DNA from: Candidatus Shapirobacteria bacterium | GTDB taxonomy: Bacteria; Patescibacteriota; Microgenomatia; UBA12405 | Length of the DNA: 64,000 nucleotides | Assembly (NCBI GenBank): GCA_041663285.1 | Contig: JBAZSP010000001.1 | Location: forward strand, 81,838-145,837 | Direction of reading: 5' to 3' | Shown: positions 1 to 64,000 of the stretch, one piece after another | Position numbering within the stretch: position 1 is the first letter of the stretch | Layout of the letters: every line of letters begins with the position of its first letter | Translations under genes and position numbers: made by a program | The notes under the pieces: model-generated | Database searches by the model: none | What the model was told of the DNA's origin: nothing | The model's input: only the letters and a program-made list of their open reading frames with translations

Positions 1-243
1 CTCAATTACACTGACTGTGGCCGGTCTTTCAAGTATTGTTGTCTTCCCCCCGAGCCTACAATTATTCCGACGGCTATACCCACTACCATTCCTACAGTAG
101 CTCCCACCACGATACCTACGGTTATCCCAACCATCATCCCAACTGTTATACCTACCATTATTCCTACCCAAGTACCGACCAACACTCCAACACACTGGCC
201 AACACCAACCTGGTATTCCACCCTGCCTCAAACCAGTTACTAG
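1..243 (+). CDS. 3' fragment of a secreted/surface protein with a Cys-containing segment and a Pro/Thr-rich tail; partial, runs off the window start
   Basis: Frame 1 reads ...YTDCGRSFKYCCLPPEPTIIPTAIPTTIPTVAPTTIPTVIPT...LPQTSY and stops at TAG 241-243. The listed ORFs 36-272 (+) and 6-221 (-) are off-frame or antisense readings of the same PT-rich repeat. Confidence 0.5.
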   Translation, partial: LNYTDCGRSFKYCCLPPEPTIIPTAIPTTIPTVAPTTIPTVIPTIIPTVIPTIIPTQVPTNTPTHWPTPTWYSTLPQTSY

Positions 244-1004
244 GCCTTTTTAGCCATTATCGCCATAAATAAAGGTATTTCGTTTCGGGCCTGATTTTCC
301 ATTTTGGCCGCCCCGCCGGTTGATAGTTTATCTGACTTCCACTCCTCAATTTTTTCTATCACCAAACCGTTATCAAAAAGCATTTCACTGTAGGCCGATA
401 GGGGATAATGATAGCTCCAGGTTTTCGTGTCGCTTTTTTTATCAAATGGGCTGGCCTCAATCGGGATTTCCAAGGGTGTCAGATAGTTATCTACCTGTCG
501 ATATTGCCTATTTTTCAACTTATCTACACCCCAGTCACTATGCTTAGGAACTCTAAAGCAGGGATGGTTTAAAACGATTATCACCCGGCCGTCTGTTTTT
601 AGCCAGTTTTTGACGTTACGGATTACTTTAAAAGGGGATTTTACATTCTGTAATGCCAGGATTATTACTACATGGTCAAATTTTTTATTAATGCTCAAAT
701 TACCAACTATATCTCCTGTCACATAGTGATGCTTTGGATTTCTGTCCAGTTTTTTTGCTTCTTCTATCAGGTTGGGAGCCTTGTCAATTCCCCAATATTC
801 GAAGTCTTTTAGTATCGCCATTCTGGCCAATACTCCCTGGCCACAGCCTAAATCCAGCACATTCTGGCCTGGCCTTATAGCCAGCAACCTTTCGACGTTA
901 GGTAAAATCACCCGCTGATGATAATAGCTACCACGATCACCGACGGACGTTGAATACCATTCCCCCACATTTTTCCAGGAAGTATCTTGATTGTTATTAT
1001 TCAT
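240..1004 (-). CDS. class I SAM-dependent methyltransferase
   Basis: Motif I VLDLGCGQGVLA with Rossmann-like downstream motifs, 254 aa. Substrate not inferable. Confidence 0.7.
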   Translation of the reverse strand: MNNNNQDTSWKNVGEWYSTSVGDRGSYYHQRVILPNVERLLAIRPGQNVLDLGCGQGVLARMAILKDFEYWGIDKAPNLIEEAKKLDRNPKHHYVTGDIVGNLSINKKFDHVVIILALQNVKSPFKVIRNVKNWLKTDGRVIIVLNHPCFRVPKHSDWGVDKLKNRQYRQVDNYLTPLEIPIEASPFDKKSDTKTWSYHYPLSAYSEMLFDNGLVIEKIEEWKSDKLSTGGAAKMENQARNEIPLFMAIMAKKA

Positions 1005-1075
1005 TTTCGATTATGTTCATTCCTAAAAATATAATGTGATACAATTCGATTATTATAGACTTTATAAGCGATACA

Positions 1076-2479
1076 ATGATTGTGTCTTCAAAACCCAAGA
1101 CTGCCAAAAAAATAAGTAATCTTATTATTCTATCCTGCTCATTCTTCTTTTGTTACCTTATTTTCACTTTTTACTCTGCAAAATTTAATTTAAAGGCCTC
1201 AGAATATTTTGAATCTGCCTCCGATTTTGTGCAGTGGTGCAATGAGCACAACGATATTTGCCAAAAAACCGACGTTTCCGGCCGCACTGGCTCAGCCACT
1301 TGCCCCCTGTCGTCTCAAACAGTAGACAAGGTCTATGTTCATGCCGGCAGCGGTCAGGATATCTGGCTGCTTCCTGACGAAAAATTCACTTATACAATTT
1401 CTGGCAACACAGCTACTGTCACCGTTGTTACCGGCCATGACTTATCCTGGATTGCGGTTTATTGTGAAAATAGCTGCGATTGTCTTACTTGCCCTCCTTG
1501 TAACCCGACAATAACTCCCGCTCCCACATCAACCCCGACCGCCACCCCCTCTCCCACAATTACCCCAACAAAAATCAATACACCCACTCCTACGTCCATA
1601 TCATCACCTACCCCCACTCCAACTCAATTTAATTCCCCCACCCCGACCGCCACCTGTTCTCCTACTCCGACGCAAACTCCGATCAGTTCTCCGACTCCAA
1701 CCGCCATTTTGTCATTTACCCCGACTCCTTCACCAACATTCACACCCACTCCAACTCCAACCTCAACATTGAATCCTACCGAAACCCCGTCACCTAGTCC
1801 CACCAGTACTCCCGTCCCCGGTCCAACCGAAACTCCTGGGCCCGGTCCCACCGAAACTCCCGTCCCCGGTCCAACCAGCACTCCCGGTCCGGCCAACACT
1901 CCAACCCCTTTTGGCGTCGGTGGTGGTGAAGAATATAACCCACTGGTTGCCGGAGTTACCCGATCGACTACTACCGAAACAGCCGATAACTACAATCCCT
2001 TAATTGAAGGTATTCAGGATTCTTATATCGGTGAAGTTTTGGGTATGGCTTTTCCGGCCACTGCCGAAACCCAAAAAAGCTTAGCCAAACTTCCGTCAAA
2101 CAATTTATTACTTCCCGACCACTTCATAGTAATACCCAAAATAGGGTTAAATCGTCCGGTTTATCAAGGTGAAATCGTTGGCGGTCAATACCTGGCCGGC
2201 CACCAGGAAGTTATTACCTCGGTGATTAACGGCTCGCCGGTTTACTATGCCCACAGTTGGAACGCTGCCCTATTTGAAGGTATTTCCAGAATGGCAATAG
2301 GCGACTTTGTCTATGTTGACATTGCCGGTGCCGGTAAGGCTTATCAAGTTTCCGCTAAGTCGGTAGTTGCCGACACCGACTTAACCGCTATCCGTCCCTC
2401 AACTTCTGATACCATTTACCTTCTAACCTGTGTCGATGCCACTCACCGTTTATTATTCGAGGCAAAAAAATTACCTTAA
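1076..2479 (+). CDS. sortase-family transpeptidase domain protein with N-terminal TM anchor, Cys-rich domain and ~140-aa Pro/Thr-rich stalk
   Basis: N-terminal hydrophobic helix, a CxC/CxxC-rich segment, a PT-linker (TPTPTxT repeats), then a C-terminal region resembling the sortase fold: IPKIGLNRPVYQG, AGHQ, YYAHSW (His region), GDFVYVD, YLLTCVDATHRLLF (TLxTC Cys followed by Arg). Confidence 0.55.
   Translation: MIVSSKPKTAKKISNLIILSCSFFFCYLIFTFYSAKFNLKASEYFESASDFVQWCNEHNDICQKTDVSGRTGSATCPLSSQTVDKVYVHAGSGQDIWLLPDEKFTYTISGNTATVTVVTGHDLSWIAVYCENSCDCLTCPPCNPTITPAPTSTPTATPSPTITPTKINTPTPTSISSPTPTPTQFNSPTPTATCSPTPTQTPISSPTPTAILSFTPTPSPTFTPTPTPTSTLNPTETPSPSPTSTPVPGPTETPGPGPTETPVPGPTSTPGPANTPTPFGVGGGEEYNPLVAGVTRSTTTETADNYNPLIEGIQDSYIGEVLGMAFPATAETQKSLAKLPSNNLLLPDHFIVIPKIGLNRPVYQGEIVGGQYLAGHQEVITSVINGSPVYYAHSWNAALFEGISRMAIGDFVYVDIAGAGKAYQVSAKSVVADTDLTAIRPSTSDTIYLLTCVDATHRLLFEAKKLP
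1500..1915. repeat. low-complexity Pro/Thr codon repeat (PT linker) inside CDS 1076-2479
   Basis: Iterated cc(a/c/g)ac(t/c/g) units encode TPTPTxTPxP; the antisense strand gives the spurious GV-rich ORF 1624-1899. Confidence 0.8.
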
Positions 2480-2481
2480 CT

Positions 2482-3069
2482 ATGAAAAAGCAAAAAGCCG
2501 CCCCAAAGCTTGAAGTCCAGCCACGGCCAATATTCCCCAAAAAGATTATTGTGGCTATCATGATCATCGCGCTTTTCGCCCTTGCCTACAAATTTATTTC
2601 CATTATCCGCCAGCCCGCCTCTACCCAAAATTTACCTTCTCCCACTCCCGTCTTACTTTCAACCCCTTTGCCTCCCGGCTGGTCTATGGCTACACCTTCA
2701 GCCGGCAATACCCTAAAATTGGTCAAAGAAACCCAAGATAAAGTCAAACCTTCGATTGTCCTGATCACATCGGCCTACACTTCTGATCTTTCCGAAAGTA
2801 AATATGCCGACACTATTATCAAGGGTGCCCGTTCTGCCCTGCCCAGCCTCACCTTTACCATCAATCGATCCGAAAATGTTGGCTCTTTTTATGTCCGTCA
2901 CCTCCAGGGCACTTATATCAATGCTCGTAATCAGGTCCGGGTCAAACAGCGCTTATATATCCAAAACAAAACAGTCTCTACTCTAACAGCTTCATACCTA
3001 CCCCAAAACCTCGATGCCGAAATCGACACCATTTTTGATGCTATCTTTACTGACAAAATTAATCTGTAA
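2482..3069 (+). CDS. hypothetical membrane-anchored protein
   Basis: 195-aa ORF with a single N-terminal TM helix, lying directly downstream of the sortase-like gene. No recognisable motifs. Confidence 0.4.
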   Translation: MKKQKAAPKLEVQPRPIFPKKIIVAIMIIALFALAYKFISIIRQPASTQNLPSPTPVLLSTPLPPGWSMATPSAGNTLKLVKETQDKVKPSIVLITSAYTSDLSESKYADTIIKGARSALPSLTFTINRSENVGSFYVRHLQGTYINARNQVRVKQRLYIQNKTVSTLTASYLPQNLDAEIDTIFDAIFTDKINL

Positions 3070-3081
3070 AATAACCAATTT

Positions 3082-3660
3082 TCAGATTTCAAGTTTTTCC
3101 CAATCGACTAGCTTCCACCAGTTTTTTACAAACTCCGCCCGGTTGTTTTGGTATTCCAAATAGTAGGCATGTTCCCACACGTCCAGCACCAGTTTAGCTT
3201 TCCAGCCTAAGATCCCCAGCATGTTATGTTTTTCAATTTGCCCAACAATTAGCTCGCCAAAGTCATTTCCCCACAATACCGCCCATCCTGAACCTTCGAC
3301 TGTTATGGCGGCACCGCTAAACTCTTCCGCTAATTGCTCCCACGACCCGAAGTTTGCGTTAATGGCGTCTAACACCTTTCCTGAAGGCTTGTTATCTTCC
3401 TTTGCCGGGCCCATTTTTTCCCAAAAAAGCTCGTGAAACCTTACTCCGTTATAATTAAAATTGAAGTTTTTCCACCAATCTTTTGAGTTAATCTCTATCT
3501 CTTTCTTTCTAAATTTATCAAGCTTCTCCAGTGCCGTATTAGCGCCATTCACATAAGCTGCCTGGTGTTTGTCGTGGTGCAGTTCGACTGTTCTTTTAGA
3601 AATTACCGGCTCCAGAGCATCGTAGGAGTAGGGGAGTGAAGTTAAAGTTAATTGTTTCAT
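3082..3660 (-). CDS. sod: Fe/Mn superoxide dismutase
   Basis: Shows the hallmark N- and C-terminal SOD segments HHDKHQAAYVNGANTALEKL and DVWEHAYYLEYQNNRAEFVKNWW, 192 aa. Fe versus Mn specificity cannot be told from sequence alone. Confidence 0.9.
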   Translation of the reverse strand: MKQLTLTSLPYSYDALEPVISKRTVELHHDKHQAAYVNGANTALEKLDKFRKKEIEINSKDWWKNFNFNYNGVRFHELFWEKMGPAKEDNKPSGKVLDAINANFGSWEQLAEEFSGAAITVEGSGWAVLWGNDFGELIVGQIEKHNMLGILGWKAKLVLDVWEHAYYLEYQNNRAEFVKNWWKLVDWEKLEI

Positions 3661-3705
3661 TCGTAGTAAAATAAACTATTAATCATACAAGCATATCAGC
3701 AGATT

Positions 3706-4431
3706 ATGAAATTATTGTTAAAGATTTTTCTCATATTTTTACTCTTATTAATAATCATTCCGGTGGCAGCACTGGCCTATCTTGGATTTATCCCCTCTCT
3801 TAGCCCGCTATTTGGGGCCGACAAACCAAAGAGCCTTAACGTCTCCTACACCCCGGCCGACTTGGATTCTGCCAAGCAAAAAAATGGTGTTATCATGACC
3901 GAGCTGTCGACTACCTCCGAATCTACCTACGAAACCATTCGCTACAGTGGCACCAAAAACGTTTCCGCCTCTCTATCTTCGGCCGAGATTACTGCTCTGG
4001 CCAATTCCCCTACCTGGAAATATTTTCCGGTCAGCTCAATTCAGATAAAATTAAATCCAGACGGCAGTGCCGAAGCTTCGGGGATTCTCCTTTTGGACCG
4101 TTTGCCTGGTTATTTGTCCGTTCTTGGTATTAGCGCCAAAGATATTCAATCTGCCGCCAATTATCTAAAGATTAAAGGCAACACCCCTTTCTATTTCAAA
4201 GGGGTGGCCTCAGTCACCGATAATAAAGTTTCCCTAAACACTCACCATCTGGAAATCGGTCGATTTTCCGTTCCTACCCAAATTATCAAAGACAATCAAA
4301 AGTACCTGGTATCTCTGGCCGAAATCAGAATCAAAAGCGTCCCCGGGTTGTCGGTTAAATCATTTTCTACCCAAAACGGGCAACTATCTTTTGATGGCAC
4401 CATGCCCTCGGCAATTTCCTGGGAAAAATAA
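3706..4431 (+). CDS. hypothetical secreted/membrane-anchored protein
   Basis: Strongly hydrophobic N-terminus LLLKIFLIFLLLLIIIPVAALA, 241 aa, no known motif. Confidence 0.4.
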   Translation: MKLLLKIFLIFLLLLIIIPVAALAYLGFIPSLSPLFGADKPKSLNVSYTPADLDSAKQKNGVIMTELSTTSESTYETIRYSGTKNVSASLSSAEITALANSPTWKYFPVSSIQIKLNPDGSAEASGILLLDRLPGYLSVLGISAKDIQSAANYLKIKGNTPFYFKGVASVTDNKVSLNTHHLEIGRFSVPTQIIKDNQKYLVSLAEIRIKSVPGLSVKSFSTQNGQLSFDGTMPSAISWEK

Positions 4432-4447
4432 TTTTTCAATACTCACC

Positions 4448-5092
4448 ATGCGACTCAAATGGCAGCAGCTCTTTCCGATACTAATAATTCTGGCTACTTT
4501 TATTCTGGCCTTTTCGCTTTATTCGGAGCTTCCGGCCTTTATGGCCTCTCATTGGGGCATTAACGGTCAAGCCGATGGCTTCATGCCCAAAAACAAAGCC
4601 TTGGCCATTATGCCGGCCATATCAATTATTCTGTATCTTTTATTTTTAATTTTACCCAAAACCGATCCATATCGCCCCAGCTTTAAGCAGTTCGAAAATC
4701 ATTTTAACAATTTCCTGGTAGTTGTTTTTGGTTTTTTATTTTATCTTTTTTGTCTGATGTTATATTGGAATCTGGGCAATCAGTTTAACATGGGCCAGGC
4801 GTTAGCTCCGGCTTTCTCAATTATGTTTTACTTTACCGGCGTTTTAACTTCGGTCGCCCGGCGAAACTGGTTTGTCGGCATCCGTACTCCCTGGACCATG
4901 TCCTCCGATGAAGTCTGGGACAAAACCCACCAGCTCGGTGGCCGGCTTTACAAAATTGCTGCCGCCGTCAGCCTACTTGGAGTAGTCTTTCCGGATATTA
5001 GCTTTTACCTGGTTATCGGCCCGATTCTATTAGTTACCGTATTTATTTTTATTTATTCTTATGTCCAACATACAAAGCTTACTCGATCTTAA
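4448..5092 (+). CDS. polytopic membrane protein, SdpI/YhfL-like (DUF1648-type N-terminus)
   Basis: The longest ORF starts at 4391 but overlaps the upstream gene, so the internal Met at 4448 (MRLKWQQLFPILIIL...) is the probable start. Several TM helices and a HWGINGQADGFMPKNKA segment are typical of the DUF1648/SdpI family. Confidence 0.4.
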   Translation: MRLKWQQLFPILIILATFILAFSLYSELPAFMASHWGINGQADGFMPKNKALAIMPAISIILYLLFLILPKTDPYRPSFKQFENHFNNFLVVVFGFLFYLFCLMLYWNLGNQFNMGQALAPAFSIMFYFTGVLTSVARRNWFVGIRTPWTMSSDEVWDKTHQLGGRLYKIAAAVSLLGVVFPDISFYLVIGPILLVTVFIFIYSYVQHTKLTRS

Positions 5093-5456
5093 GTCTTTGC
5101 TGGAGTCATCCATTCTCGCTTTGGCTACCTCCTCCCCCGATGGTCACCCCAATTGCGTTGCCATTGGGTGCATTAAAGTCGTCTCACCATCTCAACTCTT
5201 AATAACGGATAATTTTTTTAACAAAACAGCCTCTAACTTGGCTTCCAATCCTTTCGTATCATTGGCTTTTTGGTCATCCGATGGCGAAACCGGCTACCAG
5301 ATTAAGGGTAAAGCCAGTTATTTCACCAGCGGTCCGTGGAAACAGGCAGTTGACGAAGATCCAAACAACAAGAATCTAGCCCACAAAGCGGCAGTTTTAG
5401 TAACAGTAACCGAAATCTGGGATCTAGCCACTCCGGCATTAATATTTAAAAAATAA
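5061..5456 (+). CDS. pyridoxamine 5'-phosphate oxidase-like FMN-binding split-barrel protein
   Basis: 131 aa. The pattern of a PNPOx-like small stress protein (hydrophobic beta-strands alternating with Gly) is recognised by eye only. Confidence 0.35.
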   Translation: MSNIQSLLDLKSLLESSILALATSSPDGHPNCVAIGCIKVVSPSQLLITDNFFNKTASNLASNPFVSLAFWSSDGETGYQIKGKASYFTSGPWKQAVDEDPNNKNLAHKAAVLVTVTEIWDLATPALIFKK

Positions 5457-5458
5457 AA

Positions 5459-6379
5459 ATGAAAATATACCTTCTTTCCCCTGTAGCTTCACAAATCTTT
5501 AACCCAGACTTTATTCGCACTCTAAAACCTCTTGGCACTGTTGTCATCGACGATAAAATCAAGTCACTATCTAAAGTTACTGGCATGACTGATTCCGAAG
5601 ACAAAATAATCGCCCTTGATCCTGGCTTTTGCGACTGGCAGCTGAAAGAATCAGACATATCTTCTATCCCCAATATTAAGGCTATTTGCTTACAGTCAAC
5701 CTCGTTTAGTTGGCTGGATAACGAGTACTGCCGCCAACTTAATATCCCCGTCGTTAACATTAAAAATTATTCCACCAACTCTGTTGCTGAATGGGCTGTC
5801 ATGCTGGCTATGTTAGTTGCCAGAAAAATTCCTTTGGTCATCAAAAACAATTGGAACTACGATTTTACTAATTTTCAGGGAATCGAGCTAACTGGCAAGA
5901 CTGCCGGAATAATTGGCTTAGGTCATATTGGGCGTAGTATCGCCAATATTTGCCAAGGACTCGGGATGAAAGTTATCTATTGGTCCAAGAATTCCCGTGA
6001 TAGCCAATTAAGCTTTGCCGACTTGCCAACACTCCTAAAAACTAGTGATTTGATTTTCCCCTGCCTTGCCCAAAACCAGGAAACGCAAGGCTTAATAACT
6101 GACAATCTGCTATTACAAATGAAGCCTAGTGCTATCTTTGTCAGCATTGTTCACACAGTCTATAACCACCAACTGCTTTTAGATCTAGTCAAGCAAAACA
6201 AAATTTACGGCTATGCATTTGAAGAGTCGAAGCCTGCCTTTAGCTCTTACGAGGGCAATGTTTGGGCTGGGCCGGAATTAGCCTGGTGTACCGCAGAATC
6301 TTTGCAGCGTAATCACGCTTTATGGATTGAAAATATCGTTAATGCCGCAAAGGGTAATTTTCCTAACCGGATAAACTAA
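5459..6379 (+). CDS. D-isomer-specific 2-hydroxyacid dehydrogenase family, NAD-binding
   Basis: NAD-binding fingerprint GKTAGIIGLGHIGRSIA (GxxGxGxIGxxxA) within the typical 300-aa architecture. Confidence 0.7.
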   Translation: MKIYLLSPVASQIFNPDFIRTLKPLGTVVIDDKIKSLSKVTGMTDSEDKIIALDPGFCDWQLKESDISSIPNIKAICLQSTSFSWLDNEYCRQLNIPVVNIKNYSTNSVAEWAVMLAMLVARKIPLVIKNNWNYDFTNFQGIELTGKTAGIIGLGHIGRSIANICQGLGMKVIYWSKNSRDSQLSFADLPTLLKTSDLIFPCLAQNQETQGLITDNLLLQMKPSAIFVSIVHTVYNHQLLLDLVKQNKIYGYAFEESKPAFSSYEGNVWAGPELAWCTAESLQRNHALWIENIVNAAKGNFPNRIN

Positions 6380-6434
6380 AGAGTAAAATCGTCCAATTAT
6401 TTCTAATTTTTTTTGTTAAGACGTATAATCAGCC

Positions 6435-7202
6435 ATGGTTATCATTAAAACCCCCAAGCAGATAGACGGCATCCGCAAGTCATCTCGGCTGGCCGCCCAG
6501 ACTTTGGACTATCTAAAAAACTACGTTAAGCCCGGGGTGACCACGGAGTACCTTAACCAATTAGCCCATAAATATATCACCAACCATCAGGCAACTCCCG
6601 CCCCTCTGGGTTACGGCGGTTTTCCCAAAAGCATCTGCACTTCAGTCAACGACGTTGTCTGTCATGGCATCCCGTCAGATCAATTAATCCTAAAAGAAGG
6701 CGATATTGTCAATCTCGACATTACCACTATTCTAAACGGCTTTTACGGCGATGTTTCGGCCACCTATCCTGTCGGCCAAATATCGGCCGAAGCCAAAAAA
6801 CTTATTGAAGTAACTCAAGAAGCCTTAGCCATTTCTATAAAAAGCCTAAAGCCCGGCGCTACTCTAAACACCTCTGTCGGCCAGATAATCGAGCCCTACG
6901 CTAACCGTTTCGGATTTAGTGTCGTTCGCGAGCTTGGTGGCCATGGAGTCGGCCTAAAATTTCACGAAGACCCCTTCGTTTTTCACTTCTCCACCACCAA
7001 AAACGATCTAATTTTAAAATCCGGCATGATCTTTACCATTGAGCCGATGATCAACGCTTCGGCTGATTGCCGCATAACTATCGACAAGTCCGATGGCTGG
7101 ACAGTCCGAACTTTCGATGGTTCTCTGTCAGCCCAGTTTGAACATACTATCCTAATTACCTCTTCAGGCCACGAAATTTTAACCATTAATTCCCAGTCAT
7201 GA
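6435..7202 (+). CDS. map: methionine aminopeptidase type I
   Basis: Conserved metal-ligand context CHGIP, DIVNLD, GHGVG, FTIEP, 255 aa. Confidence 0.9.
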   Translation: MVIIKTPKQIDGIRKSSRLAAQTLDYLKNYVKPGVTTEYLNQLAHKYITNHQATPAPLGYGGFPKSICTSVNDVVCHGIPSDQLILKEGDIVNLDITTILNGFYGDVSATYPVGQISAEAKKLIEVTQEALAISIKSLKPGATLNTSVGQIIEPYANRFGFSVVRELGGHGVGLKFHEDPFVFHFSTTKNDLILKSGMIFTIEPMINASADCRITIDKSDGWTVRTFDGSLSAQFEHTILITSSGHEILTINSQS

Positions 7203-8032
7203 TTCTACTTGACGGCAAAGCCACCTCCTTAAAAATTCTTCAGGATCAAAAAGCCAAAATTGCTAATCTGCCAAAACCGCCCCGTTTGGATATTATCTTA
7301 GTCGGTGACGATCCGTCTTCTCTCCAATACGTCTCGATGAAACAAAAGAAAGCTGATTTAGTCGGTATTTTGTGCCAGATCCACCGTCTGCCGGCCGATT
7401 CCACCACCGCCAAAGTTTCCGCTCTAATATCGTCCCTGAACCTCGATTCAGCCGTAACCGGTATTTTGGTCCAGCTACCGCTGCCCAAAAACTTCAATAC
7501 CCAGGAAATTCTTAACACCATCGATCCTAGCAAAGACGTCGACGGCTTAACCGCCACTAATCTTGGCTTGATGTTCCAAAAAAATCCTGCCGCCATTGCT
7601 TCGGCTACTCCCCAAGCTGTTTTGGCCTTGTTAGATAATTATCAAATTTCTCTCGAATCAAAAGATGTCGTAATTATTGGCCGCAGCCCCCATATCGGCC
7701 TTCCTCTTGTTGCCCTAATGCTTCAGCGTAACGCCACCGTGACAGTTTGTCATTCCTATACTCCCCATCTTTCCGCGGCTACCGGTATGGCCGATGTTGT
7801 CATTACCGCCGTCGGTAAACAAAATTTTATTACCGGAAGTATGGTTAAAGAGGGGAGTATTATAATCGATATCGGCCTAAGCCAGGATCCTCAAACCGGT
7901 AAACTTGTTGGCGATGTTGATTTTGACTCCGTTGCTCCCAAATGTTCCTATATCACCCCTGTTCCCGGCGGCATCGGCCCCATGACTATCGCCTGCCTTT
8001 TGAATAATGTGTATAATATCTCACATAAATAA
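7199..8032 (+). CDS. folD: bifunctional 5,10-methylene-tetrahydrofolate dehydrogenase/cyclohydrolase
   Basis: N-terminus LDGKATS...YVSMKQKKA, Rossmann motif VVIIGRSPHIGLPLVALML, C-terminus TPVPGGIGPMTIA. Confidence 0.9.
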   Translation: MILLDGKATSLKILQDQKAKIANLPKPPRLDIILVGDDPSSLQYVSMKQKKADLVGILCQIHRLPADSTTAKVSALISSLNLDSAVTGILVQLPLPKNFNTQEILNTIDPSKDVDGLTATNLGLMFQKNPAAIASATPQAVLALLDNYQISLESKDVVIIGRSPHIGLPLVALMLQRNATVTVCHSYTPHLSAATGMADVVITAVGKQNFITGSMVKEGSIIIDIGLSQDPQTGKLVGDVDFDSVAPKCSYITPVPGGIGPMTIACLLNNVYNISHK

Positions 8033-8259
8033 TGCCTACTCATTTAGAATTGGCTTTACAGAAAATCCACGAAGCCGCGACTTCTTCTCTCCGGCCTGAA
8101 GTCGCCTTAGGGGCTGTCATGAAGATGCGAGCCTCTATTTTACCAAAAGGTAGCTCGCCAGAGCAAGCTCAAACAATATTAGCTGCACTCAACCTAGCCC
8201 AGCAAAGACTAAGAGAAGCTATCGTTGGCGAGGCAGGCCAGACACCGCCACAACGATAA
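8032..8259 (+). CDS. small hypothetical protein (75 aa)
   Basis: Its start overlaps the folD stop (ATGA). No motif; may not be a real gene. Confidence 0.25.
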   Translation: MPTHLELALQKIHEAATSSLRPEVALGAVMKMRASILPKGSSPEQAQTILAALNLAQQRLREAIVGEAGQTPPQR

Positions 8260-8606
8260 AAACACCAATCAGAATACTCTAACACATCTTCGTTTTGCAG
8301 TCTGGTAAACAAATTTACAATCCCTTATATTTGCCCCTAGTGTCAATCTGTAAACAAGAAAACTGTACTGCTTGCCAGGCTTGGTTCAAATGGTGCCAAC
8401 GACTTCGGTCTAACAATCTTAATGCTAACGGGAATCCTGTGCCTGGAAGTATACCTGCCTCGGAGGTCCATAATAACAAATATCGGGTTTATCTTGGATC
8501 ACTTTATGTAGAGCAAAGGCCGCCTGTTCCGGCAGAACCTTGTCAAACTATGGTACCCGTCTTTGAAGATCTTCGTCGACGGGGAATAATCTGATAGAAT
8601 TAAATT

Positions 8607-8849
8607 GTGCGTATAAAACTTTTTGATCGGGGCTCGCCTCAAGGCAAGCAGCTTTTTGCCAATATCGAAACTTTATGTAAGCGCCTTCAAATCGACTACG
8701 ACCCTGAGTATATTAAAGACATGAGCAGAGTATATTCTATGGGTATTCAGGGCAAAACAGTCCTTATGGTCGACAACGAAGTTGCTTTTGTCGACCGCTA
8801 TCCTTCTATCCGCGAGCTAGAAACAATTCTACAGGACTATATTAAATAA
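8607..8849 (+). CDS. small thioredoxin-fold-like protein lacking the CxxC motif
   Basis: 80 aa with a beta-alpha-beta pattern like the MTH895/Thioredoxin_3 group, but no cysteines at the active-site position. Low confidence. Confidence 0.3.
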   Translation: MRIKLFDRGSPQGKQLFANIETLCKRLQIDYDPEYIKDMSRVYSMGIQGKTVLMVDNEVAFVDRYPSIRELETILQDYIK

Positions 8850-9614
8850 GTTAGCTGCATTCTTGTCAATAATTTCTTCCGTTTCTTCAAATCCCATCGT
8901 CCAAATTTTAGCTATCTTTTTATAAATAAATTCCACATATTCCGGTTTATTAGTCTGCCCTCGGTAGGGCAGGGGAGCCAGAAAAGGGCTGTCGGTTTCG
9001 GCCAATAATCTATCTTTCGGTATCGCCGCTACTACTTCACTTAGTCCAACTTCATAAGTCAAATTCCCGTCAATGCCAAAATACCAACCCTGTCCCAAAT
9101 CCAGCACCTTTTTTATCCTTTTCTTACCGCCGGCATAGCAGTGGAACACACCTTTTAAGTGCTTATATTCGGCCAATATTTTTATCACCTCATCTGCCGC
9201 TTTTCGGGCATGGATGATTAAGGGTAGGTTATTTTTTTGAGCTAATTCAACTTGCCCCCTAAATAGCCTTTCCTGCTCTACCGGGCTTCTCTCGCTTTCA
9301 TCCGGTGGGGGAGGGCTAAAATCTAAACCCGTTTCCCCTATTGCCACCACATTTTTATTTTTATCCCCATCGATCAATATTCTTAACTCTTCCAACTGCT
9401 TTTCGATTGGAGTTGTATTTTCTGGATCAGTGCATTGGGGGTGCACCCCCACACTTGCCCAAAACTGGCCAATATTTTGCTTCGCCAGTTCAACGTTCTC
9501 TCTCGAATCCGCCAGATTGCTCGCAGCTAAAATTATTTTTACACCTTGAGCCAAAGACAGCCCCGCCGCTGCGGGGCAAAATCTTTTTGATAAATGGGCA
9601 TGAGTATCGATCAT
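8829..9614 (-). CDS. tatD: TatD-family metal-dependent hydrolase/DNase
   Basis: N-terminal IDTHAHL, GETGLDF, and conserved His/Asp ladder, 261 aa. Confidence 0.85.
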   Translation of the reverse strand: MIDTHAHLSKRFCPAAAGLSLAQGVKIILAASNLADSRENVELAKQNIGQFWASVGVHPQCTDPENTTPIEKQLEELRILIDGDKNKNVVAIGETGLDFSPPPPDESERSPVEQERLFRGQVELAQKNNLPLIIHARKAADEVIKILAEYKHLKGVFHCYAGGKKRIKKVLDLGQGWYFGIDGNLTYEVGLSEVVAAIPKDRLLAETDSPFLAPLPYRGQTNKPEYVEFIYKKIAKIWTMGFEETEEIIDKNAANLFNIVL

Positions 9615-10106
9615 AACGATTTATCATTTTAACTTATTTTTTCTATAATCTACTATGCCTTTAGCCATCTATACCTTTAGAACTTTTCCGATGGTTAAAG
9701 ACCTAAAAAAGCAATTTGCTGGTCTCTTTGTTTTTAGCCATCTCAAGTCCGATATCGAATCTTTTTCCGCTCCAACTGGTAACCTAAATCTAACTGTTCC
9801 GTTTCCTGTCGACTATTTTGATATGTCGAGTAATCGTTTCCCTCTTATTATCTTTGGATTCCAAATGCCCAACTTTTCAATATTCTTATTAGTGTTTTCG
9901 AGCTTGACGTTCTTAGTGCCACCACCACGCTCTTACGCATTTGGTGACATCGGTGGGCTTACCCCTTTTATTAAGTCAATGCAAAAAGACTTTATGGAAG
10001 TAGAATTGCGGGGGATGATTTATTCACGTAGCGACCACGACACCTAACACGGCGCATACGCCGAAACGTTGAGAAAGATTTTCTTTTAGCTTATACTTTT
10101 TTACAA

Positions 10107-10499
10107 GTGAAAAAGAAGAACATACTTTTCGTCATCCTTATTCTCGTAGTACTCGTAGCTCCTTTATATTATATTTTTAATAAAAGCACTCCTTGTTCAA
10201 CAAACTCAGATTGTCAAAGAGATCAGACATGCACTGATAAAAAATGTGTTAAAGTAGGTTGCCTTGGGGAAGGAGAAGCACCTCTCGCCGCCTCAGCAAA
10301 CCCCGAAGCATCCGCTCATCGCCCCAACAAATGTTGTTCTGGATATTCAAAGGTAACACCCGCCAGGCAATATGACGAAAATTGCCGTTACCAAATCATG
10401 CCAGGAGCCATAAGTTTTTTTTGTAGTAAAAAATGCGGCAATGGGTCATGTGATGATGGCGAAACAAAATGTAACTGTCCCCAGGATTGCAAAAGCTAA
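10107..10499 (+). CDS. small Cys-rich secreted protein (about 17 Cys in 130 aa) with N-terminal signal/TM
   Basis: Hydrophobic N-terminus, then CSTNSDCQRDQTCTDKKCVKVGC...CCSGY...CGNGSCDDGETKCNCPQDC. No family assignment made. Confidence 0.45.
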   Translation: MKKKNILFVILILVVLVAPLYYIFNKSTPCSTNSDCQRDQTCTDKKCVKVGCLGEGEAPLAASANPEASAHRPNKCCSGYSKVTPARQYDENCRYQIMPGAISFFCSKKCGNGSCDDGETKCNCPQDCKS

Positions 10500-10654
10500 A
10501 GAAAACTTCTTCGTCGCTTCGCTCCTTCGATCCCGTTGCACTCGTTCTCTCATATTGCTCGCGAGATGGGGGGTATAATCAATTCTATCTGGCGGCAACA
10601 TTAGATACTCGCAAACATTAGGCGAAATTTATTTTAAATACCTTTAAAATATTT

Positions 10655-11215
10655 ATGAAAAAATATAAGAATATTTGGAATCTGGCGGTAAAATATTTAG
10701 AGAAAGGCATCAATAAAGATTTTGTGATTCATACCGAAGGAGTAGTTAAGGCTATGAAATTGATTCTTAAAAAGGAAAAAGGTAATCCGGATATTTTGAT
10801 ACCGGCCGCTATGCTTCACGATGTAGGCTGGGCAAAAGTTCCAAAAAAATATCAATGTACCACCAACAAAACAGACAAGTTGCAGGGAATGAAACTTCAT
10901 ATTAAATTTGCCCCAGAAATTATTAGAGAAATTCTAAAGTCGTTAAATTATAATGTTTTTCAGATTAATGAAATAATTGATATTGTCAAAGCCCATAAGT
11001 TTAAAAACCCCAAAAAACTTAGTAAGCAAATATTGATTGATGCCGATCAACTTTCCGACGCATTCAAGAAACAATTCTACAGTGATGCAAAAGCTTACAA
11101 AATGACACCAGAAAATAATTATTATATTAGAATAAAGGATAATAATTTCTACACCAAAGTTGCGAAAGATATATTTTTGGAACAGATGGGGCAAAGAAGG
11201 AAAGAATTCGTGTGA
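10655..11215 (+). CDS. HD-domain phosphohydrolase
   Basis: H...HD motif region (IHTEGV ... AAMLHDVGW), 186 aa. Confidence 0.55.
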   Translation: MKKYKNIWNLAVKYLEKGINKDFVIHTEGVVKAMKLILKKEKGNPDILIPAAMLHDVGWAKVPKKYQCTTNKTDKLQGMKLHIKFAPEIIREILKSLNYNVFQINEIIDIVKAHKFKNPKKLSKQILIDADQLSDAFKKQFYSDAKAYKMTPENNYYIRIKDNNFYTKVAKDIFLEQMGQRRKEFV

Positions 11216-11802
11216 AAATATTTCTCATCGGTCCGGGTGGTGTTGGCAAATCAACTTCTGGGCAGATATTAGCAGGTTTGCTTGGTTACAATTTCATCGA
11301 TCTAGACACGGAATTCTGCCAACGTCTTGAAAATGTTGGTGACTACATAAAAAGGCATGGCTACGAAAAATACTGCTACGAAAATTCAAAACTATTTTAT
11401 GAAATCATAAGCCAGCATTTAGAAAATTTTGTTTTCTCTCTATCGTCTGGATTTTTGGTTCACGAAAATATGGATAATTTAACCATGAAGCACAAACGTA
11501 CTTTGAAAGATCTGGGAATTTCCATTTTGTTACTTCCGTCTAGGTCTTTAGCCACCAGTACCAGAATTGTGGTTAGCAGGCAACTTTTAAGGGGTTTTGG
11601 TCTAAAGGAAGACAGAGAAAAAACAAAAATTATTCAACGCTATCCAAAATATAAGAAGATGGGCGATATAAAAATCTTTTCGCATGCTAAGCCCGAAGCC
11701 ATCGCCAGCCAAATGAAAGAAAAAGTCGCATTTTATATCGAAAAAAACAAAAACATCATTACAAAAGGTGGTCATAAAATCTTAACACTGTTGGTAGGTT
11801 AG
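11212..11802 (+). CDS. P-loop NTPase, shikimate-kinase-like small-molecule kinase
   Basis: Walker A IFLIGPGGVGKST followed by an FIDLD motif arranged as in AroK/gluconokinase-type kinases. Confidence 0.45.
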   Translation: MKIFLIGPGGVGKSTSGQILAGLLGYNFIDLDTEFCQRLENVGDYIKRHGYEKYCYENSKLFYEIISQHLENFVFSLSSGFLVHENMDNLTMKHKRTLKDLGISILLLPSRSLATSTRIVVSRQLLRGFGLKEDREKTKIIQRYPKYKKMGDIKIFSHAKPEAIASQMKEKVAFYIEKNKNIITKGGHKILTLLVG

Positions 11803-11813
11803 AATAGGAAAAT

Positions 11814-12272
11814 TTGCAGTACCTTGCATTTGTTATAATCATCCTAACTATGGACTGGTCAGAATTCGATAGAGGAGTTTTTTTACTTAACGTACTCGCA
11901 ATTGTTTACAACCCCCAAACACGACAAATTTTGATTGGTTTGCGACAAAACGATCCGTATTTAAAGGAGTTATCCTGGTGCTTCCCCGGTGGTCGGCCGG
12001 CTTATGAAAACGATCTGGAGTATTATTTGAAGCTTGAGGTCAAAAAAAAGACTAATTTGGATATCGAAGTAAAAAATATAATTTTCGCCAAAACTTATCC
12101 CGAAAAAAGAGAGTTTTTATCAATTTACTACCATTGTGAAGTCGTTGGTGGCCAGGAAAAAGTCGGAGAAAAATTTGTTGACTTAAAGTGGACTAAACCC
12201 TCCGAAGTTCAAAGTTACTTCACCACCTCATTGCATCCGATTATCCTAAACTACTTAAAAACTCTCGACTAA
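11814..12272 (+). CDS. putative NUDIX hydrolase
   Basis: Degenerate Nudix-box-like segment GGRPAYENDLEYYLKLEVKKKTNL, 152 aa. Confidence 0.35.
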   Translation: MQYLAFVIIILTMDWSEFDRGVFLLNVLAIVYNPQTRQILIGLRQNDPYLKELSWCFPGGRPAYENDLEYYLKLEVKKKTNLDIEVKNIIFAKTYPEKREFLSIYYHCEVVGGQEKVGEKFVDLKWTKPSEVQSYFTTSLHPIILNYLKTLD

Positions 12273-12275
12273 CTG

Positions 12276-13679
12276 CTATTTAATCCTTGGAAACAGTGGT
12301 TTTTCCAGCCCCTTCCCGTTAGTTAAGGTCTCTTTGATCTTCTTGGCTGTTTCCGGCATTACCGGCTCCAAATACTCGGCCGCTACTAATAGATTTTCTC
12401 CTGCCAACTTTAGTACTTCCAATCTATTTGGATCATCCGTTGCCAATTTCCACGGGGCCACTTCGTTCAGCCTGACGTTAGTATTATCAACGTAATTGGC
12501 AAACACCCATCCAATCGCCTCATCAAATCTCAAGTTGTTTACATGATCAATATAGTTTTGATTTATTCTTGAATCATGAATCATGAATCTTGTTTCAGAA
12601 CTTAGTTTTGCCACTCTTGACACCAAGTTTCCCAGATTATTGGCCAGATCGGCGTTATATCTTTCTTTGAATCTCTCAATTCCAATATCGCTATCATTTT
12701 CCGTCGGGATTGATCTGGCTATCAGGTACCTGGATCCGTCAACTCCGAACAAGTCAATCAACTGCTGAGGCGAGATGACATTACCCAAAGATTTCGACAT
12801 TTTTTGGCCATCAATAATATAAAAACTATGGGTGTAGGTCTTTACTGGTAAAGGTAGCTCGGCCGACAAAAGCATTGCTTGCCAGATGACCGTATGAAAC
12901 CAGAGGATTTCTTTTCCCAAAAGGTGCAGTGATGCCGGCCAATACTCATTTTTGCCCTCAACAAACTGGCAAGCGCTGTAATAATTCAACAACGCATCAA
13001 ACCACACATACACCGTTTGTGATGGGTCCCAGGGGGTGGGAATTCCCCACTTAACATTTTCCCGGCTTATTGAAACATCCTTTACTCCTGCCTTTAGTTT
13101 TGCCAATACCTCCGATCTCTTGCCTTCGGGGAATATATAATTAGTTCCGGAATCTTCGATTAACTTAATAATTACCGGGACGTATTTACTTAATTTAAAA
13201 AACCAATTATCTTCACTTTTCCAGACCGTCTTTTCCGGCGGGTGAAGCAGGCAATGCTTATCCACCATGTCCGTCTCGGTCAAAAACTTTTCACAGCCAA
13301 TGCAGTAATAACCCTCATATTTACCCCGGTAAACATCACCGTTATCGTATATCTTTTGAAGAATTTGGTTTACGACTTGCTTGTGTCTTGGGTCGGTAGT
13401 TCTGATAAAAAAATCATGGCTGATATTCATCGCCTTCCAGGCTTCTTCAAAACGGGGGGCAATTTTGTCGCAATAATCCTGTGGTTCCAGGCCTTCTTTA
13501 GCGGCTGATTCGGCAACTTTTTGACCGTGCTCATCCGTTCCGGTCAAAAAAAAGACTTCTTCGCCTAATTTACGGTGTAATCTGGCGATAACGTCAGCCG
13601 CTACCGTCGTGCTGGCGTGGCCAATGTGGGGAACGTCATTAATATAGTAAATCGGGGTGGTTACAAAAAACTTTTTCAT
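12276..13679 (-). CDS. metG: methionine--tRNA ligase (short form)
   Basis: HIGH-type motif PHIGHASTT, KMSKS motif KMSKSLGNV, Zn-knuckle-free short architecture, 467 aa. Confidence 0.9.
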   Translation of the reverse strand: MKKFFVTTPIYYINDVPHIGHASTTVAADVIARLHRKLGEEVFFLTGTDEHGQKVAESAAKEGLEPQDYCDKIAPRFEEAWKAMNISHDFFIRTTDPRHKQVVNQILQKIYDNGDVYRGKYEGYYCIGCEKFLTETDMVDKHCLLHPPEKTVWKSEDNWFFKLSKYVPVIIKLIEDSGTNYIFPEGKRSEVLAKLKAGVKDVSISRENVKWGIPTPWDPSQTVYVWFDALLNYYSACQFVEGKNEYWPASLHLLGKEILWFHTVIWQAMLLSAELPLPVKTYTHSFYIIDGQKMSKSLGNVISPQQLIDLFGVDGSRYLIARSIPTENDSDIGIERFKERYNADLANNLGNLVSRVAKLSSETRFMIHDSRINQNYIDHVNNLRFDEAIGWVFANYVDNTNVRLNEVAPWKLATDDPNRLEVLKLAGENLLVAAEYLEPVMPETAKKIKETLTNGKGLEKPLFPRIK

Positions 13680-13724
13680 CGCTGCCTAAAAAACAATAAC
13701 TCTATTCTACCTGAACAGCTTAAA

Positions 13725-13994
13725 CTACGCCATTTTTTTAGCTGGTTTGGCCGGCTTTAGGCTCTCCACTTTTCTTGAAAAACGGGCTTTTAGTCTCTTG
13801 GCCTTATTCAGGTGAAAGATATTGTTTTTTACCGCTTTGTCTACTACCGAAAAAACCAGACTCAAACCTTCCTGGCTCGGCTTAGCCAAAAACTTCTTAA
13901 TCTCTATTTTTGTTTTTCTGGTTAAATTATCATTCCGTTTCCGGTTTTTAATTGATTTCCTCAATGATTTTTTGGCTGATAAACTTATTGGCAT
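13725..13994 (-). CDS. rpsT: 30S ribosomal protein S20
   Basis: Basic 89-aa protein with N-terminus SAKKSLRKSIKNRKRN typical of S20. Confidence 0.75.
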   Translation of the reverse strand: MPISLSAKKSLRKSIKNRKRNDNLTRKTKIEIKKFLAKPSQEGLSLVFSVVDKAVKNNIFHLNKAKRLKARFSRKVESLKPAKPAKKMA

Positions 13995-14086
13995 GGTCAG
14001 TATTTTAGACTAAGACGCCCTGTTTTACAATTGTCAGGGTTTGCTCGTAGCTTTTTTACCTTTTCTCTACTATAAAATATAGCGTA

Positions 14087-15724
14087 ATGACCATTCAGGA
14101 CCGGATCAAACAAATTACTACCCAAAAGCAGAGCACCATTATTTCGGCGTCAATTGTATTGGGCTTGACATTCGGTCTTTCAGCCATATTAGGTTTTCTA
14201 CGAAGTCGCTTTCTTTACTCCCGGTTCTTTTCTTGTTGTGTCAGTCAGCTGGACGCCTATAACGCTGCTTTCCGTTTGCCCGACTTACTTTTTAAATTGC
14301 TGGTTACCGGAGCCTTATCGGCTTCGTTTATCCCGGTGTTTTCAAGCTACCTTCACCAGGACGAAAAACGAGCCAACAAGATGGCTTCGGTAATTATTAA
14401 CCTCTTGCTCTTGATTTTTATATCTGCCGGAGTATTAGCCTTAATCTTCACCCGACCGATTTCCGAGCTAATCGCCACCGGTTTTTCCCCCGCCCAAATC
14501 GACCTTATGGTCGGCTTAAGCCGGATACTTCTGATAGCCCAACTATTTTTCCTTATCAGTAATTTTATTACCGGAATACTTCAGGTTCACCAGGCCTTCC
14601 TTATACCGGCGTTTTCTCCCATAATTTACAATATCTTTATTATCCTTGGAATTTTTGCCCTTAGCCCGACCTTTGGTATTTATGGAGTGGCTTATGGTGT
14701 TGTTGTTGGCGCCTTTTTCCATTTGGCGATCCAAATACCGGTGGTCCGAAAATTCGGCTTTCACTATTCATTTACTCTTGACACCAAAAGCCATGGTGTC
14801 CGTGAAGTGTTCCGGTTAATGTTACCCCGAAGCTTATCGCTGGGCTTGGGCGAAATCGAAAACACCGTCACCCTCTTTTTTGCCAGCACCCTGGCCGTTG
14901 GTTCGATCTCTCTTTTAAACTTAGCTCTTCAATTAATTTTTTTACCCAGCCGGATTTTTGGTACCACCGTTGGCCAGGCCTCCCTGCCGATTCTTTCCAA
15001 AAACATTGCCCACAACGAGCTCGATCAGTTCAAATCCACTGTCGATAAAGCCATATTCCAAAGTCTTTTTATATCTCTGCCCGTCGGCATCTTAATGCTG
15101 GTTCTAAGGTTACCTATAGTTAGGATTGTCTTCGGCGCCAGGCAGTTTCCTTGGTCTGCTACTCTCCAAACTGCCAGGATTTTAGCCTTTTTGTTTCCGG
15201 TAATCGTCTGCCAGGCTGTCATCCAAATTTTGATCCGCTCGTTTTATGCCCTTCACAACACCAAGACACCTTTATATGTATCGGCTGTTTCTCTTACCGT
15301 CAACGTCCTGATTAATTTTTTATTAATTAATTTTACTTCACTCGGAGTTGTGGGTTTGGCCATCAGTACTTCTGTCGGTAATCTCATCCAGATGACTGGC
15401 TTGTTCTACCTCTTTTGCCAAATAGTTCCCAATTTTGTTGGTTATACCACTTTCCTGCGGGTTGGCAAAATATTTCTGGCCTCAGCCAGCCTTGGTCTCT
15501 CGTCTTGGCTTGCCCTAAGGCTCTTTGACTCCCCAACTTTGCTTGATACTTCCAAAACTGTCAATCTGATTTTCCTTTCGGCCATCTCCTTTATCATTGG
15601 AGGAGCCACCTACTTGTTTGTTTCCCGGCTTCTTCGGGTTAGCGAGCTGGAAGATTACAAAAACATTTGGCTTAAGTTCAAGGCCATAATTCGTAATTTT
15701 AAACTCGCCAAAGCTGTAGGCTAA
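14087..15724 (+). CDS. murJ: lipid II flippase MurJ (MviN)
   Basis: 545 aa, ~14 TM helices, and an N-terminal segment LGFLRSRFLYSRF...DAYNAAFRLPDLLFKLLVTGALSASFIPVFS characteristic of MurJ. Confidence 0.85.
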   Translation: MTIQDRIKQITTQKQSTIISASIVLGLTFGLSAILGFLRSRFLYSRFFSCCVSQLDAYNAAFRLPDLLFKLLVTGALSASFIPVFSSYLHQDEKRANKMASVIINLLLLIFISAGVLALIFTRPISELIATGFSPAQIDLMVGLSRILLIAQLFFLISNFITGILQVHQAFLIPAFSPIIYNIFIILGIFALSPTFGIYGVAYGVVVGAFFHLAIQIPVVRKFGFHYSFTLDTKSHGVREVFRLMLPRSLSLGLGEIENTVTLFFASTLAVGSISLLNLALQLIFLPSRIFGTTVGQASLPILSKNIAHNELDQFKSTVDKAIFQSLFISLPVGILMLVLRLPIVRIVFGARQFPWSATLQTARILAFLFPVIVCQAVIQILIRSFYALHNTKTPLYVSAVSLTVNVLINFLLINFTSLGVVGLAISTSVGNLIQMTGLFYLFCQIVPNFVGYTTFLRVGKIFLASASLGLSSWLALRLFDSPTLLDTSKTVNLIFLSAISFIIGGATYLFVSRLLRVSELEDYKNIWLKFKAIIRNFKLAKAVG

Positions 15725-15823
15725 GACCAGCATAGTAAAATATTTTTTTTGGCAACGGGAAACAGGTACTTAATATCCTCGACGGTTTATTTCCCAACTT
15801 CAGTCGTATATACTGATTTAGAT

Positions 15824-16393
15824 ATGCCTGCCAAAAAGGAAATTTCACTATTACCTGATTCCGAAAATGTTAATTCCTTTAGTTCCCGTCTACTCCGTTG
15901 GCTGACAACTGCCGGCCGGTTTGTCATCGTCTTTACCGAGTTAATTGTAATCTGCGCTTTTATCTCTCGCTTTTGGCTCGACCGCAAAAACTCCGATCTC
16001 TCCGAAATCCTACGCCAGCAGAAAGCTATTCTTGAAAGCACCCAAACTTTCGAAAAAGAATACGCTCTGCTCCAGCAGCGTCTAAAATTTATCAAAGGTT
16101 TTTACCAAAATCAGCCCAAATATTCTAAACAATTATATTCCTTAATTGAATCGACTCCTCCCGACATTGTTTTCCAAAAAATGGATCTGGCAGCCGATAC
16201 CAAAACCGGCAAAATTACGGCCAATGTTGACCTTGAAGCTTTTAAGGAAGAATCTTTGGTTGATTTTGTCACCAATCTGATGGTCAACCCCAACATCGAG
16301 AGCGTAGTGGTCAACACCATTACTAAAAAGCCCAAACAGAACAACTACCAAATCAAAGTTTCTCTTCTTTTTACCAATCAACCCAAAGGTTAA
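15824..16393 (+). CDS. PilN-like bitopic membrane protein (type IV pilus/type II secretion assembly component)
   Basis: The longest ORF starts at 15749, but the internal start at 15824 (MPAKKEISLLPD...) yields the PilN-type N-terminus with an INLLP-like motif (ISLLP). A single TM helix, a coiled-coil and a periplasmic domain follow. Confidence 0.35.
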   Translation: MPAKKEISLLPDSENVNSFSSRLLRWLTTAGRFVIVFTELIVICAFISRFWLDRKNSDLSEILRQQKAILESTQTFEKEYALLQQRLKFIKGFYQNQPKYSKQLYSLIESTPPDIVFQKMDLAADTKTGKITANVDLEAFKEESLVDFVTNLMVNPNIESVVVNTITKKPKQNNYQIKVSLLFTNQPKG

Positions 16394-17034
16394 TGCCAAT
16401 ATCTTCATTTTCCCAATCAAAGCCGCTCTACGAATTCCTCCGAAAACAGCAGGATAATGAAAAATTCAACCGCGGATTGGAAATCACCGGTACCTTTATT
16501 TTAATTTCTTTTTTTCTTTTCTTCGCCATCAAGCCTACCGCCTACACCATCTCATCTCTTTTGGGTGATATAAGGTCGAAAGAGGAATTAATAAAAAAAA
16601 TGAGGACCAAAATCAATACCGTTATTCAAGCCCAGGAATCCTTTTCCCTTATCCAGGGTAAGTACCGCCTGGTTGACTCCAGTCTGCCCGATTCTGCCAG
16701 GTTCAACCAAGCTTACACCCAAGTTACTGGTTCCCTTCAGTCATCCGGCTTAAATCAATCCAAAATCCCTTTTTCTCTTCCCCTAAATTCTTCTTATCCG
16801 GCTTCTTCCCATGTGTCGGTTTTCGCCTCCAATTTGGCACTGGACGCCAGTTTCTCACAAGCTGTAAATTTTATTAATAAACTCACCAACAATCGACGAC
16901 TAGTTGACATCAAGTCGATTTCTTTTTTCCGTCCCAGTATTGGATCAGGCACCGATTCATCTTCTGGTACCATTAAGGTCAATTTTGGGATAGAGTATTT
17001 ATATTGGGACTCAACATCAAATGAAAAAAAGTAA
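16393..17034 (+). CDS. PilO-like bitopic membrane protein
   Basis: Short cytoplasmic N-terminus, one TM, coiled-coil, periplasmic domain. Start overlaps the upstream stop (ATGA coupling). Confidence 0.3.
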   Translation: MPISSFSQSKPLYEFLRKQQDNEKFNRGLEITGTFILISFFLFFAIKPTAYTISSLLGDIRSKEELIKKMRTKINTVIQAQESFSLIQGKYRLVDSSLPDSARFNQAYTQVTGSLQSSGLNQSKIPFSLPLNSSYPASSHVSVFASNLALDASFSQAVNFINKLTNNRRLVDIKSISFFRPSIGSGTDSSSGTIKVNFGIEYLYWDSTSNEKK

Positions 17035-17269
17035 GCTTTCCAGCTATCTCATAACCTTTTCCGTTATCACCTTCCTTACTATCTTTTTTCTAATTGCCGA
17101 AAACAGCTATTCCAAAATGGTCGGTCCCATCAAGATTGCCCAGGCCAACAATTTAATGACTCCGGTCGATCCTAATCTCGACTCCGATGTTGTTCTCCAA
17201 ATTGAAAATCGGGACGAATTTGTTTCCGATGATCAGGTAGTCATATCTTCTTTACCCGCCAATGATTAA
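17021..17269 (+). CDS. small membrane protein (82 aa)
   Basis: Single N-terminal TM; translationally coupled within the 15.8-18.6 kb gene string. Confidence 0.25.
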   Translation: MKKSKLSSYLITFSVITFLTIFFLIAENSYSKMVGPIKIAQANNLMTPVDPNLDSDVVLQIENRDEFVSDDQVVISSLPAND

Positions 17270-18569
17270 AGAAATAAAGATTCCGACCATATTAGGCACT
17301 TTCCTGTTAATCTTTGGTCTGACCGGAGGACTATATTTGACCACTAACCCCACCGCCTTTGGCTCCAAAGCAAACGCTTCCTGCCAGCCCCAAAATCCCC
17401 AAGTTACAAACATTACTAACAATTCGTTTGATGTTTCTTTTTTAACCACATCCGCCTGTTCCTGCTCACTCCAGGTAGAAAATCTCCCCTACCTCGATGT
17501 CAAAGAAAACTCACCGGTTCATTATTTCCAAGTTACCAATCTCAAAGCTTCTACCCCCTATCAATATCAATTTATTTGTCAAGATGCCGTTTATCAAAAA
17601 TCCGAATATCAAATTACCACCGCCATTTCGCCTTCTACACCCTCTTCAACCTCAACTTTAGCTTGGGGTAAAGTTCTAGTTGCCTCACAGCAACCCGCTC
17701 CAAATTCGATTGTTTATCTTAACATCCCCGGAGCTTCACCTTTATCAGCCTTGGTTACTTCGGATGGCAATTGGGCCATCCCTCACGCCATCTCTTTTAA
17801 CGACCTAAGGACCGACTGGTTTAACCCTCCGGCCAATACCGCCGAGGATCTCATTATCATCTCCGCCGACGGGCCCCAAACCCAAATCCTGGGTAGCACC
17901 TCCTCGAATTCACCTGTACCGGATATCATTCTTGGCCAGGATCAGTTAAATCCGCAAGATCATCCCGTCGATTCTGCGCTGGGTGATTTACCTACCTCAT
18001 CGTCCCAGCCGATAACAACACTTGAGTTGACCAACCCCAAGGACGGTGAAGTAGTCCACACTAGTCAGCCGGAATTTTTTGGGAAAGCCCCGGAAAACTC
18101 TATTCTGCAAATAACTATAGAATCCGACCAGGTAATAAATGAACAACTTGCAGTTGGTCAGGACGGTCGTTGGTCATATGCTTCGCCAACCGGCCTCGCT
18201 CCCGGTGAACACACCATTATCATAAAAGTCCAAAATCCGGTCACTCAAATTTGGCAAACTATCACCCGCCGTTTTGTTGTTAATGCTCAGTCGGGTGGTG
18301 ACTCCCTGGCTTTTACCGCTTCAGCATCGGCCACCTTAGCTCCGACAGCTCTCCCTTCTCCAAGTCAACGTCCCACCCAGACCATCTCACCGACAATCTC
18401 TCAAATTACCCCCACCCACATACCGACGGTGGCACCTACCGTTATTATTGTCCAGCCTAGTGTTACCGGGCCACTGGAGAAAACCAGTAACGTTATTCCC
18501 ACCTCGCTGTTATTCTTTTTTGCCGCAGCGGCCTTTGTGTCCGGCTTGTTACTTATCAGGAAAAATTAA
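17262..18569 (+). CDS. cell-surface protein with N-terminal anchor, FN3-like domain and C-terminal motif-hydrophobic-basic tail
   Basis: N-terminal TM. The segment SFDVSFLTTSA...TNLKASTPYQYQF has an FN3-like pattern. C-terminus is ...PSVTGPLEKTSNVIPTSLLFFFAAAAFVSGLLLIRKN, i.e. a hydrophobic segment plus a positive tail like a sorting signal. Confidence 0.45.
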   Translation: MIKEIKIPTILGTFLLIFGLTGGLYLTTNPTAFGSKANASCQPQNPQVTNITNNSFDVSFLTTSACSCSLQVENLPYLDVKENSPVHYFQVTNLKASTPYQYQFICQDAVYQKSEYQITTAISPSTPSSTSTLAWGKVLVASQQPAPNSIVYLNIPGASPLSALVTSDGNWAIPHAISFNDLRTDWFNPPANTAEDLIIISADGPQTQILGSTSSNSPVPDIILGQDQLNPQDHPVDSALGDLPTSSSQPITTLELTNPKDGEVVHTSQPEFFGKAPENSILQITIESDQVINEQLAVGQDGRWSYASPTGLAPGEHTIIIKVQNPVTQIWQTITRRFVVNAQSGGDSLAFTASASATLAPTALPSPSQRPTQTISPTISQITPTHIPTVAPTVIIVQPSVTGPLEKTSNVIPTSLLFFFAAAAFVSGLLLIRKN

Positions 18570-18622
18570 GTTATTCATGTATTGCATCCGGCATAACAAT
18601 CGTCTAAACTGGTATCAAATCA

Positions 18623-20578
18623 ATGATCAACTTAGGTAACGGAAAAAAGTATTATCCACTATTTACTGTACTATTTTTACTGTTATCTTTGGTTGGAGCC
18701 ATTGCCTTAGTCAAGACTTCCCAGGAAACCCGCAACAAAGCTGCCGGTCCTGCCGGCCAGTTAATCTGCCGTCGTGATAGTAACACCTCAATTACTTTAA
18801 TCAACAACACCGGCCGCGATATTCCTTACGAGATCCTTGAATTTAGAGGTTGCGACTGTAATGTCTCCCAATGTCTCACCGGTCGGACTAAATATATGCA
18901 GCCAACTGTTAGAAACGGTGAAACCAAAACCGAGTCAATGTCTCCGGCCAGGTGCGAAGCAGCTCAACTCGATATCAAAAGTCTGGTTACCGAATTTCCT
19001 TGTATCGACCCAAACACTGGAAGAAGCTGGGATGGTGGCACCGCCTTCGCCATTGACCGTGACTGTAGCATCTGTAATAATCCCACCCCCACCACCTCCT
19101 TGCCCACAGTATCCTGTAATGGCATCACCGTCACCAATGGTTCCGGCCAAGACATGAGCTCTTCTTCTGCAGAAGACCTGAAATTAGCTTTTCCGGGCGA
19201 GACTCTAAACATATCGTCAAGCTTTAGTCCAAATGGCTTACTTTTTTTTGCCAGGGTAAATGCTTATGCTACCAGAATCGATCTTCCTGCTAACCGGGTT
19301 GGTGATCTTTTCACTTTTCCGGCCAACAAGGTACCTGCATCCAATTCCGCCTCCGGCACAATTACCCTTCCCACCCAGCCTGGCACCTATTACTACAGCC
19401 TGGCTGCAAACGCCTATGAGAGTTCATCCTGCCGCTATCTTTGCGCCACCGATGGTAATTTCCGCCAAAACGGTGCCGGCACCGGTAGTTGTGATACATC
19501 AACTCAAGGCTGGCCTTCCGTCGGTCGTTGTACTAGTAATGGTTGTACCAAAAACTTAGCCATAAAAGTTATTCCCCAAAACTTATCCTGCACCAACTTA
19601 TCGATCACTAATTCCCAAGGTGTCAGTATCAGCTCCAGCAGCGCCGGTGACGTTAAAATCGTTAATCCAGGTGAGCGGTTAAATATTTCCACCAGTTTTT
19701 CCTCTTACGGTTTAGTCTATTATGCTCAGATGAAGAGTTTCGACGGTAATATTGCCGTCCAACCGGACAGAACCACCGGAATATTTACCAATATTCCTCA
19801 AAACGGCGTTCCTGCCTCCAGTAGCCCCATGTCGGATGGTTTTAACGCACCTGCTCAAGCCGGTACCTACATCTATCATTTCGCCACCAATGTTTTCGAT
19901 GATCCTCAATGTCAAATTCTATGTTCGGTCGATAGTAACCTCCGGCGTAATCCCTACGGTAGCGGTCATTGCAACGATCAGGCAACATCTCCCGCCTGGC
20001 CAATCATTAAACAATCCGGTTGTACCAGCGGTTGTCTTAAAAAATTAGTTATCCAGGTTAAAGAAACTTCTCCTTCTCCTTCTCCAACTCCCACTCCGAC
20101 TTCTACTTCTACTCCTTCTCCAACACCGACTACCACTCCCAGAAACACGCCGACTATCACCCCCACCCGGACGCCAACCCCAACTCCGACTACCCGCTTG
20201 ACGCCAACCCAAACCCCCACCGGAACCCTGAGACCTACCCAAACCCCCACTAACACCCCGGTTTCTTCGCCTACTCCAACCACTCCGGCTGAGTTAGTCT
20301 GTCAGTACTTGAAAGTCTACGACCAGAACTGGTCAGAGATTACCGACTTATCTACCTTAAAGCTTAATCAAAGGGTCTATTTTGCTACCAAAGAAACAGG
20401 AACCACCACTGCTACGCGGGCCAGGTTTAAGATTACTGTTAACGGTAATGCGTCTGACTGGCAAGAAACCTCCAGCAAAAATAGTCAGGGCGAACTCTAT
20501 ATTTCCTACACCATCAATCAGTCAGGTAGTTATGAAATCCAAGCCCAGGTATACCTGGAAGGCGTTGGACGGAGATAA
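18623..20578 (+). CDS. large secreted protein: N-terminal anchor, two tandem ~150-aa Cys-containing repeat domains, PT-linker, C-terminal domain
   Basis: N-terminus LLSLVGAIALVKTSQETRNKAAG. The internal repeat NGITVTNGSGQD...CTKNLAIKVIPQ parallels NLSITNSQGVSI...CLKKLVIQVKE. A PT-rich linker spans 20060-20290. Confidence 0.5.
   Translation: MINLGNGKKYYPLFTVLFLLLSLVGAIALVKTSQETRNKAAGPAGQLICRRDSNTSITLINNTGRDIPYEILEFRGCDCNVSQCLTGRTKYMQPTVRNGETKTESMSPARCEAAQLDIKSLVTEFPCIDPNTGRSWDGGTAFAIDRDCSICNNPTPTTSLPTVSCNGITVTNGSGQDMSSSSAEDLKLAFPGETLNISSSFSPNGLLFFARVNAYATRIDLPANRVGDLFTFPANKVPASNSASGTITLPTQPGTYYYSLAANAYESSSCRYLCATDGNFRQNGAGTGSCDTSTQGWPSVGRCTSNGCTKNLAIKVIPQNLSCTNLSITNSQGVSISSSSAGDVKIVNPGERLNISTSFSSYGLVYYAQMKSFDGNIAVQPDRTTGIFTNIPQNGVPASSSPMSDGFNAPAQAGTYIYHFATNVFDDPQCQILCSVDSNLRRNPYGSGHCNDQATSPAWPIIKQSGCTSGCLKKLVIQVKETSPSPSPTPTPTSTSTPSPTPTTTPRNTPTITPTRTPTPTPTTRLTPTQTPTGTLRPTQTPTNTPVSSPTPTTPAELVCQYLKVYDQNWSEITDLSTLKLNQRVYFATKETGTTTATRARFKITVNGNASDWQETSSKNSQGELYISYTINQSGSYEIQAQVYLEGVGRR
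20060..20290. repeat. Pro/Thr codon repeat (PT linker) inside CDS 18623-20578
   Basis: Encodes SPSPSPTPTPTSTSTPSPTPTTTP...; the antisense strand gives spurious ORFs 19978-20283 and 20045-20242. Confidence 0.8.
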
Positions 20579-20581
20579 AAT

Positions 20582-22072
20582 ATGTTTCAAGACACACTAA
20601 AAAATAATCTGAAAATTATCGCTATCGCAGTGTCTTTGCTGACTTTAGTTGGCGCCGTCGCTTTAGTAAAAAGAAGACAGGAATTGCGCCGAAGTGCCGC
20701 CGAAGAAGTAGTCAATACTTTCCGCAGTAAGCCCAACGACGGCCTATGGAAAAAAGTCAGCTATGATGCCTATGTCCAAAACGAGCCAGCTGGGTGTCAA
20801 GGTGTTTCCGCTTCACTCTGTCAGCCAAAACCATATCCGTCTGCCGGTAATTGGAATCAGTCGTCATATTCCGATACTGGTTGGCAAAGCGGTTACAGTG
20901 TCGATAGCTCTTGGTGGCAAGGTCAGGATTGGGCTTGCTCACGCAACTTTATTCAATCAGGAAGTCAGATAATTGGGCCGGTTGCTCCATCGAATGGTCT
21001 CTTTCCCAATATAAACGACACTACCGGCTTATACCGCCGAAAGTTTACCTTGCCCCAAGGTGTTGATATCGTTCGGGCTAACATCAAATTATTCAGCGAC
21101 AACAAGGTCATAGTCTACATTAATGGTAATCTGGTCAATAGTTCTTACAACGAACTTTGCTACGAATATTCCATTAATCCCAACTTCCTTCAGTCCGGCC
21201 AGAATATCTTAGCCATCCAGCTTTCCAACGATGCTGTTAACCAGGCCGATAATCCGCTGGGGGTTGCTTACGAGTTAAATGTCGTTACCTCCTCCGAACC
21301 TCCGATAGTAGTCCCCACCAATACTCCGATCCCCACTGTCACCTCTACCCCCTCCCCGGTTCCCACCTATAGTCCCTGTGTTATTAGATTCGATGTTTTG
21401 GTTACGCCCACTCCAACACTGACACCGACAAATACCCCAACCGGCTCGCCCTCACCCACCCCCACCAAAACTCCGACTCCAACCATCACGCCGACTCCCA
21501 CCAACACGCCCACCGGTACCCTAACCCCAACTCTTTCTCCCACCAATACTCCTACGAACACCCCAACTTCAACCCCAACTCCGACGCGTACTCCAACCCC
21601 CACCAACACGCCAACACCTACTAATACGCCCCGGCCCACTAATACCCCGGTTTTAAGTTCCACCCCCACCCCCACTTTTACCCCATCTCCGACTGGCACA
21701 CTTAGACCTACCAACACCTTAGTTCCCACTAACACCCTCCGGCCTACCAATACATTGATTCCTACCAGTACACCTCGGCCCACCTCAACTCCGGTACTTC
21801 GCTGTGGTTCTACTTGCGGCGACTCCATTGGTGGTCAATGTCCGGCCGATCATACCTGCTATCAAAACACCTGTGTTCTTAATGCTTGCCTAGAAGGTGT
21901 TCCTTGTGACGCCAGCCAGTGTGTTACTTTAAAGCCAACCAAAACCCCGACCCCAATCGTCGCCTCTCCCACCCGGATTACCCTGCCTGATGCTGGCTTT
22001 GACTTCCCCGTAAAGGCAATTGCCATTGTCGGCATCATCGTCACCCTCTTCGGTTTCCTGATTTTGTTGTAA
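20582..22072 (+). CDS. large secreted protein paralogous at the N-terminus to 18623-20578, with ~170-aa PT-linker, Cys-rich module and C-terminal LPDAG + hydrophobic anchor
   Basis: N-terminus [24 protein letters not shown] matches the LLxLVGAxALVK..QE.R..AA of the upstream protein. PT linker spans 21290-21800. Then [41 protein letters not shown]-terminus is [31 protein letters not shown]. Confidence 0.5.
21290..21800. repeat. Pro/Thr codon repeat (PT linker) inside CDS 20582-22072
   Basis: TPTxTPT units repeated over ~170 codons; the antisense strand gives spurious ORF 21367-21828. Confidence 0.8.
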
Positions 22073-22080
22073 ACTTACCT

Positions 22081-23004
22081 GTGACAAAAAATAACGGGTT
22101 CTTATCCTTGCTTGAAGCTTTGCGCCCTAGTCAGTGGATTAAAAATTTAAGTATCTTTTCGGCTGCCTTGCTAAACGGGCAGTTATTCGACACCGATATT
22201 TTTGTCAAAAGTGCTTTCGGCTTCGTCGCCTTCTGCCTATTGTCCTCGTCTTCCTATCTTATAAACGATCTCCAGGATATCGACAAAGACCGTCTCCACC
22301 CGTCAAAGAAGAACCGCCCACTGGCCAGGGGAGATGTTTCCAAATTTTCCGCCATCGCGACCTCAGTAGCTCTTTTTATTTCTGGCTTGTCAATGGCCTC
22401 ATTGGTCAACTCCGCCTTTTTACAACTTTCTTTTGTTTTTATTATCCTGCAATACAGTTACTCATTCCTCTTCAAGAAGAAAGCAATTATAGACATCATC
22501 GGCATTGCCCTGTTTTTCATAATCCGTGCATATGCCGGCGAAATTGCATCCGGCTATCACCTTCCGGTCTGGATAATGCTTACCGTCATATTCTTGTCGT
22601 TATTTATTGCCTCCGGTAAACGTCGTACCGAACTTTATGTTACCGGCAGAAAGGCCAGGTCAGCCATGAAAGGCTATGGTAAGGCATTGCTTAATTTTTA
22701 CACCACTATGTTTGCCGTTTCTACCCTAATTACGTACGCCATGTTTACCTTTCTGGAAGAGCCGGTTAGGTTTCAGGGCATAATTCACCATTTTTTACTG
22801 GAAAATTTTCCTTCTGCTATCGACCGCAAGTGGTACATGATAACCCTGTTACCGGTCATATTTGGCATTATGCGTTACGGTCAAATCATCTTCGAAATGC
22901 AGGAAGGGGAGAAGCCCGAAAGAATAATTACCACCGACATCCCTTTAATATTTTCAATTGCTCTTTGGGGCTTAATGATAATTACAGTTATCTATGTCCT
23001 CTAG
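22081..23004 (+). CDS. UbiA-family prenyltransferase, decaprenyl-phosphate phosphoribosyltransferase (DPPR synthase)-like
   Basis: ~8 TM helices, the Asp-rich motif NDLQDIDKDRLHPSKKNRPLARG (NDxxDxxxD) and N-terminus QWIKNLSIF as in the Rv3806c-type enzymes. Confidence 0.65.
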   Translation: MTKNNGFLSLLEALRPSQWIKNLSIFSAALLNGQLFDTDIFVKSAFGFVAFCLLSSSSYLINDLQDIDKDRLHPSKKNRPLARGDVSKFSAIATSVALFISGLSMASLVNSAFLQLSFVFIILQYSYSFLFKKKAIIDIIGIALFFIIRAYAGEIASGYHLPVWIMLTVIFLSLFIASGKRRTELYVTGRKARSAMKGYGKALLNFYTTMFAVSTLITYAMFTFLEEPVRFQGIIHHFLLENFPSAIDRKWYMITLLPVIFGIMRYGQIIFEMQEGEKPERIITTDIPLIFSIALWGLMIITVIYVL

Positions 23005-24574
23005 GGTTTGGCTGGCTCGGTCCTTCGCCGTTTTTCTTTTCCTTCTTGTTCTTCTGACGAGATTTGTAAAAGTCGACTGGGGAGATGGCTATTTTTTCCA
23101 TCCGGACGAAAACAATATGGCCCAGGCAGTCTCCCGGATGTCACCCGATGATCTGGACCCCCGGTTTTACGCATATGGCCAACTCCCTTTGTTTTTGTCC
23201 TACTTTTCTTTAAGGTTGGTCGGTTTGTCCAATAGTTTTGAAAATGCCGTTATCAGTCTAAGGTTGTGGTCTGGCCTTTTTTCTTCCATATCCGTGCTAT
23301 TTATTTACCTTATTGCTCAAAAACTTTTTCCTCCCCGAATCGCCCTGGCTTGTTTTGCTTTCTCCATTTTCTCTCCCGGTTTAATTCAGTCGGCTCATTT
23401 TGGAACCACCGAGTCAATCCTTCTTTTTGTTTTTGCTGCTAATTTATTTCTAAGTCTCAACTTTGTCTCAACCGGTAATCTGGCTCTATTATTAGTAGCG
23501 GCTATTATTAGCGGATTTGGCCTGGCAACCAAGGTTACTGCCCTCATTCTCATGGGCCCTGTTTACTTGGCCATTCTGGTGCACCTATTCCGGACAAAAA
23601 AAATTCTGCTAAGCTTGCTAACACTTCTACTCTTTACCTTACTTGCTTTGGTTATTTTTATTTTAGCCTCGCCCTTTAACTTAATTTCCCGCGCAGATTT
23701 TTTATCAACTTTAAAATACGAAGCATCGGTTGCCACCGGCACGTCCCCGGTGTTTTATACCCGTCAGTTTATCGGAACCTTGCCTTATATTTTTCAGCTG
23801 CTTCGGGTGTTTCCTTATGCCTTAGGCATCCCGCTTTGTTTGGCAGCCGCAATTGGCTGGTTTTTATCGTTAGTTCCATCAGTCGGCAAACACAAAACAT
23901 TTTGGTTTATTATTATTTTTTCGTCCCTAGCTTACTTTGTTTATAACGGTCAACTTTATACTAAGTGGACCCGTTTTATGGCGCCTCTATTTATTTTGGC
24001 TCCTCTATTTGCTGCCAACTTTATAAAAGCTTTTCCTGCGTCATCAAAAGTCAAAGCCTCTCTTTTGGTTCTTTGTCTGATTCCCGGCTGGCTTTTTTTA
24101 ACCATTTATTTTCAAAAAGACATTCGGGTTACTGCCTCCGAATGGCTGATTACTAACATAAAGTCCGGATCCACCGTTCTGTCTGAAGCCGGAAATGTCG
24201 TGAATCTTCCGGTTGGCGATCATCAGTTGATTGTCGTAAATTTTGATTTCTACGGTCTCGACGCCAGCCCTACTCTTCAACAGGAGCTGCCCAACCACCT
24301 TTATTCAGCTGATTATCTTTTGGTGCCCTCCCGCCGTATTTTTAAAAATCAATCCAGTCCCAGTTTTCCCTATAGTCAACGTTACTATCAAAAATTATTT
24401 TCCGGCGAGCTTGGGTTCTTACCGGTCAAAGTTTTTTCAAACCCTCTGGCCACACTGCTTGATACCGAAAATGCCGAAGAGACTTTTTCGGTGTTTGATC
24501 ATCCCAAAATCCGTCTTTATAAAAAAATAACCCCTAAATCCCAAGGTGAATACCAGAGTTTATTAACTCCTTAA
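22994..24574 (+). CDS. GT-C fold membrane glycosyltransferase (GT39/PMT/ArnT-like)
   Basis: 526 aa polytopic, first extracytoplasmic loop with the HPDE motif (FFHPDENNMAQAV), large C-terminal soluble domain. Confidence 0.6.
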   Translation: MSSRVWLARSFAVFLFLLVLLTRFVKVDWGDGYFFHPDENNMAQAVSRMSPDDLDPRFYAYGQLPLFLSYFSLRLVGLSNSFENAVISLRLWSGLFSSISVLFIYLIAQKLFPPRIALACFAFSIFSPGLIQSAHFGTTESILLFVFAANLFLSLNFVSTGNLALLLVAAIISGFGLATKVTALILMGPVYLAILVHLFRTKKILLSLLTLLLFTLLALVIFILASPFNLISRADFLSTLKYEASVATGTSPVFYTRQFIGTLPYIFQLLRVFPYALGIPLCLAAAIGWFLSLVPSVGKHKTFWFIIIFSSLAYFVYNGQLYTKWTRFMAPLFILAPLFAANFIKAFPASSKVKASLLVLCLIPGWLFLTIYFQKDIRVTASEWLITNIKSGSTVLSEAGNVVNLPVGDHQLIVVNFDFYGLDASPTLQQELPNHLYSADYLLVPSRRIFKNQSSPSFPYSQRYYQKLFSGELGFLPVKVFSNPLATLLDTENAEETFSVFDHPKIRLYKKITPKSQGEYQSLLTP

Positions 24575-24581
24575 TACCCTT

Positions 24582-26297
24582 ATGGCCAGACTACCCACCC
24601 GTTTCCACTATCTGCCCGTGTTAGTAGTTATTCTTTTACTGGGTTTCTTTTTCCGGTTTTACGGTCTTAATTGGGATCAAAGTCAGCATCTTCACCCAGA
24701 CGAAAGATTTTTAACCATGGTTGTTACCGCCATGAAATTACCCATCAACATTACGGAATATTTTGATCCGCAGCTTAGTTTACTCAATCCCTACAATCTT
24801 AATTTTAGCTTTTTTGTCTACGGCACTTTGCCCCTGGTTATAACCAAAATTATCGGCCAACTTCTAAATTACACCGAATACTGGAACGTATTTTTAGTCG
24901 GCCGGGTTTTGTCGGCTGTTCTTGATCTGGGTGTAGTTATTCTTATATACCGGATCTCCAAAACTATTTCGGGCCCAAAAGCAGCCCTGGGCGCCGCTTT
25001 TATCTATTCGGTTATGGTATTGCCCATTCAGCTGTCCCATTTTTTCGCCGTTGACACCTTTGTCAATTTTTTTGTTGTACTCACTCTTTTTCTAACTTTA
25101 AAATATCTTCCGAAACACCCCTTCCGCGGCTCACTTCTGGCTGGGGGGGCCTTCGCCCTTGCTCTAGCCTGCAAAATATCCGCCCTCTACTTTAGTCCGG
25201 TTATTGCGTTCTTGTTTGTATACAGCTTTCTCGTCTTCACTCCCAAGCTGTTGGCAAAAATCGTCAATCTGATAGTCTATGGCCTCTTATTTTTATTTAG
25301 TTGTTTCTTTATTTTCAGGCTAATTCAGCCACATTTGTTCCAAACTCAAAACATTTTTAGTTTTTCTCTTGAACCCCGCTTTATCAGCAATCTTAAAGAG
25401 CTAACCTCTTACTCCGATAAAAATAGTTGGTACCCCCCTGGCATCCAGTGGAAAACTACCCGCCCTCTTTTATTCCCCTTAACCAATCTGGCTTTGTGGG
25501 GACTTGGCGTTCCTCTTTTTCTTGTAACCTGTTTGGGTTTAATTCTGCAGTTCTGGGGTATCAAAAAGAATATAAAAAAACTATTTTGTTGCCCTTCCCT
25601 TTTTACTATAGCGGTCTTGTCTCTTTGGCTGGTTGCTTTCTTTTTATATCAAGGCAGCCAACACGTCAAAACCATGCGTTACTTTCTTATCCTTTACCCC
25701 ATACTGGCTATTTTGGCCGGAGAAGCTTTTGCCCGCCTTCTGGCTTTTTTTGTCAGAAAATCAACACTGCTGGCTGTCTTTTTCATCTTTGCCTTTCTTG
25801 CCTATCCTCTTTCTTTTATGTCCATTTATACTCACCAAATTACCCGGGTTGCTGCTTCCGAATGGATCTATCGTCATATTCCTTCCGGTTCAACCTTGAC
25901 TTATGAGCTCTGGGACGATCCTCTGCCTCTTTCCCTGCCCGGATACCCGGTTAATCAATATCAGCTTTTGGAGCTAAAAATGTTTGACAAAGATAGTCCG
26001 GAAAAGTGGCAGGATCTTTCTAAAAAATTATCCCAGGTCGATTATTTAGTTATGTCGTCCAACCGTTTGCACGGCACTATTCCGAAACATCCCGAATATT
26101 ATCCCCAGTCATCCGTCTTTTACCAGAGTTTGCTCGCCAATACCCACCCCGATTTTAAAAAAATTGCCGAGTTTACCTCCCGGCCTTGCTTTCCTCCAGT
26201 TGGTTCTCCTCTATTTTGCCTGGTCGACGACTTTGCCGAAGAAGCCTTCACTGTCTACGACCACCCTAAAGTACTGATCTATCAAAAAACATTATAG
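24582..26297 (+). CDS. GT-C fold membrane glycosyltransferase (GT39/PMT/ArnT-like), paralogue of 22994-24574
   Basis: 571 aa polytopic, loop-1 motif HLHPDERFLTMVV, C-terminal domain similar to the preceding gene (…FTVYDHPKVLIYQK vs …FSVFDHPKIRLYKK). Confidence 0.65.
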   Translation: MARLPTRFHYLPVLVVILLLGFFFRFYGLNWDQSQHLHPDERFLTMVVTAMKLPINITEYFDPQLSLLNPYNLNFSFFVYGTLPLVITKIIGQLLNYTEYWNVFLVGRVLSAVLDLGVVILIYRISKTISGPKAALGAAFIYSVMVLPIQLSHFFAVDTFVNFFVVLTLFLTLKYLPKHPFRGSLLAGGAFALALACKISALYFSPVIAFLFVYSFLVFTPKLLAKIVNLIVYGLLFLFSCFFIFRLIQPHLFQTQNIFSFSLEPRFISNLKELTSYSDKNSWYPPGIQWKTTRPLLFPLTNLALWGLGVPLFLVTCLGLILQFWGIKKNIKKLFCCPSLFTIAVLSLWLVAFFLYQGSQHVKTMRYFLILYPILAILAGEAFARLLAFFVRKSTLLAVFFIFAFLAYPLSFMSIYTHQITRVAASEWIYRHIPSGSTLTYELWDDPLPLSLPGYPVNQYQLLELKMFDKDSPEKWQDLSKKLSQVDYLVMSSNRLHGTIPKHPEYYPQSSVFYQSLLANTHPDFKKIAEFTSRPCFPPVGSPLFCLVDDFAEEAFTVYDHPKVLIYQKTL

Positions 26298-26300
26298 ACC

Positions 26301-27908
26301 ATGCCCAAGCTATTTCACCTAAGCGCCGCTTTTCTTTTTTTCTACTCTTCCCTTGGCCTTTTTTGGGCCCCTTTGTCGCCATTGCTGGCCAAAACACTTA
26401 TCGTCTCTTGGATGTTGATTTTTGTTTGGCTGCTGGCTTTTGGTATCTACCTTGAAATTCAGAATTTACGACAAAAAAAATATCCCATATATACCGCCAT
26501 TAGTCTCTTTATAACCTTTGCCATAATTTTATCCAATATTGCCAACGGCAAATATCTTTATGGCGAAATAGCCCAGGAAACTACTTGTTTATTTAATCAC
26601 CTCAGTGCTTCATCGGATCTTGGATTCAACCAAACTTGTCTTTTTGGTTATCCGGCCCGGCAGTTTATATTTTCCTCACTGCCATCCTTTTTTGGCCGGT
26701 CACTTTTTTTATTGAACGTTGGCCCATTCCTTTATTTTATAATCGGCCTTACCCTTTTTATCGCCGGTATTAGGTATTTTATTGATGATTCTCGAACCGG
26801 CGATCTCCTAACAGCATTGTTTATTTGGCTTTTACCCCATTCACCTCACTTTTTTCATCTTGTTTTTAGCTTTGAGCAGGCTCTCTTTCCCCTTTGTTTT
26901 ACTCTCGCCCTGTTAGGCTTGTTTTTTGCCTTCCAAAAAGCCAAAGACGTCTTTCCATTATTCGGCTTTGGCCAGGTTATCCTTCTTTTAACTTATTCCT
27001 ACACCCCCTCCTTGTCTGTCGTTCTTTTGTCTTTCGTGGCCTTATTTTATTTTTTGTTTCTCTATCGTCACCAGTTTAAGATAACCATCTCGCTATCACT
27101 TATAATCATCTTTTGCGCTATTAATCTCCTTAGCTCAGTGACCCTTCGTCAGGACCTTAACAGGCAGAATTCAAGCGCAAACCCTTCGGTATTATCGGCC
27201 AGCCTAACCGTCTTATCTCATGTTTTTTTTCAAAGCCAGGGAAAAAACTTTGTTGATCCCCAGATTCAAGCCTGGTTTATCCTGGCCACCGCCGCTCCGT
27301 TGCTTTTGGTTTATGGCTTCCGTCATTTTGTCATTTCTTTGTGGGTCGTTGCTACTATTTTACTTTCCGCTTTATCTCCTGGCTACGCCTCACCTCCCAT
27401 CGATTTTGCTCTACATCGGGCGATTATAATTATCCCTGTACTCTACGCCCAAAATCTAATAGCGCTAATTCATAGAAAAACTATCTGCCAGATTCTTCCG
27501 TTGCTTCAACTTTTGTTACTCCTTTTAGCTGTCAGCGGGGTGTCCAAATACTTGTCCTATACCCAAGGCCAGTCGATTTCTCCATATTATTCCGTCATTA
27601 CCTGGTTGGCCGAGAAAAATATTATTGTACCCAAAACTCCGGCTACCGTTTATTTTGCTTCGGGTATCAATTCCGGCATTACTTCGCTTCGTGACTTTAT
27701 GCCCTATTTTTATCCCAACGTTTCCACTCATAGTCTCGATCATCAATTTTGTCAGTTAAGTCAAACTATTCCTCCCGGCATCTACATATTCCCGTCAGAT
27801 TTTTCCTGTGGGTTACTCAACGACTCTCCCGCTTTTCGCCAGGAGCAGTATCTTGAACCTTCCACTCACCAAGTTTATTTAATAAAAAATATTAGCCAGG
27901 TTTTCTAA
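26301..27908 (+). CDS. polytopic membrane protein, probable additional GT-C-type glycosyltransferase
   Basis: 535 aa with more than 10 TM helices, translationally adjacent in the same gene string. No diagnostic motif recognised. Confidence 0.4.
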   Translation: MPKLFHLSAAFLFFYSSLGLFWAPLSPLLAKTLIVSWMLIFVWLLAFGIYLEIQNLRQKKYPIYTAISLFITFAIILSNIANGKYLYGEIAQETTCLFNHLSASSDLGFNQTCLFGYPARQFIFSSLPSFFGRSLFLLNVGPFLYFIIGLTLFIAGIRYFIDDSRTGDLLTALFIWLLPHSPHFFHLVFSFEQALFPLCFTLALLGLFFAFQKAKDVFPLFGFGQVILLLTYSYTPSLSVVLLSFVALFYFLFLYRHQFKITISLSLIIIFCAINLLSSVTLRQDLNRQNSSANPSVLSASLTVLSHVFFQSQGKNFVDPQIQAWFILATAAPLLLVYGFRHFVISLWVVATILLSALSPGYASPPIDFALHRAIIIIPVLYAQNLIALIHRKTICQILPLLQLLLLLLAVSGVSKYLSYTQGQSISPYYSVITWLAEKNIIVPKTPATVYFASGINSGITSLRDFMPYFYPNVSTHSLDHQFCQLSQTIPPGIYIFPSDFSCGLLNDSPAFRQEQYLEPSTHQVYLIKNISQVF

Positions 27909-28746
27909 TTTGATATACCAGGTTAACCGAGGTCGCGAAAACCTTGTTGGTATCGTTTAGCCTGTCAATTAATTCTATCGGCCAAAGTAGAAGCGACATC
28001 AGTTTCGATTTTTTCCGGTTTGGAGTAAACCGATTAAAGTTTTTTAACCAGCCCTTCTCGACCAAATTTTTACCGATTCCGTAAAAAACAAAATGGGAGA
28101 AGGGTAAACAAAAATGTGTTGCTCGCCACTTTAACTTTGTCTCAAAACCCGTTTTTAACAACTTTAACTCAATATCTTTTTCAGCATACAGCCTCTGATG
28201 ATCAGCCCAAATTCCCGACAACCACCAAATATGTGAAGGTAAGTGTTTTTTTGTAAGCCTCTCCAGTATCCAGTTGGCCGGATCCCATGCCCAGGGGTAG
28301 TTTATATTCGGAACAGTTATCATTACTATCCCACCCGGTTTTAGTACCCTAAAAATTTCCTTAAGGGCTAAGACGTCATCGGGGATGTGTTCGAGGATTT
28401 CTGACGCAATTACCCTATCGAAAAAATCATTTTTAAAAGGTAATTGGGTCGCGTCGGCCACCAAGAGTTTCTCATTACTGCTGGCCCCATTTTTTGCTTG
28501 CTCTAAGTATCTGGTATTAAGGTCTATACCCCAAATTTTTGTTTTCGGCTGTAATTTTGCCAAGTTATTAACGTAAAAGCCGCGACCACAACCCACCTCC
28601 AAAATTTTTTCTCTTCCTACTAAGCCAATATTTTTCAAAACCAGCCCAGCCCGTCTTTTATATGCCGGGTCAGGCTCGCGGGACAGTAATTTGTCAATTT
28701 GTATTAAATAGTTTTTCATATTTGTCCAACGTCCTTTGGTAATCAA
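27892..28746 (-). CDS. class I SAM-dependent methyltransferase
   Basis: Motif I ILEVGCGRGFYVNNLA and downstream motifs; 284 aa. The true start is probably the internal Met (MKNYLIQ...). Confidence 0.65.
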   Translation of the reverse strand: MITKGRWTNMKNYLIQIDKLLSREPDPAYKRRAGLVLKNIGLVGREKILEVGCGRGFYVNNLAKLQPKTKIWGIDLNTRYLEQAKNGASSNEKLLVADATQLPFKNDFFDRVIASEILEHIPDDVLALKEIFRVLKPGGIVMITVPNINYPWAWDPANWILERLTKKHLPSHIWWLSGIWADHQRLYAEKDIELKLLKTGFETKLKWRATHFCLPFSHFVFYGIGKNLVEKGWLKNFNRFTPNRKKSKLMSLLLWPIELIDRLNDTNKVFATSVNLVYQIRKPG

Positions 28747-29824
28747 ACACCTTTTTTACTGTCGCCGACCTTGACTTAAAATTCCTGCCCAAACCCTCAA
28801 TTATTCCCCGGCCCAGACTCTTTTCGTCTCTGGCTTTCACTATCAGCCCAAAGCCGGTCTCCTGCACCACCCATCTGGCTCCGGGGATGTTGGTACAGAC
28901 CGATGGGGTTCCTGCCAGCATTGCTTCAATTTGCGATGACGGGAAACAATCAGTTCGTGATGGTTGTACATAAAGGCTAAGTGATTTATAAAACGCAAAC
29001 AGCTCTCGGGGGTCATTGATAAGTCCTAAGAGTTTTAAATGTTTTTTGTAACGTTTTATCAAGCCTTCAATTTTTTGCCAAAACTTTTCGTAGTTAATTT
29101 TGTAATCTCCGGCCAAAACCATCATGGCTCTTGGGAATCTCCTTATGACTATCGGAATCGCTTCAAGCAGGTAATCGACTCCTTTCTCTTCAACAAATCT
29201 GCCGGAAAAACCAATCAATATTTTATTTTCCAGGCCGTACTTTTGTTTAAAATTAGCCACCTCGCTTGCCGAAACACTTGGTATTTCAAAAAGTGGCAGT
29301 ATCACCCTCCACTTGTCCTCACACCCCAATAGCAATTTCGACTGCTTGGCATAATCTTCTGATTGAATCAAAACCGCCCTGGCTCTTTTGATCGACCATC
29401 TTGTAGTTAAATAATATACAGCTTCCGCTATTTTGGCTATTACTCCACCATCTTTTGGCAATACTAGATCACCGTTGTGGATCAGGTAAAGCTTTTTTTT
29501 GAAGATTCCGGCGACCATGGCTGTTAACACTACCTGTTGCAGGGGGAGATATGCCACCACCGACTCATTCTCCCTTACCAGCTTGATCAGGGAAAATAAA
29601 AACCCGGGAGTAACCACGCTCCTTAACAGCCGGAACCAATATTTAAGCCTGACCACCTTTACTCCGGTAATGTTTTCTGTTAGCGGCGACTCCCTATTGT
29701 GTTGACTGGTTAGCACTGTCACTTCATGGTCCCGTTTCGCCAGGCCTTCAGCCACCCGGGCGGCATACTGGGTCAGTCCTGTCCAGTGAGGCCGATAAAA
29801 AGTCAACACAAAAAGCAGCTTCAT
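28694..29824 (-). CDS. GT-B fold glycosyltransferase, family 4-like
   Basis: N-terminus MKLLFVLTFYRPHWTGL (internal start chosen to avoid overlap), C-terminal EX7E-type region GRFVEEKGVDYLLEA. Confidence 0.7.
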   Translation of the reverse strand: MKLLFVLTFYRPHWTGLTQYAARVAEGLAKRDHEVTVLTSQHNRESPLTENITGVKVVRLKYWFRLLRSVVTPGFLFSLIKLVRENESVVAYLPLQQVVLTAMVAGIFKKKLYLIHNGDLVLPKDGGVIAKIAEAVYYLTTRWSIKRARAVLIQSEDYAKQSKLLLGCEDKWRVILPLFEIPSVSASEVANFKQKYGLENKILIGFSGRFVEEKGVDYLLEAIPIVIRRFPRAMMVLAGDYKINYEKFWQKIEGLIKRYKKHLKLLGLINDPRELFAFYKSLSLYVQPSRTDCFPSSQIEAMLAGTPSVCTNIPGARWVVQETGFGLIVKARDEKSLGRGIIEGLGRNFKSRSATVKKVFDYQRTLDKYEKLFNTN

Positions 29825-29825
29825 A

Positions 29826-30368
29826 TTATGTTCGTATATCGCTAAGATAATTAATTCCTTTAGCCTCAAGACAGGCGTGTTTCTGTTTGCCAAAACAATA
29901 GATTTTAGTTTTTAAATTTTTCGCCAAATAATCAGCTATCAGGTTATCGTCATCCACATACCATTCCGCTTTGATTTTTTTTAGTATTTTTTCCTTAAAC
30001 AAATACGGTTGTTCGTTCTTCGAGTTTAAATAAATCTTATGGAAATAACTATTGATCCCTCTTCTTTCCAGCCATGCCCGGGTTTCATTTTTTAAAAAGC
30101 TATACCGTCCGGAAATTATGTAAAGGCGGTATCGTTGGCTTCGGCTAAGATCCGCCACTGCCTTAAGATTTTCTTTAATCGGTGGTCTAAAAAGATAAAA
30201 GTGCGACAACTTTCTCACTGCAATTTCAAATCGGGAGGAGGGGATTCGGTAATTAAGTGTTTTTTCTTTCGTCCCCCTAAACCATTTCTCAATCAAGGAT
30301 TTCGGAATTAACGGTGGCTTATCAACAATCACCCCATCAAGGTCGAAAGCAATTCTTAATCGTTTCAT
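29826..30368 (-). CDS. HAD-superfamily hydrolase/phosphatase
   Basis: Motif I IAFDLDGVIVD at the N-terminus, 180 aa. Confidence 0.5.
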   Translation of the reverse strand: MKRLRIAFDLDGVIVDKPPLIPKSLIEKWFRGTKEKTLNYRIPSSRFEIAVRKLSHFYLFRPPIKENLKAVADLSRSQRYRLYIISGRYSFLKNETRAWLERRGINSYFHKIYLNSKNEQPYLFKEKILKKIKAEWYVDDDNLIADYLAKNLKTKIYCFGKQKHACLEAKGINYLSDIRT

Positions 30369-30471
30369 TATTATTTAATAAATTAATCCTTACAATCTCT
30401 CCGGTCATCGGCCGTGTGTTTTATTATTACATGAACATTACCAAAACCCCAGCATCGTGTAAAATACCCTT

Positions 30472-32658
30472 ATGGTTGCCGATTTTAAGTATATCGTTTT
30501 TTGGTGGTTAACCATCTTCCTGATTGGTTCTCTGTCTTTACCGCTGATCTTTACTGTGTTTAGGGATTTTTACGACAAGGGTTATATTTTTAGCAAAATC
30601 GCCGGTATCGCCATCCTGACCTATATTATATTTGTTTTGGGTATTTTTAAATTTTTGCCCTTTTCCAGCAGCTCGATATTTTTTATTTTATTCTTTGTCC
30701 TGCTGGCAAATATTTTATATCTTTCCAAAAAAGATAATTTTGCCAAATTTAAAAAAGATCTCCTGCTTCACCACCGGCAAATAATATCCCAGGAGTTGGC
30801 CTTTTTTGGTGTTTTAACCCTCTGGTCTTTTATCCGTGGCCATTCGCCCGACATTGATAACCTCGAAAAGTTTATGGACTGGGGATTTGTAAATTCTGTT
30901 TTAAGATCTACCTTCATGCCCCCGGCCGACATGTGGTATTCCGGTGAACCGATCAATTACTACTATTTCGGCCACCTCATTTTTGGCGTATTAACCAAAA
31001 TTTCGGGCATCGATTCCGCTATCACCTACAACCTTTCCATCGCCACAGTTTGCGCCCTTACCTTTGTTAGCGGCTTTTCAATAACGTCCAATCTTGTTGT
31101 TCACTTTAATGTCTTCAAAGCTGTTATAAAAAAGAAACTTGACGTCCGGAATATCCGTTTAAAACAGGCGGTTTTGGCCGGTGTATTTTCGGCCTTTCTA
31201 CTGACCTTCGGTGGCAATTTCCACGCCGTCTACAAGATTATTAAGCTTGATATAAGTCAAAATAACGGCCGTTTTGTCCTTACCAAAGATGCTCTTAACC
31301 AGGCTGCCAATTCTTATTGGTATCCAGACGCCACCCGTTTTATCGGTTTTGATCCCGATATAAAAGATAAGACTATCCACGAATTTCCTCTCTATAGCTT
31401 TGTGGTGGCCGACCTTCACGGTCACATGAACGATATTCCGGTTATCTTGTTTTTCATTGCCTTTCTTTTTGCCTTTAGCCTGTCACCGGTAAAGGCTCCA
31501 TCTTGGAAATTAATTGTCCCATCAGGCCTGATATTATCAATTGCTTTCATGACCAACGCCTGGGACTTTTTTGTTTACGGCCTAACCTTTGCCGTTTGTC
31601 TCTTTTTTATCCATCTTCACCATACTGATTTTTATCAGGCAATAAGGTCAATATTGATAAACGGGTTTTTAACTGTTCTCTGTTGGTACCTTTTCACCTT
31701 ACCCTTTACTCTTAATTTCATCCCCATGGCCGACGGAGTCAGGCTGGTCGATTATCGAACTCCGTTTTACCAGCTTTTTGTTTTATATGGTGGTTTCTGG
31801 CTGATTTGCTTGCCTCTTTTAGGTTATTTTTTCTATCGCTTTTTAAAAGACAGGTCGTTTATCAAAAAAATGATCCCGTCCGACGTCATTGCGTTGGCCT
31901 TGATTTTAGTTGCTACTTTATTAGTGCTTCTTCCCGAGATTATTTATCTTAAAGATATATATATATACGAGCATCGTCGGGCCAACACCATGTTTAAGCT
32001 TGTTTATCAGGCGTTTATTCTCTACTCACTTGTAGCTGGGTATGCTGTTTACCGTTTGTCTGCCTCAATTCGGCCGCGGATGATTAAATTCCTATACAAA
32101 GTAATTGTGCTAATAGTTTTTACCAGCCATTTAATTTACCCGTTTTTCGCCATCAAGTCAGCCTATGGTAGCCTTTCTTCATACAAAGGTCTGTATGGTC
32201 TAGGTTTCTTAAAGACAGCTCACCCGGATAGTTTTGAAGCTGTCAAATGGATTAATGCCAACATTTCCGGCCAGCCAGTAATCCTTGAAGCCGCCGGGGA
32301 TAGTTATACCTACTATAATCATATTTCAGCCGCGACTGGCGTCCCCACTGTCCTGGGCTGGCTGGTTCACGAATGGCTTTGGCACGGAGGTCAAAAAGAC
32401 CCAAATTCCTCCAAGTACCTAAACAAGCTGGACTGTGGTGATCCCTGCAGTGTCCGCGGTCCTGATGTTCAAAGAATTTACGAATCCCAAGACGTTGTCG
32501 AAGTTCGTTCTTTGCTCCAAAAATACAATGTCGATTATGTCTTTGTCGGCGATAAGGAGCTCGAAAAATATCAAAGCTTAAATGTCGACGTAATTTCGGG
32601 GCTTAGCCAAATTGTTTTTGAATCCGGTAAAACCAAACTATACAAGATTACTAAATAA
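30472..32658 (+). CDS. large polytopic membrane protein of the DUF2298 / YYY-domain family (GT-C-like)
   Basis: 728 aa with the signature segment GEPINYYYFGHLIFGVLTKISG, as in the Chloroflexi/archaeal YYY-domain proteins. Confidence 0.6.
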   Translation: MVADFKYIVFWWLTIFLIGSLSLPLIFTVFRDFYDKGYIFSKIAGIAILTYIIFVLGIFKFLPFSSSSIFFILFFVLLANILYLSKKDNFAKFKKDLLLHHRQIISQELAFFGVLTLWSFIRGHSPDIDNLEKFMDWGFVNSVLRSTFMPPADMWYSGEPINYYYFGHLIFGVLTKISGIDSAITYNLSIATVCALTFVSGFSITSNLVVHFNVFKAVIKKKLDVRNIRLKQAVLAGVFSAFLLTFGGNFHAVYKIIKLDISQNNGRFVLTKDALNQAANSYWYPDATRFIGFDPDIKDKTIHEFPLYSFVVADLHGHMNDIPVILFFIAFLFAFSLSPVKAPSWKLIVPSGLILSIAFMTNAWDFFVYGLTFAVCLFFIHLHHTDFYQAIRSILINGFLTVLCWYLFTLPFTLNFIPMADGVRLVDYRTPFYQLFVLYGGFWLICLPLLGYFFYRFLKDRSFIKKMIPSDVIALALILVATLLVLLPEIIYLKDIYIYEHRRANTMFKLVYQAFILYSLVAGYAVYRLSASIRPRMIKFLYKVIVLIVFTSHLIYPFFAIKSAYGSLSSYKGLYGLGFLKTAHPDSFEAVKWINANISGQPVILEAAGDSYTYYNHISAATGVPTVLGWLVHEWLWHGGQKDPNSSKYLNKLDCGDPCSVRGPDVQRIYESQDVVEVRSLLQKYNVDYVFVGDKELEKYQSLNVDVISGLSQIVFESGKTKLYKITK

Positions 32659-32700
32659 CTTTCTGGTTTCGGATTAAGCGTCCATCATCTATCATTAATA

Positions 32701-34581
32701 ATGAGTGATATTCTGCAGGGGTTAAACCCACAACAGAAAAAAGCGGTGGTCCATCAGGGCACTCCATTATTACTACTCGCCGGCGCCGGTTCGGGCAAAA
32801 CCCGGGTACTGACTCACCGGGCAGCCTATTTAATTGCCAATCATCTGGCTTCTGCTTCTGATATATTACTGCTGACTTTTACCAACAAAGCCGCTGCCGA
32901 GATGAAAAGTCGGATTTCGGCTTTGTTTAAGGCTAATCGTCTAAAATCCGATACCGGGCTATTTGCCGGTACCTTCCATTCGTTTTGTTGTCGCATTTTA
33001 CGTCACGATGGCACCCATATTGGAGTTGCCCCAAATTTTGTTATTTACGATCAGGAAGATCAACAAAATTTAATCAAAACCATCCTCAAAGAACTAAATC
33101 TTACCCCAAAAGAGTTTAGCCCCGTTAGCATTGCCTATTTCATCGAGCAGGCCAAAAACAATTTCCAAACCCCTCAAAGCTTGTCGGTTACCGGTTTTTG
33201 GCAAAGTTATGCCCAAAAAATATATTCTCAATATCAAAAAAAGTTATCCGACTTACAGGCTCTTGATTTTAACGACCTGCTTTTCAAAACCGTCGAGCTG
33301 CTGCTCTCTCACCAGCCGACTCTGGAAAAATATCAAAACATCTTTCATTACATACTGGTTGATGAGTACCAGGACACCAACCAAATTCAATACCTTCTGA
33401 CCAAGTTGTTGGCCAAAAAATTACAACAGATTACGGCGGTAGGCGATGCCTCTCAGGCAATTTATGGCTGGCGGGGTGCCGATTTTCGCAACCTGATCAG
33501 CTTTACTACTGATTTCAAAAACACCACCATTATCAATCTCGAGCAAAACTATCGCTCCACTCAAAACATTCTCGAAGCGGCCAATTCGGTTATCTCCAAA
33601 AACACCTCTCATCCGGTTTTGCATCTTTATACCAACAAGGTCAGCCAGGACAAAATTCATTTATTTCAGGCCAATTCCGAAGTCGACGAGGCTGATTATG
33701 TAGCTCAAAAAATTCAGTTTATTCATCTCAACCTTCGTCTACCGTATAAATATATAGCCGTACTTTATCGGATGAATGCTCAATCCCGGGTAATCGAGGA
33801 AGCGTTTTTGCGTCAAAGTATTCCTTACGTCCTGGTTGGAGGCCTACGTTTTTATGAACGGGCCGAAATCAAGGATATTCTTTCCATGCTTCGGCTGGCT
33901 GTCAACTCCAAAGACCTGCTTTCCGCTGATCGTCTTGAAAAAAATCTGGGTAAAAAGAAGTTTGGTAACTTTTTAGCGCATCTTTCAGCGGTTGATTTGC
34001 CTTCGCTTACCTCTATTCAAATTCTGGAATCGCTAGTTGTTGCCTCGGGTTATTTAGATAAATTTGATCATAAAGACGAAGAAGATCAGCGTCGGATTGA
34101 AAATATCAAAGAGCTCAAGTCCGTCGCCACTGCTTACCCCGACATTCATCAGTTTTTAGAAAATATCAGCCTGGTTCAGCAGGAATACAGCCTTCAGGAA
34201 AAAAACAAAAAAAAGGAAAACCGGGAAGGCGTCCGGCTGATGACGCTGCACGGCTCCAAAGGTTTGGAATTTGAAGTAGTATTTTTGGTCGGTTTTGAAG
34301 AAGGCATTTTGCCCCACCTCAAATCTATGGTTGAAACTGCTGATATCGAAGAGGAGCGGCGTCTTTGTTATGTCGGTATCACTCGGGCAAAAGATTACTT
34401 GTTTATAACGTATGCCAACCGTCGTCTTTATTTTGGCAAAAGCTCTTTAAACGCACCCAGCCGCTTTCTTTCCGAAATTCCCCAAAATCTGCTCGAGTTC
34501 GAAACACCTTCGTCCGGGGATCTTCACCAACCTGCCGGTTCAAATGATTCCGACTTGGTATATGATCCCGATATTTATTAA
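32701..34581 (+). CDS. uvrD: UvrD/PcrA-family DNA helicase (short, 626 aa)
   Basis: Motif I LLLAGAGSGKTRVLTHR, motif II VDEYQDTN, motif V/VI region TLHGSKGLEF and VGITRAKD. Confidence 0.85.
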   Translation: MSDILQGLNPQQKKAVVHQGTPLLLLAGAGSGKTRVLTHRAAYLIANHLASASDILLLTFTNKAAAEMKSRISALFKANRLKSDTGLFAGTFHSFCCRILRHDGTHIGVAPNFVIYDQEDQQNLIKTILKELNLTPKEFSPVSIAYFIEQAKNNFQTPQSLSVTGFWQSYAQKIYSQYQKKLSDLQALDFNDLLFKTVELLLSHQPTLEKYQNIFHYILVDEYQDTNQIQYLLTKLLAKKLQQITAVGDASQAIYGWRGADFRNLISFTTDFKNTTIINLEQNYRSTQNILEAANSVISKNTSHPVLHLYTNKVSQDKIHLFQANSEVDEADYVAQKIQFIHLNLRLPYKYIAVLYRMNAQSRVIEEAFLRQSIPYVLVGGLRFYERAEIKDILSMLRLAVNSKDLLSADRLEKNLGKKKFGNFLAHLSAVDLPSLTSIQILESLVVASGYLDKFDHKDEEDQRRIENIKELKSVATAYPDIHQFLENISLVQQEYSLQEKNKKKENREGVRLMTLHGSKGLEFEVVFLVGFEEGILPHLKSMVETADIEEERRLCYVGITRAKDYLFITYANRRLYFGKSSLNAPSRFLSEIPQNLLEFETPSSGDLHQPAGSNDSDLVYDPDIY

Positions 34582-34590
34582 AATCCTTAT

Positions 34591-35640
34591 ATGATCACCC
34601 GACTTGTTTATAGCCAGGAAAAAAAACAATTTAATCAATTAATCCGCCACCCGGTCCAAACCTGGGAGTGGGGTGATTTTCAAATAACTCAAGGCCACCA
34701 GGTTTACCGGCTTGGTGTTTTTGAAAAAAACAAAATGATCTCGGCTTATAGCCTTAGCTTTCACCGCCTTCCCCGGCTCAATTTTTCTGTCGGCACAATT
34801 CTAAGGGGCCCCATGCCAGATTTAGAAATGCTGACCAATATTCAAAAAATTGGCCGTGACGAAAACGCCCTTTTTATCAAATTGGAACCCGACGTTATTC
34901 ACCAGAGCTTCTCCGACCTTGGCATAGGGAGTGTCATCTCACCCAGCCCCGATCTTCCGAATTTGGTGGTTTCTCCCAAAGTTGCCTTTTACCCCCATAC
35001 CTACTTTGTTGATTTAACCAAAACCGAAAACGAGCTTATCGAAGCTCTTCATTCCAAGACTCGTTACAATATTAAAGTAGCTAATCGTCACGGGGTAAAG
35101 ATCCGGGAGATGACGACCGATCAGGGATTCGAGATTTATCTTCGGCTACTTTTTGAAACAACCAAGCGCCAGGGTTTTTATCTTCACACCCCCGAGTATC
35201 ACCAACAACTTTGGCAGACGCTCAAAGCCTCCGGTATGGTAAAAATTATGATAGCCACCTATCAGGATTTAGCCCTGGCCGCCTTTATGCTCTTTAAGCA
35301 GCAGGACCGTCTATATTACCCCTACGGCGCTTCTTCCGACGTTCATCGGGAGGTCATGGCGCCGACACTGTTAATGTGGGAATGTCTTATGCTTGGTAAA
35401 AAATTAGGCTGCAATACTTTCGACATGTGGGGTAGCTTAGGGCCAAACGCTCAAGCCACCGAGCCTGGCTTTGGCTTCCATCGCTTTAAACAGGGTTTTG
35501 GCGGCCAATTATCCCAATATGTTGGTACTTACGATCTGGTTATCGACCCTCAAAAATATCAGCTCTACAATCTCGTTGATCGTTGGCGTTGGCGTCTACT
35601 TCGGTTCAAGGCCAATCTTTTTAAAACTACCACCGACTAA
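34591..35640 (+). CDS. FemX/FemAB-family aminoacyl-tRNA-dependent peptidoglycan peptide-bridge transferase
   Basis: N-terminus WEWGDFQ...YSLSFHRL..FSVGTILRGPMPD and C-terminus YYPYGASSDVHREVMAPTLLMWECLMLGKKLGCNTFDMWG collinear with the FemX fold, 349 aa. Confidence 0.65.
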   Translation: MITRLVYSQEKKQFNQLIRHPVQTWEWGDFQITQGHQVYRLGVFEKNKMISAYSLSFHRLPRLNFSVGTILRGPMPDLEMLTNIQKIGRDENALFIKLEPDVIHQSFSDLGIGSVISPSPDLPNLVVSPKVAFYPHTYFVDLTKTENELIEALHSKTRYNIKVANRHGVKIREMTTDQGFEIYLRLLFETTKRQGFYLHTPEYHQQLWQTLKASGMVKIMIATYQDLALAAFMLFKQQDRLYYPYGASSDVHREVMAPTLLMWECLMLGKKLGCNTFDMWGSLGPNAQATEPGFGFHRFKQGFGGQLSQYVGTYDLVIDPQKYQLYNLVDRWRWRLLRFKANLFKTTTD

Positions 35641-37172
35641 AACCATGGCCTCTTAGTAGTCAGCATGTCGGTTGAGTCACCCAACTTAAAAAAGCGGTCA
35701 ACTATCGGAAATTTTGCCCTGGAAAGAATTATTTGTTTGTCCATCGGGCAGGTTTTGTTTTCGCAGTTGACCTCAAAGGCAGAATAAATAAACCGGCTGT
35801 TTAAAAATGCCCCGATCAAAACAAAGACTATCATTAGGCTCCGGGTTAGTGCTCTACCTGTTTTTAGTCTTTTCGCCAATGCCAACAGTGATGGCAGTAA
35901 AATAAACAAAAGACTCAGCCTGAAGCCTAAGGTTGACGTCGTCGGCCGGAAGTCATTGGCCAGGAAAAACCGACTGGTCATTAATAGCCCGAAAACCAGG
36001 GTTGCTGAAAAGAAATTGGCTTTTTTTAGCACGTACCTCAATCCCAAGGCTCCAAAAATGGCCAAAAAGGGAAAAGTGGGATATCGGTACCAGGGGAGCA
36101 GGTCACCCTCGGTTCCGGAAAATATTGCCACCATTAAAAAGTAAAAGAAGAATAACGCTACTAATCGGTATTTGTCAGTAAAGTTTTTTCTTAAACAGAA
36201 AAATAAAGCCATTAAAAAAGCAAAAATGTACCAACCGTCTTTTAGCACAAAAATATCAAAGGCCGGGGTGGTAAATATGGTAGCCATACCCGTCCAGCCG
36301 GCAAATCTTTGTCCCTGAATTGCCACAATATGTCTAAATAATTCCCAATCATAATAATAGCCGTAATAGGCGAACGCTAAAATCCCAAGCACCGTCCAAA
36401 AAAATATAGCCCCAATGTCTTGGTACCGTTTTTTACCAAAACTTACATAAATTAAAAGTGGAGCCAAAAAAAATCCGGTCGGCTTCATTAATCCCAGAAT
36501 AGCTGCCAATATGCCAAAAAAGTTTGCCAGCCAAAAGTTAGGCTTTTCTTCATAAATTTTGGCCAGTCCCAGGGTTCCGATAGCCGCCAAGGCAATAACA
36601 TTTTCCGGTACCGACAATCTGGAACCAAAAACAAAAATCGGCGTAACTCCGTAAAACATCATCGCCAGCATCCCGATTTTATAACCAAAAAACATTTTCC
36701 CCACCCAAAATATCAGTACCATGGTCAGAAGCGACATTACCACCGTCGGCATCCTTGAGTAAGCCGGGTTAATTACTTTGGTTCTATCGCTTTTAAAAAG
36801 ATGGGCCACTCCTCCGGCCATCAGGCTAAACAAAGGTGGCTCGTCCAGCCATGGCCGATATAGCTTTGCCGGCAGATACATATTACTTTTGTCCCCGACG
36901 ATACCATCATAAACGAGGGCGCTTTTGGGGTATTCCAGTGTCGACCACGACGTCGGCACTCCGGTTTCAATTAAGTGTATCCCGGACCAGCCATAAAGTA
37001 GTTCTTCCGCATGAACCGGATAGGGGACCCGGTCATAATTATGCAATTTCAAAATTGTCAGGTAACAAAACACTATTCCAAAAAGTATCCGTTTAAAAAC
37101 CAATCTGCCGTCTTCGCGTCCTTTCGCTTTATGTTTCACCAAAATTATTATATCAGCAAGATATTCAACCAT
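35637..37172 (-). CDS. GT-C fold membrane glycosyltransferase (GT39/ArnT-like), fourth paralogue
   Basis: 511 aa polytopic with loop-1 acidic motif (PVHAEELLYGWSG) and a C-terminal soluble domain. Confidence 0.55.
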   Translation of the reverse strand: MVEYLADIIILVKHKAKGREDGRLVFKRILFGIVFCYLTILKLHNYDRVPYPVHAEELLYGWSGIHLIETGVPTSWSTLEYPKSALVYDGIVGDKSNMYLPAKLYRPWLDEPPLFSLMAGGVAHLFKSDRTKVINPAYSRMPTVVMSLLTMVLIFWVGKMFFGYKIGMLAMMFYGVTPIFVFGSRLSVPENVIALAAIGTLGLAKIYEEKPNFWLANFFGILAAILGLMKPTGFFLAPLLIYVSFGKKRYQDIGAIFFWTVLGILAFAYYGYYYDWELFRHIVAIQGQRFAGWTGMATIFTTPAFDIFVLKDGWYIFAFLMALFFCLRKNFTDKYRLVALFFFYFLMVAIFSGTEGDLLPWYRYPTFPFLAIFGALGLRYVLKKANFFSATLVFGLLMTSRFFLANDFRPTTSTLGFRLSLLFILLPSLLALAKRLKTGRALTRSLMIVFVLIGAFLNSRFIYSAFEVNCENKTCPMDKQIILSRAKFPIVDRFFKLGDSTDMLTTKRPWF

Positions 37173-37187
37173 GTTATAAAATATCCT

Positions 37188-37490
37188 ATGCCAACCGACA
37201 CCGGTATCACCCAGGATGAGCTAGACCATATTGCCGGTCTTGCCAGAATAAAATTAACGGAAGCCGAACGTCAGCTTTATCTGTCCCAGCTTAGCTCTAT
37301 CCTACAATACGTTGATTTGCTCCGTCAGGTCGATACTTCTGCCGTTAGCCCCAGCTTCCAGGTAACGAGCCAGACCAATGTTGCCCGTGACGATCAGATC
37401 CGGCCATCTTTAACTCTTGGACAGGCTCAAGCCAACGCCCCCAAAGTCCATGATGGTTATTTTCAAGTCCACCATACCATAAAAAAATGA
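37188..37490 (+). CDS. gatC: Asp/Glu-tRNA(Asn/Gln) amidotransferase subunit C
   Basis: The listed ORF 37011-37490 extends 5' into the convergent GT-C gene; the internal Met at 37188 gives a ~100-aa GatC (ITQDELDHIAGLARIKLTEAE...) and its stop overlaps the gatA start. Confidence 0.75.
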   Translation: MPTDTGITQDELDHIAGLARIKLTEAERQLYLSQLSSILQYVDLLRQVDTSAVSPSFQVTSQTNVARDDQIRPSLTLGQAQANAPKVHDGYFQVHHTIKK

Positions 37491-38956
37491 ATTTGCCTTT
37501 AACTACACTAGCTATTCCCCGGATCCGTGAGCTGCTTGTAAGCGGTCAGGTATCGGCTACCGAGATTGTTCGGGAATACTTGTCGCGCATACAACGCCTT
37601 GATCCTCTGCTAAACGCCTTTATTACTGTTACCGAGGACTATGCTTTTCGTTGCGCTCAACAAATTGATCAAAAGATATCCGATCACCAGCCGGTTGGTC
37701 TATTAGCCGGGTCGGTTATGGCTGTTAAAGACGTCTATTTGACCGAAGGTATTCAAACCACTGCCGGTTCCAAAGTTCTTCAGGGTTTTATTCCGCCCTA
37801 TTCATCCACTGTTTACCGTCGTTTGTTGGAACAGGACGCCATAGTTATTGGAAAAACTAACACTGATTGTTTTGCCTTTGGTGTTTCTACCGAAAACTCT
37901 GGCTATTTTGTTACCAAAAACCCCTGGGATTTGTCACTGATACCCGGTGGCTCTTCCGGTGGTTCTGCCGCCGCCCAGGCCGCCTCTTTGTGTACTTTCG
38001 CCTTAGGTACCGACACCGGCGGTTCCATCCGCCAGCCAGCCTCTTTGTGTGGTATCACTGGTATTAAGCCTACTTATGGCCGTAACTCCCGTTACGGCAT
38101 TACCGCTATGGCTTCTTCTTTTGATTGTCCTGGTACTTTTGCCAAAAATGTTTCCGATGCCTCCCTGATTACTCAAATTATGGCCGGTGTGGATTCTCAA
38201 GACGCCACTTCATCCACTGAACCTGTTCCTGAATATTTATCACCTGCCCGTACGGTCAGTTTAAAAGGTTTAAGAATCGGTATTCCTAAGGAATATTTTG
38301 ATGCAGCTATTGATCCCGAGGTCAAAGCCGCTGTTTTGGCTGCTGCTACCCGCTTGGAGTCGGAAGGAGCCAGTTTAATTTCGGTCTCTCTTCCCAATAC
38401 TGCGCTAGGTCTGGCTGTCTACTATGTCTTAGTGCCGTCAGAGATTTCGGCCAACATGGCTCGTTACGACGGTATTCGTTTCGGCCAATCCAAAAAAGAC
38501 GCCGTTGATCTTTTATCGCACTATCAGGAAACCAGAGGAGAATTTATGGAGCCGGAGCTTAAAAGACGGATCCTTATAGGCACCTATGCTCTTTCTGCCG
38601 GCTACTTCGACGCCTATTATTTAAAAGCCTCTCAAGTCCGCACCCTCATAAAGGACGAATTCCAAAATGCCTTTACCCAGGTTGACTTGATTTTGGCTCC
38701 GGTATCCCCCACAGTTGCCTGGCCTATTGGCCAAAAGGCTAACGACCCCCTTCAAATGTATTTAGCCGACGTCTACACCTGCTGTATCAATGTTGCCGGT
38801 CTTCCCGCCCTGGCCTTACCCGGCGGTTTTAACTCCAACAATTTACCCATTGGCTTCCAGCTAATAGGAAATTACTTCGAAGAAGCCAAGCTATTTTCCG
38901 TCGGCCACCAATTCCAACAGTTAACCGATTACCACTTAAAAGTTCCTTCTTTATGA
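37487..38956 (+). CDS. gatA: Glu-tRNA(Gln) amidotransferase subunit A
   Basis: Amidase signature GGSSGGSAAA with the Ser-cisSer-Lys context, 489 aa. Confidence 0.9.
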   Translation: MNLPLTTLAIPRIRELLVSGQVSATEIVREYLSRIQRLDPLLNAFITVTEDYAFRCAQQIDQKISDHQPVGLLAGSVMAVKDVYLTEGIQTTAGSKVLQGFIPPYSSTVYRRLLEQDAIVIGKTNTDCFAFGVSTENSGYFVTKNPWDLSLIPGGSSGGSAAAQAASLCTFALGTDTGGSIRQPASLCGITGIKPTYGRNSRYGITAMASSFDCPGTFAKNVSDASLITQIMAGVDSQDATSSTEPVPEYLSPARTVSLKGLRIGIPKEYFDAAIDPEVKAAVLAAATRLESEGASLISVSLPNTALGLAVYYVLVPSEISANMARYDGIRFGQSKKDAVDLLSHYQETRGEFMEPELKRRILIGTYALSAGYFDAYYLKASQVRTLIKDEFQNAFTQVDLILAPVSPTVAWPIGQKANDPLQMYLADVYTCCINVAGLPALALPGGFNSNNLPIGFQLIGNYFEEAKLFSVGHQFQQLTDYHLKVPSL

Positions 38957-39852
38957 AAACAATTTTAGATTCAACCGCTATCTCAAAAATTGAAAAACAA
39001 TCCGACATGGATGAGTTTGTTTCTAGCCTAGGACTAAAATCCGAAACCGTTTTATTAAAACCTAACTGGGTCGATGTTTCTTTGGGCAGTCATACCGAAG
39101 CCAAAATTTTGGATCAATTTTTAACCTCATTAAAAGGCAAAAAAATCTATCTAGTCGAAAGTTACACCTTTTGGCGAACAGAAAAATCCACCCTTGGTCA
39201 AGGCGATTATTTTTCTTCTAAAGAGGCCTACTTCGAAACGGGCAAACAGCACTGGGATCATTTTAGGGAACAAGACCAATGGTTTTTAAATTATACCGGT
39301 ATCGGTGAAGTTCTAAAAAAACACCACACCACCTACCTAAATATTACCAGCGAGTTATGGCAGGAAAATACTACTAATTTAGTACCTAAAAAAATAAAAG
39401 ATCTTCACGGTGCTGATTTTATCAGTCTGGCCAAACTGAAGGGTGATAGTGAGTTTGGCGCCACCTTGTCCATTAAAAACTTTTTTGGCCTATACCCCGA
39501 TCCGCATCGGAAGAAATATCACGGTGAAGACGACACAAAACTTCTACAAAGTATCTTGGAGATAAATAAAACATATCGGCAACTGTTTAACTGCTTTTTT
39601 GTGGTCGAAGGAATTTTTACTGCCTCTCACGTTGACTGGGGGTCAAAAGGGCTACAGTCTTTTAAAGATTTTGGCGTGATAGTTGGCGGTAAAGATGGTT
39701 ATCAGGTTGATAGTTATGCTTTTAAATTAATTAACCGTCAGCCGTTGGGTCAACTTAAAAATTTGCTGTCCGACTACCAAAAAATATTTGGTGGAACTTT
39801 CACCAACCAGGAAATACCGTTTGATTATCATATAGAATTTCCACCTCTTTAA
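38953..39852 (+). CDS. DUF362-domain protein
   Basis: VLLKPNWV, ATLSIKNFFGLYPDP...KYHG, FFVVEGIFTASHVDWGSKG, FGVIVGGKDGYQVDSYAFKLI match the DUF362 pattern. Confidence 0.5.
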   Translation: MKTILDSTAISKIEKQSDMDEFVSSLGLKSETVLLKPNWVDVSLGSHTEAKILDQFLTSLKGKKIYLVESYTFWRTEKSTLGQGDYFSSKEAYFETGKQHWDHFREQDQWFLNYTGIGEVLKKHHTTYLNITSELWQENTTNLVPKKIKDLHGADFISLAKLKGDSEFGATLSIKNFFGLYPDPHRKKYHGEDDTKLLQSILEINKTYRQLFNCFFVVEGIFTASHVDWGSKGLQSFKDFGVIVGGKDGYQVDSYAFKLINRQPLGQLKNLLSDYQKIFGGTFTNQEIPFDYHIEFPPL

Positions 39853-39886
39853 ATCATTCGTCATTCTGGCTTGTCCAGAATCATTT

Positions 39887-40354
39887 ATGAACCAGATCAT
39901 TACCGATTTCCTCCAAGCCCGAAAAAAGTTTCTTCTGGCTCTTGATCAAGTTCCTCAAGATAAAAAAACCGATATACTTTTTGATCAATGGTCTTTAAAA
40001 GACATTGTGTCCCATCTTAATGGGTGGGATAAGTTTTTAATCGGGATAATTGAAGATTTACAATCAAATAGAGTACTCCAGAAATGGCAAAAAATTAATG
40101 AATTTAATCAAAAAAGCGTTTTTGCCCGTCAGGGTTGGAGTTGGAATCAAGTTTACCAGGAATTTATAGATATTGATGCAAATTTAAAAAAATTATTGCC
40201 TGAGCTAGATGATAATTTTTTGAACACAAAATTTTGGCCCAAAAACTCCTTTACCCCGCTTAAGTATATTAAGATCGAAACCAATCACTATCTCAAAACC
40301 CACCTCCCTGAAATCTATAAAAACATAAAAGATATCGTTAAAAATAATAAATAA
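39887..40354 (+). CDS. ClbS/DfsB (DUF1706)-family four-helix-bundle protein
   Basis: WSLKDIVSHLNGWD core typical of the ClbS/DfsB family, 155 aa. Confidence 0.5.
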   Translation: MNQIITDFLQARKKFLLALDQVPQDKKTDILFDQWSLKDIVSHLNGWDKFLIGIIEDLQSNRVLQKWQKINEFNQKSVFARQGWSWNQVYQEFIDIDANLKKLLPELDDNFLNTKFWPKNSFTPLKYIKIETNHYLKTHLPEIYKNIKDIVKNNK

Positions 40355-40360
40355 TTTAGG

Positions 40361-40433
40361 TTTTATTTAGTATTTAGAAATTAGAATTTAGAAATTGAAT
40401 AAAAATTTTGAATTAGAAATTAGAAATTAATTT
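40361..40433 (+). promoter_or_regulatory. AT-rich block with iterated (A)TTAGAAATT units immediately 5' of gatB
   Basis: tatttagaaattagaatttagaaattgaataaaaattttgaattagaaattagaaattaattt ends at the gatB ATG. A near-identical block lies 5' of dnaK. Confidence 0.5.
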
Positions 40434-41888
40434 ATGACCATCACTCCCATTATCGGTCTTGAAGTCCACGTCGAGCTCAAAACCAAATCAAAGATGTTCT
40501 GTGGCTGTGACGCCACCCACTTTCATATCGCTCCCAATACTCATACTTGCCCGGTTTGCCTTGGCCTCCCTGGTGCCTTGCCGGTGCCCAATCGGACAGC
40601 CATAGACTGGTGCCTAAAGCTCGGGCTAGCCTTAAATTGTTCTGTCAACAGCCAGTCGTTTTTTGAACGCAAGAACTACTTTTATCCGGACTTACCCAAG
40701 GGCTACCAAATATCCCAGTATCAAAAACCGTTTACCGTCAACGGTTTTATAACTATTAACGGGAATAAAATCCGAATCAACCGGGCGCATCTGGAAGAAG
40801 ACACCGCCAAATCAGTCCACCTCACCCAAGCCGGGGAGGATGTAACTCTGATAGATTTTAACCGTTCCGGTGTTCCACTGGTCGAAATTGTCTCCGAGCC
40901 CGATATTGGTTCTTCCTCTATGGCCAAAGATTATTTGGTCAAAATTCAGCAGCTAATCCGTTATTTAGAAATTTCCGATGCCGACATAGAACAGGGGAGT
41001 ATGCGCTGCGAGCCGACGGTTAATTTAAAAATCGAAACCGATGGCAAAATTGCTTTTACTCCTCTCGTCGAGGTCAAAAATATTGCCTCACTTACGGGGG
41101 TTCAGGCCGCTATCGACTACGAGCTTGACCGTCAGTTTAATTCTTGGAAGGAAACGGGCATTACCAAGGCCGATCCTTTAGGTATCAAAACCACCCGGGG
41201 TTGGGACGCCGCCAAACAACAAACCTTTTTACAACGGCAAAAAGAAGGCTCGTCGGACTATCGTTATTTTCCCGAGCCCGATATTCCTCCCTTTGAATTC
41301 ACCCCTAGCCATATCGCGGCTATTCACGCTACCTTACCTGAATTACCCGATCAAAAAATCACCCGTTATCAAAAGGATTTCAGCCTGAGCCAGTACGATT
41401 CGGAGACTCTGGCAGCTAACTCTGTTTTTGCTAAAGCCTATGATCAAGCCTTGGGAGCAGCTCCCCTGAAGGACAAATCAAAGTTCATCGCCAACCTTTT
41501 TCTGGGACCTCTGAAAACCTATTTAAACGAAACCAGTGCCGAAATCGATTTAGTCAAAATTAATCCGGATTATTTTTCTGATTTATTTAATTCTGTTTCC
41601 GATTCGGAACTGAGTGCGACCGTGGCCAAACAGGTAATTGTTGAAAGTTATCAGACCGGCCAGAATCCTGTCGCCATCGCAAAAACTAAAGGGCTTGTCC
41701 AGGTTTCCGACACCACCAAAATCGAAGCACTAGCCAAAGAGGTTATTGCCGCTAATCCCAAAGTCGCGGCCGATTACCAAAAAAATCCCAATGTAATTGG
41801 CTTCTTAATTGGCCAGCTTATGAAAGCCTCCGGTGGCTCCGCCAATCCCAAGTTGGCCAAGGAGATTCTGGAAAAATTGTTAACATAA
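40434..41888 (+). CDS. gatB: Asp/Glu-tRNA amidotransferase subunit B
   Basis: N-terminus IGLEVHVELKTKSKMFCGC, 484 aa with a C-terminal YqeY-like domain. Confidence 0.9.
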   Translation: MTITPIIGLEVHVELKTKSKMFCGCDATHFHIAPNTHTCPVCLGLPGALPVPNRTAIDWCLKLGLALNCSVNSQSFFERKNYFYPDLPKGYQISQYQKPFTVNGFITINGNKIRINRAHLEEDTAKSVHLTQAGEDVTLIDFNRSGVPLVEIVSEPDIGSSSMAKDYLVKIQQLIRYLEISDADIEQGSMRCEPTVNLKIETDGKIAFTPLVEVKNIASLTGVQAAIDYELDRQFNSWKETGITKADPLGIKTTRGWDAAKQQTFLQRQKEGSSDYRYFPEPDIPPFEFTPSHIAAIHATLPELPDQKITRYQKDFSLSQYDSETLAANSVFAKAYDQALGAAPLKDKSKFIANLFLGPLKTYLNETSAEIDLVKINPDYFSDLFNSVSDSELSATVAKQVIVESYQTGQNPVAIAKTKGLVQVSDTTKIEALAKEVIAANPKVAADYQKNPNVIGFLIGQLMKASGGSANPKLAKEILEKLLT

Positions 41889-42015
41889 TTATTTTCTATC
41901 ACTCCAGATTAATAGAATCTTCGCTTGACTTCGATGATTATTCACCGTATAAAAAATCAACCTCCCCAATAACCCCGAAAACGATAGCCCCCTCCTATTC
42001 CTGATAAAATAGTTA

Positions 42016-45000
42016 GTGAATCAGAATTTTTCCGATAACTTTAACCGCGAATATTTGCGACTAAACCCCGAACAAAAACAAGCCGTCGATACTATCGAAG
42101 GGCCGGTAATGGTTATTGCCGGTGCCGGTACCGGCAAGACCCAAACTATTGCCCTGCGGATTGCCAACATTCTTCAAAAGACCCAAACACCGCCCTCGTC
42201 CATCCTGTGCCTCACCTTCACCGATTCGGCTGCCGTCAATATGCGCCAGCGGCTGATTTCGATAATCGGCCCGACAGCCTACAGCGTCAAAATCTGCACC
42301 TTTCACGCCTTCTGTAACGAAATTATCCTGTCCCATCCTGATTATTTTATTTTTGCCAAAAGCTTGGCACCGGCCGACGATTTAGAAAAAATCGAAATTG
42401 TCGATAGTTTAATCGACCAGCTTCCCACCTCTTCGCCACTCAAGCCCTGGGGTGACTATTACTATTATCGGCCCGACCTTCTCCGCCTGATCCAATCCGT
42501 AAAACGGGAAAACATCACCCCGGAAATATATTCCAACCTTATCGAAGATCAGGCAAAGTTTATAAATCAAACCGCCGACCTCTACCGTGATCTAAAATCA
42601 ATGCGGGCTGGCAAGTCGTTGGAATCTGAGCTTTTAAGTCTTGTCACCCGCCTTATCGCTCTCCCCAACATTTCCCCAGCCATTATTTCCCAAATCTCCT
42701 ATCAACTTGGCCTTTATGAATCGGGAGGATTTGAGTCCGGAGCGGCCAAATCCCCGGCCGTAAATTTTAAAAATTCACTCCTCCACCTTTTCGATCAACT
42801 AATTCGTGATCTTCCCCGCCAGCAGGATGTCGCCCGCCTTTATCAGGCCTATCAGTCCGAACTTACCGCCCGCGGCCTTTACGATTTTGACGATATGATT
42901 CTCTATGTCATTAACGCTTTCGCCAGTTTCCCAGATTTGCTGCTAAATTATCAGGAGCTATATCATTATTTTTTAGTTGACGAATTCCAGGACACCAATT
43001 CCGCCCAAAATCAGATACTCGATCAGTTGGCATCGTATTTTTCCAGCCCCAATCTTTTTGTTGTCGGCGATGACGATCAGGCCATTTTCCGTTTTCAGGG
43101 GGCCTCAATCGAAAACATCCACAATTTTCAAAAAAAATACCAGCCCCGGGTTTATGTTCTCTGTCAAAATTACCGCAGCCATCAGCTTATTCTTGATTCG
43201 GCTTCGTCAGTTATTGGCCATAATCACACCCGGATTTCTAACTATCTTGAAAATATCGACAAGTCTTTAAAGTCGGCCGTTCTCACCCCTCCGGTACCCA
43301 TAAACTTACTTTCGGCTTCGGCTCCGGTCGACGAAAATTACTATCTGGCTACCCAGGTCAAACGGTTTCTTGATCAGGGCACCCCGCCCTCGAGTATCGC
43401 CATTCTTTTCCGCAACAATGCCGATATTGACGATCTTTGTCCGTTTTTATCCGCCCAAAACATCAGTTACTATTTGTCCTGCTCTCAAAAGATTCTGGAT
43501 ACTCCGTTGTTTTTTAGTCTGATTAATCTTTTATCGCTTATACTTCACCCCGGCCAATCCCACTTTCTTTATCAGCTACTTTGTTCTCCCTTTGTCTCAA
43601 TTTCTTCGGTGGATCTTCTCAAAATTTTGCGTTATTCCCAAAAGCATAATATAACTATTTCGGATCTGTTGAATGAAAAATCCAAGCTGTCTACTCTAAA
43701 ATTAAAACCAGCCACTCGCAAAAAACTGAAAAGGGTCTCTCGCCTTTTAGCCAAATCTCAAAAATGGCTTCAGAACTATCCTCTCTACTTGCTTTTTCAA
43801 ATTGTTATTCGTCGTTTCGGCTTTATCCGCTACTGCTTAAGGCTCAAAGATCCGGTAGTATTTGCCAAACTATATACTCTTTCTGCCGAAATCCGACGTT
43901 TAAGTACCGAAAAGAATTTCAGTTTATCTGATCTGCTTGCCCGCTTTAATAAATATTCCCAAAACCATCTTCCGCTTTCCTCTCCACCCCTGTCAGAAGA
44001 TACCGAAAAGTCAGTCCAGCTAATGACGGTTCATCATGCCAAAGGATTAGAATTTGACCACGTCTTTCTTTATAAGGTTGTCGATAAAAAATGGGGCAAT
44101 AATCCTGATCGTGGTATTCTTCGGCCTCCCCCGGGGATTTTAAAAACCGAAATGTCCCGTCAGCTAAATGACTCCAACGAAGACGAACGCCGGCTTTTTT
44201 ATGTCGCCTTAACCAGGGCAAAACAAAATCTGCATCTTAGTTTTTCCAATCAAACCGATACCGGTCGGCCTCAGCTACCCTCTGTCTTTATTTCCGAGAT
44301 CAATCCTGCCTGTTTAAAAATCATTACCCCCGATAATAACCGCCAACAGGCTTACGAGTCTTTTTTTTCGGTTCCCAAAGTGTTCTCCCCGCCGCTTTCG
44401 CTCCAAAAATCCCTTCACCGCCAATTATCGGCCGACTATCGGCTTAGTTATTCCCATTTGTCGGGCTATTTAGAATGTCCCTTTTGTTTTTATAATAGCA
44501 AAATTCTTCGGCTACCCTTACCTCAAGGACGGTTTGCTGCTTTGGGAACCGCTATCCACGCCGCCCTAAGCTTTCTTTATAATTTTTATCAGGCTAATAA
44601 CCGACTGCCTCCGGCTGATGAGGTAGTAGCCAATTTTACCCGATCCCTTACCCGGCATAGTCTCTCTTCTGTCGATCTAAAGGAGGCTACCACCCGCGGC
44701 CAAAAAATTCTAACCGACTATTATAAGGAAAAAGAGGCAACATTTAGCCCCAAGGCCATTATTGATTACGATTTTAAAGCCGATAACATTCTTCTTGACG
44801 GCATCCCCCTTACCGGCAAAATTGACAAGATTGATCTGATAAAAGACAATGTTATCGACATCACCGACTTCAAAACCGGTAATCCTGACTCCAGCGCCCG
44901 CCATCTTTCCCCGACCGGCGATTATTTCCGCCAGCTGGTTTTTTATAGTCTGCTGGTCCGGCTTAGCCCCAAATTAAAGTATCAGGTCCGTCAGGGAGTT

Positions 45001-45195
45001 ATAGAATTCGTCGCCCCTAGCGCCCGCCTTAATACCTTTGTTACCAAACGCTTCGATATTACCCCCACCGCTATTTCCGATCTTGAAAAGATTATTAAAG
45101 AAGTCTATGCCAAAATTATTGCCCTCGACTTTTTCCATCTTGGCCCGGATTGCCCCGACCGTGATCATCTCCACTATCTTTTCAAATATCTTTGA
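42016..45195 (+). CDS. UvrD-like helicase fused to a C-terminal PD-(D/E)xK (RecB/AddA-type) nuclease domain
   Basis: GTG start; motif I VIAGAGTGKTQT, motif II VDEFQDTN, then a C-terminal GKIDKIDLIKDNVIDITDFKTG nuclease motif; 1059 aa. Confidence 0.75.
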   Translation: MNQNFSDNFNREYLRLNPEQKQAVDTIEGPVMVIAGAGTGKTQTIALRIANILQKTQTPPSSILCLTFTDSAAVNMRQRLISIIGPTAYSVKICTFHAFCNEIILSHPDYFIFAKSLAPADDLEKIEIVDSLIDQLPTSSPLKPWGDYYYYRPDLLRLIQSVKRENITPEIYSNLIEDQAKFINQTADLYRDLKSMRAGKSLESELLSLVTRLIALPNISPAIISQISYQLGLYESGGFESGAAKSPAVNFKNSLLHLFDQLIRDLPRQQDVARLYQAYQSELTARGLYDFDDMILYVINAFASFPDLLLNYQELYHYFLVDEFQDTNSAQNQILDQLASYFSSPNLFVVGDDDQAIFRFQGASIENIHNFQKKYQPRVYVLCQNYRSHQLILDSASSVIGHNHTRISNYLENIDKSLKSAVLTPPVPINLLSASAPVDENYYLATQVKRFLDQGTPPSSIAILFRNNADIDDLCPFLSAQNISYYLSCSQKILDTPLFFSLINLLSLILHPGQSHFLYQLLCSPFVSISSVDLLKILRYSQKHNITISDLLNEKSKLSTLKLKPATRKKLKRVSRLLAKSQKWLQNYPLYLLFQIVIRRFGFIRYCLRLKDPVVFAKLYTLSAEIRRLSTEKNFSLSDLLARFNKYSQNHLPLSSPPLSEDTEKSVQLMTVHHAKGLEFDHVFLYKVVDKKWGNNPDRGILRPPPGILKTEMSRQLNDSNEDERRLFYVALTRAKQNLHLSFSNQTDTGRPQLPSVFISEINPACLKIITPDNNRQQAYESFFSVPKVFSPPLSLQKSLHRQLSADYRLSYSHLSGYLECPFCFYNSKILRLPLPQGRFAALGTAIHAALSFLYNFYQANNRLPPADEVVANFTRSLTRHSLSSVDLKEATTRGQKILTDYYKEKEATFSPKAIIDYDFKADNILLDGIPLTGKIDKIDLIKDNVIDITDFKTGNPDSSARHLSPTGDYFRQLVFYSLLVRLSPKLKYQVRQGVIEFVAPSARLNTFVTKRFDITPTAISDLEKIIKEVYAKIIALDFFHLGPDCPDRDHLHYLFKYL

Positions 45196-45235
45196 CCTGC
45201 TAACTGCCGTCTATACGGCTATGCCATAATACAAC

Positions 45236-46360
45236 ATGCATCTCCGGCCTCGGCTAAACCGTCTTCTCCGTCTTTTAGAACAGGGTTACGAGCCTCTCTC
45301 TACCATCGAAATTAGTTCTCAAGCAATTCTGAGTAATTACGATGCCTACTGTCAGGAATTTCCCAATAACATTTTTTGGCCTGTAATTAAATCCAATGCT
45401 TACGGACATGGTTTGGAAACTATCGTTCGAATCCTAAAGGATCGGCAGTTCCAATATTTTGTCGCCGATAGCTATTATGAAGCTCTTAAAATTTGGTCAG
45501 TCTCCTCGCATCCGGTCCTTATTATTGGCTCTACCTTGCCCCAGAACTATTCTAAAATGGATTTTTCCCGGTTAGCACTTATGGTTCAGGATAAAATAAC
45601 TCTCGAAGCGTTAGCCAGCCTGAGGAAGCCAATAAAAATCCATTTAAAAATCAACACCGGCCTAAATCGTCAGGGGATAGACATTGCTACTTTATCCGAC
45701 TATCTAATATTCATTTCCAAACATCCCTTTATTGAACTAGAGGGAATTATGTCTCACTTAGCCGACGCCGATAATCCCAAAGACAAATATACCCCCCGCC
45801 AACTTAAAGTCTTTGATCGATGTTTAAGTTTAGTCAACTCTTCAGGTTTTAGGCCCAAGTTTGTTCATCTTTCAGCTACAGCTGGTGTTACCAAGATTTG
45901 CCTTACTCAAATCAACACCGTCCGTCTCGGTCTTGGCCTTTATGGTTATGGCACTATTTCCGGGTTACAGCCGGCGCTGACATTTAAATCAGTCATTACT
46001 CAAATCAATCACCTAAAAAAGGGGGACAGAGTAGGCTACAACTTAACCTATACCGCTCCCCGGTCTTTAAATTATGCCGTCATCCCCGTTGGCTACTTTG
46101 AAGGTTTGGATCGTCGGCTAAGCAATCTCGGTTTTGTTAAATATCAAAATACCTACTTACCTATTATCGGCCGAATCAGTATGAATTTAACTGTGGTAAA
46201 CCTTCTCGACACTCACCCGCAATTGTTCGACCCGGTTGAGATTATCAGTTCAAATCCATCCGACAAAAACTCTTTACCAAGTATGGCTAACCAGTGCGAT
46301 ACTATTCCTTACGACCTTCTAGTCCACCTCACCGAGTCGGTAAGAAGAGTTGCCCAATAA
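45236..46360 (+). CDS. alr: alanine racemase
   Basis: PLP-Lys motif VIKSNAYGHGL and the C-terminal beta-domain, 374 aa. Confidence 0.85.
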   Translation: MHLRPRLNRLLRLLEQGYEPLSTIEISSQAILSNYDAYCQEFPNNIFWPVIKSNAYGHGLETIVRILKDRQFQYFVADSYYEALKIWSVSSHPVLIIGSTLPQNYSKMDFSRLALMVQDKITLEALASLRKPIKIHLKINTGLNRQGIDIATLSDYLIFISKHPFIELEGIMSHLADADNPKDKYTPRQLKVFDRCLSLVNSSGFRPKFVHLSATAGVTKICLTQINTVRLGLGLYGYGTISGLQPALTFKSVITQINHLKKGDRVGYNLTYTAPRSLNYAVIPVGYFEGLDRRLSNLGFVKYQNTYLPIIGRISMNLTVVNLLDTHPQLFDPVEIISSNPSDKNSLPSMANQCDTIPYDLLVHLTESVRRVAQ

Positions 46361-46399
46361 ATTCTGATCTCTTCCCAATTCGGGTTTCGTTCGGTAATA

Positions 46400-47665
46400 T
46401 TGTTTATCCTTATGTCTACCATTTTTTTAATCGCCACTGTTTTTCTCCAGATTGTCTTGTTGTACTTATTTTTAACCCAAAACAAATCCAATCGGGCCGA
46501 CGAAATCCTCAAAAAAATAGCCGAGATAGAAGACCGCCTGGGTCGGGGAATCAAAGATGAGTTTTCCACCAATCGCCAGGAATTATCCAACTCCTTCAAG
46601 AATTTTTCCGATTCCCAAAATCTCAATTTCCATAATTTTGGTCAAAAACTCGATCAGCTCATTAATAATATTAGTATCAGCCTCAACCAGGTCCGGGAGT
46701 CAGTCGAAAAGCGGCTTGAATCCCTCCAAAAAGACAATACCGATAAGTTGGAAAAAATGCGCCTCACTGTCGATGAGAAGCTCCAAACCACCCTCGAAAA
46801 ACGTCTGGGCGAATCATTCAAGCAGGTTAGTGTTCAGCTGGAATCTGTCTACAAAAATCTGGGCGAAATTAAATCTTTAACTACCGGAGTTGATACTCTT
46901 AATAAAGTTTTAACCAACATTAAAACCCGTGGCACTTGGGGCGAAGTTCAGCTTAACAACCTCTTGGAACAAATCCTTATTCCCGAGCAATACGGCAAAA
47001 ATGTGGCCGTAAAAGAGGGGAGTAATGAGCGGGTAGAATTTGCCATCAAGCTCCCCGGTAAAAACGATCCGGCCTCTCCTTGCTGGTTGCCGATTGATTC
47101 CAAATTCCCCCTAGAGGACTACCAGCGTTTGCTGGACGTCCAAAAATGTGGTGACCTGGCTCAAATAGACACCATCTCCAAGGCCCTCGAAAATCGGGTT
47201 AAGGGCGAAGCCAAATACATTTTTGACAAATACATCGATCCGCCTCACACCACCGATTTTGCCATCCTTTATCTGCCAATTGAAGGTTTATACGCCGAAG
47301 TTACCCAAAACCAACCCTTAATCGATACTATCCAAAGACAATTTCGGGTTACTGTCGCCGGACCGAACACTATCACAGCCCTTTTAAATAGCCTCCAAAT
47401 GGGTTTTAGGGTGTTGACTGTCGAAAAAAGGTCTTCCGAAGTTTGGGCGGTTTTGGGTACTGTCCGGAAAGAGTTTAGCTTATTTGGCGACCTGCTCGAC
47501 AAAACCCAGAAAAAACTACAGGAAGCCAGCAATGTCATAACCGACGCCTCGTCAAAGTCGCGCAACATAGCCTCCAGGTTGAATAAGGTCCAAACTCTAT
47601 CTGACGGTCCCGAATTAGCGACACCTCCTCCATTATTTCCGGAGTTACCCAAAAGCGAAACTTGA
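46400..47665 (+). CDS. rmuC: DNA recombination protein RmuC
   Basis: N-terminal TM, a long coiled-coil and a C-terminal RmuC nuclease-like domain (LPGKN...IDSKFPLEDY), 421 aa. Confidence 0.7.
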   Translation: MFILMSTIFLIATVFLQIVLLYLFLTQNKSNRADEILKKIAEIEDRLGRGIKDEFSTNRQELSNSFKNFSDSQNLNFHNFGQKLDQLINNISISLNQVRESVEKRLESLQKDNTDKLEKMRLTVDEKLQTTLEKRLGESFKQVSVQLESVYKNLGEIKSLTTGVDTLNKVLTNIKTRGTWGEVQLNNLLEQILIPEQYGKNVAVKEGSNERVEFAIKLPGKNDPASPCWLPIDSKFPLEDYQRLLDVQKCGDLAQIDTISKALENRVKGEAKYIFDKYIDPPHTTDFAILYLPIEGLYAEVTQNQPLIDTIQRQFRVTVAGPNTITALLNSLQMGFRVLTVEKRSSEVWAVLGTVRKEFSLFGDLLDKTQKKLQEASNVITDASSKSRNIASRLNKVQTLSDGPELATPPPLFPELPKSET

Positions 47666-48003
47666 TGTACCGAAACACTTCACTTCCCAAAAAATTCTTT
47701 CCCAAAAATCTTTTGCTAAGTTTTATTATTCTGTTTTGGTTACTTACTTTCCTCTACATATTTTTTATTCCTCCCTTAAGCATTCCGAACATATTCGGAC
47801 TTTTTGGCCTATTATTTATGGCCGTATTTTTGTCCGTCAAGATGCTGACCCAAAAAACAAAACTTTCTCTTTGGCTGGCTTTTTTTATACTGGCATGGCC
47901 GCTATTATCACTAACCCGCCTTCTTACCCTCCAAAACATCTGCCTGACTATCGCCATGTTTGCTTCCCTTTTCTTACTCTTCTCTTCAAAACATACCCCT
48001 TGA
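47662..48003 (+). CDS. hypothetical small membrane protein
   Basis: 113 aa with three hydrophobic helices. Its 3' end overlaps the hrcA promoter, so the coding status is uncertain. Confidence 0.25.
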   Translation: MMYRNTSLPKKFFPKNLLLSFIILFWLLTFLYIFFIPPLSIPNIFGLFGLLFMAVFLSVKMLTQKTKLSLWLAFFILAWPLLSLTRLLTLQNICLTIAMFASLFLLFSSKHTP

Positions 48004-48037
48004 CACTGTTTAGCACTCCCATTATTATATTGCTAAC
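48000..48037 (+). promoter_or_regulatory. sigma70-type promoter (TTGACA-17-TATTAT) overlapping a CIRCE-like inverted repeat directly upstream of hrcA
   Basis: ttgaca at 48000-48005, then a 17-nt spacer and tattat. TTAGCACTC at 48010-48018, then 9 nt, then tattgctaa at 48028-48036. The left half of the CIRCE consensus TTAGCACTC-N9-GAGTGCTAA matches exactly; the right half keeps TGCTAA. Confidence 0.6.
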
Positions 48038-48772
48038 ATGCCCGATTTAAGCCAGCGCCAAATCAAAATTCTAAAATGCATTACCGAGGAATTTATTGAA
48101 ACAGCTTCTCCTGTCGGTTCAGAAACACTGGAAAAAAAATATAGTTTGGGGATTTCTTCAGCCACTATTAGGAACGAAATGTCAGCCCTAACCCAACTTG
48201 GATATCTTAAAAAAAGCCATCTTTCAGCCGGCCGCGGGCCGACTTCAATGGGTCTTAAGTACTACGTCCGCAATTTAATGACCCCCAAAACTCTGTCGAT
48301 CAACGAAGAGATTGGCACCAAAGAAAAAATTTGGGACTACCGTAATGAATTTCAAAAACTTCTTAAAGAGACAACCAAAGAACTTGCCAACCGTACCCGC
48401 TGCATGGCAATTTCCACTACCGACCAGGGTGACATCTACAATTACGGAGCCTCAAATTTGCTCGAGGAGCCGGAGTTCTACAATATCGACGTTACCAAGA
48501 CTGTTCTTTCCCTTATTGACAATACTACCTACTGGTTCGACATTATCAACAAAGTTAGCAGCAAAGGCCAGGACAATCGTATAATTCATTTACTAATCGG
48601 CGAGGACTTGGGAATGGAGCATCTTGAACCCTGTGGTTTTGTTTACCAAACCTACGAGGCCGGGCCGCATCGCGGGATTATTGGTGTCATGGGTCCCGCC
48701 CGTTTTCATTACCAAAGGGTTATCCCCCTGGTCGATTATCTGGCGGAGCTCGTCTCTACAATTACCCGTTAA
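48038..48772 (+). CDS. hrcA: heat-inducible transcription repressor HrcA (short form)
   Basis: N-terminal winged-helix RQIKILKCITEEFIETASPVGSETL...ISSATIRNEMSALTQLGYL, 244 aa. Confidence 0.85.
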   Translation: MPDLSQRQIKILKCITEEFIETASPVGSETLEKKYSLGISSATIRNEMSALTQLGYLKKSHLSAGRGPTSMGLKYYVRNLMTPKTLSINEEIGTKEKIWDYRNEFQKLLKETTKELANRTRCMAISTTDQGDIYNYGASNLLEEPEFYNIDVTKTVLSLIDNTTYWFDIINKVSSKGQDNRIIHLLIGEDLGMEHLEPCGFVYQTYEAGPHRGIIGVMGPARFHYQRVIPLVDYLAELVSTITR

Positions 48773-48789
48773 CCGACTGCTTTTTTATT

Positions 48790-49302
48790 ATGAAAATTGT
48801 AAAAAAACCGGCCGTTGATATTTCAGCCGGCTCAAGTCAAAAAATAAAAGAATTGGAAAGTCGGGCAGCCGAACTGGAAGAGAGCTGGAAACGTTCTCTG
48901 GCCGACTATGCCAACCTGGAAAAAAGAATTGAATCCCAACGCCAGATTTACGCCACTTTGGCGTCGGTTTCGATTATATCTAAAATGATAGAGGTTCTTG
49001 ATGATTTATTGTTAGCCCACACACACCTCGAAGACCAAGGATTACAAATGACCATTAATAAATTTTTATCGGTCCTCAAGTCAGAAGGGTTGGAAGAAAT
49101 CAATGTCAAGGTTGGTGACCAGTTTGATCCTCTCACGATGGAGTGTGTAGAAGCCGCTTCGGGTGAAAAAGACATGGTGATGACCGTAAAGCGAAAAGGT
49201 TACTCTTTAAATAGCCAGTGCCTTCGTCCGGCTCAGGTAGTTGTCGGTCGGGGAGATACCGCTATTCCGGCCTCGTCTCCTTCCGGCACTGCCGTATCTT
49301 AA
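48790..49302 (+). CDS. grpE: nucleotide exchange factor GrpE
   Basis: Coiled-coil N-terminus (ELESRAAELEESWKRSLADYANLEKR) and C-terminal beta-domain; operon position between hrcA and dnaK. Confidence 0.8.
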   Translation: MKIVKKPAVDISAGSSQKIKELESRAAELEESWKRSLADYANLEKRIESQRQIYATLASVSIISKMIEVLDDLLLAHTHLEDQGLQMTINKFLSVLKSEGLEEINVKVGDQFDPLTMECVEAASGEKDMVMTVKRKGYSLNSQCLRPAQVVVGRGDTAIPASSPSGTAVS

Positions 49303-49339
49303 TATTTATAAACTTTTTTACCGTAGCTGCTAATTTTGT

Positions 49340-49407
49340 TAAACAACAAATTAAACATTAGAAATTTATTAGAAATTATAAATTTTAAATTAGAAATTAA
49401 ATAAAAT
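49340..49407 (+). promoter_or_regulatory. AT-rich block with three ATTAGAAATT units immediately 5' of dnaK
   Basis: aaacattagaaatttattagaaattataaattttaaattagaaattaaataaaat is followed by ATG. Its 3' portion aaattttaaattagaaatta parallels aaattttgaattagaaatta before gatB. Confidence 0.5.
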
Positions 49408-51321
49408 ATGCCAAACAAAATTATCGGTATCGATCTGGGTACCACCAACTCCTGTGTTGCAGTTATGGAAGCCGGCCGGCCTAAAGTAATATTAACTTCC
49501 GAAGGCCGTAACGTCATCCCTTCTGTGGTCGAGCCAGTCAAAGGCCTGGTTGGTGATTTAGCTAAAAGGCAAATGGTTTTAAACCCGACCAATACAGTTT
49601 ATAGTGTTAAGCGCCTTATGGGGCGTCGTATTGATGACGCTGAAGTCAAAAAAACCCAAAAAATTTCCTCATACAAGATTGTTGCCGGCAAAGACAATAT
49701 GGCAGCTGTTGAAATCAATGGGAAAATTTTTACCCCTCAGGAAATTTCGGCCAAGATACTTCAAAAAGCCAAGGCCGACGCCGAAAGGTATTTAGGTGAA
49801 AAAATAACTGATGCCGTCATCACCGTCCCGGCCTACTTTGACGATTCCCAGCGTCAGGCCACCAAACAGGCTGGCGAAATCGCCGGTTTGACTGTAAAAA
49901 GAATTGTTAACGAGCCAACCGCCGCCTCATTGGCCTACGGCTTAGACAAAAAGAAGAAAGGAATTATTGCTGTCTATGACCTAGGTGGAGGTACCTTTGA
50001 CATCTCTGTCTTGGAAATCGGTGATGGTGTTTTCGAGGTTAAAGCCACCAACGGTGATACCTTTTTAGGTGGTGATGACTTTGATCAGCGCGTCAGCTCT
50101 TGGTTGCTTGAAAAGTTCCAAAAAGAAAATGGGGTTGATCTGACCAAGGATCCTCAAGCCCTCCAAAGAGTCCGTGAGGCCGCCGAAAAAGCCAAAATTG
50201 AGCTTTCCAATGCCGTCGAGTCCGAAATTAACCTACCCTTCATTACCCAAAAAGACGGCCAGCCTCTTCATTTAACCACCAAGTTAACTCGGGCTGAACT
50301 AGAAAAAATGGTCGACGACCTTATCCAAAGTACTATCGGGCCGGTCGAAAAATGTCTCAAAGACGCCGGTGTGTCCAAGTCCGAAATCTCTGACATAGTT
50401 ATGGTCGGCGGCATGACCCGTATGCCCAAAGTGCTGGAAGTGGTCAAAGAATTTTTTGGTAAGGAGCTAAATACTACCGTAAATCCGGACGAAGTAGTCG
50501 CCATCGGCGCTGCTGTCCAGGGGGCTGTCCTTACCGGTGAAGTTAAAGACATAGTTCTGCTTGATGTTACCCCCTTAACTCTCGGCATCGAAACGGCCGG
50601 TGGTATCAAAACGCCTTTAATTGATCGGAATACTACTGTTCCCACCAAAAAATCGCAAGTTTTTAGCACCTATTCCGACAATCAGCCTCAGGTAGAAATC
50701 AACATACTCCAGGGTGAACGTCCCATGGCCACCGACAACAAGTCGCTTGGCCGCTTTGTCCTCGACGGCATTCCCCCTTCCCCCCGCGGTATTCCCCAAA
50801 TCGAAGTCACCTTCGATATCGATAGTAATGGAATTTTAAATGTCACTGCCAAAGACAAAGGCACCAATAAAGAACAAAAAATATCTATCCAAAACGCCAC
50901 TAACCTGACCAAAGACGAAGTTGAAAAAATGAAGCAGGAGGCCGATGTCCATGCCCGGGAAGATCAGGAAAAGCACGATCTGGCCGAAAGTAAAAACAAG
51001 CTGGACGCGGTGATTTTTCAGGGTGAGAAGTCATTGAAGGAGTTCGGCTCTAAATTAAAAGCCGAAGATAAAGCCAAGGTTGAGGAAAAGCTTAAATCCA
51101 GCAAGGATGTCTTGACCAAGGCAGATGCCAAAAAAGACGATTTCGACAAGACCGCTGAAGAATTAACTCAAATTCTACAAACCATTGGCGCTGCGATGTA
51201 TCAGTCAGAGCCGCCCAAAACTGCAGAAGGCCAGCAAGGTCAGGAGCCACCCCAGCCGGAAGAAGGTAAAGACACCAAAAAATCCGACAAAGACGCCGAA
51301 GAAGGGGAGATTGTAAAATAA
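49408..51321 (+). CDS. dnaK: molecular chaperone DnaK (Hsp70)
   Basis: [30 protein letters not shown], and a C-terminal EEGEIVK tail; 637 aa. Confidence 0.95.
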
Positions 51322-51322
51322 A
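51296..51322 (+). repeat. direct repeat copy 1 (27 bp) = last codons and stop of dnaK
   Basis: ccgaagaaggggagattgtaaaataaa is identical to 51839-51865. Confidence 0.9.
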
Positions 51323-51345
51323 TATAATTAATTATTAAAACAAAG

Positions 51346-51798
51346 ATGAACAGAGCAGTCGAAAAAGATGCTGGATATTCTCCAGGCCCTTACTGGGAAG
51401 ATCTTGGCAGACTTAAACCGCAAGTTACAGATAGCATTAGAAAAATAAACCGAAATAAAATTAGCGATCCGGGTCTTTGCCCTACGGGATTATTTTATGA
51501 ACATGCCCAAGGAGAACAAGTCGATAGTACCGGACGTGCACTAGTTGCTGTTGCTCAAGGTGGTTTATTACATGCTGCTCTATCCGAAAGACTTCCCGTT
51601 GTTCGCCTGGCGGTTTTTCACTTGGCTGGGGTTGGTACTGATGAAAGGCATGTTACCTTGGTTACTTTCTACACTGATACTAATAACCCAGCTACTTTAA
51701 AAACGCTGCAACAAGAACTTAAGGGGGCAACCGGTACGGTGAACGCCCAAATCAAGAGTCTAGGTGGCAGTAAGTTAGTACCGTATCCTGGTAATTAA
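51346..51798 (+). CDS. hypothetical protein (150 aa) carried on the dnaK-dnaJ insertion
   Basis: Intact ORF with no recognisable motif. Codon choice (gct, gtt, tta, ggt, cta) visibly differs from the C-ending codon preference of neighbouring genes. Confidence 0.4.
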   Translation: MNRAVEKDAGYSPGPYWEDLGRLKPQVTDSIRKINRNKISDPGLCPTGLFYEHAQGEQVDSTGRALVAVAQGGLLHAALSERLPVVRLAVFHLAGVGTDERHVTLVTFYTDTNNPATLKTLQQELKGATGTVNAQIKSLGGSKLVPYPGN

Positions 51799-51838
51799 GA
51801 CAGTTAACTAACATATCATTTATACCTCATTCGACGTA

Positions 51839-51865
51839 CCGAAGAAGGGGAGATTGTAAAATAAA
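51839..51865 (+). repeat. direct repeat copy 2 (27 bp), exact duplicate of the dnaK 3' end
   Basis: ccgaagaaggggagattgtaaaataaa; the flank gacg...ccgaag is also shared with copy 1. Confidence 0.9.
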
Positions 51866-51902
51866 ACTTAATGACGCATAATCATGTGTCTTTTTGTTAA
51901 GT

Positions 51903-51932
51903 TGTAGAGACGCCAGATCTGGCGTCTCTACA
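51903..51932. promoter_or_regulatory. perfect palindrome with 13-bp arms and a 4-nt centre (tgtagagacgcca-gatc-tggcgtctctaca), 20 nt upstream of dnaJ
   Basis: Exact reverse-complement arms 51903-51915 and 51920-51932. There is no downstream T-tract on either strand. Confidence 0.7.
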
Positions 51933-51952
51933 GTATAGTTATATAAAAAAAT

Positions 51953-52822
51953 ATGAAACGTGATTTTTACGAAATCCTAGGTGTGGCCAAGTCGGCTTCC
52001 AAAGACGAGGTCAAGTCCGCCTATCGAAAAAAAGCCCTTGAGTGGCACCCAGACCGGAATAAATCTGCTGATGCCGAGGAAAAATTCAAAGAAATCAATG
52101 AGGCTTACGAGGTTCTTTCAAATGACCAAAAAAAATCAGCTTACGACCAGTATGGCCATGCTGCTTTCGATCCGGGCTCCGCTGGCCCTTTTGGCGGTCA
52201 CACTTACACCTCCCGAAACGGCTCTTCCAATTTTACCTGGACCAGTTCCGGTGGCCAGAATCCCTTTGGCGACGAAAACGGTTTCGATTTTGGTGGTTTC
52301 AGTAATCCCTTTGATATTTTTGAACAAATATTCGGCACCAGCTTTAACTCCTCCTCCCACCGTAGCCAACGCTTACCGACATACAAACTGCAGCTAAGCT
52401 TTTTGGAAGCCGCCAACGGCGTCGAAAAAGAGATAACTATTGAAGGCAGTCACAAAAAAATCAAAATTCCCGCCGGAGTTGACGATGGCCAAAGGATAAG
52501 GTTCTCCGATTTTATTCTCTACATCGACGTTATGCCCGACAATACCTTCAAGCGTGAAGGCAACGATGTTTTTGTTAATGTCGACATTACTGTTACCCAA
52601 GCCATTATGGGCAGTGAAATCGAAGTCCCCACCATTAGTCAACCGGTAAAAATCCGGGTTAAACCGGGCACTCAGCCAAACACCCTGGTTCGCCTTCGCC
52701 ATCAGGGAATAAAAGATGTTAATGGCTACGGGGTTGGTGATCTATATATCCGTTTGAGTGTGATTATCCCCGCCAAGCTCACCGCTCGGCAAAAAGAGCT
52801 TCTTAAAGAGTTGGGGATATAA
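51953..52822 (+). CDS. dnaJ: J-domain co-chaperone, DnaJ/CbpA type without the Cys-rich zinc-finger region
   Basis: J-domain DFYEILGV...[13 protein letters not shown] with HPD, a G/F-rich region and C-terminal substrate-binding domains; no CxxCxGxG repeats; 289 aa. Confidence 0.8.
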
Positions 52823-53114
52823 TAACTCTCTGGAAAAACGCTCTCGTCGAAGGTCTGCACCAGATATACCACAAAACAGGCAAATAATGGTCAAAACCTA
52901 TTGCGTCCAGTCATCGGCCATCTGGCTTTAGAGTCTATCAATGAATCCGACTTAATTAACCAAAAACGGTCAACGTAAACTACTTCACCCGATTGCGGTA
53001 ATAAGTTTAACTTTAGCGGTCTTTTTTCTGTTATAATATTTGCGGAAATTAAATAGTGTTTTTGGAATGGGGCGAGCATCCGTCCCCATTTTTATTAACA
53101 CCTAAAGGACAATT

Positions 53115-54107
53115 ATGGATCTAAAAAAATTACCGAAAACCGAATTCGCCGCCGCCGTGGCTCAAATTGCCGGCGAGCGCAATATTGACGTCCAATCAAT
53201 CCTGGATTCAATTGAGCTGGGTTTAATTTCGGCCTATAAACGCGATCAAAAAGAGCATGGAGTCACCATCCCTGAAGAAGATAATTTTACTGTTGAATTA
53301 ACCCCGGAAACCGGCTCTTTCAAAGTTTACCGCTTAGACGAAGACGGTAAAAAAACCGACGTTACTCCTCCAGGTTTTGGCCGGATTGCCGCTCAAACTG
53401 CTAAGCAGGTTATCGATCAAAAAATCCACGAAGCCGAAAAAGAAACTCTCATCTCTGATTATCGCAAAAGGCTGGGGACGCTTACTTCCGGCACCGTCCT
53501 TAAAGTTGATCCATACAAAATAACCGTTGGTATAGGCAAAACAGAAGGTGTGTGTCCCAAAGATGAGCAAATCAGGGGTGAAACCTTGATCTTAGGTGGA
53601 CGGAAACTTTTCTTAATCAAAACTATAGCCCAAGATGAGTTAGGCCGTTCCGATATTATTCTAAGCCGCCGGGACCCCGAGTTCATTAAGCAGCTTTTGG
53701 CTAGGGAAGTACCCGAAGTTGGTAACCATTCGGTAAACGTCGAAGTCATCGCTCGGACTGCCGGCGAGAGAACCAAAATTGCTGTCTCCTCCAGCCAGCC
53801 TGGCATTGATCCGGTCGGATCCTGTATCGGCCAAAAAGGTACCCGGATTCAATCTGTTTTAAACGAGCTGCCTCAAAGCGAAAAAGTAGACGTCGTTCCT
53901 TATTCTAAAAATCTTAATCAATTTATTGTTCAGGCCTTATCTCCGGCCAATAATGCTAAAGTTGTTGACATTGGTGATGGAGTTGCCACTGTTTCTGTCC
54001 CGGAAGATCAGTTAGCTCTGGCAATTGGTTCAGGCGGAGAAAATGTACGCTTGGCAGGGGAGCTGGTTGGTTTAGAGATAAAAGTGATCTCCGAAACCAA
54101 AAAATAA
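53115..54107 (+). CDS. nusA: transcription termination/antitermination factor NusA (short, no AR domains)
   Basis: N-terminal domain, an S1 domain (GTVLKVDPYKITVGIGK) and two KH domains (GSCIGQKGTRIQ and AIGSGGENVRLA), 330 aa. Confidence 0.9.
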   Translation: MDLKKLPKTEFAAAVAQIAGERNIDVQSILDSIELGLISAYKRDQKEHGVTIPEEDNFTVELTPETGSFKVYRLDEDGKKTDVTPPGFGRIAAQTAKQVIDQKIHEAEKETLISDYRKRLGTLTSGTVLKVDPYKITVGIGKTEGVCPKDEQIRGETLILGGRKLFLIKTIAQDELGRSDIILSRRDPEFIKQLLAREVPEVGNHSVNVEVIARTAGERTKIAVSSSQPGIDPVGSCIGQKGTRIQSVLNELPQSEKVDVVPYSKNLNQFIVQALSPANNAKVVDIGDGVATVSVPEDQLALAIGSGGENVRLAGELVGLEIKVISETKK

Positions 54108-54138
54108 ACCGGCATTAGTATTTTTTATACTCTATTAT

Positions 54139-55586
54139 ATGGCTAAATCGGATAAAAATATTACCTATCGCCCGCCCATAGTTACTATAATGGGGCATAT
54201 TGATCACGGCAAAACGACTCTTCTTGATAAAATCCGTAGTACTTCAGTCTGGGCCAAAGAAGCCGGCGGCATAACCCAGCATATCAGCGCCTACCAGGCA
54301 AAAGTGCAATTAGCTCAAGGCCAAACATCCGTCATCACCTTTATCGATACCCCTGGCCATGCCGCCTTTTGCCAAATGCGGACTCGCGGAGTTCAGGTAA
54401 CCGATATTGTAATTCTGGTTATTTCGGCCGTAGATGGAATAATGGCCCAAACCAAAGAATGTATCGATATTATCAAGAAAGCCAACCTGCCGTTTATCGT
54501 TGCCATTAACAAGATCGATCTTCCCGGTGCCAATTTGGATAAGGTAAAAGGCCAGCTGGTAGAGCTTGGGTTTACCCCCGAAGACTATGGCGGTCAATTA
54601 GCCTGTATTCCGGTTTCCGCCAAGACTGGCGAAGGCATCCCCAAACTTTTAGAGATGGTAATTTTAAATGCCGAACTTTTAGAGTTACAGCTTGAAGAAA
54701 ATGCTCCGTTTGAGGGGATAGTAATTGAGTCCCGGGTTGACAAAAACCGTGGTCCGGTAGCTGTCATGGTGGTTAAAAAGGGAATTATAAATATTGGCGA
54801 TACCATATTTTATGGTGAAGCGCCGGTAAAGATTAAAGCCATGATTGATTATCAAGGCCAGAACATTCCGTCCGCTGGCCCCAGTGTCCCCGTCGAAATT
54901 CTTGGATTTAGCCAGGCACCTCTGGCCGGTGGTTTGCTTACAGCTTCCCCGGTTGTACCGAACCCGGCTTTGTCCCTTTCTGTCACCTCTAAAGCCCATA
55001 CTCCCGGCCAGCCCCAACTCCCCATTATTTTAAAAGCTGATGTTGGGGTACCCTTGAAGCTATCCTCGGTTGCCTGCCCGACGATGTTCTAATTATCGCT
55101 TCCGGGATTGGGCCGGTTACTGATAACGACATTTTCTTAGCCCAAACATCCCAAGCCGAAATCTTTGCCTTCAATATATCGGTTCCCAAAAACGTCAAAA
55201 CTCTGGCCCAAAACAGCCAAGTGAAGATTTTTGATTCCAAGATTATTTATGAAATTATCGACAATATTCAGGGCCAAGTTTTAAAGCTTCTGGAGCCGAC
55301 TATCAACGAGACTGTTTTGGGTGAGGCGGGTATTAAAGCCGAATTTAAGATCGAAAAAAACCGGATTGCCGGGGTTCAGGTGACCAAAGGTGAGCTTGCC
55401 AAGGGTGACCAAGTTCATCTGCAGCGGGCTGGAAAAATAATCAAGGATACCCGGATTGAAGGTATCCACCAAGCCAAATCCGTTGTCGACAAGGTTAAGA
55501 TGGGGATGGACGGTGGTATGACTTTTAAGCCTTATGTTGATTTTAAAATTAATGATGTTATAATAGCCTATAAGAGTGACGATTAG
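54139..55586 (+). CDS. infB: translation initiation factor IF-2, short form lacking the N-terminal extension; reading frame broken at a GGGG run near 55045 (frameshift or sequencing error)
   Basis: G-domain IVTIMGHIDHGKTTLLDKIR, DTPGHAAF, NKIDL in ORF 54139-55092. The collinear continuation ...GTLEAILGCLPDDVLIIASGIGPVTDNDIFLAQTS... and the C-terminal beta-barrel (ORF 55221-55586) lie in the frame shifted by one nucleotide, starting at 55047. Confidence 0.8.
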
Positions 55587-55588
55587 TT

Positions 55589-56452
55589 ATGAACAGGACC
55601 AACACTAGTCAACTTGAACCAAGTAAGGTTAGCCTGTTTGTAAATACTCAAAATATGAAAAATTATAATGTCGGTCAAATCAAAAACCTCTTAGGGAATG
55701 TCAAAACCGCACTGGTGGTAATTCCCCAAATGAGTGTTGATAGTATTGGCGCCGGACTAGCCTTAGCCTTAGCTTTAAAAAAGAAAAATATTGAGACTAA
55801 AGTATATTGCCCCCAAAAAACCGACAATAATTATTCTAAATTGAGTGGCTTGGAACTGCTCACCGATGTCGTCAGTGCCAATAATCTGACGGTTTCATTG
55901 AACTATCCCCTCGACCAGATTGAAGCTGTTTCCTATAACGACGATGGAGGCCGGTTAAATCTGGTTGTCAAAACCAAAACTAACTCGCCCAAAATCAACG
56001 AAGACCAAATTTCGGTAAATAACCAGTCGGCTTCAGCCGATCTCTGCTTTATGTTGGGTGACGAAACCGCCCTTGGTCCGTCTGCCAACATTACCGAAAA
56101 GGGTAACTGGATCTTCATTTCTCCGGTTAGCATCAACAAAGCCTGGGCCAAGACCAGCGTCATTGACCCCGATGCTCCTTTTTCCGAAATTTTTACTTTT
56201 CTTTTGCCCATGTCAGGCCTTCAGCTTGATCCTGATTCCGGCAAGAATTTACTTATCGGTCTACGGGTTGCCACCCAGTCTTTTTCGGTCAATGTCTCCC
56301 CGGAAACCTTTGAGGCCGGTGCCATCTGCTTACGGGCTACCCAGCCGGAAAATCCTCCGATTCCCGCCGAAGTCACTCCAATCGAAAGTGTCGAAAAATC
56401 CGGTTCTTTTGTACCAGGTTCCAACAAACCCAATCCCATGGGCGTAAATTAA
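55589..56452 (+). CDS. hypothetical protein, possibly a degenerate DHH-family (NrnA-like) homologue
   Basis: Occupies the rbfA/nrnA/truB position between infB and rpsO. The segment ALVVIPQMSVDSIGAGLALALALKKKNIETKVY resembles NrnA motif I-II topology (H.NPDGDA.GS.LAL...L) but lacks the DHH catalytic residues. Confidence 0.3.
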   Translation: MNRTNTSQLEPSKVSLFVNTQNMKNYNVGQIKNLLGNVKTALVVIPQMSVDSIGAGLALALALKKKNIETKVYCPQKTDNNYSKLSGLELLTDVVSANNLTVSLNYPLDQIEAVSYNDDGGRLNLVVKTKTNSPKINEDQISVNNQSASADLCFMLGDETALGPSANITEKGNWIFISPVSINKAWAKTSVIDPDAPFSEIFTFLLPMSGLQLDPDSGKNLLIGLRVATQSFSVNVSPETFEAGAICLRATQPENPPIPAEVTPIESVEKSGSFVPGSNKPNPMGVN

Positions 56453-56935
56453 GCCAGCAGGGTCGATGCTTTTCCTTACCAATCAGTTTGTTGCAGAAAA
56501 TTTGGGATTAAAAAATATTAATATTATTTTTATTATCAATTAATAAATAATTTCTATATGCCGCCCAGATATAATAGTGAGCAGCTCAGAAGGTTTTTAA
56601 CAGAAGCGCAGGTCCCCAAAGGTTGTAAATTAAAAAATCGTCCCCCAAGCAATCCCTCCTTTCAAGCCTATGGACGACGTGTTTTGGATATAGAAAACTT
56701 CGTTAGAGTTATCAAGGACACAGGAATCAGCGGAATACTAAATTGCCGAGGGCTATCTCCCCGTCAAGGTGGAGGATCTTGTGGTAGGTGTGACGTTAGA
56801 GATACCGGAGTGGTTGTAGACACGAACAAAGATAGTGATTTCTAGTTATGTTATAATCCTCTCACGCTCTTTTGCCGGTGTTTGGGTAGCCTTTCTCAAA
56901 CTTATTTTATTATTACCGGTATCAGCGACTAATTT

Positions 56936-57205
56936 ATGGCATTAACTAAAGACGAAAAGCAGGAAATAATTACTAAGTTTGCTCAAGCCAAAGGCGATAC
57001 CGGTTCTCCCGAGATTCAGGTTGCGATTCTCTCCAAGGAAGTCGAAAAGCTCCAATCCCATCTTACCGACAACAAGCATGATTCTCCGGCCAAAAGGGGT
57101 ATTTTAAGTAAAATTGCCAAAAGACGCCGGCTTCTTCGCTATTTATCTGATCATAATCCGGACCGTTACTCCAAAATCATAAAGGATCTTGGTCTGAAAA
57201 AATAA
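56936..57205 (+). CDS. rpsO: 30S ribosomal protein S15
   Basis: MALTKDEKQEIITKFA...GSPEIQVAILS...LTDNKHDSPAKRGIL..IAKRRRLLRYL, 89 aa, preceded by a TATAAT-containing leader. Confidence 0.9.
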   Translation: MALTKDEKQEIITKFAQAKGDTGSPEIQVAILSKEVEKLQSHLTDNKHDSPAKRGILSKIAKRRRLLRYLSDHNPDRYSKIIKDLGLKK

Positions 57206-57251
57206 TGTTCGGGTTGTCTATAATCTATTAGTTTAATCGTTTTCTATTTTC

Positions 57252-59456
57252 ATGAATAAAATTTCTCAAGATATCCAAGTTGGAGATACAGTTATTAGTC
57301 TCGAAACCGGAGTATTAGCTCCTCAAACCAACGCCTCGGTAGTTGCCCGTTACGGCAATACTGTGGTTCTGGCTACTGTGGTTATGGGCAAAGTTGATGA
57401 GTCAAAAGACTATTTTCCACTTTCAGTCGAATTTGTCGATAAATTATATGCTGGTGGCCTGATCAAGGGGGGTAAATGGATTAAGCGTGAAGGTGGCCCA
57501 ACCGACACCGCCATTCTTTACGGCCGGATTATTGACCGTTCAGTCAGACCTCTTTTTCCTGCTGGTTTTCAAAATGAAGTCCAGCTAGTCGCTACTGTAC
57601 TAAGTAATGACAAAGAGCACGATGCTGTTATTCCAGCCTTTTTAGCTTCGTCTGCTGCCCTAGCTATTTCCGACATTCCTTTTAGCTCACCTGTTTCGGC
57701 TATTCGGGTAGGTCTCAAAAACGGCCAGCCGATAATCAGCCCGAGCCTTACCGAACTTAAGGATTCACAAATGGATTTGCTTATCTGCGTCGGTCCGGAG
57801 GGGATTAACATGATCGAAGCCGGAGCCTCAATTATCGACAATGCCACCGTTTTAAACGGCATTGAATCAGCCTATGAGGTTGGTCAAAAGGTCAACCAGC
57901 AGCTGATGGAATTCGTTCAAAAATGTTCCAAGAAAAAAGTTGAATTCGAAAAATTCGCCCCCAGCCAGGAACTTCTGGCCGAGGTCGAAAAGCACCTAAC
58001 CACCGACATCAAAGACTTTTTAGAAACCGGTGCCGATGGTAAGCATGTCGCTGACGAGGCGGTTATTAAAGATAAGATTACTGGCATCTATCAGCCAAAA
58101 ATCGACTCCAAAGAAATTAATCCCAATATTTTGATGATGGCTGTCGATACGGTGCTTAAACAAGCTTTTAGGCAGCACACCCTGACTACCAAAATCCGTT
58201 ACGACAAAAGGGCCCTCGATGAAATCCGTCCCCTGACGATTGATGTTGGCGTTTTGCCTTGTGTTCATGGTTCAGCCATGTTCCAGCGTGGTTTGACCCA
58301 AGCCATCACCGTCACCACCCTAGGATCTTTGGCCGAAAAACAATTTTTGCAGGATTCAACTGGCGAAACCACCAAAAGATACATCCACTATTATTCAGCC
58401 ATGCCTTTTTCCACTTTTCAAATTGGACGGTTCGGCCGGCCGGGCAGAAGGGAAATCGGTCATGGATCCTTAGCCGAAAAGGCATTATTGCCGGTTATTC
58501 CGTCAGAGGAAGAATTTCCGTATACTATTGCTCTCACCTCCGAAGTTCTTTCTCAAAACGGCTCCTCATCGATGGCTTCTACTTGTGGCTCCACCTTATC
58601 TCTTCTTGACGCCGGTGTACCTATAAAAGATCTGGTTGCCGGAATTTCTATCGGCATGGTTTCCGGTGGCGCGGATGACTATCTTTTACTTACCGACATC
58701 GCCGGTATCGAAGATCATTTTGGTGATATGGATTTCAAAATTACCGGCACCAAAACCGGTATTACCGCTATCCAGCTGGATATTAAACGGGCAGGCTTAA
58801 CTCTAGAAATGATTAAAGATACCTTTGTTGCCAGCACCAAAGCCAGGCTCTTTATTCTAGACAAAATTTCCCAAGTACTTTCTTCCCCGCGGCCCACCCT
58901 TTCACCCTTTGCTCCAAAAATCCGGTTAGTCAAATTACCGGAAGACAAAATCGGCGAAGTCATTGGCTCTGGTGGTAAAACCATCAAGGCTTTAATGGCC
59001 AAATTCCAAGTCCAAATCGATATTGATGATTTTGGTAACGCCTCGATTTCTTCACCCGATATTGATCAGGTCAATGCCGCTGCTTACGAAATCGAATCAA
59101 TGATTAAGGATGTCCAGATCGGGGAGGAATATGACGGCATCGTTACACGGGTAGAAAACTACGGTGCCTTTATTGAGTTTTTACCCGGCCGCGAAGCTCT
59201 GCTTCACGTCTCCGAAATGGCTCAAGGTTTTATCTCCGACCCTTCCGCCATCATCAAAATCGGAGATCGGCTTAAGGTCAAAATTAGCGGCTTTAACGAT
59301 AACCATCAAATAAAACTGGCTGCTCCGGAATTCAAAAACACTCACCAGGGCGAGGAACGAAGCCCCGGTCCTCCAAGTCGGACAGGTTTCGGTGGCGGTA
59401 ATCGGAACTTTGGCAGATTTAACTCTGATTTGCGTTCAAGTCGGCCAAGACGCTAA
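57252..59456 (+). CDS. pnp: polyribonucleotide nucleotidyltransferase (PNPase)
   Basis: Two RNase PH domains, KH (GSGGKTIKAL) and S1 (GEEYDGIVTRVENYGAFIEF) domains, and an RG-rich tail; 734 aa. Confidence 0.9.
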   Translation: MNKISQDIQVGDTVISLETGVLAPQTNASVVARYGNTVVLATVVMGKVDESKDYFPLSVEFVDKLYAGGLIKGGKWIKREGGPTDTAILYGRIIDRSVRPLFPAGFQNEVQLVATVLSNDKEHDAVIPAFLASSAALAISDIPFSSPVSAIRVGLKNGQPIISPSLTELKDSQMDLLICVGPEGINMIEAGASIIDNATVLNGIESAYEVGQKVNQQLMEFVQKCSKKKVEFEKFAPSQELLAEVEKHLTTDIKDFLETGADGKHVADEAVIKDKITGIYQPKIDSKEINPNILMMAVDTVLKQAFRQHTLTTKIRYDKRALDEIRPLTIDVGVLPCVHGSAMFQRGLTQAITVTTLGSLAEKQFLQDSTGETTKRYIHYYSAMPFSTFQIGRFGRPGRREIGHGSLAEKALLPVIPSEEEFPYTIALTSEVLSQNGSSSMASTCGSTLSLLDAGVPIKDLVAGISIGMVSGGADDYLLLTDIAGIEDHFGDMDFKITGTKTGITAIQLDIKRAGLTLEMIKDTFVASTKARLFILDKISQVLSSPRPTLSPFAPKIRLVKLPEDKIGEVIGSGGKTIKALMAKFQVQIDIDDFGNASISSPDIDQVNAAAYEIESMIKDVQIGEEYDGIVTRVENYGAFIEFLPGREALLHVSEMAQGFISDPSAIIKIGDRLKVKISGFNDNHQIKLAAPEFKNTHQGEERSPGPPSRTGFGGGNRNFGRFNSDLRSSRPRR

Positions 59457-59485
59457 CTCCGGGATTTTAATGTATACTGAAATTA

Positions 59486-60544
59486 ATGGACGATAATTTA
59501 ACGCCTGCCGGTGCTATTGACCGATTGGTAGCCAAAACCAAAACTGTCAAACTTCCCGAAGGTATGTCCGCTAAGCTGGACGATATCTTTGCCCAGCTGG
59601 CCATAAATGCCAACTCCGGCGATACTTTCTGGCAGAATTTTCAAACTGCTTCAAAATATATCGACGTGGTCTGTGGCATTCCTTGGTATACCCAAAGTCA
59701 GGATATCCTTGATTTAGATTATGCCAGAGAAAAGCTCAACGAAGGTCATTACGGCCTGGATACCGTCAAAGAAAGGATATTGGAATACGTTTCCATTCTG
59801 GCTCTTCAAAAAAACCGTCAGCCGGATATCCGGTTTGGAGCTCCGGTTTTGTTGTTTGTCGGCCTGGTCGGAACTGGCAAAACTACCATGGCCAAGTCTA
59901 TCGCTTCGGTTTTGGGCCGCCAGTTGATACGGATTCCTTTTGGCGGTTTGGGTGATCCCTTTTATCTTCGCGGCAAATCCCGAACCTACGCTGATGCCGA
60001 AATCGGCCACATAGTTAAAGGGCTTATAGGCTGTAAAACTAATAATCCGGTAATCCTTTTGGACGAAATTGACCGGGTAGCCGATGACGCTCTCAACACT
60101 ATCATGGGCGTCCTGGTCGAATTACTTGACCCGGAACAAAATTCAAATTTTGTCGATCATTATATAGATTATCCGGTTAATTTGTCCCAGGCCCTTTTTG
60201 TCGCTACCTGCAACAATACTACCAGAATTGCCACCGCTGTTATGGATCGGTTAGAGGTCCTTCAAATGCCGTCCTATACCGATGAAGAAAAAATTGCCAT
60301 TGGCCGTGATTATCTTTTGCCCCGGGCTATGACTGAGTCGGGTATTAGCCCGTCCGAGCTTCAGATTTCCTCCGATATATGGCTCCAGATTGTCCGTCCC
60401 CTGGGCTTCGATGCCGGGGTTAGAACTCTAAAACGCAACATCGAAGGCCTTTGCCGCAAAACCGCCCGGCTGATTTTTGAAGGCCAGCTTAAGTCACTGT
60501 TGATTGATGAGACTAACGTTAAGAAATTCATGCCCCAGTGGTAA
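59486..60544 (+). CDS. Lon-type AAA+ ATPase module without Lon N-domain and without S16 protease domain
   Basis: HYGLDTVKERILEYVSILALQ, Walker A GLVGTGKTT, Walker B ILLDEIDR, LVELLDPEQNSNFVDHYIDYPVNLSQALFVATCN, MDRLEVLQMPSYTDEEKIAIGRDYLLP are collinear with the Lon AAA core. The ORF stops where the protease domain would begin. Confidence 0.6.
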   Translation: MDDNLTPAGAIDRLVAKTKTVKLPEGMSAKLDDIFAQLAINANSGDTFWQNFQTASKYIDVVCGIPWYTQSQDILDLDYAREKLNEGHYGLDTVKERILEYVSILALQKNRQPDIRFGAPVLLFVGLVGTGKTTMAKSIASVLGRQLIRIPFGGLGDPFYLRGKSRTYADAEIGHIVKGLIGCKTNNPVILLDEIDRVADDALNTIMGVLVELLDPEQNSNFVDHYIDYPVNLSQALFVATCNNTTRIATAVMDRLEVLQMPSYTDEEKIAIGRDYLLPRAMTESGISPSELQISSDIWLQIVRPLGFDAGVRTLKRNIEGLCRKTARLIFEGQLKSLLIDETNVKKFMPQW

Positions 60545-60607
60545 ATTCCCCATGAAATCCATATCAAATATTATTTAAATCTAGTTATTATTGATTGCCA
60601 TACTCCT

Positions 60608-61450
60608 ATGAATCCCCACGACTCTCGTCTTCGATCTAAATTATTAACCTTTTTTCTAGCCGTAATTTTTCTTTTTACCTTGGCTTTTGTTGCTTATCAG
60701 CAGGAAGTAATTTCCTCTTTAGATTCCAAAGTCACTAGTTTGAACTATCAAAAAAATATACCTTCTCCCTTACCCACCCAAGTTCCAACCCCGACCCCTA
60801 TTGGTAGAATCCCGGAAATTATTTTACCCACACCTCCAGCTAACTGGTTGTATTACACTAACCAAGGTAACGGCTACTCCTTTAAATATTCCCCTATTTT
60901 TGAAAATCTCGAAGCAAAAATCGATGAGCCAAATCAGATAATTCCCAATAGTGCCGGTAAGGACCTGACGCTTATTCACTATCAGGAAAGTGACCGTGCT
61001 TATGTTCAAAGATGCTCCTCTCAGTCTGAGGACTGTGGGAGAAAACACGGACTTACTATCAATTTTTTCGAAATGTCAGAAGCTATTTCTGATAGTCACC
61101 ATCCCAATTTAGTTTTTAGTAATGATGAGAATATTTTTTATCTGGAACAGAATCCCAATATTCTCGGGGGTATTATTACTAGCAAAACAAATCCTCAAAG
61201 ATCAATCTATTTTAATTTTCAGTACAACGATAAATGGTTATATAGCCCCGCACACAACAACTATTTACTCCAAATCCTCTCCACCTTTAGATTTACGGAT
61301 CAGGACTTTTCCGAGCCTACTTTCAGTTGTCCCAAAACTAAATACCACAACTGTATGCCCATAGTCGCTGATCATTTAAAAAAATTCTGCACCAAAGAAT
61401 ATCTCGACTGGGTAAAAATCAACTGCCCCGGTGTAGAGATTTTGCACTAA
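60608..61450 (+). CDS. hypothetical membrane-anchored/secreted protein with C-terminal Cys pairs
   Basis: N-terminal TM and a PT-rich short linker; 280 aa; no motif. Confidence 0.35.
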   Translation: MNPHDSRLRSKLLTFFLAVIFLFTLAFVAYQQEVISSLDSKVTSLNYQKNIPSPLPTQVPTPTPIGRIPEIILPTPPANWLYYTNQGNGYSFKYSPIFENLEAKIDEPNQIIPNSAGKDLTLIHYQESDRAYVQRCSSQSEDCGRKHGLTINFFEMSEAISDSHHPNLVFSNDENIFYLEQNPNILGGIITSKTNPQRSIYFNFQYNDKWLYSPAHNNYLLQILSTFRFTDQDFSEPTFSCPKTKYHNCMPIVADHLKKFCTKEYLDWVKINCPGVEILH

Positions 61451-61455
61451 CCTTA

Positions 61456-62028
61456 ATGTCTACCAATCTCCAAAAGTTAAAATATATCGCTAATCTTGTC
61501 GAGCAGTGCCAAAAGTGTCCGCTTTACCAGACCGCTACCCATGGGGTTCCCGGTGATGGTAATCCCGAAGCCCGGATTTTTTTTATCGGTGAAGCTCCGG
61601 GTTATTTTGAAGATCAGCAGGGCTTACCGTTTGTAGGCAACTCCGGTAAATTACTCGACAAGCTTTTAGCTTCAATTAGCCTTAACCGCCAGGATGTTTT
61701 TATCGGTAACATTCTTAAGCACCGTCCTCCGGATAATCGCGACCCCTTGCCGGACGAAATCAAAGTTTGCACCCCCTACCTTAAGGCCCAACTCAAAGTC
61801 ATTCAGCCCAAGGTAGTCATAACTCTTGGCCGTTTTGCTCTTAATTATTTTTTACCGACTGATTCAATCAGTCAGGTGCACGGCCAGGTAAAAAAGATTC
61901 TCTGGCAGGATCTTCATTTTATCCTTATCCCGGTGTATCACCCTTCGGCTGGTCTCCGAAATGGCTCAATGCTCCGGGCCTTAGAAACCGACTTTATAAC
62001 CATTAAAAATTATTTAAACACTCAATAA
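61456..62028 (+). CDS. uracil-DNA glycosylase, family 4 (Fe-S type)
   Basis: CQKCPLYQ...PGDGNPEARIFFIGEAPGYFEDQQGLPFVGNSGKLL and C-terminal HPS; 190 aa. Confidence 0.85.
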   Translation: MSTNLQKLKYIANLVEQCQKCPLYQTATHGVPGDGNPEARIFFIGEAPGYFEDQQGLPFVGNSGKLLDKLLASISLNRQDVFIGNILKHRPPDNRDPLPDEIKVCTPYLKAQLKVIQPKVVITLGRFALNYFLPTDSISQVHGQVKKILWQDLHFILIPVYHPSAGLRNGSMLRALETDFITIKNYLNTQ

Positions 62029-62031
62029 ATT

Positions 62032-63810
62032 ATGTTTACCAAAAAAAATTCATTAGCTCGGCAACAGCCGCGCAATCCCATTCCTTTAAATTTTTCCCAA
62101 CCCAATAATCCGGTACGGCAGTTTAACCAGCCGTTTGATTCTGTCCGGGTTGCCTCTTTGGGCAGCTTCGGCGATGTTACCCAAAATATGTTCGTCTATG
62201 AATATATCCCCAACGGCGACCAATCAAAAAGCCAAATAATTATTGTCGACTGTGGCGTTGGCTTCCCCGAAGAAGATGCCTTTGGGGTCGATCTTCAAAT
62301 TCCTGACACTCAATATCTGAAAGACAAGAAAGATCGGATTCTCGGAATCTTTATCACTCACGGTCACGAAGATCATATCGGCGCCATTCGTTTTGTCCTT
62401 CCCCAGCTGGGTAGCGGCATTCCAATTTTCGCTCCCAAATTAGCTGCTGCCTTTATTCAAGCCCGACTAGCCGAGACTAACATCCGTGGCCAAATGACCA
62501 CCTACGACGGCCGTAGTCCGATAGCTCGGGGAGCTTTTGACGTCCAGCCGATTCGGGTTACTCACTCTATTCCAGATACTTTTCACTTAGCTATTTCCAC
62601 TCCCATCGGCATCTTTTACCACGGGTCTGATTTTAAATTTGATTTGTTCCCCTTGGATGGCAAGCAAGCCGATTTTCGTCAAATTGCCCGTGTCGGCGAT
62701 AAGAAGGTAGTCTGTCTTTTGTCTGATTGTCTTGGTTCGGATCACGAAGGCTTTTCTCCCTCCGAAAGCTCTATTGCCGAAAATTTTAAAAAAGAAATTA
62801 CCACTGCCAAGGGCAGGGTGTTTGTTACTTCAATTTCTTCCAACATAGTCCGTTGGGGTCAGGCTATTGAATACGCCAAAAGTTGTGGTCGAAAAATAGT
62901 CATAGTTGGGCTTTCGGTCGACCGGGCGATTGGGATAGCCAAGGATTTGGGCTATCTTGACCTCAAAGACGCCGACATCGTTTCCCCGGAGAGGATAAAA
63001 AACTTTGCTGATAATAAGCTGATCTTTTTAGTGGCCGGCTTTGCCGGTCAGCCGGAATCGGCCTTAAGTAAAATGATCATGGGCAAGCACAAAATCAAAA
63101 TAAAACCTAACGACCGGGTGATATTTTCTTCACCCGACTATATTCCCGGCACCACCTCCAACATCTACAACATGATCGATACTCTGTCCAAAATGGGCGC
63201 CGAAGTTACTTATGGCGACAAGGAAGAATTGCATGTTTCGGGTCACGGCTACCAAAAAGAACATGCCCTTCTTATCAATCTGGTTAATCCCAGATTCCTA
63301 TTGCCCATTGGTGGCAATTATCGCCACATCAGAAGTTATCAAAACTTGGCCAAAACTCTTGGTTTCACCCCGGATCAGTTGATTAGTCCTGATTATGACT
63401 CGGCGGTTACTTTCCATGGTAACGGGACTTATGACACCAACACCCACATCCCGCTCCGAAAAGTACTCATAGATGGCCTGGGTGTCGGCGACGTTGGGGT
63501 AACCGTCCTCCGTGACCGCAAGCTGTTGGCCGAAGACGGCATGTTTACCCTGGTACTTTTGGTTAACGGGGTCACTGGCCAGCTCGACAAAGATCCGGTG
63601 ATCTTAAGCCGCGGTTTTGTATTCATGAAAGAAAACACTGACCTAATAAATTATATTAAAGACGAAGTAATTGCTAAATTTAAAGAAGTTAGTAGCCAAC
63701 CTCTTAACTTCGACTTTGTCCGTCAGGAAATTCAGGCCCACACCGAACAGATCATCTTTGACAAAACCGGCCGCCAGCCCATGGTTCTTCCCTTGGTAAT
63801 AGAGGTCTAA
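62032..63810 (+). CDS. rnj: ribonuclease J (metallo-beta-lactamase/beta-CASP)
   Basis: HxHxDH motif ITHGHEDHIGAI, beta-CASP motifs, C-terminal domain; 592 aa. Confidence 0.85.
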   Translation: MFTKKNSLARQQPRNPIPLNFSQPNNPVRQFNQPFDSVRVASLGSFGDVTQNMFVYEYIPNGDQSKSQIIIVDCGVGFPEEDAFGVDLQIPDTQYLKDKKDRILGIFITHGHEDHIGAIRFVLPQLGSGIPIFAPKLAAAFIQARLAETNIRGQMTTYDGRSPIARGAFDVQPIRVTHSIPDTFHLAISTPIGIFYHGSDFKFDLFPLDGKQADFRQIARVGDKKVVCLLSDCLGSDHEGFSPSESSIAENFKKEITTAKGRVFVTSISSNIVRWGQAIEYAKSCGRKIVIVGLSVDRAIGIAKDLGYLDLKDADIVSPERIKNFADNKLIFLVAGFAGQPESALSKMIMGKHKIKIKPNDRVIFSSPDYIPGTTSNIYNMIDTLSKMGAEVTYGDKEELHVSGHGYQKEHALLINLVNPRFLLPIGGNYRHIRSYQNLAKTLGFTPDQLISPDYDSAVTFHGNGTYDTNTHIPLRKVLIDGLGVGDVGVTVLRDRKLLAEDGMFTLVLLVNGVTGQLDKDPVILSRGFVFMKENTDLINYIKDEVIAKFKEVSSQPLNFDFVRQEIQAHTEQIIFDKTGRQPMVLPLVIEV

Positions 63811-63832
63811 AATAAAAATAGTAAAATAGCTA

Positions 63833-64000
63833 ATGCTCTACTCACAACTTTTTGGCAAAGCCACTAAATCCGTCGTTCGCGACGCTACTGCCGCTAGTCA
63901 CCGTTATCTTCTCCAGGCGGGTTTCATTCGGCCGTTGGCCGCCGGTCGTTACACTTTGCTTCCACTTGGTCTTCGGGTTGCCCGAAAAATCGAAAAAATC
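63833..64000 (+). CDS. proS: 5' end of a class II aminoacyl-tRNA synthetase, most like proline--tRNA ligase; partial, runs off the window end
   Basis: MLYSQLFGKATKSVVRDATAASHRYLLQAGFIRPLAAGRYTLLPLGLRVARKIEKI matches the ProRS N-terminal pattern (SQLF.KT....P.DAE..SH.LLLRAG.IR.LASG.Y..LPLG.RV..K.E.I). Confidence 0.6.
   Translation, partial: MLYSQLFGKATKSVVRDATAASHRYLLQAGFIRPLAAGRYTLLPLGLRVARKIEKI

Follow-up and report, generated by a model that had tools for sequence, protein, structure and literature searches.

The open reading frame (ORF) at positions 1076-2479 on the plus strand of the analysed stretch of DNA (64,000 nt, hereafter the window) runs from an ATG to a stop codon and encodes a genuine sortase of 467 aa, which carries, ahead of its catalytic barrel, a motif that appears to copy or closely vary the extended sorting signal (VLG...xxTG, then a transmembrane (TM) helix and KK) of Patescibacteria surface proteins. 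The reading preferred here, held at about an even chance, is that of a class C-like sortase in which this motif serves as a pseudo-substrate lid. The public entry "MAG: sortase [Candidatus Shapirobacteria bacterium]" matches the ORF product with 100% identity over its full length. Candidatus Shapirobacteria are uncultured, ultra-small CPR bacteria. A life attached to other cells is presumed for CPR bacteria, which makes the fixing of proteins to the surface a central matter in their biology. Among envelope functions, sortase is one of few reported to be near-universal in Microgenomates (PMC6744442), and the syntenic sortase of the clade described here is probably a housekeeping enzyme.

The Pfam Sortase profile (PF04203) matches aa 351-464, scoring 41.4 bits where the gathering cutoff is 26.6 (E 1.4e-10), over profile positions 1-123 of 125, and 45 of 46 family members match it too. 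The catalytic residues His393 (codon 2252-2254), Cys452 (codon 2429-2431, within LLTC) and Arg458 (codon 2447-2449), all on the plus strand, are invariant across all 61 clusters (≤50% identity), and the motifs around this triad (YxHN, LxTC, F400 and Y423) are strongly conserved across the same clusters; YLLTCVDATHRLLF (aa 448-461) includes both Cys452 and Arg458. The sortase β-barrel comprises aa 344-467 (positions 2105..2479, plus strand), as supported by Pfam, the triad, AF2, Foldseek and hhalign. The AF2 model of the catalytic domain has eight predicted strands (pLDDT 85.3 overall and >86 across the barrel, pTM 0.80), and in a Foldseek search it gave 124 PDB matches at E≤1e-3, the best 50 of 124 all being sortases and the top ones class C sortases (E ~1e-8); hhalign of the family profile against 4g1j gave 97.4% probability with the barrel alone aligned. 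A sortase had been proposed in a preliminary description of the DNA, and this identification is borne out by a profile score above cutoff, by the invariant His-Cys-Arg and by the match of the predicted barrel to solved sortases.

The classification into A to F that was also proposed there has a divided outcome: class C sortases rank first in sequence as well as fold searches, but all NCBIfam class models stay below cutoff. Class C scores highest (NF033745, 41.6 bits vs 160), ahead of class D (18.6 vs 165), SrtD (20.8 vs 140) and GN (12.5 vs 158), with classes A, B, E and F absent from the NCBIfam matches at E≤1; TIGR01076 is likewise below cutoff (33.4 bits vs 39.35). The gene is taken here to belong to a sortase clade that is specific to Microgenomates/Patescibacteria and nearest to class C. 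It might be argued from the scores under every curated class cutoff and under TIGR01076 that the domain is decayed or non-catalytic and is retained as a structural or binding module, but the full conservation of the triad at such divergence, the conserved neighbouring motifs and the confident barrel model make this extremely improbable. An assembly or frameshift artefact was also considered and rejected, because the same architecture is present in independent assemblies (P0002, P0003 and ~50 clusters).

The best matches in both kinds of search, namely Streptococcus agalactiae SrtC1 (4g1j, 3rbi), Corynebacterium diphtheriae SrtA (5k9a) and Lactobacillus rhamnosus SrtC1 (7cg9), belong to class C, the pilin-polymerising sortases. 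The ORF product shares with them the eight-strand barrel, the His-Cys-Arg triad and an N-terminal helix and loop before strand β1, at the place where the class C lid sits, and the lid Pro aligns pairwise. In contrast to class C, however, L[P/A]xT[G/A] with an upstream VLG replaces the DP(F/W/Y) anchor, which is absent here; no C-terminal TM helix occurs in any clade member (9 residues follow Arg458 here, and 18 is the family maximum); passenger domains and Pro/Thr (PT) linkers are present in the clade; and no pilin genes were found near the sortase in the window and the related loci, where the synteny is of the housekeeping type.

The N-terminus (aa 1-41, positions 1076..1198, plus strand) is an export signal, as judged from hydropathy and from the N-termini of 46 family members and 8 substrate-type proteins. 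It consists of a basic n-region (KPKTAKK), a 20-residue hydrophobic core (aa 16-35) and NLKA followed by SE, and the Ala at -1 is invariant in the alignment of the first domain (alignment A1), substrate-type proteins included. The preliminary description had placed an N-terminal TM helix here; the hydrophobic segment exists and is the single one in the protein, but a stable TM helix is an assumption. The region looks as much like a signal anchor as like a cleavable Sec signal peptide: its core exceeds those of all other family members in length and might therefore remain as an uncleaved anchor, while the N-termini of the family resemble cleavable signal peptides. Cleavage would leave the sortase without a membrane anchor of its own, which would be odd for a housekeeping sortase and weighs against the lid reading.

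Next to the export signal lies a "passenger" domain of ~90 aa (aa 42-131, positions 1199..1468, plus strand), recognised from alignment A1 and AF2, for which one helix and a seven-strand β-sandwich are predicted (pLDDT 90.2, pTM 0.80). Alignment A1 (9 sequences, 42-63% identity) has invariant C55, C62, C76 and C130 and an invariant Lys64. The domain gave no Pfam or PDB sequence match and no fold match at E<1e-3 in PDB or BFVD; its known spread is 9 + 2 proteins, and the alignment A1 search added four short fragments only. The same four-Cys domain is also found in proteins that are not sortases and have a sorting signal at their C-terminal end. Across the family the passengers are typical surface modules (fn3 in 13 of 46, TSP1 and Cys-rich domains) and appear to have been swapped among different catalytic clades, and the minimal members P0155 and P0124 (~215 aa) have no passenger at all and keep the internal motif.

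The boundary between domain and linker is occupied by a Cys cluster, CDCLTCPPC (aa 134-142, positions 1475..1501, plus strand), and the Pro/Thr linker follows (aa 143-279, 137 aa, positions 1502..1912, plus strand; T 31%, P 31%, S 12%), defined by composition and by TRF, which finds inside it, at nt 1774-1876, a 24-nt unit repeated in tandem ~4.3 times. The Cys-containing N-terminal domain and the PT tract of the preliminary description are therefore both present, but its CxC/CxxC motifs are confined to C134-C142 and are not conserved: the closest homologues P0002 and P0003 lack the cluster and read VVCGQ(V/I)(S/T)PTP. The cluster is, by this comparison, apparently lineage-specific, and a metal-binding or redox role was set aside because it is not conserved. 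Nor did the description of the stalk as unusually long hold up, as 43 of 50 full-length clade members have a PT tract of 40 aa or more and 18 of 50 have one of 100 aa or more (median protein length 408 aa). Those 43 relatives also bear a variable passenger domain, and other surface proteins in the window have PT linkers as well.

These facts bear on the model of the preliminary description, in which a TM anchor and a rigid, O-glycosylated Cys/PT stalk carry the sortase to a distal envelope layer and GT-C/PMT genes 20 kb away glycosylate the stalk. The 137-aa tract could span ~40 nm when fully extended (inferred from ~0.3 nm per residue), the long hydrophobic core may stay uncleaved, and GT-C ORFs of the PMT_2/PMT type are located at 22994-26297. 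Two ORFs, 22994-24574 and 24582-26297, match PMT_2, a broad GT-C family (37.4 and 38.4 bits, cutoff 26.1); the former also matches PMT (28.3 vs 22.7), and no NCBIfam family is assigned to either. However, they adjoin a UbiA gene (decaprenyl-phosphate phosphoribosyltransferase-like, 202.6 bits vs a cutoff of 207) and a GT4 gene, a neighbourhood which suggests an envelope-glycan pathway at least as well as linker glycosylation. The link of these glycosyltransferase genes to the sortase protein is circumstantial. Moreover, the architecture is the norm of the clade and not a special adaptation, and a long reach is not obviously useful, since sortase substrates are cut beside the membrane, where their C-terminal helix holds them. 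Distal-layer sorting would need the geometry of anchor plus stalk, which the likeness of the N-terminus to a cleavable signal peptide puts in doubt, and the model leaves unexplained both the conserved internal motif and the passengers common to substrates. Consequently it is regarded as quite improbable.

Between the linker and the barrel there is a conserved module, NYNPLxxGI...G(E/Q)(V/I)LG-x-[L/F][P/A]xT[G/A]. Its first part is a helix motif, NYNPLIEGIQDSY (aa 305-317, positions 1988..2026, plus strand), supported by cluster conservation (N307 in 56, P308 in 52 and G312 in 49 of 61 clusters) and by an AF2 helix at aa 308-316; a partial first copy of it, EEYNPLVAGV, is found at aa 285-294. 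The second part, here GEVLGMAFPATAE (aa 319-331, positions 2030..2068, plus strand), is the candidate internal mimic of a sorting signal, identified by column counts, shuffles and pairwise alignment, and its pentapeptide is F326-P327-A328-T329-A330, that is, FPATA and not xxTG. In the 61 clusters the columns are L322 in 53, G323 in 56, P4 Leu in 39, Phe in 5 and Met in 5, P3 Pro in 35 and Ala in 12, P1 Thr (T329) in 57, and P1' Gly in 27 and Ala in 24. The strict extended motif is carried by 30 of 61 members vs 0.02 in shuffles and 3 of 85 distant sortases, and the spacing from the motif Thr to the catalytic Cys is fixed at 114-124 residues. The motif also varies: P1' is Ser, Asp or His in 9 of 61 (the close homologue P0003 has FPATD) and one large subclade lacks the motif Pro (ELMATAE), while T-G stands at the scissile position in 27 of 61, many of them being fully canonical LPxTG (LPKTG, LPDTG and LPYTG). 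The type of motif tracks the catalytic clade and not the passenger. GEVLGMAFPATAE is followed by ETQKSLAKLPSNN and then by the sortase barrel, with no hydrophobic helix and basic tail; T329 lies 15-21 residues before β1, and a turn, LP(S/T)(G/N)N (here LPSNN, aa 339-343, positions 2090..2104, plus strand; L 50, P 58 and N 54 of 61), directly precedes that strand.

The motif appears to be within the known pentapeptide range (L-P/A-x-T-G/A) of the canonical LPXTG signals and the class E LAXTG, and the VLG upstream of it, specific to the clade, recurs in real C-terminal signals, although, unlike any canonical sorting signal, the motif is internal and has the catalytic domain next to it in place of a membrane helix and charged tail. 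Examples of real signals are VLGATSYAKTG (P0006, P0007 and P0009), VLGANTLAATG (P0010), VLGITTFAPTG (P0012), VLGVVTQLPDTG (P0044) and VLGKSTAKGLPATG (P0065), in each case ahead of a hydrophobic stretch and a basic tail; three of these signal-bearing proteins are encoded beside a sortase gene. The curated LPXTG-anchor models missed the C-terminal signals of substrate-type proteins, which are called as such from their three-part shape and from adjacency to sortase genes. These comparisons define an extended recognition signal, (V/I)LG-x(2-6)-[L/F/Y][P/A]xTG, which can be used for prediction of surface proteomes in uncultured bacteria and for finding sortases with new ligation specificity.

The sortases paired with such substrates are of another kind. 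At three independent loci the gene for a protein with the N-terminal domain and VLG...xAxTG-TM-KK overlaps a downstream gene for a sortase of 176-203 aa. These short, lid-less Microgenomates sortases (L008/L009, L012 and L013) come from the same organisms, belong to the same Pfam family and have the same association with the four-Cys domain, but they differ in size, in a strongly basic signal anchor and in having no helix/VLG/LPxTG module. Their best match is class D, sub-threshold, and they form a clade of their own, with 30-36% identity to each other and 20-23% to the catalytic domain of ORF 1076-2479. An origin of the ORF by simple fusion of a substrate and short-sortase cassette was rejected, as the catalytic domains are from different clades. 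The genetic pairing at three loci might also mean that a separate short sortase processes the ORF product in trans, between Thr and Ala of FPATA. Nevertheless, no second sortase was found in the 64-kb window, the internal motif has neither the hydrophobic stretch nor the basic tail by which normal substrates are kept at the membrane, and its type goes with the attached catalytic clade and not with the passenger, so this processing is considered very improbable.

According to the preferred lid reading, the N-terminal Sec signal would export the sortase, the product being an active cysteine transpeptidase whose front half resembles a sorted surface protein, with a small disulfide-bonded β-sandwich and the 137-aa Pro/Thr linker. 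The short helix (NYNPLIEGI) and the GEVLGMAFPATAE loop, placed between linker and barrel, would place the loop in the substrate groove of the same enzyme, in the manner of the DP(F/W/Y) lid of class C sortases, and Cys452 would be kept closed until the lid is displaced by a true substrate. Such a substrate would be held at the membrane by the C-terminal helix after its VLG...xxTG signal, Cys452 would cut it after Thr, and the acyl-enzyme may be resolved by a lipid II or peptidoglycan amine; MurJ is encoded in the window. In pairwise phmmer alignment, FPATAE lies opposite the lid DPYSAE of GBS SrtC1 (4g1j) with a posterior of ~0.8; the lid segment has a pLDDT of only 66-80 in the AF2 model, and Foldseek alignments that include the N-terminal extension have an rmsd of 8-10 Å. 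The relaxed P1' and the subclade without Pro fit a mimic better than a scissile site, and retention of the motif in the passenger-less P0155 and P0124 fits a regulatory part of the enzyme. Against the lid, the anchoring residues of class C (the Asp to the Arg and the aromatic residue over the Cys) are absent, and, given the T-G in 27 of 61 members, a competent sortase would be expected to cut the motif if it lay in the groove. An engineered target-LPXTG-linker-sortase does cut such a motif (PMC9985607).

This leads to self-anchoring, in cis or between copies, as another explanation, which we judge rather unlikely. After export and signal-peptide cleavage, Cys452 would attack T329-A330 of its own or a neighbouring chain, the N-terminal domain and PT linker would be moved to peptidoglycan or another protein, and the catalytic domain would be freed. 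The front half is indeed collinear with true sorted proteins (A-S junction, four-Cys domain with 42-51% identity, PT linker and VLG...xxT[G/A]), its passengers are surface modules apparently swapped onto different catalytic clades, the signal peptides look cleavable with no C-terminal TM in any member, and many of the 27 T-G members are fully canonical. Furthermore, the gap of 15-21 residues between T329 and β1 is in the range of the engineered 7-19 aa linker that forms the thioester intramolecularly (PMC9985607). On the other hand, cleavage would be without obvious use in P0155 and P0124, a P1' Asp, His or Ser and the ELMATAE subclade do not favour it, the window protein itself has FPATA, one gene per locus in housekeeping synteny is enzyme-like and unlike cargo, and the process would be costly because one enzyme molecule is spent for each anchored protein.

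Engineered proteins have the same order of parts on one chain. "Autocyclases" (target-LPXTG-linker-SrtA, PMC9985607) consist of cargo, pentapeptide, short flexible segment and barrel, with the 7-19-residue linker and the disordered SrtA N-terminus giving a spacing similar to that found here, and self-cleaving sortase purification tags (PMC2901362) are arranged likewise. These fusions, however, are artificial and have a class A SrtA and a perfect LPXTG, whereas the motif of the clade is often imperfect. A related proposal is that the clade represents natural "self-sorting" proteins, each chain uniting adhesin-like cargo and PT linker with a sorting signal and a sortase, in which cutting at L[P/A]xT[G/A] of the same or a neighbouring copy would couple the cargo covalently to the wall or to another subunit and would release or activate the enzyme; both the proposal and its coupling step are thought unlikely. 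We know of no earlier natural fusion of sortase and substrate, the mechanism being familiar from protein engineering only, so if the motif is cut this would be, as far as known, the first one, and with a reaction between copies it would be a pilin bringing its own polymerase. If, as preferred, the motif is a lid, it would be the most substrate-like pseudo-substrate known in sortases and would suggest that the DP(F/W/Y) lid of class C arose from an internalised sorting signal. In either case the sortase is not plainly class A-like, but a composite of a surface-protein-like front, a signal copy, a class C-like barrel and a membrane partner.

This partner is encoded directly downstream (positions 2482..3069, plus strand, starting 3 nt past the sortase stop) and is a protein of 195 aa with an N-terminal TM segment and a DcrB/LpqN-like domain. 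Its similarity is weak (Pfam Lpp-LpqN 16.6 bits, below cutoff; profile E 0.03 with the LpqN structure 6e5f). A GTDB genome scan with a 10-sequence alignment gave 7 loci. The sortase gene occurs once per locus with conserved synteny, its neighbours in the window and the related loci being genes for a methyltransferase, the DcrB-like protein, SOD and SdpI. No proteins with a sorting signal were found within ~14 kb of the sortase, and almost no substrates were found encoded next to clade sortases. The preliminary description had overlooked the conserved partner gene, and also the internal sorting-signal-like motif and the passenger shared with substrates. In all related loci long enough to show it (8 of 8), the DcrB/LpqN-like gene is the next one downstream of the sortase, and its product would be a probable working partner of the sortase and possibly its membrane tether.

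The open reading frame at 1076-2479 of the + strand runs from ATG to stop and encodes a 467-aa protein, 100% identical to the public entry 'MAG: sortase [Candidatus Shapirobacteria bacterium]', which places the window in a genome of the CPR/Patescibacteria (Microgenomates). It matches the Pfam Sortase family at aa 351-464 (41.4 bits, cutoff 26.6), and its triad of His393, Cys452 and Arg458 is kept in 61 of 61 related clusters, each represented by one sequence at no more than 50% identity. An AF2 model of aa 283-467 (pLDDT 85.3, pTM 0.80) gives a confident barrel, with values above 86. The preliminary description of this gene therefore holds in its main features, that is, the ORF, the PT tract, the sortase domain and the string YLLTCVDATHRLLF, which lies at aa 448-461. 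The refuting outcomes named in that description, no significant sortase HMM match or a fold lacking barrel and triad, did not occur. With the triad invariant, an inactive sortase-like domain is hardly credible. The sortase call is correct, though already in the public annotation, and sortases are known as near-ubiquitous in Microgenomates (PMC6744442), so that the call itself is not new. What is of interest is the composite make-up of the sortase, shared across the clade: its front half resembles a surface protein, a copy of the clade's extended sorting signal stands where class C enzymes have their lid, no membrane anchor belonging to the enzyme itself is evident, and a conserved membrane partner accompanies it. 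No account of a sortase composed of such a front, an internal signal and a membrane partner was found in the searchable literature.

The best PDB fold matches of the model are class C sortases (E ~1e-8), with class E and class A next. Class C was also on top in the PDB sequence search (4g1j, E 1e-7), and the family profile aligned with 4g1j at 97.4% probability across the barrel. None of the curated class models reached its cutoff (class C, 41.6 bits vs 160), nor did the generic TIGR01076 model (33.4 vs 39.35). Moreover, unlike class C sortases, the protein has none of the three defining features looked for: it lacks the DP(F/W/Y) lid anchor, its chain ends nine residues after Arg458 (18 at most in the family) without a C-terminal TM helix, and the sortase locus has no pilus-gene context. 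For these reasons the enzyme is class C-like and not a member of class C.

The stretch between linker and barrel (aa 304-343, DNYNPLIEGIQDSYIGEVLGMAFPATAETQKSLAKLPSNN) holds the internal motif, whose core is F326-P327-A328-T329-A330. Across the 61 clusters, the flanking N307 (56), P308 (52), L322 (53), G323 (56), P340 (58) and N343 (54) are conserved, as is the P1 threonine, T329 (57). Position P4 (F326) is L in 39, F in 5 and M in 5, P3 (P327) is P in 35 and A in 12, and P1' (A330) is G in 27 and A in 24. The strict pattern [VI]LG-x(2-6)-[LFYMIWV][PA]xT[GA] occurs in 30 of 61 members, against 0.02 in composition-preserving shuffles, and in 3 of 85 more distant sortases, which look like unrecognised family members. 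Fully canonical pentapeptides such as LPKTG, LPDTG, LPYTG, LAKTG or LAQTG occur in many members; a large subclade reads ELMATAE, the window protein FPATAE. The spacing from the motif Thr to the catalytic Cys is fixed at 114-124 residues. From the pattern counts, the fixed spacing and the column conservation it follows that the clade's sortases contain a 10-13-residue copy of the signal with which surface proteins of the group are sorted, set at a constant position. The helix motif occurs twice in the window protein, as EEYNPLVAGV (aa 285-294, nt 1928-1957) and DNYNPLIEGI (aa 304-313, nt 1985-2014). Because an upstream NPxVxG(I/V)...VLG element is also found in many relatives, the pre-catalytic module may have arisen by duplication within the protein.

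The signal that is copied is seen in proteins which share the front half of the window protein. Its N-terminal domain (aa 42-131) had no Pfam match and no PDB sequence match. It is predicted to be one helix and a seven-strand beta-sandwich (pLDDT 90.2), for which fold searches of PDB and BFVD gave nothing at E<1e-3; the weak recurrent matches were phage tailspike and tail-fibre terminal domains. The same domain, with the same four Cys and 42-51% identity, heads six non-sortases (P0006, P0007, P0009, P0010, P0012 and P0014). In these, a PT linker leads to a C-terminus made of GEVLG-xxx-[Y/F/L]AxTG, then a hydrophobic stretch, then a tail rich in Lys, the three parts that form a cell-wall sorting signal. 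The extended signal is also present in unrelated Patescibacteria surface proteins, such as P0044 (VLGVVTQLPDTG) and P0065 (VLGKSTAKGLPATG). Lys64 of the domain (nt 1262-1267), in a C-x-K context, is invariant in 9 of 9 aligned sequences. In pilins, a conserved Lys is the nucleophile in sortase-mediated polymerisation; Lys64 could be purely structural. In the family at large, the passengers upstream of the PT tract fall into at least 13 similarity groups, including fn3 (13 of 46), TSP1 (2), DUF4215 (1) and many unassigned Cys-rich modules, and a few sortases of ~215 aa (P0155, P0124) have no passenger.

In the AF2 model, a helix at aa 308-316 is followed by the motif-bearing loop and by beta1, which starts at aa 344. 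The DP(Y/F) lid of class C enzymes superposes on bound LPAT, proline over proline (PMC3493515), and pairwise alignment to GBS SrtC1 sets FPATAE opposite DPYSAE (posterior ~0.8). The motif is best explained as a pseudo-substrate lid, a reading about which confidence is evenly balanced, and the lid is proposed to dock in the groove. It would hold Cys452 closed until displaced by a membrane-held VLG...xxTG substrate, after which the reaction would proceed as in other sortases, with lipid II or peptidoglycan as acceptor; MurJ is encoded in the window. The lid segment is modelled at pLDDT 66-80, the profile-profile alignment stops short of it, and the residues anchoring the class C lid are missing here. 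The main rival, in which the motif is a real substrate, is unlikely. In its favour, the whole N-terminal half has its parts in the same order as true sorted proteins (A|S signal-peptide junction, domain, PT linker, VLG motif), the N-terminal hydrophobic cores are, by a crude measure, like those of substrate-type proteins, T329 sits 15-21 residues before beta1, and a competent sortase would be expected to react with a canonical LPxTG on its own chain. Engineered autocyclases built as target, LPXTG, 7-to-19-residue linker and SrtA form an intramolecular thioester (PMC9985607). The lid is favoured over a scissile site because P1' tolerates other residues (9 of 61 have S, D or H; the close homologue P0003 has FPATD), because the ELMATAE subclade lacks the Pro, because passenger-less members retain the motif, and because on a rough NJ tree motif type tracks the catalytic clade and not the passenger.

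The median length of the N-terminal hydrophobic core is 15 residues in the family, with small-x-small sites after it, and 16.5 in the substrate-type proteins; by this crude measure the two are indistinguishable. In the window protein a 20-residue core precedes LKA|SE. To take this segment for a stable TM helix is to make an assumption. A signal peptide cleaved there would leave the enzyme itself unanchored. The PT tract (aa 143-279; 137 residues, T 31%, P 31%, S 12%) is partly encoded by a 24-nt tandem repeat. The multiple CxC/CxxC motifs described for the upstream domain do exist, but all lie within the nine residues CDCLTCPPC (aa 134-142) and are missing in the closest homologues; the conserved cysteines of the domain are C55, C62, C76 and C130. 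The 50 family members that look full-length span 201-626 aa, with a median of 408 aa; 43 of them have a PT tract of 40 aa or more, 18 one of 100 aa or more and 4 one of 150 aa or more. The window protein lies toward the long end in its tract and is unremarkable in total length. PT linkers also occur in two adjacent large secreted proteins of 651 and 496 aa with long PT tracts (18623-22072, +), so that such linkers are common to surface proteins of this genome in general. The idea of an unusually long, glycosylated stalk reaching a distal layer is thus unsupported, the tract length being the clade norm, and is improbable as an account of the protein.

O-glycosylation of PT linkers in general is plausible; no tie between the PMT-type genes and the window sortase was seen. 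These genes belong to a glycan cluster (22081-32658) with three polytopic GT-C-like ORFs, two of which match PMT_2/PMT above cutoff (22994-24574, 24582-26297) and the third no family (26301-27908). They are flanked by a UbiA-family gene (decaprenyl-phosphate phosphoribosyltransferase-like, 202.6 bits vs 207), a GT4 gene on the - strand and a DUF2298 membrane protein; a predicted methyltransferase-like ORF (27892-28746, -) and, by eye, a small HAD-like ORF (29826-30368, -) are also present. The cluster looks like a polyprenyl-phosphate-sugar envelope-glycan pathway and resembles the polyprenyl-phospho-pentose pathways of Actinobacteria.

Three nucleotides past the sortase stop codon begins a 195-aa ORF (2482-3069), whose product has a TM segment at its N-terminus and weakly resembles DcrB/LpqN (sub-threshold Pfam match of 16.6 bits; profile match to the LpqN structure 6e5f, E 0.03). 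In 8 of 8 related loci that reach far enough, the gene right after the sortase is a homologue of this ORF; one of these loci is that of P0008, among the most distant family members (31% identity). The wider order of methyltransferase, sortase, DcrB-like gene, SOD, unassigned ORF and SdpI is kept in two related loci (L002, L005), and the locus is a housekeeping one, not a pilus island. The partner probably acts together with the sortase and may be its membrane tether. The same sortase/DcrB-like/SOD synteny as in Shapirobacteria is found on two GTDB contigs labelled 'uncultured Gammaproteobacteria' (L001, CAZIHS010000017.1; L003, CAZFAI010000035.1), and these MAG labels are probably wrong.

A two-gene cassette recurs in related genomes, at three independent loci (L008/L009, L012, L013; coordinates L008 10001-11369, L012 1177-2755, L013 3903-5226). 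Its first gene, of the substrate type, encodes a secreted protein that carries the 4-Cys N-terminal domain and ends in VLG...xAxTG-TM-KK; the 3' end of this gene overlaps a gene for a short sortase (176-203 aa). The short sortases have a very basic N-terminus and no lid. They make up a second clade of Microgenomates sortases, with 30-36% identity among themselves and just 20-23% to the window barrel. Because of this low identity and the absence of the helix/VLG/LPxTG module, the window gene is not a simple fusion of such a cassette. That a short sortase processes the internal motif in trans is very unlikely; the window encodes one sortase and one N-terminal domain. On the NJ tree of catalytic domains, which has no support values, the sortases with this domain (P0001-3, P0122, P0163) are scattered over three positions, which suggests that the passengers in front of the lid have been swapped. 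Exactly this architecture would result if a real signal recombined with its mimic.

No window ORF carries the full VLG...xxTG-TM-basic signal. Two weaker candidate substrates are encoded at 20582-22072 (+), the second of the two adjacent PT-rich secreted proteins, ending in RITLPDAG and a hydrophobic tail without basic residues, and at 17262-18569 (+), ending ...VQPSVTGPLEKTSNV-[hydrophobic]-IRKN. The internal motifs of the sortases P0155 and P0158 are LPDAG, which is also contained in the RITLPDAG ending, and LPNAG. The second candidate is a 435-aa Big_13/fn3 protein with a C-terminal helix, an RKN tail and PSVTG upstream, and may be type IV pilus-associated or a sorted surface protein. It closes a run (14087-18569, +) of MurJ (the lipid II flippase, 264.8 bits), a sub-threshold PilN-like ORF (20.2 bits vs cutoff 22.8) and a 213-aa ORF without family match. 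At the left edge, a truncated PT/PI-rich coding sequence (1-243, +) ends ...PTPTWYSTLPQTSY*, with LPQTS two residues before the stop and no hydrophobic tail, and converges on the methyltransferase gene at 240-1004 (-). The rest of the window is ordinary chromosome (MetAP, FolD, TatD, MetRS, MurJ, UvrD-type helicases, DnaK, PNPase), in which tRNA and Rfam searches gave no match. Long ORFs are almost all on the + strand, and GC skew is negative in 29 of 32 2-kb bins over the 64 kb (cumulative -4.5), more weakly after ~48 kb; strand composition disparity of the same kind has been noted in a published Microgenomates genome (PMC7143001).

Follow-up and report, generated by a model that had tools for sequence, protein, structure and literature searches.

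A predicted polyprenyl-phosphate phosphoribosyltransferase and GT-C glycosyltransferases in a candidate envelope glycosylation locus of Candidatus Shapirobacteria

The gene cluster described here was read from its sequence as a cell-envelope glycosylation locus, probably the polyprenyl-phospho-pentofuranose pathway in a CPR form, with ribofuranose as the probable sugar. With somewhat better than even confidence, the cluster would make a lipid-linked ribose donor with which several membrane glycosyltransferases would decorate the surface of the cell. The pathway is already known from tuberculosis bacteria, some O-antigens, and some pilins, and the Shapirobacteria cluster would be a new variant of it.

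Overall organization of the locus

The window, the whole stretch of 64,000 nucleotides that was analysed, came from an uncultured and ultra-small bacterium of Candidatus Shapirobacteria (CPR/Patescibacteria). All non-nested ORFs of at least 120 amino acids in the window were scanned with Pfam, and the locus was compared with 33 related genome loci and 15 metagenome loci carrying a UbiA gene. The features were as follows.

14087–15724, + strand: MurJ, MOP-superfamily lipid-linked-sugar flippase, context only (Pfam MurJ, 1.6e-78)
17262–18569, + strand: PT1, surface protein with an N-terminal TM segment, fn3/Big_13 (1.1e-8), a Pro/Thr/Ser-rich tail, and a C-terminal TM segment; candidate acceptor
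18623–20578, + strand: PT2, a secreted or anchored protein whose Pro/Thr/Ser linker spans 100 residues (nt 20009–20308); candidate acceptor (translation and composition scan)
20582–22072, + strand: PT3, a protein whose Pro/Thr linker spans 164 residues (nt 21311–21802), with LPDAG and a hydrophobic tail at the C-terminus (translation and composition scan)
22081–23004, + strand: predicted polyprenyl-phosphate 5-phosphoribosyltransferase with a UbiA fold, DPPRS/PPPRS-like, starting at GTG (NF008978 and Rv3806c matches)
22994–24574, + strand: GTC1, HPDE-motif GT-C glycosyltransferase, start overlapping the UbiA stop by 11 nt (PMT_2, 3.9e-9; PMT, 1.6e-6)
24582–26297, + strand: GTC2, full-length GTC1 paralogue and HPDE GT-C, motif LHPDERF (PMT_2, 1.8e-9)
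26301–27908, + strand: GTC3, GT-C-fold protein of a Pfam-less family, variable locus component (AlphaFold model)
27892–28746, − strand: class I SAM methyltransferase, ending the HAD-GT4-methyltransferase unit (Methyltransf_11, 5.5e-23)
28694–29893, − strand: GT4 (GT-B, nucleotide-sugar-dependent) glycosyltransferase (Glycos_transf_1, 2e-24; Glyco_transf_4, 2.6e-10)
29826–30368, − strand: small HAD-like phosphatase resembling BT0820, with a DxDG motif; it opens the unit and is divergent from DUF2298 (weak matches)
30472–32658, + strand: DUF2298/Chlor_Arch_YYY membrane protein, polytopic, its C-terminal domain extracytoplasmic (PF10060, 1e-94; TIGR03662, 7.1e-149)
35637–37172, − strand: GTC4, PMT_2-type GT-C between femAB and gatC (PMT_2, 1.1e-9)

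Every gene named in the preliminary description was confirmed at its coordinates, including the methyltransferase, GT4, HAD, DUF2298, and the fourth GT-C gene with its PMT_2 match. The order given there, a UbiA gene followed without gaps by three polytopic GT-C proteins, two of them with an HPDE motif, agreed with the Pfam matches, the paralogy, and the structure models. The genes were tightly packed from PT1 through GTC3, with a 227-nt gap ahead of PT1 and intergenic spacings of 53, 3, 8, −11, 7, and 3 nt in order; PT3 thus ended 8 nt ahead of UbiA. The adjacency of UbiA, GTC1, and GTC2 was kept in 32 of the 33 related loci, DUF2298 was kept in all of them, and PT1 was located upstream of UbiA in nearly all. 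PilN-like genes were also seen near the cluster, as weak matches only.

The UbiA-fold enzyme

The product of 22081–23004 matched Pfam UbiA (4.4e-23) and contained the NDxxDxxxD motif as NDLQDIDKD (residues 62–70). The NCBIfam DPPRS equivalog NF008978 matched at 7.3e-60 with 202.6 bits, just under its cutoff of 207, and NF008977 gave 177 bits against a cutoff of 234. The DPPRS models scored 7e-60, 6e-52, and 4e-47, and all other UbiA subfamilies scored 8e-14 or weaker; on these values an assignment as a quinone, haem, or archaeal-lipid prenyltransferase was rejected. In the PDB search, the best match was Rv3806c (8j8j, 3e-37), separated by 28 orders of magnitude from AfUbiA (6.5e-9).

The contacts of Rv3806c residues with the 5-phosphate, ribose, and pyrophosphate of PRPP and with decaprenyl phosphate have been described (PMC10994848). 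Residues R22, K28, Y70, N73, D77, K87, R90, Q135, Y138, K143, and K191 of Rv3806c were kept as R15, K21, Y59, N62, D66, K76, R79, Q124, Y127, K132, and K180 of the Shapirobacteria enzyme, and were invariant in 42 orthologues. In Rv3806c numbering, K28 and Y70 serve the 5-phosphate, N73 and Q135 the ribose, R22, K87, R90, Y138, and K143 the pyrophosphate, and K28 and K191 the polyprenyl phosphate, while the NDxxDxxxD motif serves Mg2+ and PRPP. Residue Y157 was replaced by F146, a substitution also found in some mycobacteria, and K208, at a position variable among the relatives, was not kept. By profile, best PDB match, and kept substrate residues, the UbiA homologue clearly grouped with decaprenyl-phosphate phosphoribosyltransferase, as had been proposed, and not with the quinone prenyltransferases.

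The GT-C and DUF2298 membrane proteins

GTC1 carries the motif FHPDENN, and passed the Pfam cutoffs for both PMT_2 and PMT (28.3 bits for the latter, cutoff 22.7); the loop-1 DE motif was present and MIR domains were absent. Its AF2 model had a pLDDT of 91.4, and all 28 of its Foldseek PDB matches at E ≤ 1e-3 were GT-C proteins, among them STT3, ArnT, and Pmt4. Residues D38, E39, H135, and E140 were invariant in 36 orthologues, and the model placed D38 and E39 of the HPDE motif where the first extracytoplasmic helix behind TM1 begins (helix 37–48). GTC2 was aligned to the GTC1 orthologues by hhalign with a probability of 100% (E = 1.6e-75, 504 columns).

GTC3 gave no match in sequence searches of Pfam, NCBIfam, and PDB, and belongs to a family of at least 414 representative clusters. 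Its AF2 model had a pLDDT of 90.7 and a pTM of 0.93, and the top 21 Foldseek PDB matches were all GT-C, with TM scores of 0.54/0.54 to ArnT. Residues E89 and D106 were nearly invariant in the family, and relatives were found in this type of locus in L048, L050, and L051. The assignment of these three proteins as GT-C enzymes was therefore supported by Pfam and paralogy for GTC1 and GTC2 and by predicted structures for GTC1 and GTC3; when classified by HMM, GTC1 and GTC2 fell into PMT_2, and GTC3 was without a Pfam family. Specific similarity of the GT-Cs to DPPRS-linked GT-Cs elsewhere was not found, and the likeness to Emb/Aft was at the fold level only.

GTC4 is not a close paralogue of GTC1 or GTC2 (hhalign probability of 47% with GTC2). 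It was not detected by tblastn in any of the related loci, and in L014, where the region was visible, FemAB was directly followed by GatA with no GTC4 between them.

The DUF2298 gene, which had been described as YYY-domain and GT-C-like, was confirmed as the former; for the possible GT-C likeness, hhalign gave probabilities of 28% (C-terminal domain), 4.7%, and 0.4%. A PDB search with DUF2298 gave no match.

The HAD-GT4-methyltransferase unit

The minus-strand genes were variable among the 33 related loci, where the methyltransferase was found in 7, GT4 in 17, and HAD in 3. Full-length NCBIfam matches of GT4 (XrtY-associated GT and WcaI) began at residue 24, a Met, and the Pfam domains began at residue 38; judged from the sequence, the true start is likely the ATG at 29824. 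HAD was matched weakly by HAD_2 (1.6e-3), the BT0820 family NF046079 (6.1e-5), and PDB 2obb (E = 0.16). It was found in 14 of 43 PAP2-less loci, and its neighbours were always GT4 or DUF2298. No similarity was found to the HAD-IB phosphatase adjoining the Lactococcus DPPRS gene, and the NCBIfam HAD-UbiA fusion and HAD-IB models gave no match. These results do not support the suggestion that HAD is a DPPR phosphatase analogue; the lack of HAD-IB and fusion similarity, the grouping with GT4 and the methyltransferase on the minus strand, and the rarity of the gene among the related UbiA-bearing loci all speak against a phosphoribose-phosphatase type. We read the three minus-strand genes as a cytoplasmic module of their own, variable in occurrence, within the same region of glycan diversity.

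Candidate acceptors

The co-oriented PT-linker proteins are speculative acceptor candidates. Alternatively, the donor pathway may operate as proposed with a different product, a lipid- or peptidoglycan-anchored pentofuranan polymer built stepwise by the GT-Cs in an arabinan-like manner, rather than an O-glycan on the PT-linker proteins. We regard this as possible, though somewhat unlikely. Two conserved GT-Cs with variable extras and DUF2298 recall the multi-enzyme Emb/Aft assembly, the cluster is flanked by murJ and femAB, both peptidoglycan genes, and polysaccharide diversity regions typically carry variable cassettes of the methyltransferase and GT4 kind. However, genes for polymer priming, ligation (LCP), or export were absent from the window, and the PT-rich proteins share the orientation and tight spacing of UbiA. 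O-glycosylation of Ser/Thr-rich disordered regions by GT-Cs is, moreover, documented in Gram-positives (PMC11092751).

Phosphatase, flippase, and sugar supply

No PAP2 gene was found in the 64,000-nt window. In the relatives, PAP2 was present immediately upstream of DUF2298 in all 33 genome loci and in all 15 metagenome loci with UbiA; UbiA and PAP2 thus occurred together in 33/33 genome loci, and among the metagenome loci 15 had both, 19 had neither, and none was discordant. In L037, UbiA, PAP2, and DUF2298 were directly adjacent. Because synteny within the lineage extends over the entire 20-kb region, the gene adjacency and the co-occurrence of UbiA and PAP2 may stem from one ancestral event and not from repeated selection.

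The co-occurrence is compatible with PAP2 acting on the phosphoribosyl lipid, since PAP2 tracked UbiA without exception whereas DUF2298 was present with or without either, and the known DPPR phosphatase Rv3807c is likewise a PAP2-superfamily protein adjoining DPPRS (PMC11127046). A different account would make PAP2 an undecaprenyl-diphosphate recycling phosphatase serving DUF2298, and place HAD in a cytoplasmic sugar-phosphate step with GT4, so that neither would act on the phosphoribosyl lipid. The best NCBIfam match of PAP2 was indeed undecaprenyl-diphosphate phosphatase (1.7e-11), the match to an Rv3807c orthologue (E = 3e-7 over 56 residues) was confined to the PAP2 motifs, PAP2 always abutted DUF2298 rather than UbiA, and HAD always adjoined GT4 or DUF2298. 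We consider this account unlikely.

MurJ was the sole flippase-type (MOP-family) gene near the cluster; it exceeded the TIGR01695 cutoff (271.5 bits, cutoff 235.55) and its synteny was conserved. Pfam scans of the window detected no MATE, SMR, or GtrA flippase. DprE1/DprE2-like epimerases, reported earlier as absent, were indeed found neither among the window ORFs of at least 120 amino acids by Pfam nor among the assignable ORFs between UbiA and DUF2298 in the related loci, and ribose (furanose) is therefore taken as the default sugar. A search for PRPP supply found no prs gene among the Pfam-scanned window ORFs of at least 120 amino acids.

Sister lineages without UbiA

In sister lineages, GTC1/GTC2-type genes and DUF2298 were kept at the equivalent syntenic place although neither UbiA nor PAP2 lay within 10 kb, as observed in 11 of 19 well-covered loci without UbiA, and an FAD amine-oxidase-like gene was located at the place of UbiA. 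These GT-Cs accordingly do not intrinsically require the PPPRS product, and we infer the link to the donor. The persistence of orthologues in UbiA-less loci weakens the earlier proposal that the GT-Cs consume the UbiA product.

The same loci could be explained if the HPDE GT-Cs, with DUF2298, were PMT/ArnT-like O-mannosyl- or O-glucosyltransferases for the PT-linker proteins, using a polyprenyl-phospho-hexose or other non-pentose donor made elsewhere, and if UbiA and PAP2 were a lineage-specific addition for one transferase or another product. GTC1 passes the PMT-type cutoffs and is named "glycosyltransferase family 39 protein" by NCBI, and a GTC3-family member adjoins a small GT2 in L049. Nevertheless, GTC1 overlaps the UbiA stop and the pair is adjacent in nearly all loci, Pfam scans of the window detected no GT2-type polyprenyl-phospho-hexose synthase, and in known systems the PPPRS gene usually has the consuming GT-C beside it. 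This non-pentose account was judged distinctly unlikely.

Proposed mechanism

For the preferred reading, a pentofuranose donor, five steps can be proposed. Like Rv3806c and Citrobacter ORF15, the UbiA enzyme would act at the cytoplasmic face and transfer 5-phosphoribose from PRPP to a polyprenyl phosphate, a step well supported by sequence. The 5-phosphate would then be removed, in the relatives by the candidate PAP2 that always accompanies UbiA, and in this genome, with no PAP2 at the locus, by a phosphatase whose gene lies elsewhere or, with lower likelihood, by the BT0820-like HAD. The lipid-linked ribofuranose would be flipped outward, and the sugar most likely stays ribofuranose because no epimerase is present. 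The GT-Cs, whose fold was established, would presumably draw on this donor at the outer side of the membrane; GTC1 appears translationally coupled to UbiA, GTC2 is its paralogue, and the accessory GTC3 and perhaps DUF2298 may act alongside them. With several GT-Cs present, the product may contain more than one linkage or a short pentofuranose chain. As a speculative last step, the acceptors may be the upstream co-oriented Pro/Thr-rich surface proteins or a wall-linked polymer.

A wider proposal is distinctly doubtful at present: CPR of the Shapirobacteria lineage may coat Pro/Thr-linker proteins or a wall polymer with ribofuranose through an undescribed set comprising PPPRS, a PAP2 5-phosphatase, two HPDE GT-Cs, Pfam-less GT-C members, and DUF2298 as a further lipid-linked-sugar transferase. 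The UbiA-PAP2-DUF2298 triad of L037 would be the minimal system, and the locus would be modular, with sister lineages swapping UbiA and PAP2 for the FAD oxidoreductase, with or without HAD, and keeping the transferases. If true, this would give DUF2298/Chlor_Arch_YYY its first function.

Comparison with known systems

PPPRS, phosphatase, flippase, and GT-C form an established pathway, and the proposed logic of UbiA followed by GT-C agreed with the characterised systems (PMC11127046). Annotated genes elsewhere follow it as PAP2-DPPRS-AftB in Tsukamurella, DPPRS-HAD-IB-GtrA in Lactococcus, and DPPRS-DprE1/2-like-GT39 in Chondrinema, and also in Haloterrigena.

The three-component system of Citrobacter youngae O1/O2 consists of ORF15 (PPPRS-PRP), ORF14 (MATE flippase), and ORF12 (GT136 GT-C) (Kelly et al. 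2024, PMC11127046). Both loci have a UbiA-fold transferase with the same catalytic motif, PRPP-dependent in Citrobacter and predicted to be so here, beside a GT-C, overlapping GTC1 by 11 nt here, and as in serotype O1 the absence of an epimerase would leave ribofuranose retained. In contrast to Citrobacter, the Shapirobacteria UbiA has no fused HAD phosphoribose-phosphatase domain, the free HAD being of another type; flippase genes of the MATE, SMR, and GtrA types are absent from the window; three to five GT-C-type genes of other sequence families replace the single GT-C; and the host is a CPR bacterium without O-antigen.

The mycobacterial decaprenyl-phospho-arabinose pathway comprises Rv3806c (DPPRS), Rv3807c (PAP2), DprE1/DprE2, Rv3789, and the Emb/Aft GT-Cs. 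By both structure and sequence, UbiA is matched best by Rv3806c, whose substrate-binding residues it keeps, several GT-Cs are located downstream, and the relatives pair UbiA with PAP2, as does Tsukamurella. Unlike in mycobacteria, DprE1/DprE2 are missing, so arabinose is not expected, the window has no PAP2, and the GT-Cs are without Emb/Aft family matches.

In Pseudomonas aeruginosa Pa5196/PA7, pilin D-arabinofuranosylation by a PPPRS homologue and the GT-C TfpW uses a PPPRS-derived lipid-linked pentofuranose, and the GT-C O-glycosylates Ser/Thr of a surface protein, which provides a model for PT-linker acceptors. Epimerases are present there and none here, and the gene beside tfpW encodes the acceptor, a type IV pilin, whereas the Shapirobacteria neighbours are PT-linker proteins and the PilN-like genes.

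The PMT/GT39 O-glycosyltransferases act on Ser/Thr/Pro-rich linkers in actinobacterial Pmt and in streptococci (PMC11092751), and are resembled by GTC1 in its PMT/PMT_2 matches, its loop-1 Asp-Glu, and its neighbours with long Pro/Thr linkers. Those systems use a polyprenyl-phospho-hexose from a GT2 synthase, whereas a PPPRS heads the operon here. Eukaryotic PMT members carry MIR domains that GTC1 lacks, and the context points to a pentose donor in place of the polyprenyl-phospho-mannose of PMT.

Organization of the locus

The ORF map of the window agreed exactly with the gene positions in the preliminary description. A plus-strand run from PT1 to GTC3 began after a 227-nt gap, with spacings of 53, 3, 8, −11, 7, and 3 nt between successive genes. 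The minus-strand unit of HAD, GT4, and methyltransferase genes was convergent with GTC3 and divergent from the DUF2298/YYY gene.

Genes of the cluster (window coordinates)
17262–18569, plus: PT1, surface protein with fn3/Big_13 domains
18623–20578, plus: PT2, protein with a Pro/Thr/Ser linker of 100 residues
20582–22072, plus: PT3, protein with a linker of 164 residues
22081–23004, plus: UbiA homologue
22994–24574, plus: GTC1, GT-C-type protein, Pfam PMT_2 and PMT
24582–26297, plus: GTC2, GT-C-type protein, Pfam PMT_2
26301–27908, plus: GTC3, predicted GT-C fold, no Pfam family
27892–28746, minus: methyltransferase
28694–29893, minus: GT4 glycosyltransferase, probable start 29824
29826–30368, minus: HAD-superfamily protein, weak BT0820-type
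30472–32658, plus: DUF2298/YYY membrane protein
35637–37172, minus: GTC4, fourth PMT_2 protein

The C-terminus of PT3 (21980–22072) was composed of LPDAG and a hydrophobic tail, which in sequence resembles a sortase sorting signal, and a sortase-domain protein was encoded at 1076–2479, 19 kb upstream. At their N-termini, PT2 (18623–18760), PT3 (20582–20710), and counterparts elsewhere (L105, 4567–5268; L101, 4221–5737) had in common a hydrophobic helix and, after it, a conserved motif resembling Q-E-x-R-(R/K) (VKQRQEIRK, for example, and a 44-residue stretch, not shown). This feature could serve for sorting or processing and be particular to the lineage. Two small genes at 15749–17034, one weakly matching PilN (6.4e-4), were always located between murJ and PT1 in every lineage sampled; they may be a conserved pair with a role in the envelope or pili. 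A DUF362 protein was encoded just downstream of the cluster (38953–39852); DUF362 recurred in the variable glycosylation stretch of relatives (L005, 10650–11723, and about eight other loci). Across the whole window, GC skew was negative in nearly all 2-kb bins, genes were almost all on the plus strand, and no tRNA gene was found in the 64 kb. A scan for promoters and terminators gave no useful information. Promoter-like sites numbered 29 where 32.3 were expected, hence no enrichment; terminator-like sites numbered 33 where 21.6 were expected, a modest excess, and most of them lay within genes.

The UbiA homologue

The UbiA homologue was best matched by the NCBIfam model for decaprenyl-phosphate phosphoribosyltransferase (DPPRS; 7.3e-60, 202.6 bits, equivalog cutoff 207). 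The other UbiA subfamilies, among them heme o synthase, DGGGP synthase, 4-hydroxybenzoate prenyltransferases, MqnP, and chlorophyll synthase, reached 1e-13 at best. Among solved structures, Mycobacterium tuberculosis Rv3806c was the best match (3e-37), followed by AfUbiA (6.5e-9), ApUbiA (6e-5), and DGGGPS (1.2e-4).

In Rv3806c, residues K28, Y70, and Y157 contact the 5-phosphate of PRPP, and N73 and Q135 contact the ribose; N73 and D77 are Mg2+ ligands, R22, K87, R90, Y138, and K143 contact the pyrophosphate, and K28, Y157, and K191 contact decaprenyl phosphate (PMC10994848). Ordinary UbiA enzymes do not conserve the phosphoribose site (PMC10994848). These substrate-binding residues were all kept in the window protein, with the exception of Y157, which was replaced by phenylalanine as in some mycobacteria, and the aligned positions were invariant in 42 Shapirobacteria orthologues. 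K208, which contributes to the positive charge of the extramembrane cleft of Rv3806c, was not kept. Because of the DPPRS scores and the kept substrate-binding residues, the homologue was set apart from the quinone prenyltransferases and the DPPR-synthase-like assignment of the preliminary description was upheld. Judged from its sequence, the enzyme probably catalyzes PRPP-dependent phosphoribosyl transfer onto polyprenyl phosphate.

Pfam scans of all non-nested window ORFs with 120 aa or more found no prs, no GtrA/SMR/MATE flippase, no sugar epimerase, and no DprE1/DprE2-like pair, the last in agreement with the earlier reading. A dedicated MATE-type flippase was considered for a nearby MOP-family gene and discarded: the gene scored above the equivalog cutoff for MurJ, and its product was treated as the lipid II flippase.

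GT-C proteins and DUF2298

The run of three GT-C genes that the UbiA gene had been described as heading was confirmed, by Pfam PMT_2 for GTC1 and GTC2 and by model fold matches for GTC1 and GTC3. The PMT_2 cutoff was passed by GTC1 and GTC2, and the PMT cutoff by GTC1. These two proteins were paralogues over their full length (hhalign probability 100%, E = 1.6e-75) with HPDE, IQxxHF, and C-terminal AEExFxVxDxP motifs in common. Sequence-profile searches of GTC1, GTC2, GTC3, and DUF2298 against PDB chains gave no match of any meaning, the hits being ricin and ArnT (E ~0.1–1), and the relationship of GTC1 and GTC3 to solved GT-C structures was visible by fold comparison only. For the AlphaFold model of GTC1 (pLDDT 91.4), every one of the 28 PDB structures matched at E ≤ 1e-3 was a GT-C enzyme, including STT3/AglB/PglB, ArnT (TM 0.52/0.51), Pmt4 (0.51/0.54), ALG9, DPY19, and EmbA/B.

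GTC3 had no match in Pfam, NCBIfam, or PDB sequences, and hhalign against GTC1 and GTC2 gave no useful signal. Its top 21 fold matches (model pLDDT 90.7, pTM 0.93) were all GT-C proteins, among them ALG12, PglB, ArnT (TM 0.54/0.54), STT3, AftA, and Emb. Only three close homologues were found; in a full HMMER scan the family comprised at least 414 clusters (50% identity), and one of 51 members brushed PMT_2. Its modelled fold places GTC3 as a member of an unannotated GT-C family, and relatives of GTC3 are also housed in the same locus type. The motifs GE(T)TQE and GYPARQ were conserved in the family. One Omnitrophota MAG (L047) had members next to PMT_2 genes, and in L049 the neighbours were GT2 and methyltransferase genes.

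For DUF2298, a GT-C relationship could not be shown by sequence-profile comparisons or against PDB chains, and a literature search returned nothing on its function.

Conservation among relatives

A scan of species-representative genomes gave 43 loci with UbiA proteins 61–75% identical; exact copies of the window UbiA protein turned up only on contigs of 1.7–2.2 kb. Where taxon labels were informative, nearly all were Candidatus Shapirobacteria or Patescibacteria MAGs; many labels were generic or evidently wrong. The Roseateles locus L044 was taken no further, as its high GC content gave many spurious ORFs. The conserved order was murJ, a pilN-like gene, a small gene, PT1, a variable stretch, UbiA, GTC1, GTC2, a second variable stretch, DUF2298, uvrD, and femAB. 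The second variable stretch, between GTC2 and DUF2298, contained extra PMT_2 GT-C genes, FkbM and other methyltransferases, GT4, DUF362, and sometimes HAD, and looks like a glycan-diversity region. In a single related locus (L050, 7855–8507), the variable glycosylation stretch also carried an insertion with a PIN-domain toxin gene and small partner genes.

A metagenome scan with a DUF2298 alignment gave 80 loci at 37–58% identity. Where 7 kb or more of upstream sequence was available, PAP2 and UbiA genes were both present in 15 loci, both absent in 19, and discordant in none. UbiA and PAP2 thus behaved as a unit, which fits a synthase–phosphatase pair. A HAD gene often preceded DUF2298 where PAP2 was lacking (14 of 43 loci), but did so in 0 of 26 metagenome loci with PAP2 and in 3 of 33 genome loci.

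The 19 loci lacking both genes belonged to a more distant lineage (DUF2298 ~40% identical) that kept the flanking order of murJ (inverted there), pilN-like, PT1, DUF2298, uvrD, and femAB. GTC1/GTC2-type genes were kept in 11 of the 19, and the transferases were not tied to UbiA. This pattern and the pairing of UbiA with PAP2 could both go back to one gain or loss in an ancestor, and their statistical weight is therefore limited. In several UbiA-less loci, the UbiA position, directly ahead of the HPDE GT-C genes, was taken by a FAD-dependent amine-oxidase-like gene of ~425 aa (L107, 1372–2655; L098, 5182–6396; L136, 6766–8061; similar in L121, L125, L129, and L135; Pfam Amino_oxidase 1e-24 to 1e-29), which suggests that the donor-supply module was swapped between lineages.

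Candidate phosphatases

Wherever UbiA and DUF2298 occurred together in a related genome locus (33 of 33), DUF2298 was directly preceded on the same strand by a PAP2 gene of ~190 aa (for example L015, 16614–17201). It carried KxxxxxxRP, PSGH, and SRxxxxxHxxxD motifs (Pfam PAP2, 9e-12). The mycobacterial DPPR phosphatase Rv3807c belongs to the PAP2 superfamily (PMC11127046), and a Tsukamurella record had the arrangement PAP2–DPPRS–AftB. A profile of the Shapirobacteria PAP2 found none in all six frames of the window, which was the sole well-covered locus seen with UbiA but without PAP2.

The window HAD, separated from DUF2298 by ~104 nt (30369–30471), had been put forward as a possible DPPR phosphatase analogue, and this role was not supported. 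As a weak BT0820-type HAD it was rejected as a PRP-type phosphoribose phosphatase; it had no similarity to the HAD-IB phosphatase after DPPRS on a Lactococcus plasmid and no match to the HAD–UbiA fusion model NF006088 or HAD-IB models, and in relatives it is PAP2 that tracks UbiA. The HAD gene always accompanied GT4 or adjoined DUF2298; the HAD–GT4–methyltransferase unit directly abutted DUF2298, and the same arrangement was found in metagenome locus L058, which is cut upstream.

In other phyla, DPPRS genes were flanked by differing phosphatases with PHP, HAD-IB, or PAP2 domains (L055, Haloterrigena plasmid, 4685–10608; L052, Lactococcus plasmid, 4395–7727). This suggests that the 5-phosphatase step underwent non-orthologous replacement across phyla.

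Comparison with known systems

The earlier interpretation was largely right for the donor enzyme and the GT-C proteins, and wrong or unsupported for the HAD. Cells of the Candidate Phyla Radiation (CPR, Patescibacteria) live attached to hosts, with contact mediated by the envelope and pili, and to our knowledge their surface glycans are essentially unstudied. The predicted PRPP-derived lipid-linked ribofuranose donor, with defined candidate transferases and acceptors, would provide a concrete biochemical handle, and the UbiA enzyme and GT-C proteins are amenable to heterologous expression. DUF2298 and the Pfam-less GT-C family of GTC3 are flagged as testable members of pentofuranose pathways. 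The cluster reveals no new principle; it would add a new phylum and new GT-C families to the known range of a pentofuranose pathway that was defined recently.

A literature search found no paper describing such a pathway in CPR and nothing on decaprenyl or DPPRS there; glycosylation in Saccharibacteria has been called unexplored (Saccharibacteria pilus preprint). Kelly et al. (2024) established a pathway for α-pentofuranose addition in which a GT-C works with a MATE flippase and a PPPRS fused to a HAD phosphatase, and related it to mycobacterial arabinan synthesis and Pseudomonas pilin arabinosylation (PMC11127046). They noted "more elaborate systems with multiple GT-Cs" in other bacteria, with CPR unmentioned (PMC11127046). 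Annotated plasmid records showed the same gene logic with other phosphatases and flippases in Lactococcus, Chondrinema, Tsukamurella, and a haloarchaeon. The donor chemistry predicted for the window cluster is like that of the Kelly et al. pathway, whereas the GT-C families, the lack of a dedicated flippase gene, and the host biology differ, and the Shapirobacteria relatives would use PAP2 rather than a fused HAD.

Follow-up and report, generated by a model that had tools for sequence, protein, structure and literature searches.

A probable recent insertion of an orphan gene at the dnaK stop codon of a Patescibacteria heat-shock operon, bounded by a 27-nt direct repeat

Introduction

How does an unfamiliar gene come to lie between dnaK and dnaJ, flanked by two identical copies of the dnaK 3' end? 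Little is understood of how the tiny, streamlined Patescibacteria genomes gain genes, and few insertions retain both boundaries. We analysed such a locus in a 64,000-nt stretch of Candidatus Shapirobacteria DNA (hereafter the window). A preliminary description, made from the sequence alone, had seen in it the footprint of a mobile element inserted at the dnaK stop codon.

Results

The host operon and its regulation

Pfam searches identified rmuC, hrcA, grpE, dnaK, dnaJ, nusA and infB at the locus, and the annotated neighbours within the window are housekeeping genes. The gene order hrcA-grpE-dnaK-dnaJ and the CIRCE inverted repeat that accompanies the promoter are those of an HrcA/CIRCE operon. 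The operon had been called canonical before, a view borne out by the Pfam calls and by the CIRCE element and promoter-like site 5' of hrcA. The window contains no tRNA genes, and neither Rfam nor tRNA scans, run on insert and window alike, returned anything relevant. The features of the host operon are:

48000-48028, + strand: sigma-70-like promoter, TTGACA-17-TATTAT (11/12), overlapping the CIRCE operator upstream of hrcA
48010-48036, + strand: CIRCE operator, 2 mismatches to TTAGCACTC-N9-GAGTGCTAA, directly 5' of hrcA
48038-48772, + strand: hrcA (Pfam HrcA)
48790-49302, + strand: grpE (Pfam GrpE)
49408-51321, + strand: dnaK, 637 aa (Pfam HSP70, E=1e-243), with the clade-conserved tail ...DAEEGEIVK before the stop
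51866-51952, + strand: native dnaK-dnaJ spacer, with two adjacent hairpins (jointly -33.7 kcal/mol, z = -7.2)
51873-51900, + strand: weak terminator-like hairpin followed by a T-run, in the native spacer
51903-51932, + strand: conserved 30-nt perfect palindrome, in the native spacer
51953-52822, + strand: dnaJ, 289 aa, with J domain and C-terminal domain

A perfect repeat of the dnaK 3' end bounds 516 nt of unique DNA

The 27-mer CCGAAGAAGGGGAGATTGTAAAATAAA occurs twice with 0 mismatches, at 51296-51322 and 51839-51865, an offset of 543 nt, just as the preliminary description had claimed for a perfect duplicate of the dnaK 3' end. In the first copy the end of dnaK reads …GAA GAA GGG GAG ATT GTA AAA TAA, followed by one base. 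The 516 nt between the copies consist of an AT-rich leader, an open reading frame of 150 codons (ORF150) and a non-coding remainder:

51296-51322, + strand: direct repeat copy 1, comprising the 3'-terminal 26 nt of dnaK with the TAA stop and one further nt
51323-51345, + strand: AT-rich leader of the insert, 23 nt, unstructured and without a Shine-Dalgarno (SD) motif
51346-51798, + strand: ORF150, orphan protein-coding gene (150 aa, pI 8.7, no TM segment)
51799-51838, + strand: 3' non-coding part of the insert, 40 nt, with no significant fold and no attC-like structure
51839-51865, + strand: direct repeat copy 2, in the same frame as ORF150 and behind two stop codons

Exact repeats of 27 nt are expected only ~1e-7 times by chance in 64 kb, and no other long exact direct repeat of this kind, with two copies, occurs in the window. 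Another exact repeat, of 18 nt at 59208 and 61952, was dismissed as coincidence; its copies lie inside PNPase and UDG coding regions, in different frames. No homology beyond the 27 nt was found on either side, where anchored extension did no better than shuffles. The 'GACG' flank previously said to be shared as well was therefore not upheld, since it also needs a 2-nt indel. Continued through ORF150 into copy 2, the frame reads …VPYPGN, stop, DS, stop, LTYHLYLIRRTEEGEIVK, stop. The common frame of ORF150 and copy 2 was given no weight, as chance alone gives it in one case out of three and two stop codons lie between them.

The 543 nt were very probably inserted recently

The nearest DnaJ relatives are ~75% identical and none exceeds this value, indicating that the collections lack relatives at strain or species level. 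The four nearest contigs retain the order rmuC-hrcA-grpE-dnaK-dnaJ-nusA-infB, with dnaK-dnaJ spacers of 17, 61, 73 and 68 nt, and DnaK ends in the nearest relatives in …AEEGEIVK, …AEEGEVIK or …AEEGEVVQ. Three of these four spacers contain the palindrome GTAGAGACGC…GCGTCTCTAC, and the hairpin of one relative (L085) is identical to that of the window. With 543 nt taken out, the spacer in the window shrinks to 88 nt and the hairpin stands 20 nt before dnaJ. The deletion thus restores the ancestral layout, pointing to a recent insertion specific to this lineage. Among ~105 relatives a second copy of the dnaK tail was detected only in the window's own contig (L094), with a local alignment score of 55 against a shuffle maximum of 23.

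We therefore consider it very probable that the locus records a recent, lineage-specific insertion of 516 nt of new DNA plus a 27-nt target duplicate, placed 1 nt past the dnaK stop. The earlier claim that an insertion at this stop regenerated the 3' end of the gene agrees with the intact …AEEGEIVK tail and with the short spacers of the relatives. An empty site would show the dnaK tail joined directly to ACTTAATGACG. The spacer comparison proposed in the preliminary description yielded relatives with short spacers lacking the insert but no empty-site allele with a single repeat copy. There was also no record of contigs encoding exactly this DnaK or DnaJ, and a scan of genome contigs for the DnaK C-terminus gave no Shapirobacteria among the matches listed, which came from distant taxa.

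An artefact is conceivable in principle, with the 27-mer marking a chimeric join of two unrelated molecules made during assembly or amplification. The source is a metagenome-assembled genome, and short ENA and JGI contigs end within dnaK and dnaJ, as expected of a complex assembly graph at the locus. However, these ENA (MEGAHIT k=141, 1301 nt) and JGI (1300 nt) contigs and a Logan contig (k=31, 1080 nt, present in two samples) are exact substrings of the window and traverse both repeat copies. A 27-nt repeat cannot be falsely joined or collapsed at k=141 or k=31, which rules out an assembly artefact. That the insert fits exactly between gene end and native spacer, and is a complete ORF preceded by its leader, likewise speaks against a chimera, and we regard an artefact of either origin as extremely improbable.

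ORF150 behaves as a real but foreign-looking orphan gene

ORF150 is open from ATG to TAA over the full 150 codons, as originally described, and the chance of so long an open frame at this composition is 6e-5. With a coding model trained on the window genes, its frame was the only one of six with positive log-odds (+0.079); the median of the window genes is 0.159 and several real genes score below ORF150. GC content declines over the codon positions (GC1/GC2/GC3 = 0.59/0.45/0.30). The GC3 of 0.300 is the lowest among 56 window ORFs (z = -3.4), and a value as low occurred in 0 of 482 equal-length windows from other genes. Alanine is encoded mainly by GCT, where window genes favour GCC, and the threonine codon ACC is rarer. 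The atypical codon usage claimed previously is thus found in GC3 but not in the synonymous-codon score, which sits at the low edge of the window range and still inside it. SD-like motifs precede only 8 of 54 window genes, so that an AT-rich leader without one is typical here.

The predicted protein is soluble and basic and has no hydrophobic segment. A word-indexed search of 5.8 billion proteins returned ORF150 alone, the sole identical database protein being annotated in a Candidatus Shapirobacteria MAG. Exhaustive phmmer against 1.8 billion cluster representatives gave itself and one spurious hit, P0122, whose score adds up a 16-20-aa match over ~21 copies of a translated tandem repeat. No family was matched in Pfam, PHROGs, PADLOC, NCBIfam or PDB sequences, and a single-sequence AlphaFold model was unusable (pLDDT 34.8). 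In line with the preliminary description, sequence and profile searches found no relative. A phage tblastn match (E = 0.03, 32% over 66 aa) fell in a GalT C-terminal domain, probably on a bacterial scaffold; it was treated as noise because ORF150 has no signal for that Pfam family and no plasmid match was obtained.

Taken together, the sole positive coding frame, the GC3 outlier and the missing homologues indicate that ORF150 behaves, as judged from its sequence, as a real protein-coding orphan gene of foreign-looking composition.

ORF150 is most likely read through from dnaK

The dnaK stop and the ORF150 ATG are 24 nt apart. The junction between the two genes folds no better than shuffles (z = -0.9), as do the 72 nt after ORF150 (51799-51870; z = -0.53), and a scan of the + strand found no promoter-like site 5' of ORF150. 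No terminator-like site or structure lies between dnaK and ORF150; strong hairpins follow only after copy 2. With no promoter, significant structure or terminator before copy 2, and with the insert upstream of the post-dnaK hairpins, ORF150 is most likely co-transcribed with dnaK by read-through from the CIRCE/HrcA-controlled promoter. The co-transcription of the cargo ORF with the chaperone operon suggested earlier is accordingly plausible, as far as the layout of signals in the DNA can tell. In the Bacillus subtilis operon a stem-loop after dnaK attenuates or ends the dnaK transcript, and the native spacer structure downstream of ORF150 probably does the same here.

The dnaK-dnaJ gap is variable across relatives

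Scanning metagenome contigs with a degenerate DnaK-tail pattern gave a survey set of 110 loci. Spacer lengths were bimodal, with ~72 loci at 0-110 nt and ~33 at 281-1661 nt. Spacers of at least 250 nt were found between dnaK and dnaJ in 31% of loci and between dnaJ and nusA in 35%, compared with 2% between grpE and dnaK. The + strand of the long dnaK-dnaJ spacers has a dozen or more unrelated small ORFs, including a DUF3850/ASCH family, small membrane proteins, a ~300-aa membrane protein and several near-orphans. None of these slot ORFs is similar to ORF150. A C-terminal strand-helix motif that by eye seemed common to ORF150 and slot ORFs was rejected (hhalign probability 0.1-0.2%, HMM scores not above those of shuffles). 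The slot-ORF family used in this motif comparison (L187a/L187b/L117) has six members only.

Nearly all loci share a perfect GC-rich hairpin with an 8-16 bp stem, 8-23 nt past the dnaK stop, its sequence being lineage-specific. At the other long-spacer loci the added genes lie downstream of this hairpin and have no repeats; in the window alone the extra DNA sits between the dnaK stop and the hairpin. Decayed duplicates of the dnaK tail in L147 and L114 were marginal. A candidate in L118 was discarded as coincidence, being a 12-mer inside a second ORF, which is homologous to one in L161. As the only insert between stop and hairpin and the only one with a tail duplicate, the window event is separate from the older gene gains in the gap and is the sole one with recognisable boundaries.

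These data bear on whether ORF150 is simply one alternative gene of a variable slot, exchanged after DNA uptake by homologous recombination in the flanking conserved genes. The excess of long spacers behind dnaK over those behind grpE, and the variety of small ORFs that fill them, are what such exchange would leave. A double crossover in flanking genes, however, yields no direct repeat, the cargo of other lineages lies downstream of the hairpin rather than at the dnaK stop, and ORF150 is unrelated to every other slot ORF. Slot exchange is thus an improbable source of the insert.

The insert has few features of a mobile element

No recombinase or transposase domain was found in the insert or in 48 window ORFs scanned, in keeping with the absence of a recombinase gene noted before. 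Local alignment of the insert ends did not surpass shuffles under three boundary definitions (p = 0.28-0.91), giving no terminal inverted repeats. Neither the 64-kb window nor the fetched loci contain a second copy of the insert, and ORF150 occurs once in the protein collection. Viral, plasmid and metagenome collections contained no insert-related sequence, and neither the 27-mer nor the degenerate DnaK-tail pattern was present in 2.9 million viral contigs. Among ~110 relatives no integrase-bearing element was found at the dnaK tail. The 27-mer shows, by eye, no half-site symmetry of a dif/Xer-like site.

Several kinds of event can thus be set aside. Tandem duplication is excluded because the insert has no similarity to neighbouring DNA, a MITE or IS because terminal inverted repeats are lacking, an integron cassette because there is neither an attC-like fold nor a core site, and an autonomous element because there is no mobility gene. 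At 516 nt and one ORF, with no PHROGs match and no viral relative, the insert is also not a prophage, satellite or ICE. The mobile-element footprint proposed in the preliminary description was therefore not corroborated by terminal inverted repeats, a second copy, related sequence in the collections, an integrase-bearing relative or an empty-site allele. Its 'decayed or non-autonomous element' is one reading of the locus.

A crossover with a small circle is tentatively favoured as the route of entry

For the mechanism of entry we tentatively favour, at somewhat below even probability, one reciprocal crossover with a small circular DNA that carried the same 27 nt as the dnaK tail on the chromosome. 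The crossover could have been catalysed by a site-specific recombinase acting in trans, leaving a CIME-like remnant with attL/attR, or by RecA in a Campbell-type event. Either route would produce two identical 27-nt copies, the upstream one completing dnaK. Without mobility functions of its own the insert would probably now be fixed and immobile. The circle junction would be ...CATTCGACGTA, a single 27-mer and TATAATTAATT....

The block of identity spans the gene 3' end and ends 1 nt beyond the stop codon, and its 27 nt suit att cores better than target duplications. Streptococci frequently have CIMEs and gene-less microCIMEs at the 3' ends of housekeeping genes (PMC7563491, PMC5704250). Against a crossover, no integrase was found in the window or at the dnaK tails of relatives, the dnaK tail is absent from the viral contigs, and neither an excision product nor an empty site was seen. 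With its one gene and 0.54 kb, the insert is larger than microCIMEs (130-220 bp) and smaller than classical CIMEs (1.2-13 kb). The same 27 positions in 113 relatives show a median of 5-6 differences, with just one relative within one mismatch, so that an incoming copy would have to stem from the same lineage, which counts against this route.

The divergence of the relatives' tails is no difficulty if both copies derive from the target itself, a possible but less likely origin. In such a duplication, 27-nt staggered nicks, or a nascent strand that changed template and re-entered 27 nt upstream, would be followed by joining of a 516-nt foreign or ectopic fragment, and fill-in would duplicate the 27 nt; the agent could be a trans-acting transposase or Cas1-like integrase, break repair or replication template switching. 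Identity at 27/27 positions then needs no donor, homology ends abruptly at both edges of the 27-mer as observed, and a downstream edge past the stop codon automatically keeps dnaK intact. That no att-bearing element or integrase was found in the searched window, relatives or viral contigs also fits. Ordinary target-site duplications are, however, much shorter, and 27 nt lies far above them. Terminal inverted repeats, a transposase and a second copy are lacking, and if positions were random, an edge falling 1 nt behind the stop would be a few-per-cent coincidence in the 88-nt spacer.

On balance we lean slightly towards crossover through a 27-nt att-like segment, as in CIMEs, over a long target-site duplication. 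The rest of the probability is taken up by slot exchange through flanking recombination, complex events and artefact.

Discussion

The locus presents an orphan gene joined to an essential, stress-regulated operon, which is left undamaged, and does so at single-base resolution. Seen alongside the variable gap of the relatives, the locus suggests that new small genes are tolerated behind dnaK, or even drawn to that region. As a single event its value is that of a well-documented case and a lead rather than a discovery, and will stay modest unless reads reveal excision or further copies.

Several known systems resemble the insert in part. Like integron gene cassettes, it is ~0.5 kb long with a single promoterless ORF, often an orphan in such cassettes, that would be expressed from an upstream host promoter. 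Unlike them, it has no attC-like imperfect palindrome, no GTTRRRY core at its boundaries and no IntI or attI. To our knowledge, integron cassette insertion duplicates no 27 nt. Elements with long target duplications, such as IS1634-type insertion sequences, casposons and Cas1-Cas2, duplicate tens of target bases, and casposons favour gene 3' ends. Such elements end in terminal inverted repeats and depend on a transposase or Cas1, whether their own or supplied from elsewhere, whereas the window insert has no terminal inverted repeats, transposase or Cas1.

The minimal mobile elements (MMEs) of Neisseria consist of variable gene content between fixed conserved genes (PMC3787668). Similarly, the dnaK-dnaJ gap across the clade behaves like a slot with alternative, unrelated genes, 31% of relatives having at least 250 nt and unrelated ORFs between the same two conserved genes. 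MMEs, however, lack repeats at their borders and are exchanged through homologous recombination in the flanks, whereas the window insert has 27-nt repeats and lies upstream of the hairpin; the variation in the gap is moreover seen between species only, not strains.

It is also conceivable, if distinctly improbable, that the insert is a live member of an undescribed class of minimal Patescibacteria single-gene cassettes. A recombinase encoded elsewhere would integrate such cassettes at the stop codon of dnaK, a stress-induced gene with high expression, using either a 27-nt att site or a 27-nt staggered cut of the ruler type. Were this true, orphan cargo would be placed under heat-shock control, and the diverse small genes in the gap of a third of relatives would be remnants, now eroded, of earlier rounds of such integration.

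In streptococci, ICEs or IMEs leave behind cis-mobilizable elements, the CIMEs and microCIMEs, whose sites are the 3' ends of rpmG, rpsI, fda, rplL or tRNA genes (PMC5704250, PMC7563491). Like these, the insert is short, carries only cargo with no recombination or transfer genes, and has identical direct repeats, one of which completes the 3' end of a housekeeping gene: here the repeats agree at 27/27 nt, copy 1 is the dnaK 3' end, and integrase, relaxase and transfer genes are absent. Unlike them, it has no active element next to it in tandem, its size lies between the two described classes and its att sites are putative. No cognate integrase or parental ICE/IME was found in the window, at the dnaK tails of ~110 relatives or in viral contigs, and we know of none for dnaK or for Patescibacteria. 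The closest known kind is a CIME-like remnant, but the cognate integrase or parental element that helps to define this kind did not turn up in the searched data.

A conserved hairpin follows dnaK in related genomes

A perfect, GC-rich hairpin with a stem of 8-16 bp was found 3' of dnaK in nearly all of the approximately 105 related Microgenomates loci surveyed. It lies 8-23 nt past the dnaK stop codon (loci L083-L196), and the window's own copy occupies 51903-51932. The stem sequence differs by lineage while base pairing is retained, with GTAGAGACGC, CACACCCGGC, TGATACCCCGC and AGGGCGGAC among the variants. No T-run follows the hairpin, and it matched none of the Rfam families. Lying between dnaK and dnaJ, the structure probably serves as a conserved attenuator, processing site or 3' stabiliser.

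The dnaK-dnaJ gap carries unrelated small genes

In approximately 31% of relatives (loci L087-L196), dnaJ is separated from the hairpin by 0.3-1.7 kb of additional DNA. The small ORFs of this DNA are mutually unrelated and mostly near-orphans, and include the types listed here.

Genes found in the dnaK-dnaJ gap of relatives
DUF3850/ASCH family, 5 loci
Small membrane proteins
Membrane protein of approximately 300 aa
Family with six members, present as a tandem pair in locus L187

Scaffold L197 (MT839337.1, 1-1703) is the source of a weak phage match to the ORF inserted behind dnaK in the window. Although deposited under 'Bacteriophage sp.', the scaffold is probably bacterial DNA. One strand encodes a GalT C-terminal domain; the other has an ORF of 405 aa that, on visual inspection, looks like a multi-pass membrane transporter.

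Other repeats in the window

Two AT-rich 53-mers (40378-40430 and 49348-49400), 81% identical and made of AAATTAGAAATT-like units, are located immediately upstream of gatB and of dnaK, with a third, weaker copy at 56498-56550. They may represent a common promoter or regulatory element. An exact 18-nt direct repeat (59208-59225 and 61952-61969, spaced 2744 nt apart) is a coincidence rather than the edge of an insertion: one copy falls within the PNPase S1 domain and the other within a gene of the UDG family, and the two are read in different frames.

Gene integrity and composition

In the window, a 1-nt frameshift in a run of G (approximately 55043-55046, between KADV and G..TLEAI) divides infB (54139-55586) into ORFs of 317 aa and 121 aa. 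The gene is whole in relatives, at 470-484 aa. Either the split is an error of sequencing or assembly, or infB is a pseudogene here.

The lowest synonymous-codon and coding scores of the window belong to its minus-strand genes (e.g. 8829-9614, 28694-29893 and 3082-3660), which suggests strand-specific compositional bias rather than foreign origin.

Long proline/threonine-rich repeat tracts, encoded by periodic DNA of the ACTCCGAC/CCAACC type, occur at 1500-1900 and 20160-21700. Their hosts are a sortase-domain protein and, downstream of a protein with an Ig-like domain, two large proteins. The tracts look like repetitive linkers, possibly of surface proteins.

Follow-up and report, generated by a model that had tools for sequence, protein, structure and literature searches.

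What becomes of a Lon ATPase that is encoded without its protease? In the classification of Lon proteins into LonA, LonB, LonC and LonBA, every Lon is a single chain that carries both an ATPase and a protease (PMC9569914). The 64-kb stretch of Candidatus Shapirobacteria DNA analysed here (hereafter, the window) contains, at positions 59,486–60,544 of the plus strand, an open reading frame (ORF) with an ATG start that encodes a 352-amino-acid (aa) protein ending in ...NVKKFMPQW*. Our initial annotation, made from the letters, had proposed this ORF and described its product as a Lon-type ATPase core lacking both the N-terminal domain and the protease domain, to be understood either as a truncated Lon remnant or as a Lon-derived unfoldase working with a partner. 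The ORF call returned the same boundaries and the same C terminus. A protein 100% identical to the ORF product (P0001, 'AAA family ATPase [Candidatus Shapirobacteria bacterium]') is recorded in NCBI, JGI and Logan assemblies.

A Pfam domain scan of the 352-aa protein returned AAA (residues 122–259, 5e-16) and Lon_lid (residues 284–334, 2.2e-10) only; neither LON_substr_bdg (PF02190) nor Lon_C (PF05362) was found. The NCBIfam model TIGR00763 'lon' was aligned over its positions 255–567 of 795 (1.1e-90) with a score of 305.3 bits, below the cutoff of 608.05 bits for the endopeptidase La equivalog, and PRK10787 was aligned at its positions 292–579 of 784. Because both models align only internally, approximately 250–290 N-terminal and approximately 200 C-terminal residues of canonical LonA are missing. 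The annotated motifs were present as described (HYGL at 88–91, Walker A GLVGTGKTT at 126–134 and Walker B ILLDEIDR at 190–197), and so were the two annotated absences: the TIGR00763 alignment opens at model position 255 in the absence of PF02190, and the chain ends 2 residues past the conserved Pro of the LonA AAA-to-protease linker, with no PF05362, which places the stop at the AAA/protease boundary. Within these limits the plus-strand gene encodes an AAA+ alpha/beta domain at residues 121–259 (positions 59,846–60,262; Pfam AAA match and alignment), a Lon-type lid (alpha) domain at residues 284–334 (60,335–60,487; Pfam PF22667 and invariant columns), in which the sensor-2 residue R313 lies within the invariant motif RPLGFDAGVRTL, and a C-terminal tail K-F-M-P-Q-W at residues 346–352 (60,521–60,541), assigned by alignment and modelled with a pLDDT of 62 in the last block. 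The AlphaFold2 (AF2) monomer model, with a mean pLDDT of 87 and a pTM of 0.81, adds three N-terminal helices (7–19, 27–43 and 45–64; together residues 7–64, positions 59,504–59,677) in front of the alpha/beta ATPase domain and the lid.

The origin of this module lies in LonA. The best PDB sequence matches were all LonA proteins, the top one being B. subtilis 3m6a (1.6e-68, query residues 55–349), and the protein shares 40% identity over 293 aa with one full-length LonA (positions 294–580 of its 786), whereas the closest non-Lon NCBIfam family was ClpA (5.7e-07). Foldseek comparison of the AF2 model with LonA chains gave alignments of 333–357 columns with TM scores of 0.76–0.86 normalised to the query. 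A three-helix (3H) bundle belongs to the LonA AAA+ module (PMC8519571), and since Foldseek superposes the model on LonA chains, the three N-terminal helices of the model correspond to it. The 352-aa protein is thus a LonA-derived module composed of the 3H bundle, the AAA+ alpha/beta domain and the lid. These three elements are collinear with those of B. subtilis 3m6a, M. taiwanensis 4ypl/7fd4 and human LONP1, and the Walker A and B motifs, sensor-1, Arg finger and sensor-2 are all of the same kind, but LonA (MEROPS S16, subfamily A) also has an N-terminal globular domain, a long helix and an S16 Ser-Lys peptidase domain, all of which the 352-aa protein lacks. The Lon-type assignment of the initial annotation, which clustering with a non-Lon AAA family would have overturned, therefore holds, as the top sequence and fold matches were all to LonA.

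Other identities fit poorly. LonB and LonBA were set aside on the same top sequence and fold matches and on the absence of Lon_C; moreover, the spacing from Walker A to sensor-2 is constant at 183–185 aa within the protease-less families, which would leave little room for a large LonB-type membrane-anchoring insertion. LonC was rejected because the protein has intact ATPase motifs and no Lon_C, and ComM/YifB because the Pfam Mg_chelatase match (E = 0.094) covered the P-loop only and fell below the cutoff. For a defence-related Lon-like ATPase such as BrxL of BREX, PADLOC gave generic AAA-level matches only (DolB, 36 bits), and the surroundings form a syntenic housekeeping block, not a defence island. 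Matches to non-Lon AAA families in NCBIfam, Pfam and PADLOC were at the P-loop level only.

The tblastn queries for the missing domains comprised up to ten real Lon_C domains, one further Lon_C sequence and seven Lon N-terminal regions, and were run against the 64-kb window and 37 loci with flanks of up to 10 kb on each side. No Lon_C or Lon N-domain was detected in any frame of the window or in the flanks (≤10 kb per side) of 26 related CPR loci, and the full-length Lon of locus L032, the positive control, was readily found by the same queries. A frameshifted Lon_C, which in the initial annotation would have marked a broken gene, is thus absent downstream and nearby in all frames of the window and in the 26 CPR loci. 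A broken or split lon was rejected on this basis, as all-frame translation near the gene together with tblastn detected the control only. A scan of 42 further ORFs in the window yielded housekeeping genes, with methionine aminopeptidase as the sole peptidase; no peptidase adjoins the Lon-AAA gene in about 27 contexts, and none of the CPR loci examined encodes a full-length Lon.

The Lon-AAA gene is intact and is not a remnant, because its architecture recurs in more than 230 relatives, forms a supported clade and is conserved like its housekeeping neighbours. The truncated-remnant option of the initial annotation accordingly falls: more than 230 distinct relatives occur in several CPR lineages, and conservation equals that of nusA, infB, pnp and rnj. 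That the gene is nevertheless a decaying lon pseudogene, or a product of faulty assembly or gene calling, has next to no chance of being correct. At least one indel in the assembly, that in infB, does break a reading frame, but the length and both ends of the protein are reproduced in those independent relatives, the identical protein appears in three assembly sources, there is no Lon_C relic and conservation is high.

The best 120 database relatives are 348–370 aa long (mostly 353) and 68–78% identical to the window protein, and none has Lon_C; the named ones belong to Candidatus Shapirobacteria, Woesebacteria or Patescibacteria. Searching with a profile built from more distant members gave 117 further relatives of 342–456 aa, with AAA and Lon_lid and again without Lon_C, among which Dojkabacteria, Nomurabacteria and unclassified Patescibacteria are named. 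Several of these 117 are encoded on contigs of 0.56–0.85 Mb, which may be near-complete small genomes. Apart from Lons with tandem modules, all of the approximately 237 listed relatives lack Lon_C and measure 342–456 aa, and their lineages comprise Shapirobacteria, Woesebacteria, Curtissbacteria, Dojkabacteria, Nomurabacteria and unclassified Patescibacteria. The protease-less proteins grouped as a single clade when the AAA+ module (199 sequences, 291 columns) was analysed by neighbour-joining with a bootstrap on capped distances. A core of 20 leaves received 99% bootstrap support, 29 leaves received 84% and the full set of 30 received 69%; the tree rests on distances, and the deepest node of the clade has no more than this 69%.

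Members of the clade differ in length because of N-terminal leaders of low complexity, a variable insert ahead of Walker A, and short tails. All of them end 1–7 residues past the conserved F-[LM]-P in the AAA-to-protease linker of LonA. Only the Microgenomates-type subfamily has the ...F-x-P-Q-W tail, whose terminal Trp is invariant, and the tails of the wider clade are mostly ...IGV[YF]S, ...GTLS or ...GPLS. No Pfam domain occurs in the N-terminal extensions of clade members, and P0162 has a C-terminal extension of low complexity, so that fused domains provide no Rosetta-stone clue to a partner. The simplest reading of these sequences is that both flanking domains were apparently lost once, early in the lineage, and that the remaining module was then inherited vertically.

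In the window, the Lon-AAA gene follows rpsO (56,936–57,205, plus strand) and pnp (57,252–59,456, plus strand), from which it is separated by a 29-nt spacer. The ORF located 63 nt downstream (60,608–61,450) encodes a protein whose N terminus forms a hydrophobic anchor and for which neither Pfam nor PADLOC gave a match; this ORF is followed on the plus strand by a gene for a family-4-type UDG (61,456–62,028; Pfam UDG) and by the RNase J gene (62,032–63,810). The flanking genes rpsO, pnp, UDG and RNase J (rnj) are conserved neighbours, the last two across CPR lineages by synteny. The annotated position between pnp and a secreted or envelope protein was right as to pnp, and the next gene is indeed unrelated, having no Pfam match; for the secreted or envelope nature of its product, the hydrophobic N terminus is the only evidence. 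The initial annotation had missed both the lineage-wide spread of the family and its conserved chromosomal position.

The Lon-AAA gene directly follows rpsO–pnp in 21 of approximately 25 informative contexts. Downstream of it come the family-4-type UDG gene and/or the RNase J gene and then often ftsK, and on its upstream side the block includes infB, nusA, dnaJ and dnaK, going as far as hrcA–grpE–dnaK in the window. This gene order, with short spacers, is common to Microgenomates, Dojkabacteria and Nomurabacteria. Among the exceptions, locus L033 has four genes between pnp and the Lon-AAA gene and lacks rnj; L036 is rearranged and has lost pnp and rnj, and here the Lon-AAA gene abuts the UDG gene with touching stop and start codons; and L022 presents an unrelated context. 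UDG is absent from the locus in many Shapirobacteria and Woesebacteria. The Lon-AAA protein is 50–58% identical where pnp and rnj are 37–49% identical, which indicates that purifying selection on it is at least as strong as that on pnp and rnj. The 29-nt spacer between pnp and the Lon-AAA gene contains no terminator-like site, with promoter and terminator site counts overall at chance level. The Lon-AAA gene is probably co-transcribed with rpsO–pnp in a housekeeping block that includes hrcA–grpE–dnaK–dnaJ, nusA and infB. Heat-shock regulation of the gene was considered and rejected: no CIRCE-like site lies near it, and the sole such operator in the window belongs upstream of hrcA.

Conservation within the protein is divided between its ATPase motifs and its pore loops. 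Walker A (126–134), Walker B (190–197), sensor-1 (N243/N244), the Arg finger (R255) and sensor-2 (R313) are all present in the 352-aa protein; the five motifs are conserved in the full-length LonA consensus and are all kept in 119/119 members of the Shapirobacteria-type family and in 107/116 of the wider CPR clade. As judged from these residues, the protein is a classical AAA+ ATPase with predicted catalytic competence. The pore loops depart from this pattern. In LonA, the substrate is gripped by Y397/I398 of pore-loop I and W431 of pore-loop II (PMC8519571). Pore-loop 1 of the window protein (KSRTYADAE, 164–172) keeps the aromatic residue, Y168, followed by Ala and not by Ile or Val. All 62 full-length LonA proteins have the pore-loop-1 aromatic (HRRTY[VIL]G), compared with 74/119 proteins of the Shapirobacteria-type family, where the non-aromatic position is mostly His, and 77/116 of the wider CPR clade; approximately 35% of clade members thus lack it. 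In pore-loop 2, the GDP signature was found in 51/57 full-length LonA proteins but in 0/120 Shapirobacteria-type and 0/116 wider-clade proteins, and the pore-loop-2 aromatic in 41/57 but in 0/120 and 3/116, respectively. In its place the Shapirobacteria-type family has a near-invariant VADDALNTIMG (198–208 in the 352-aa protein), in which Ala202 is aligned with W431 of M. taiwanensis LonA. The elements altered in the protease-less clade are thus those with which LonA grips its substrate, and the constraint on these loops has been either relaxed or redirected.

Taken together, these observations place the protein in a LonA-derived clade, spread across CPR/Patescibacteria, whose members have retained no more than the three-helix bundle, ATPase domain and lid. 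The strong constraint on the catalytic machinery, including the inter-subunit Arg finger, points to an ATP-hydrolysing enzyme, and retention of this trans-acting finger to assembly into a ring. Because the loops used for gripping in LonA have been rebuilt, and clade members can do without the pore-loop-1 aromatic, such a ring would remodel or chaperone its clients independently of a protease and would not feed a degradation chamber. To a protease-independent, ring-forming, ATP-hydrolysing remodeller or chaperone of this kind we assign about an even chance; it is favoured over the alternatives because the peptidase is lost, no peptidase is adjacent in about 27 contexts and the constraint on the gripping loops is altered. 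Two observations count against it: Y168 is retained in the window protein, which may thus still thread its substrate, and the conserved tails of individual subfamilies could be docking elements for a partner. The second option of the initial annotation, an unfoldase acting with a partner, is upheld as regards Lon derivation and an intact ATPase; no partner was found in the contexts examined, and the remodelled pore loops make classical unfoldase threading doubtful.

A docking partner is central to a different proposal, in which the protein is the ATPase half of a two-component protease and its ring docks in trans, perhaps through the C-terminal tail, on a separate peptidase that may be a stand-alone Lon_C hexamer or an unrelated self-compartmentalised peptidase. 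HslU and the proteasomal ATPases are docked to their peptidases by C-terminal tails, and in the Lon-AAA proteins the chain always stops 1–7 residues past F-[LM]-P, the tails (PQW; IGV[YF]S; GTLS) are conserved within subfamilies and the ATPase motifs are intact. However, split genes usually remain adjacent, and no Lon_C or compartmental peptidase adjoins the gene in about 27 contexts or occurs within the 64-kb window; the tails differ between subfamilies, and a clade in which approximately 35% of members lack the pore-loop-1 aromatic and all lack the LonA pore-loop-2 signature is a poor fit to processive threading. We therefore regard a two-component protease as rather unlikely. The chromosomal position raises the further possibility of a nucleic-acid-linked remodeller, either as an accessory ATPase of a PNPase/RNase J RNA-decay assembly or in DNA repair with UDG. 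Binding to DNA and RNA is a property of LonA proteins; Microgenomates, Dojkabacteria and Nomurabacteria share the order pnp, Lon-AAA, (UDG), rnj with short spacers; pnp and the Lon-AAA gene have no terminator-like site between them; and even in the rearranged L036 the gene still abuts that for UDG, stop codon to start codon. Yet the entire dnaK–dnaJ–nusA–infB–rpsO–pnp...ftsK block is syntenic, so the neighbours may reflect inheritance and not function, and each adjacency is broken somewhere (L033, L022, and the many Shapirobacteria and Woesebacteria without UDG). In addition, the segment TQSQDILD of the 352-aa protein, which would be the counterpart of the basic patch reported for DNA binding by E. 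coli Lon, is not basic. A role of this type is, in our estimate, unlikely. Cooperation with a full-length Lon encoded elsewhere, as a second AAA+ tier or in mixed rings, is hinted at in Rosetta-stone fashion by Lons with two or three fused tandem AAA+/lid modules (P0121, P0122, P0123 and P0129), but the named tandem forms are from Dependentiae/Babeliales and not from CPR, and none of the CPR loci examined has a full-length Lon. The closest full-length Lons with a similar module are not demonstrably CPR either: P0177 lies in a context that does not look like CPR, and P0174 is an orphan whose named relatives are Deltaproteobacteria and similar groups. We consider such cooperation very improbable.

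The preferred reading, a remodeller or chaperone independent of a protease, has parallels among known systems. LonC of M. taiwanensis is a Lon-like protease without ATPase activity, for which a chaperone-type role has been proposed (PMC3391209, PMC13069640). This Lon lineage, too, has dispensed with one of its two activities, but as a mirror image: LonC kept the protease and has a degenerate AAA-like domain, whereas the protease-less family has an apparently active ATPase and no protease. AAA+ unfoldases without their usual peptidase include ClpX in organisms lacking ClpP (for example, yeast Mcx1) and the proteolytically inactive plastid FtsH-like motors, and Lon/Pim1 has a protease-independent chaperone activity. 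By analogy, the protease-less clade may be functionally comparable to ClpX without ClpP or to the chaperone activity of Lon. ClpX and FtsHi belong to other AAA+ clades and keep canonical aromatic pore loops, in contrast to the diverged pore loops of the protease-less Lon clade. The tandem-AAA Lons of Dependentiae/Babeliales (P0121, P0123 and P0129), which were the highest-scoring database matches to the 352-aa protein, also represent a non-canonical rearrangement of the LonA AAA+ module, but they keep Lon_C, multiply the AAA+ module and come from a phylum other than CPR.

Full-text literature searches turned up no account of a protease-less Lon family, nor of Lon in CPR, Patescibacteria or Saccharibacteria; a conserved protease-less Lon ATPase family across CPR bacteria has thus apparently gone undescribed. 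Its database names are 'AAA family ATPase' (NCBI) and, misleadingly, 'ATP-dependent Lon protease' (JGI), a systematic mislabelling through which CPR genomes would be wrongly credited with Lon proteolysis in metabolic and proteostasis reconstructions. A bolder view, which we consider rather doubtful, is that CPR as a group converted Lon into a peptidase-free motor with rebuilt pore loops on which another machine depends as an obligate subunit. This machine might be a PNPase/RNase J RNA-decay complex, with the motor as its ATP-dependent accessory, or a so far unrecognised peptidase, for which the motor would act as unfoldase and to which it would dock in trans by the conserved C-terminal tails. 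If true, either case would add a new kind of partnership to those known for AAA+ proteins, and CPR proteostasis or RNA metabolism would have a trait that defines the lineage. As a large, ancient and strongly conserved motor-only clade, the family shows that the Lon AAA+ module can carry a selectable function of its own, and it offers a natural system in which the chaperone or remodelling activity of Lon can be separated from proteolysis. Domain loss is common in evolution; a clade as broad, old and conserved as this one, and with pore loops that have been rebuilt, nevertheless serves well as a natural experiment on the Lon motor by itself. Should the carrier genomes truly have no S16 peptidase, these bacteria, which have reduced genomes and are mostly episymbiotic, would organise their protein quality control differently from model bacteria.

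Between the Lon-AAA gene, which encodes a protease-less LonA-type AAA+ ATPase, and the UDG gene, the window carries a 280-aa open reading frame (60608–61450) with an N-terminal hydrophobic anchor. The predicted protein had no Pfam or PADLOC matches, and because no counterpart was found in the related loci, the ORF looks like a lineage-specific insertion within the conserved gene block. In distant CPR lineages (loci L034, L035 and L036 10001–11556), a family-4-type UDG is located immediately 3′ of the Lon-AAA gene. In L036, rearrangement has removed both pnp and rnj from the locus, yet the UDG still adjoins the Lon-AAA gene, with touching stop and start codons; many Shapirobacteria and Woesebacteria have no UDG at this position.

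Further upstream in the block, infB is divided between two ORFs (54139–55092 and 55221–55586), with the break near 55040–55047. From approximately 55043 a different frame yields GTLEAILGCLPDDV and continues into the C-terminal ORF, implying a 1-nt indel at a G-run. The IF-2 proteins of relatives are unbroken (470–533 aa). We consider that the split is probably an assembly error, a genuine frameshift being the less probable explanation for the same change of frame.

Analysis of the heat-shock genes revealed a CIRCE-like inverted repeat at 48010–48036, TTAGCACTC-N9-TATTGCTAA, immediately 5′ of hrcA (start at 48038). The repeat contains two mismatches and is the only one in the window, against a chance expectation of 0. 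As hrcA is followed by grpE, dnaK, a 150-aa ORF and dnaJ, the repeat and gene order together suggest that this CPR genome has a heat-shock operon of the classical HrcA/CIRCE type. Elsewhere in the window, genes for large membrane proteins that contain PMT_2 domains, of the dolichyl-phosphate-mannose-type glycosyltransferase kind, cluster with a UbiA prenyltransferase gene (22081–27908 and 35637–37172), and a DUF2298 gene (30472–32658) as well as GT4 and methyltransferase genes are found nearby. This part of the window resembles a region for glycosylation of the cell envelope that includes several paralogues.

The CPR-type Lon-AAA gene (66–71% identity) was also present on contigs L005, L010, L011, L012, L013 and L015. 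The MAGs that contain these contigs are GTDB species representatives whose titles read 'uncultured Gammaproteobacteria', 'Pseudomonadales' or 'Candidatus Methanoperedens'. The CPR gene order extends around the gene in the longer contigs L012 and L013 and partially in L010 and L011, suggesting that these bins are mislabelled or contaminated.

Protease-less Lon-like proteins also occur beyond the CPR clade. One (L023 9239–10957; high-GC MAG YP2.bin62) is a 572-aa protein combining an approximately 280-aa N-terminal region with an AAA module of 33% identity; the other, P0222 (734 aa; LON_substr_bdg, AAA and lid), stops at the lid and may be a fragment. Five further database matches absent from the window (P0121, P0122, P0123, P0129 and P0280; 997–1675 aa), some labelled Candidatus Dependentiae or Babeliales, contain two or three tandem AAA+/Lon_lid modules followed by a single Lon_C, with additional ankyrin-repeat Pfams in one protein. 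These proteins appear to represent an unusual Lon architecture with multiple AAA+ tiers.
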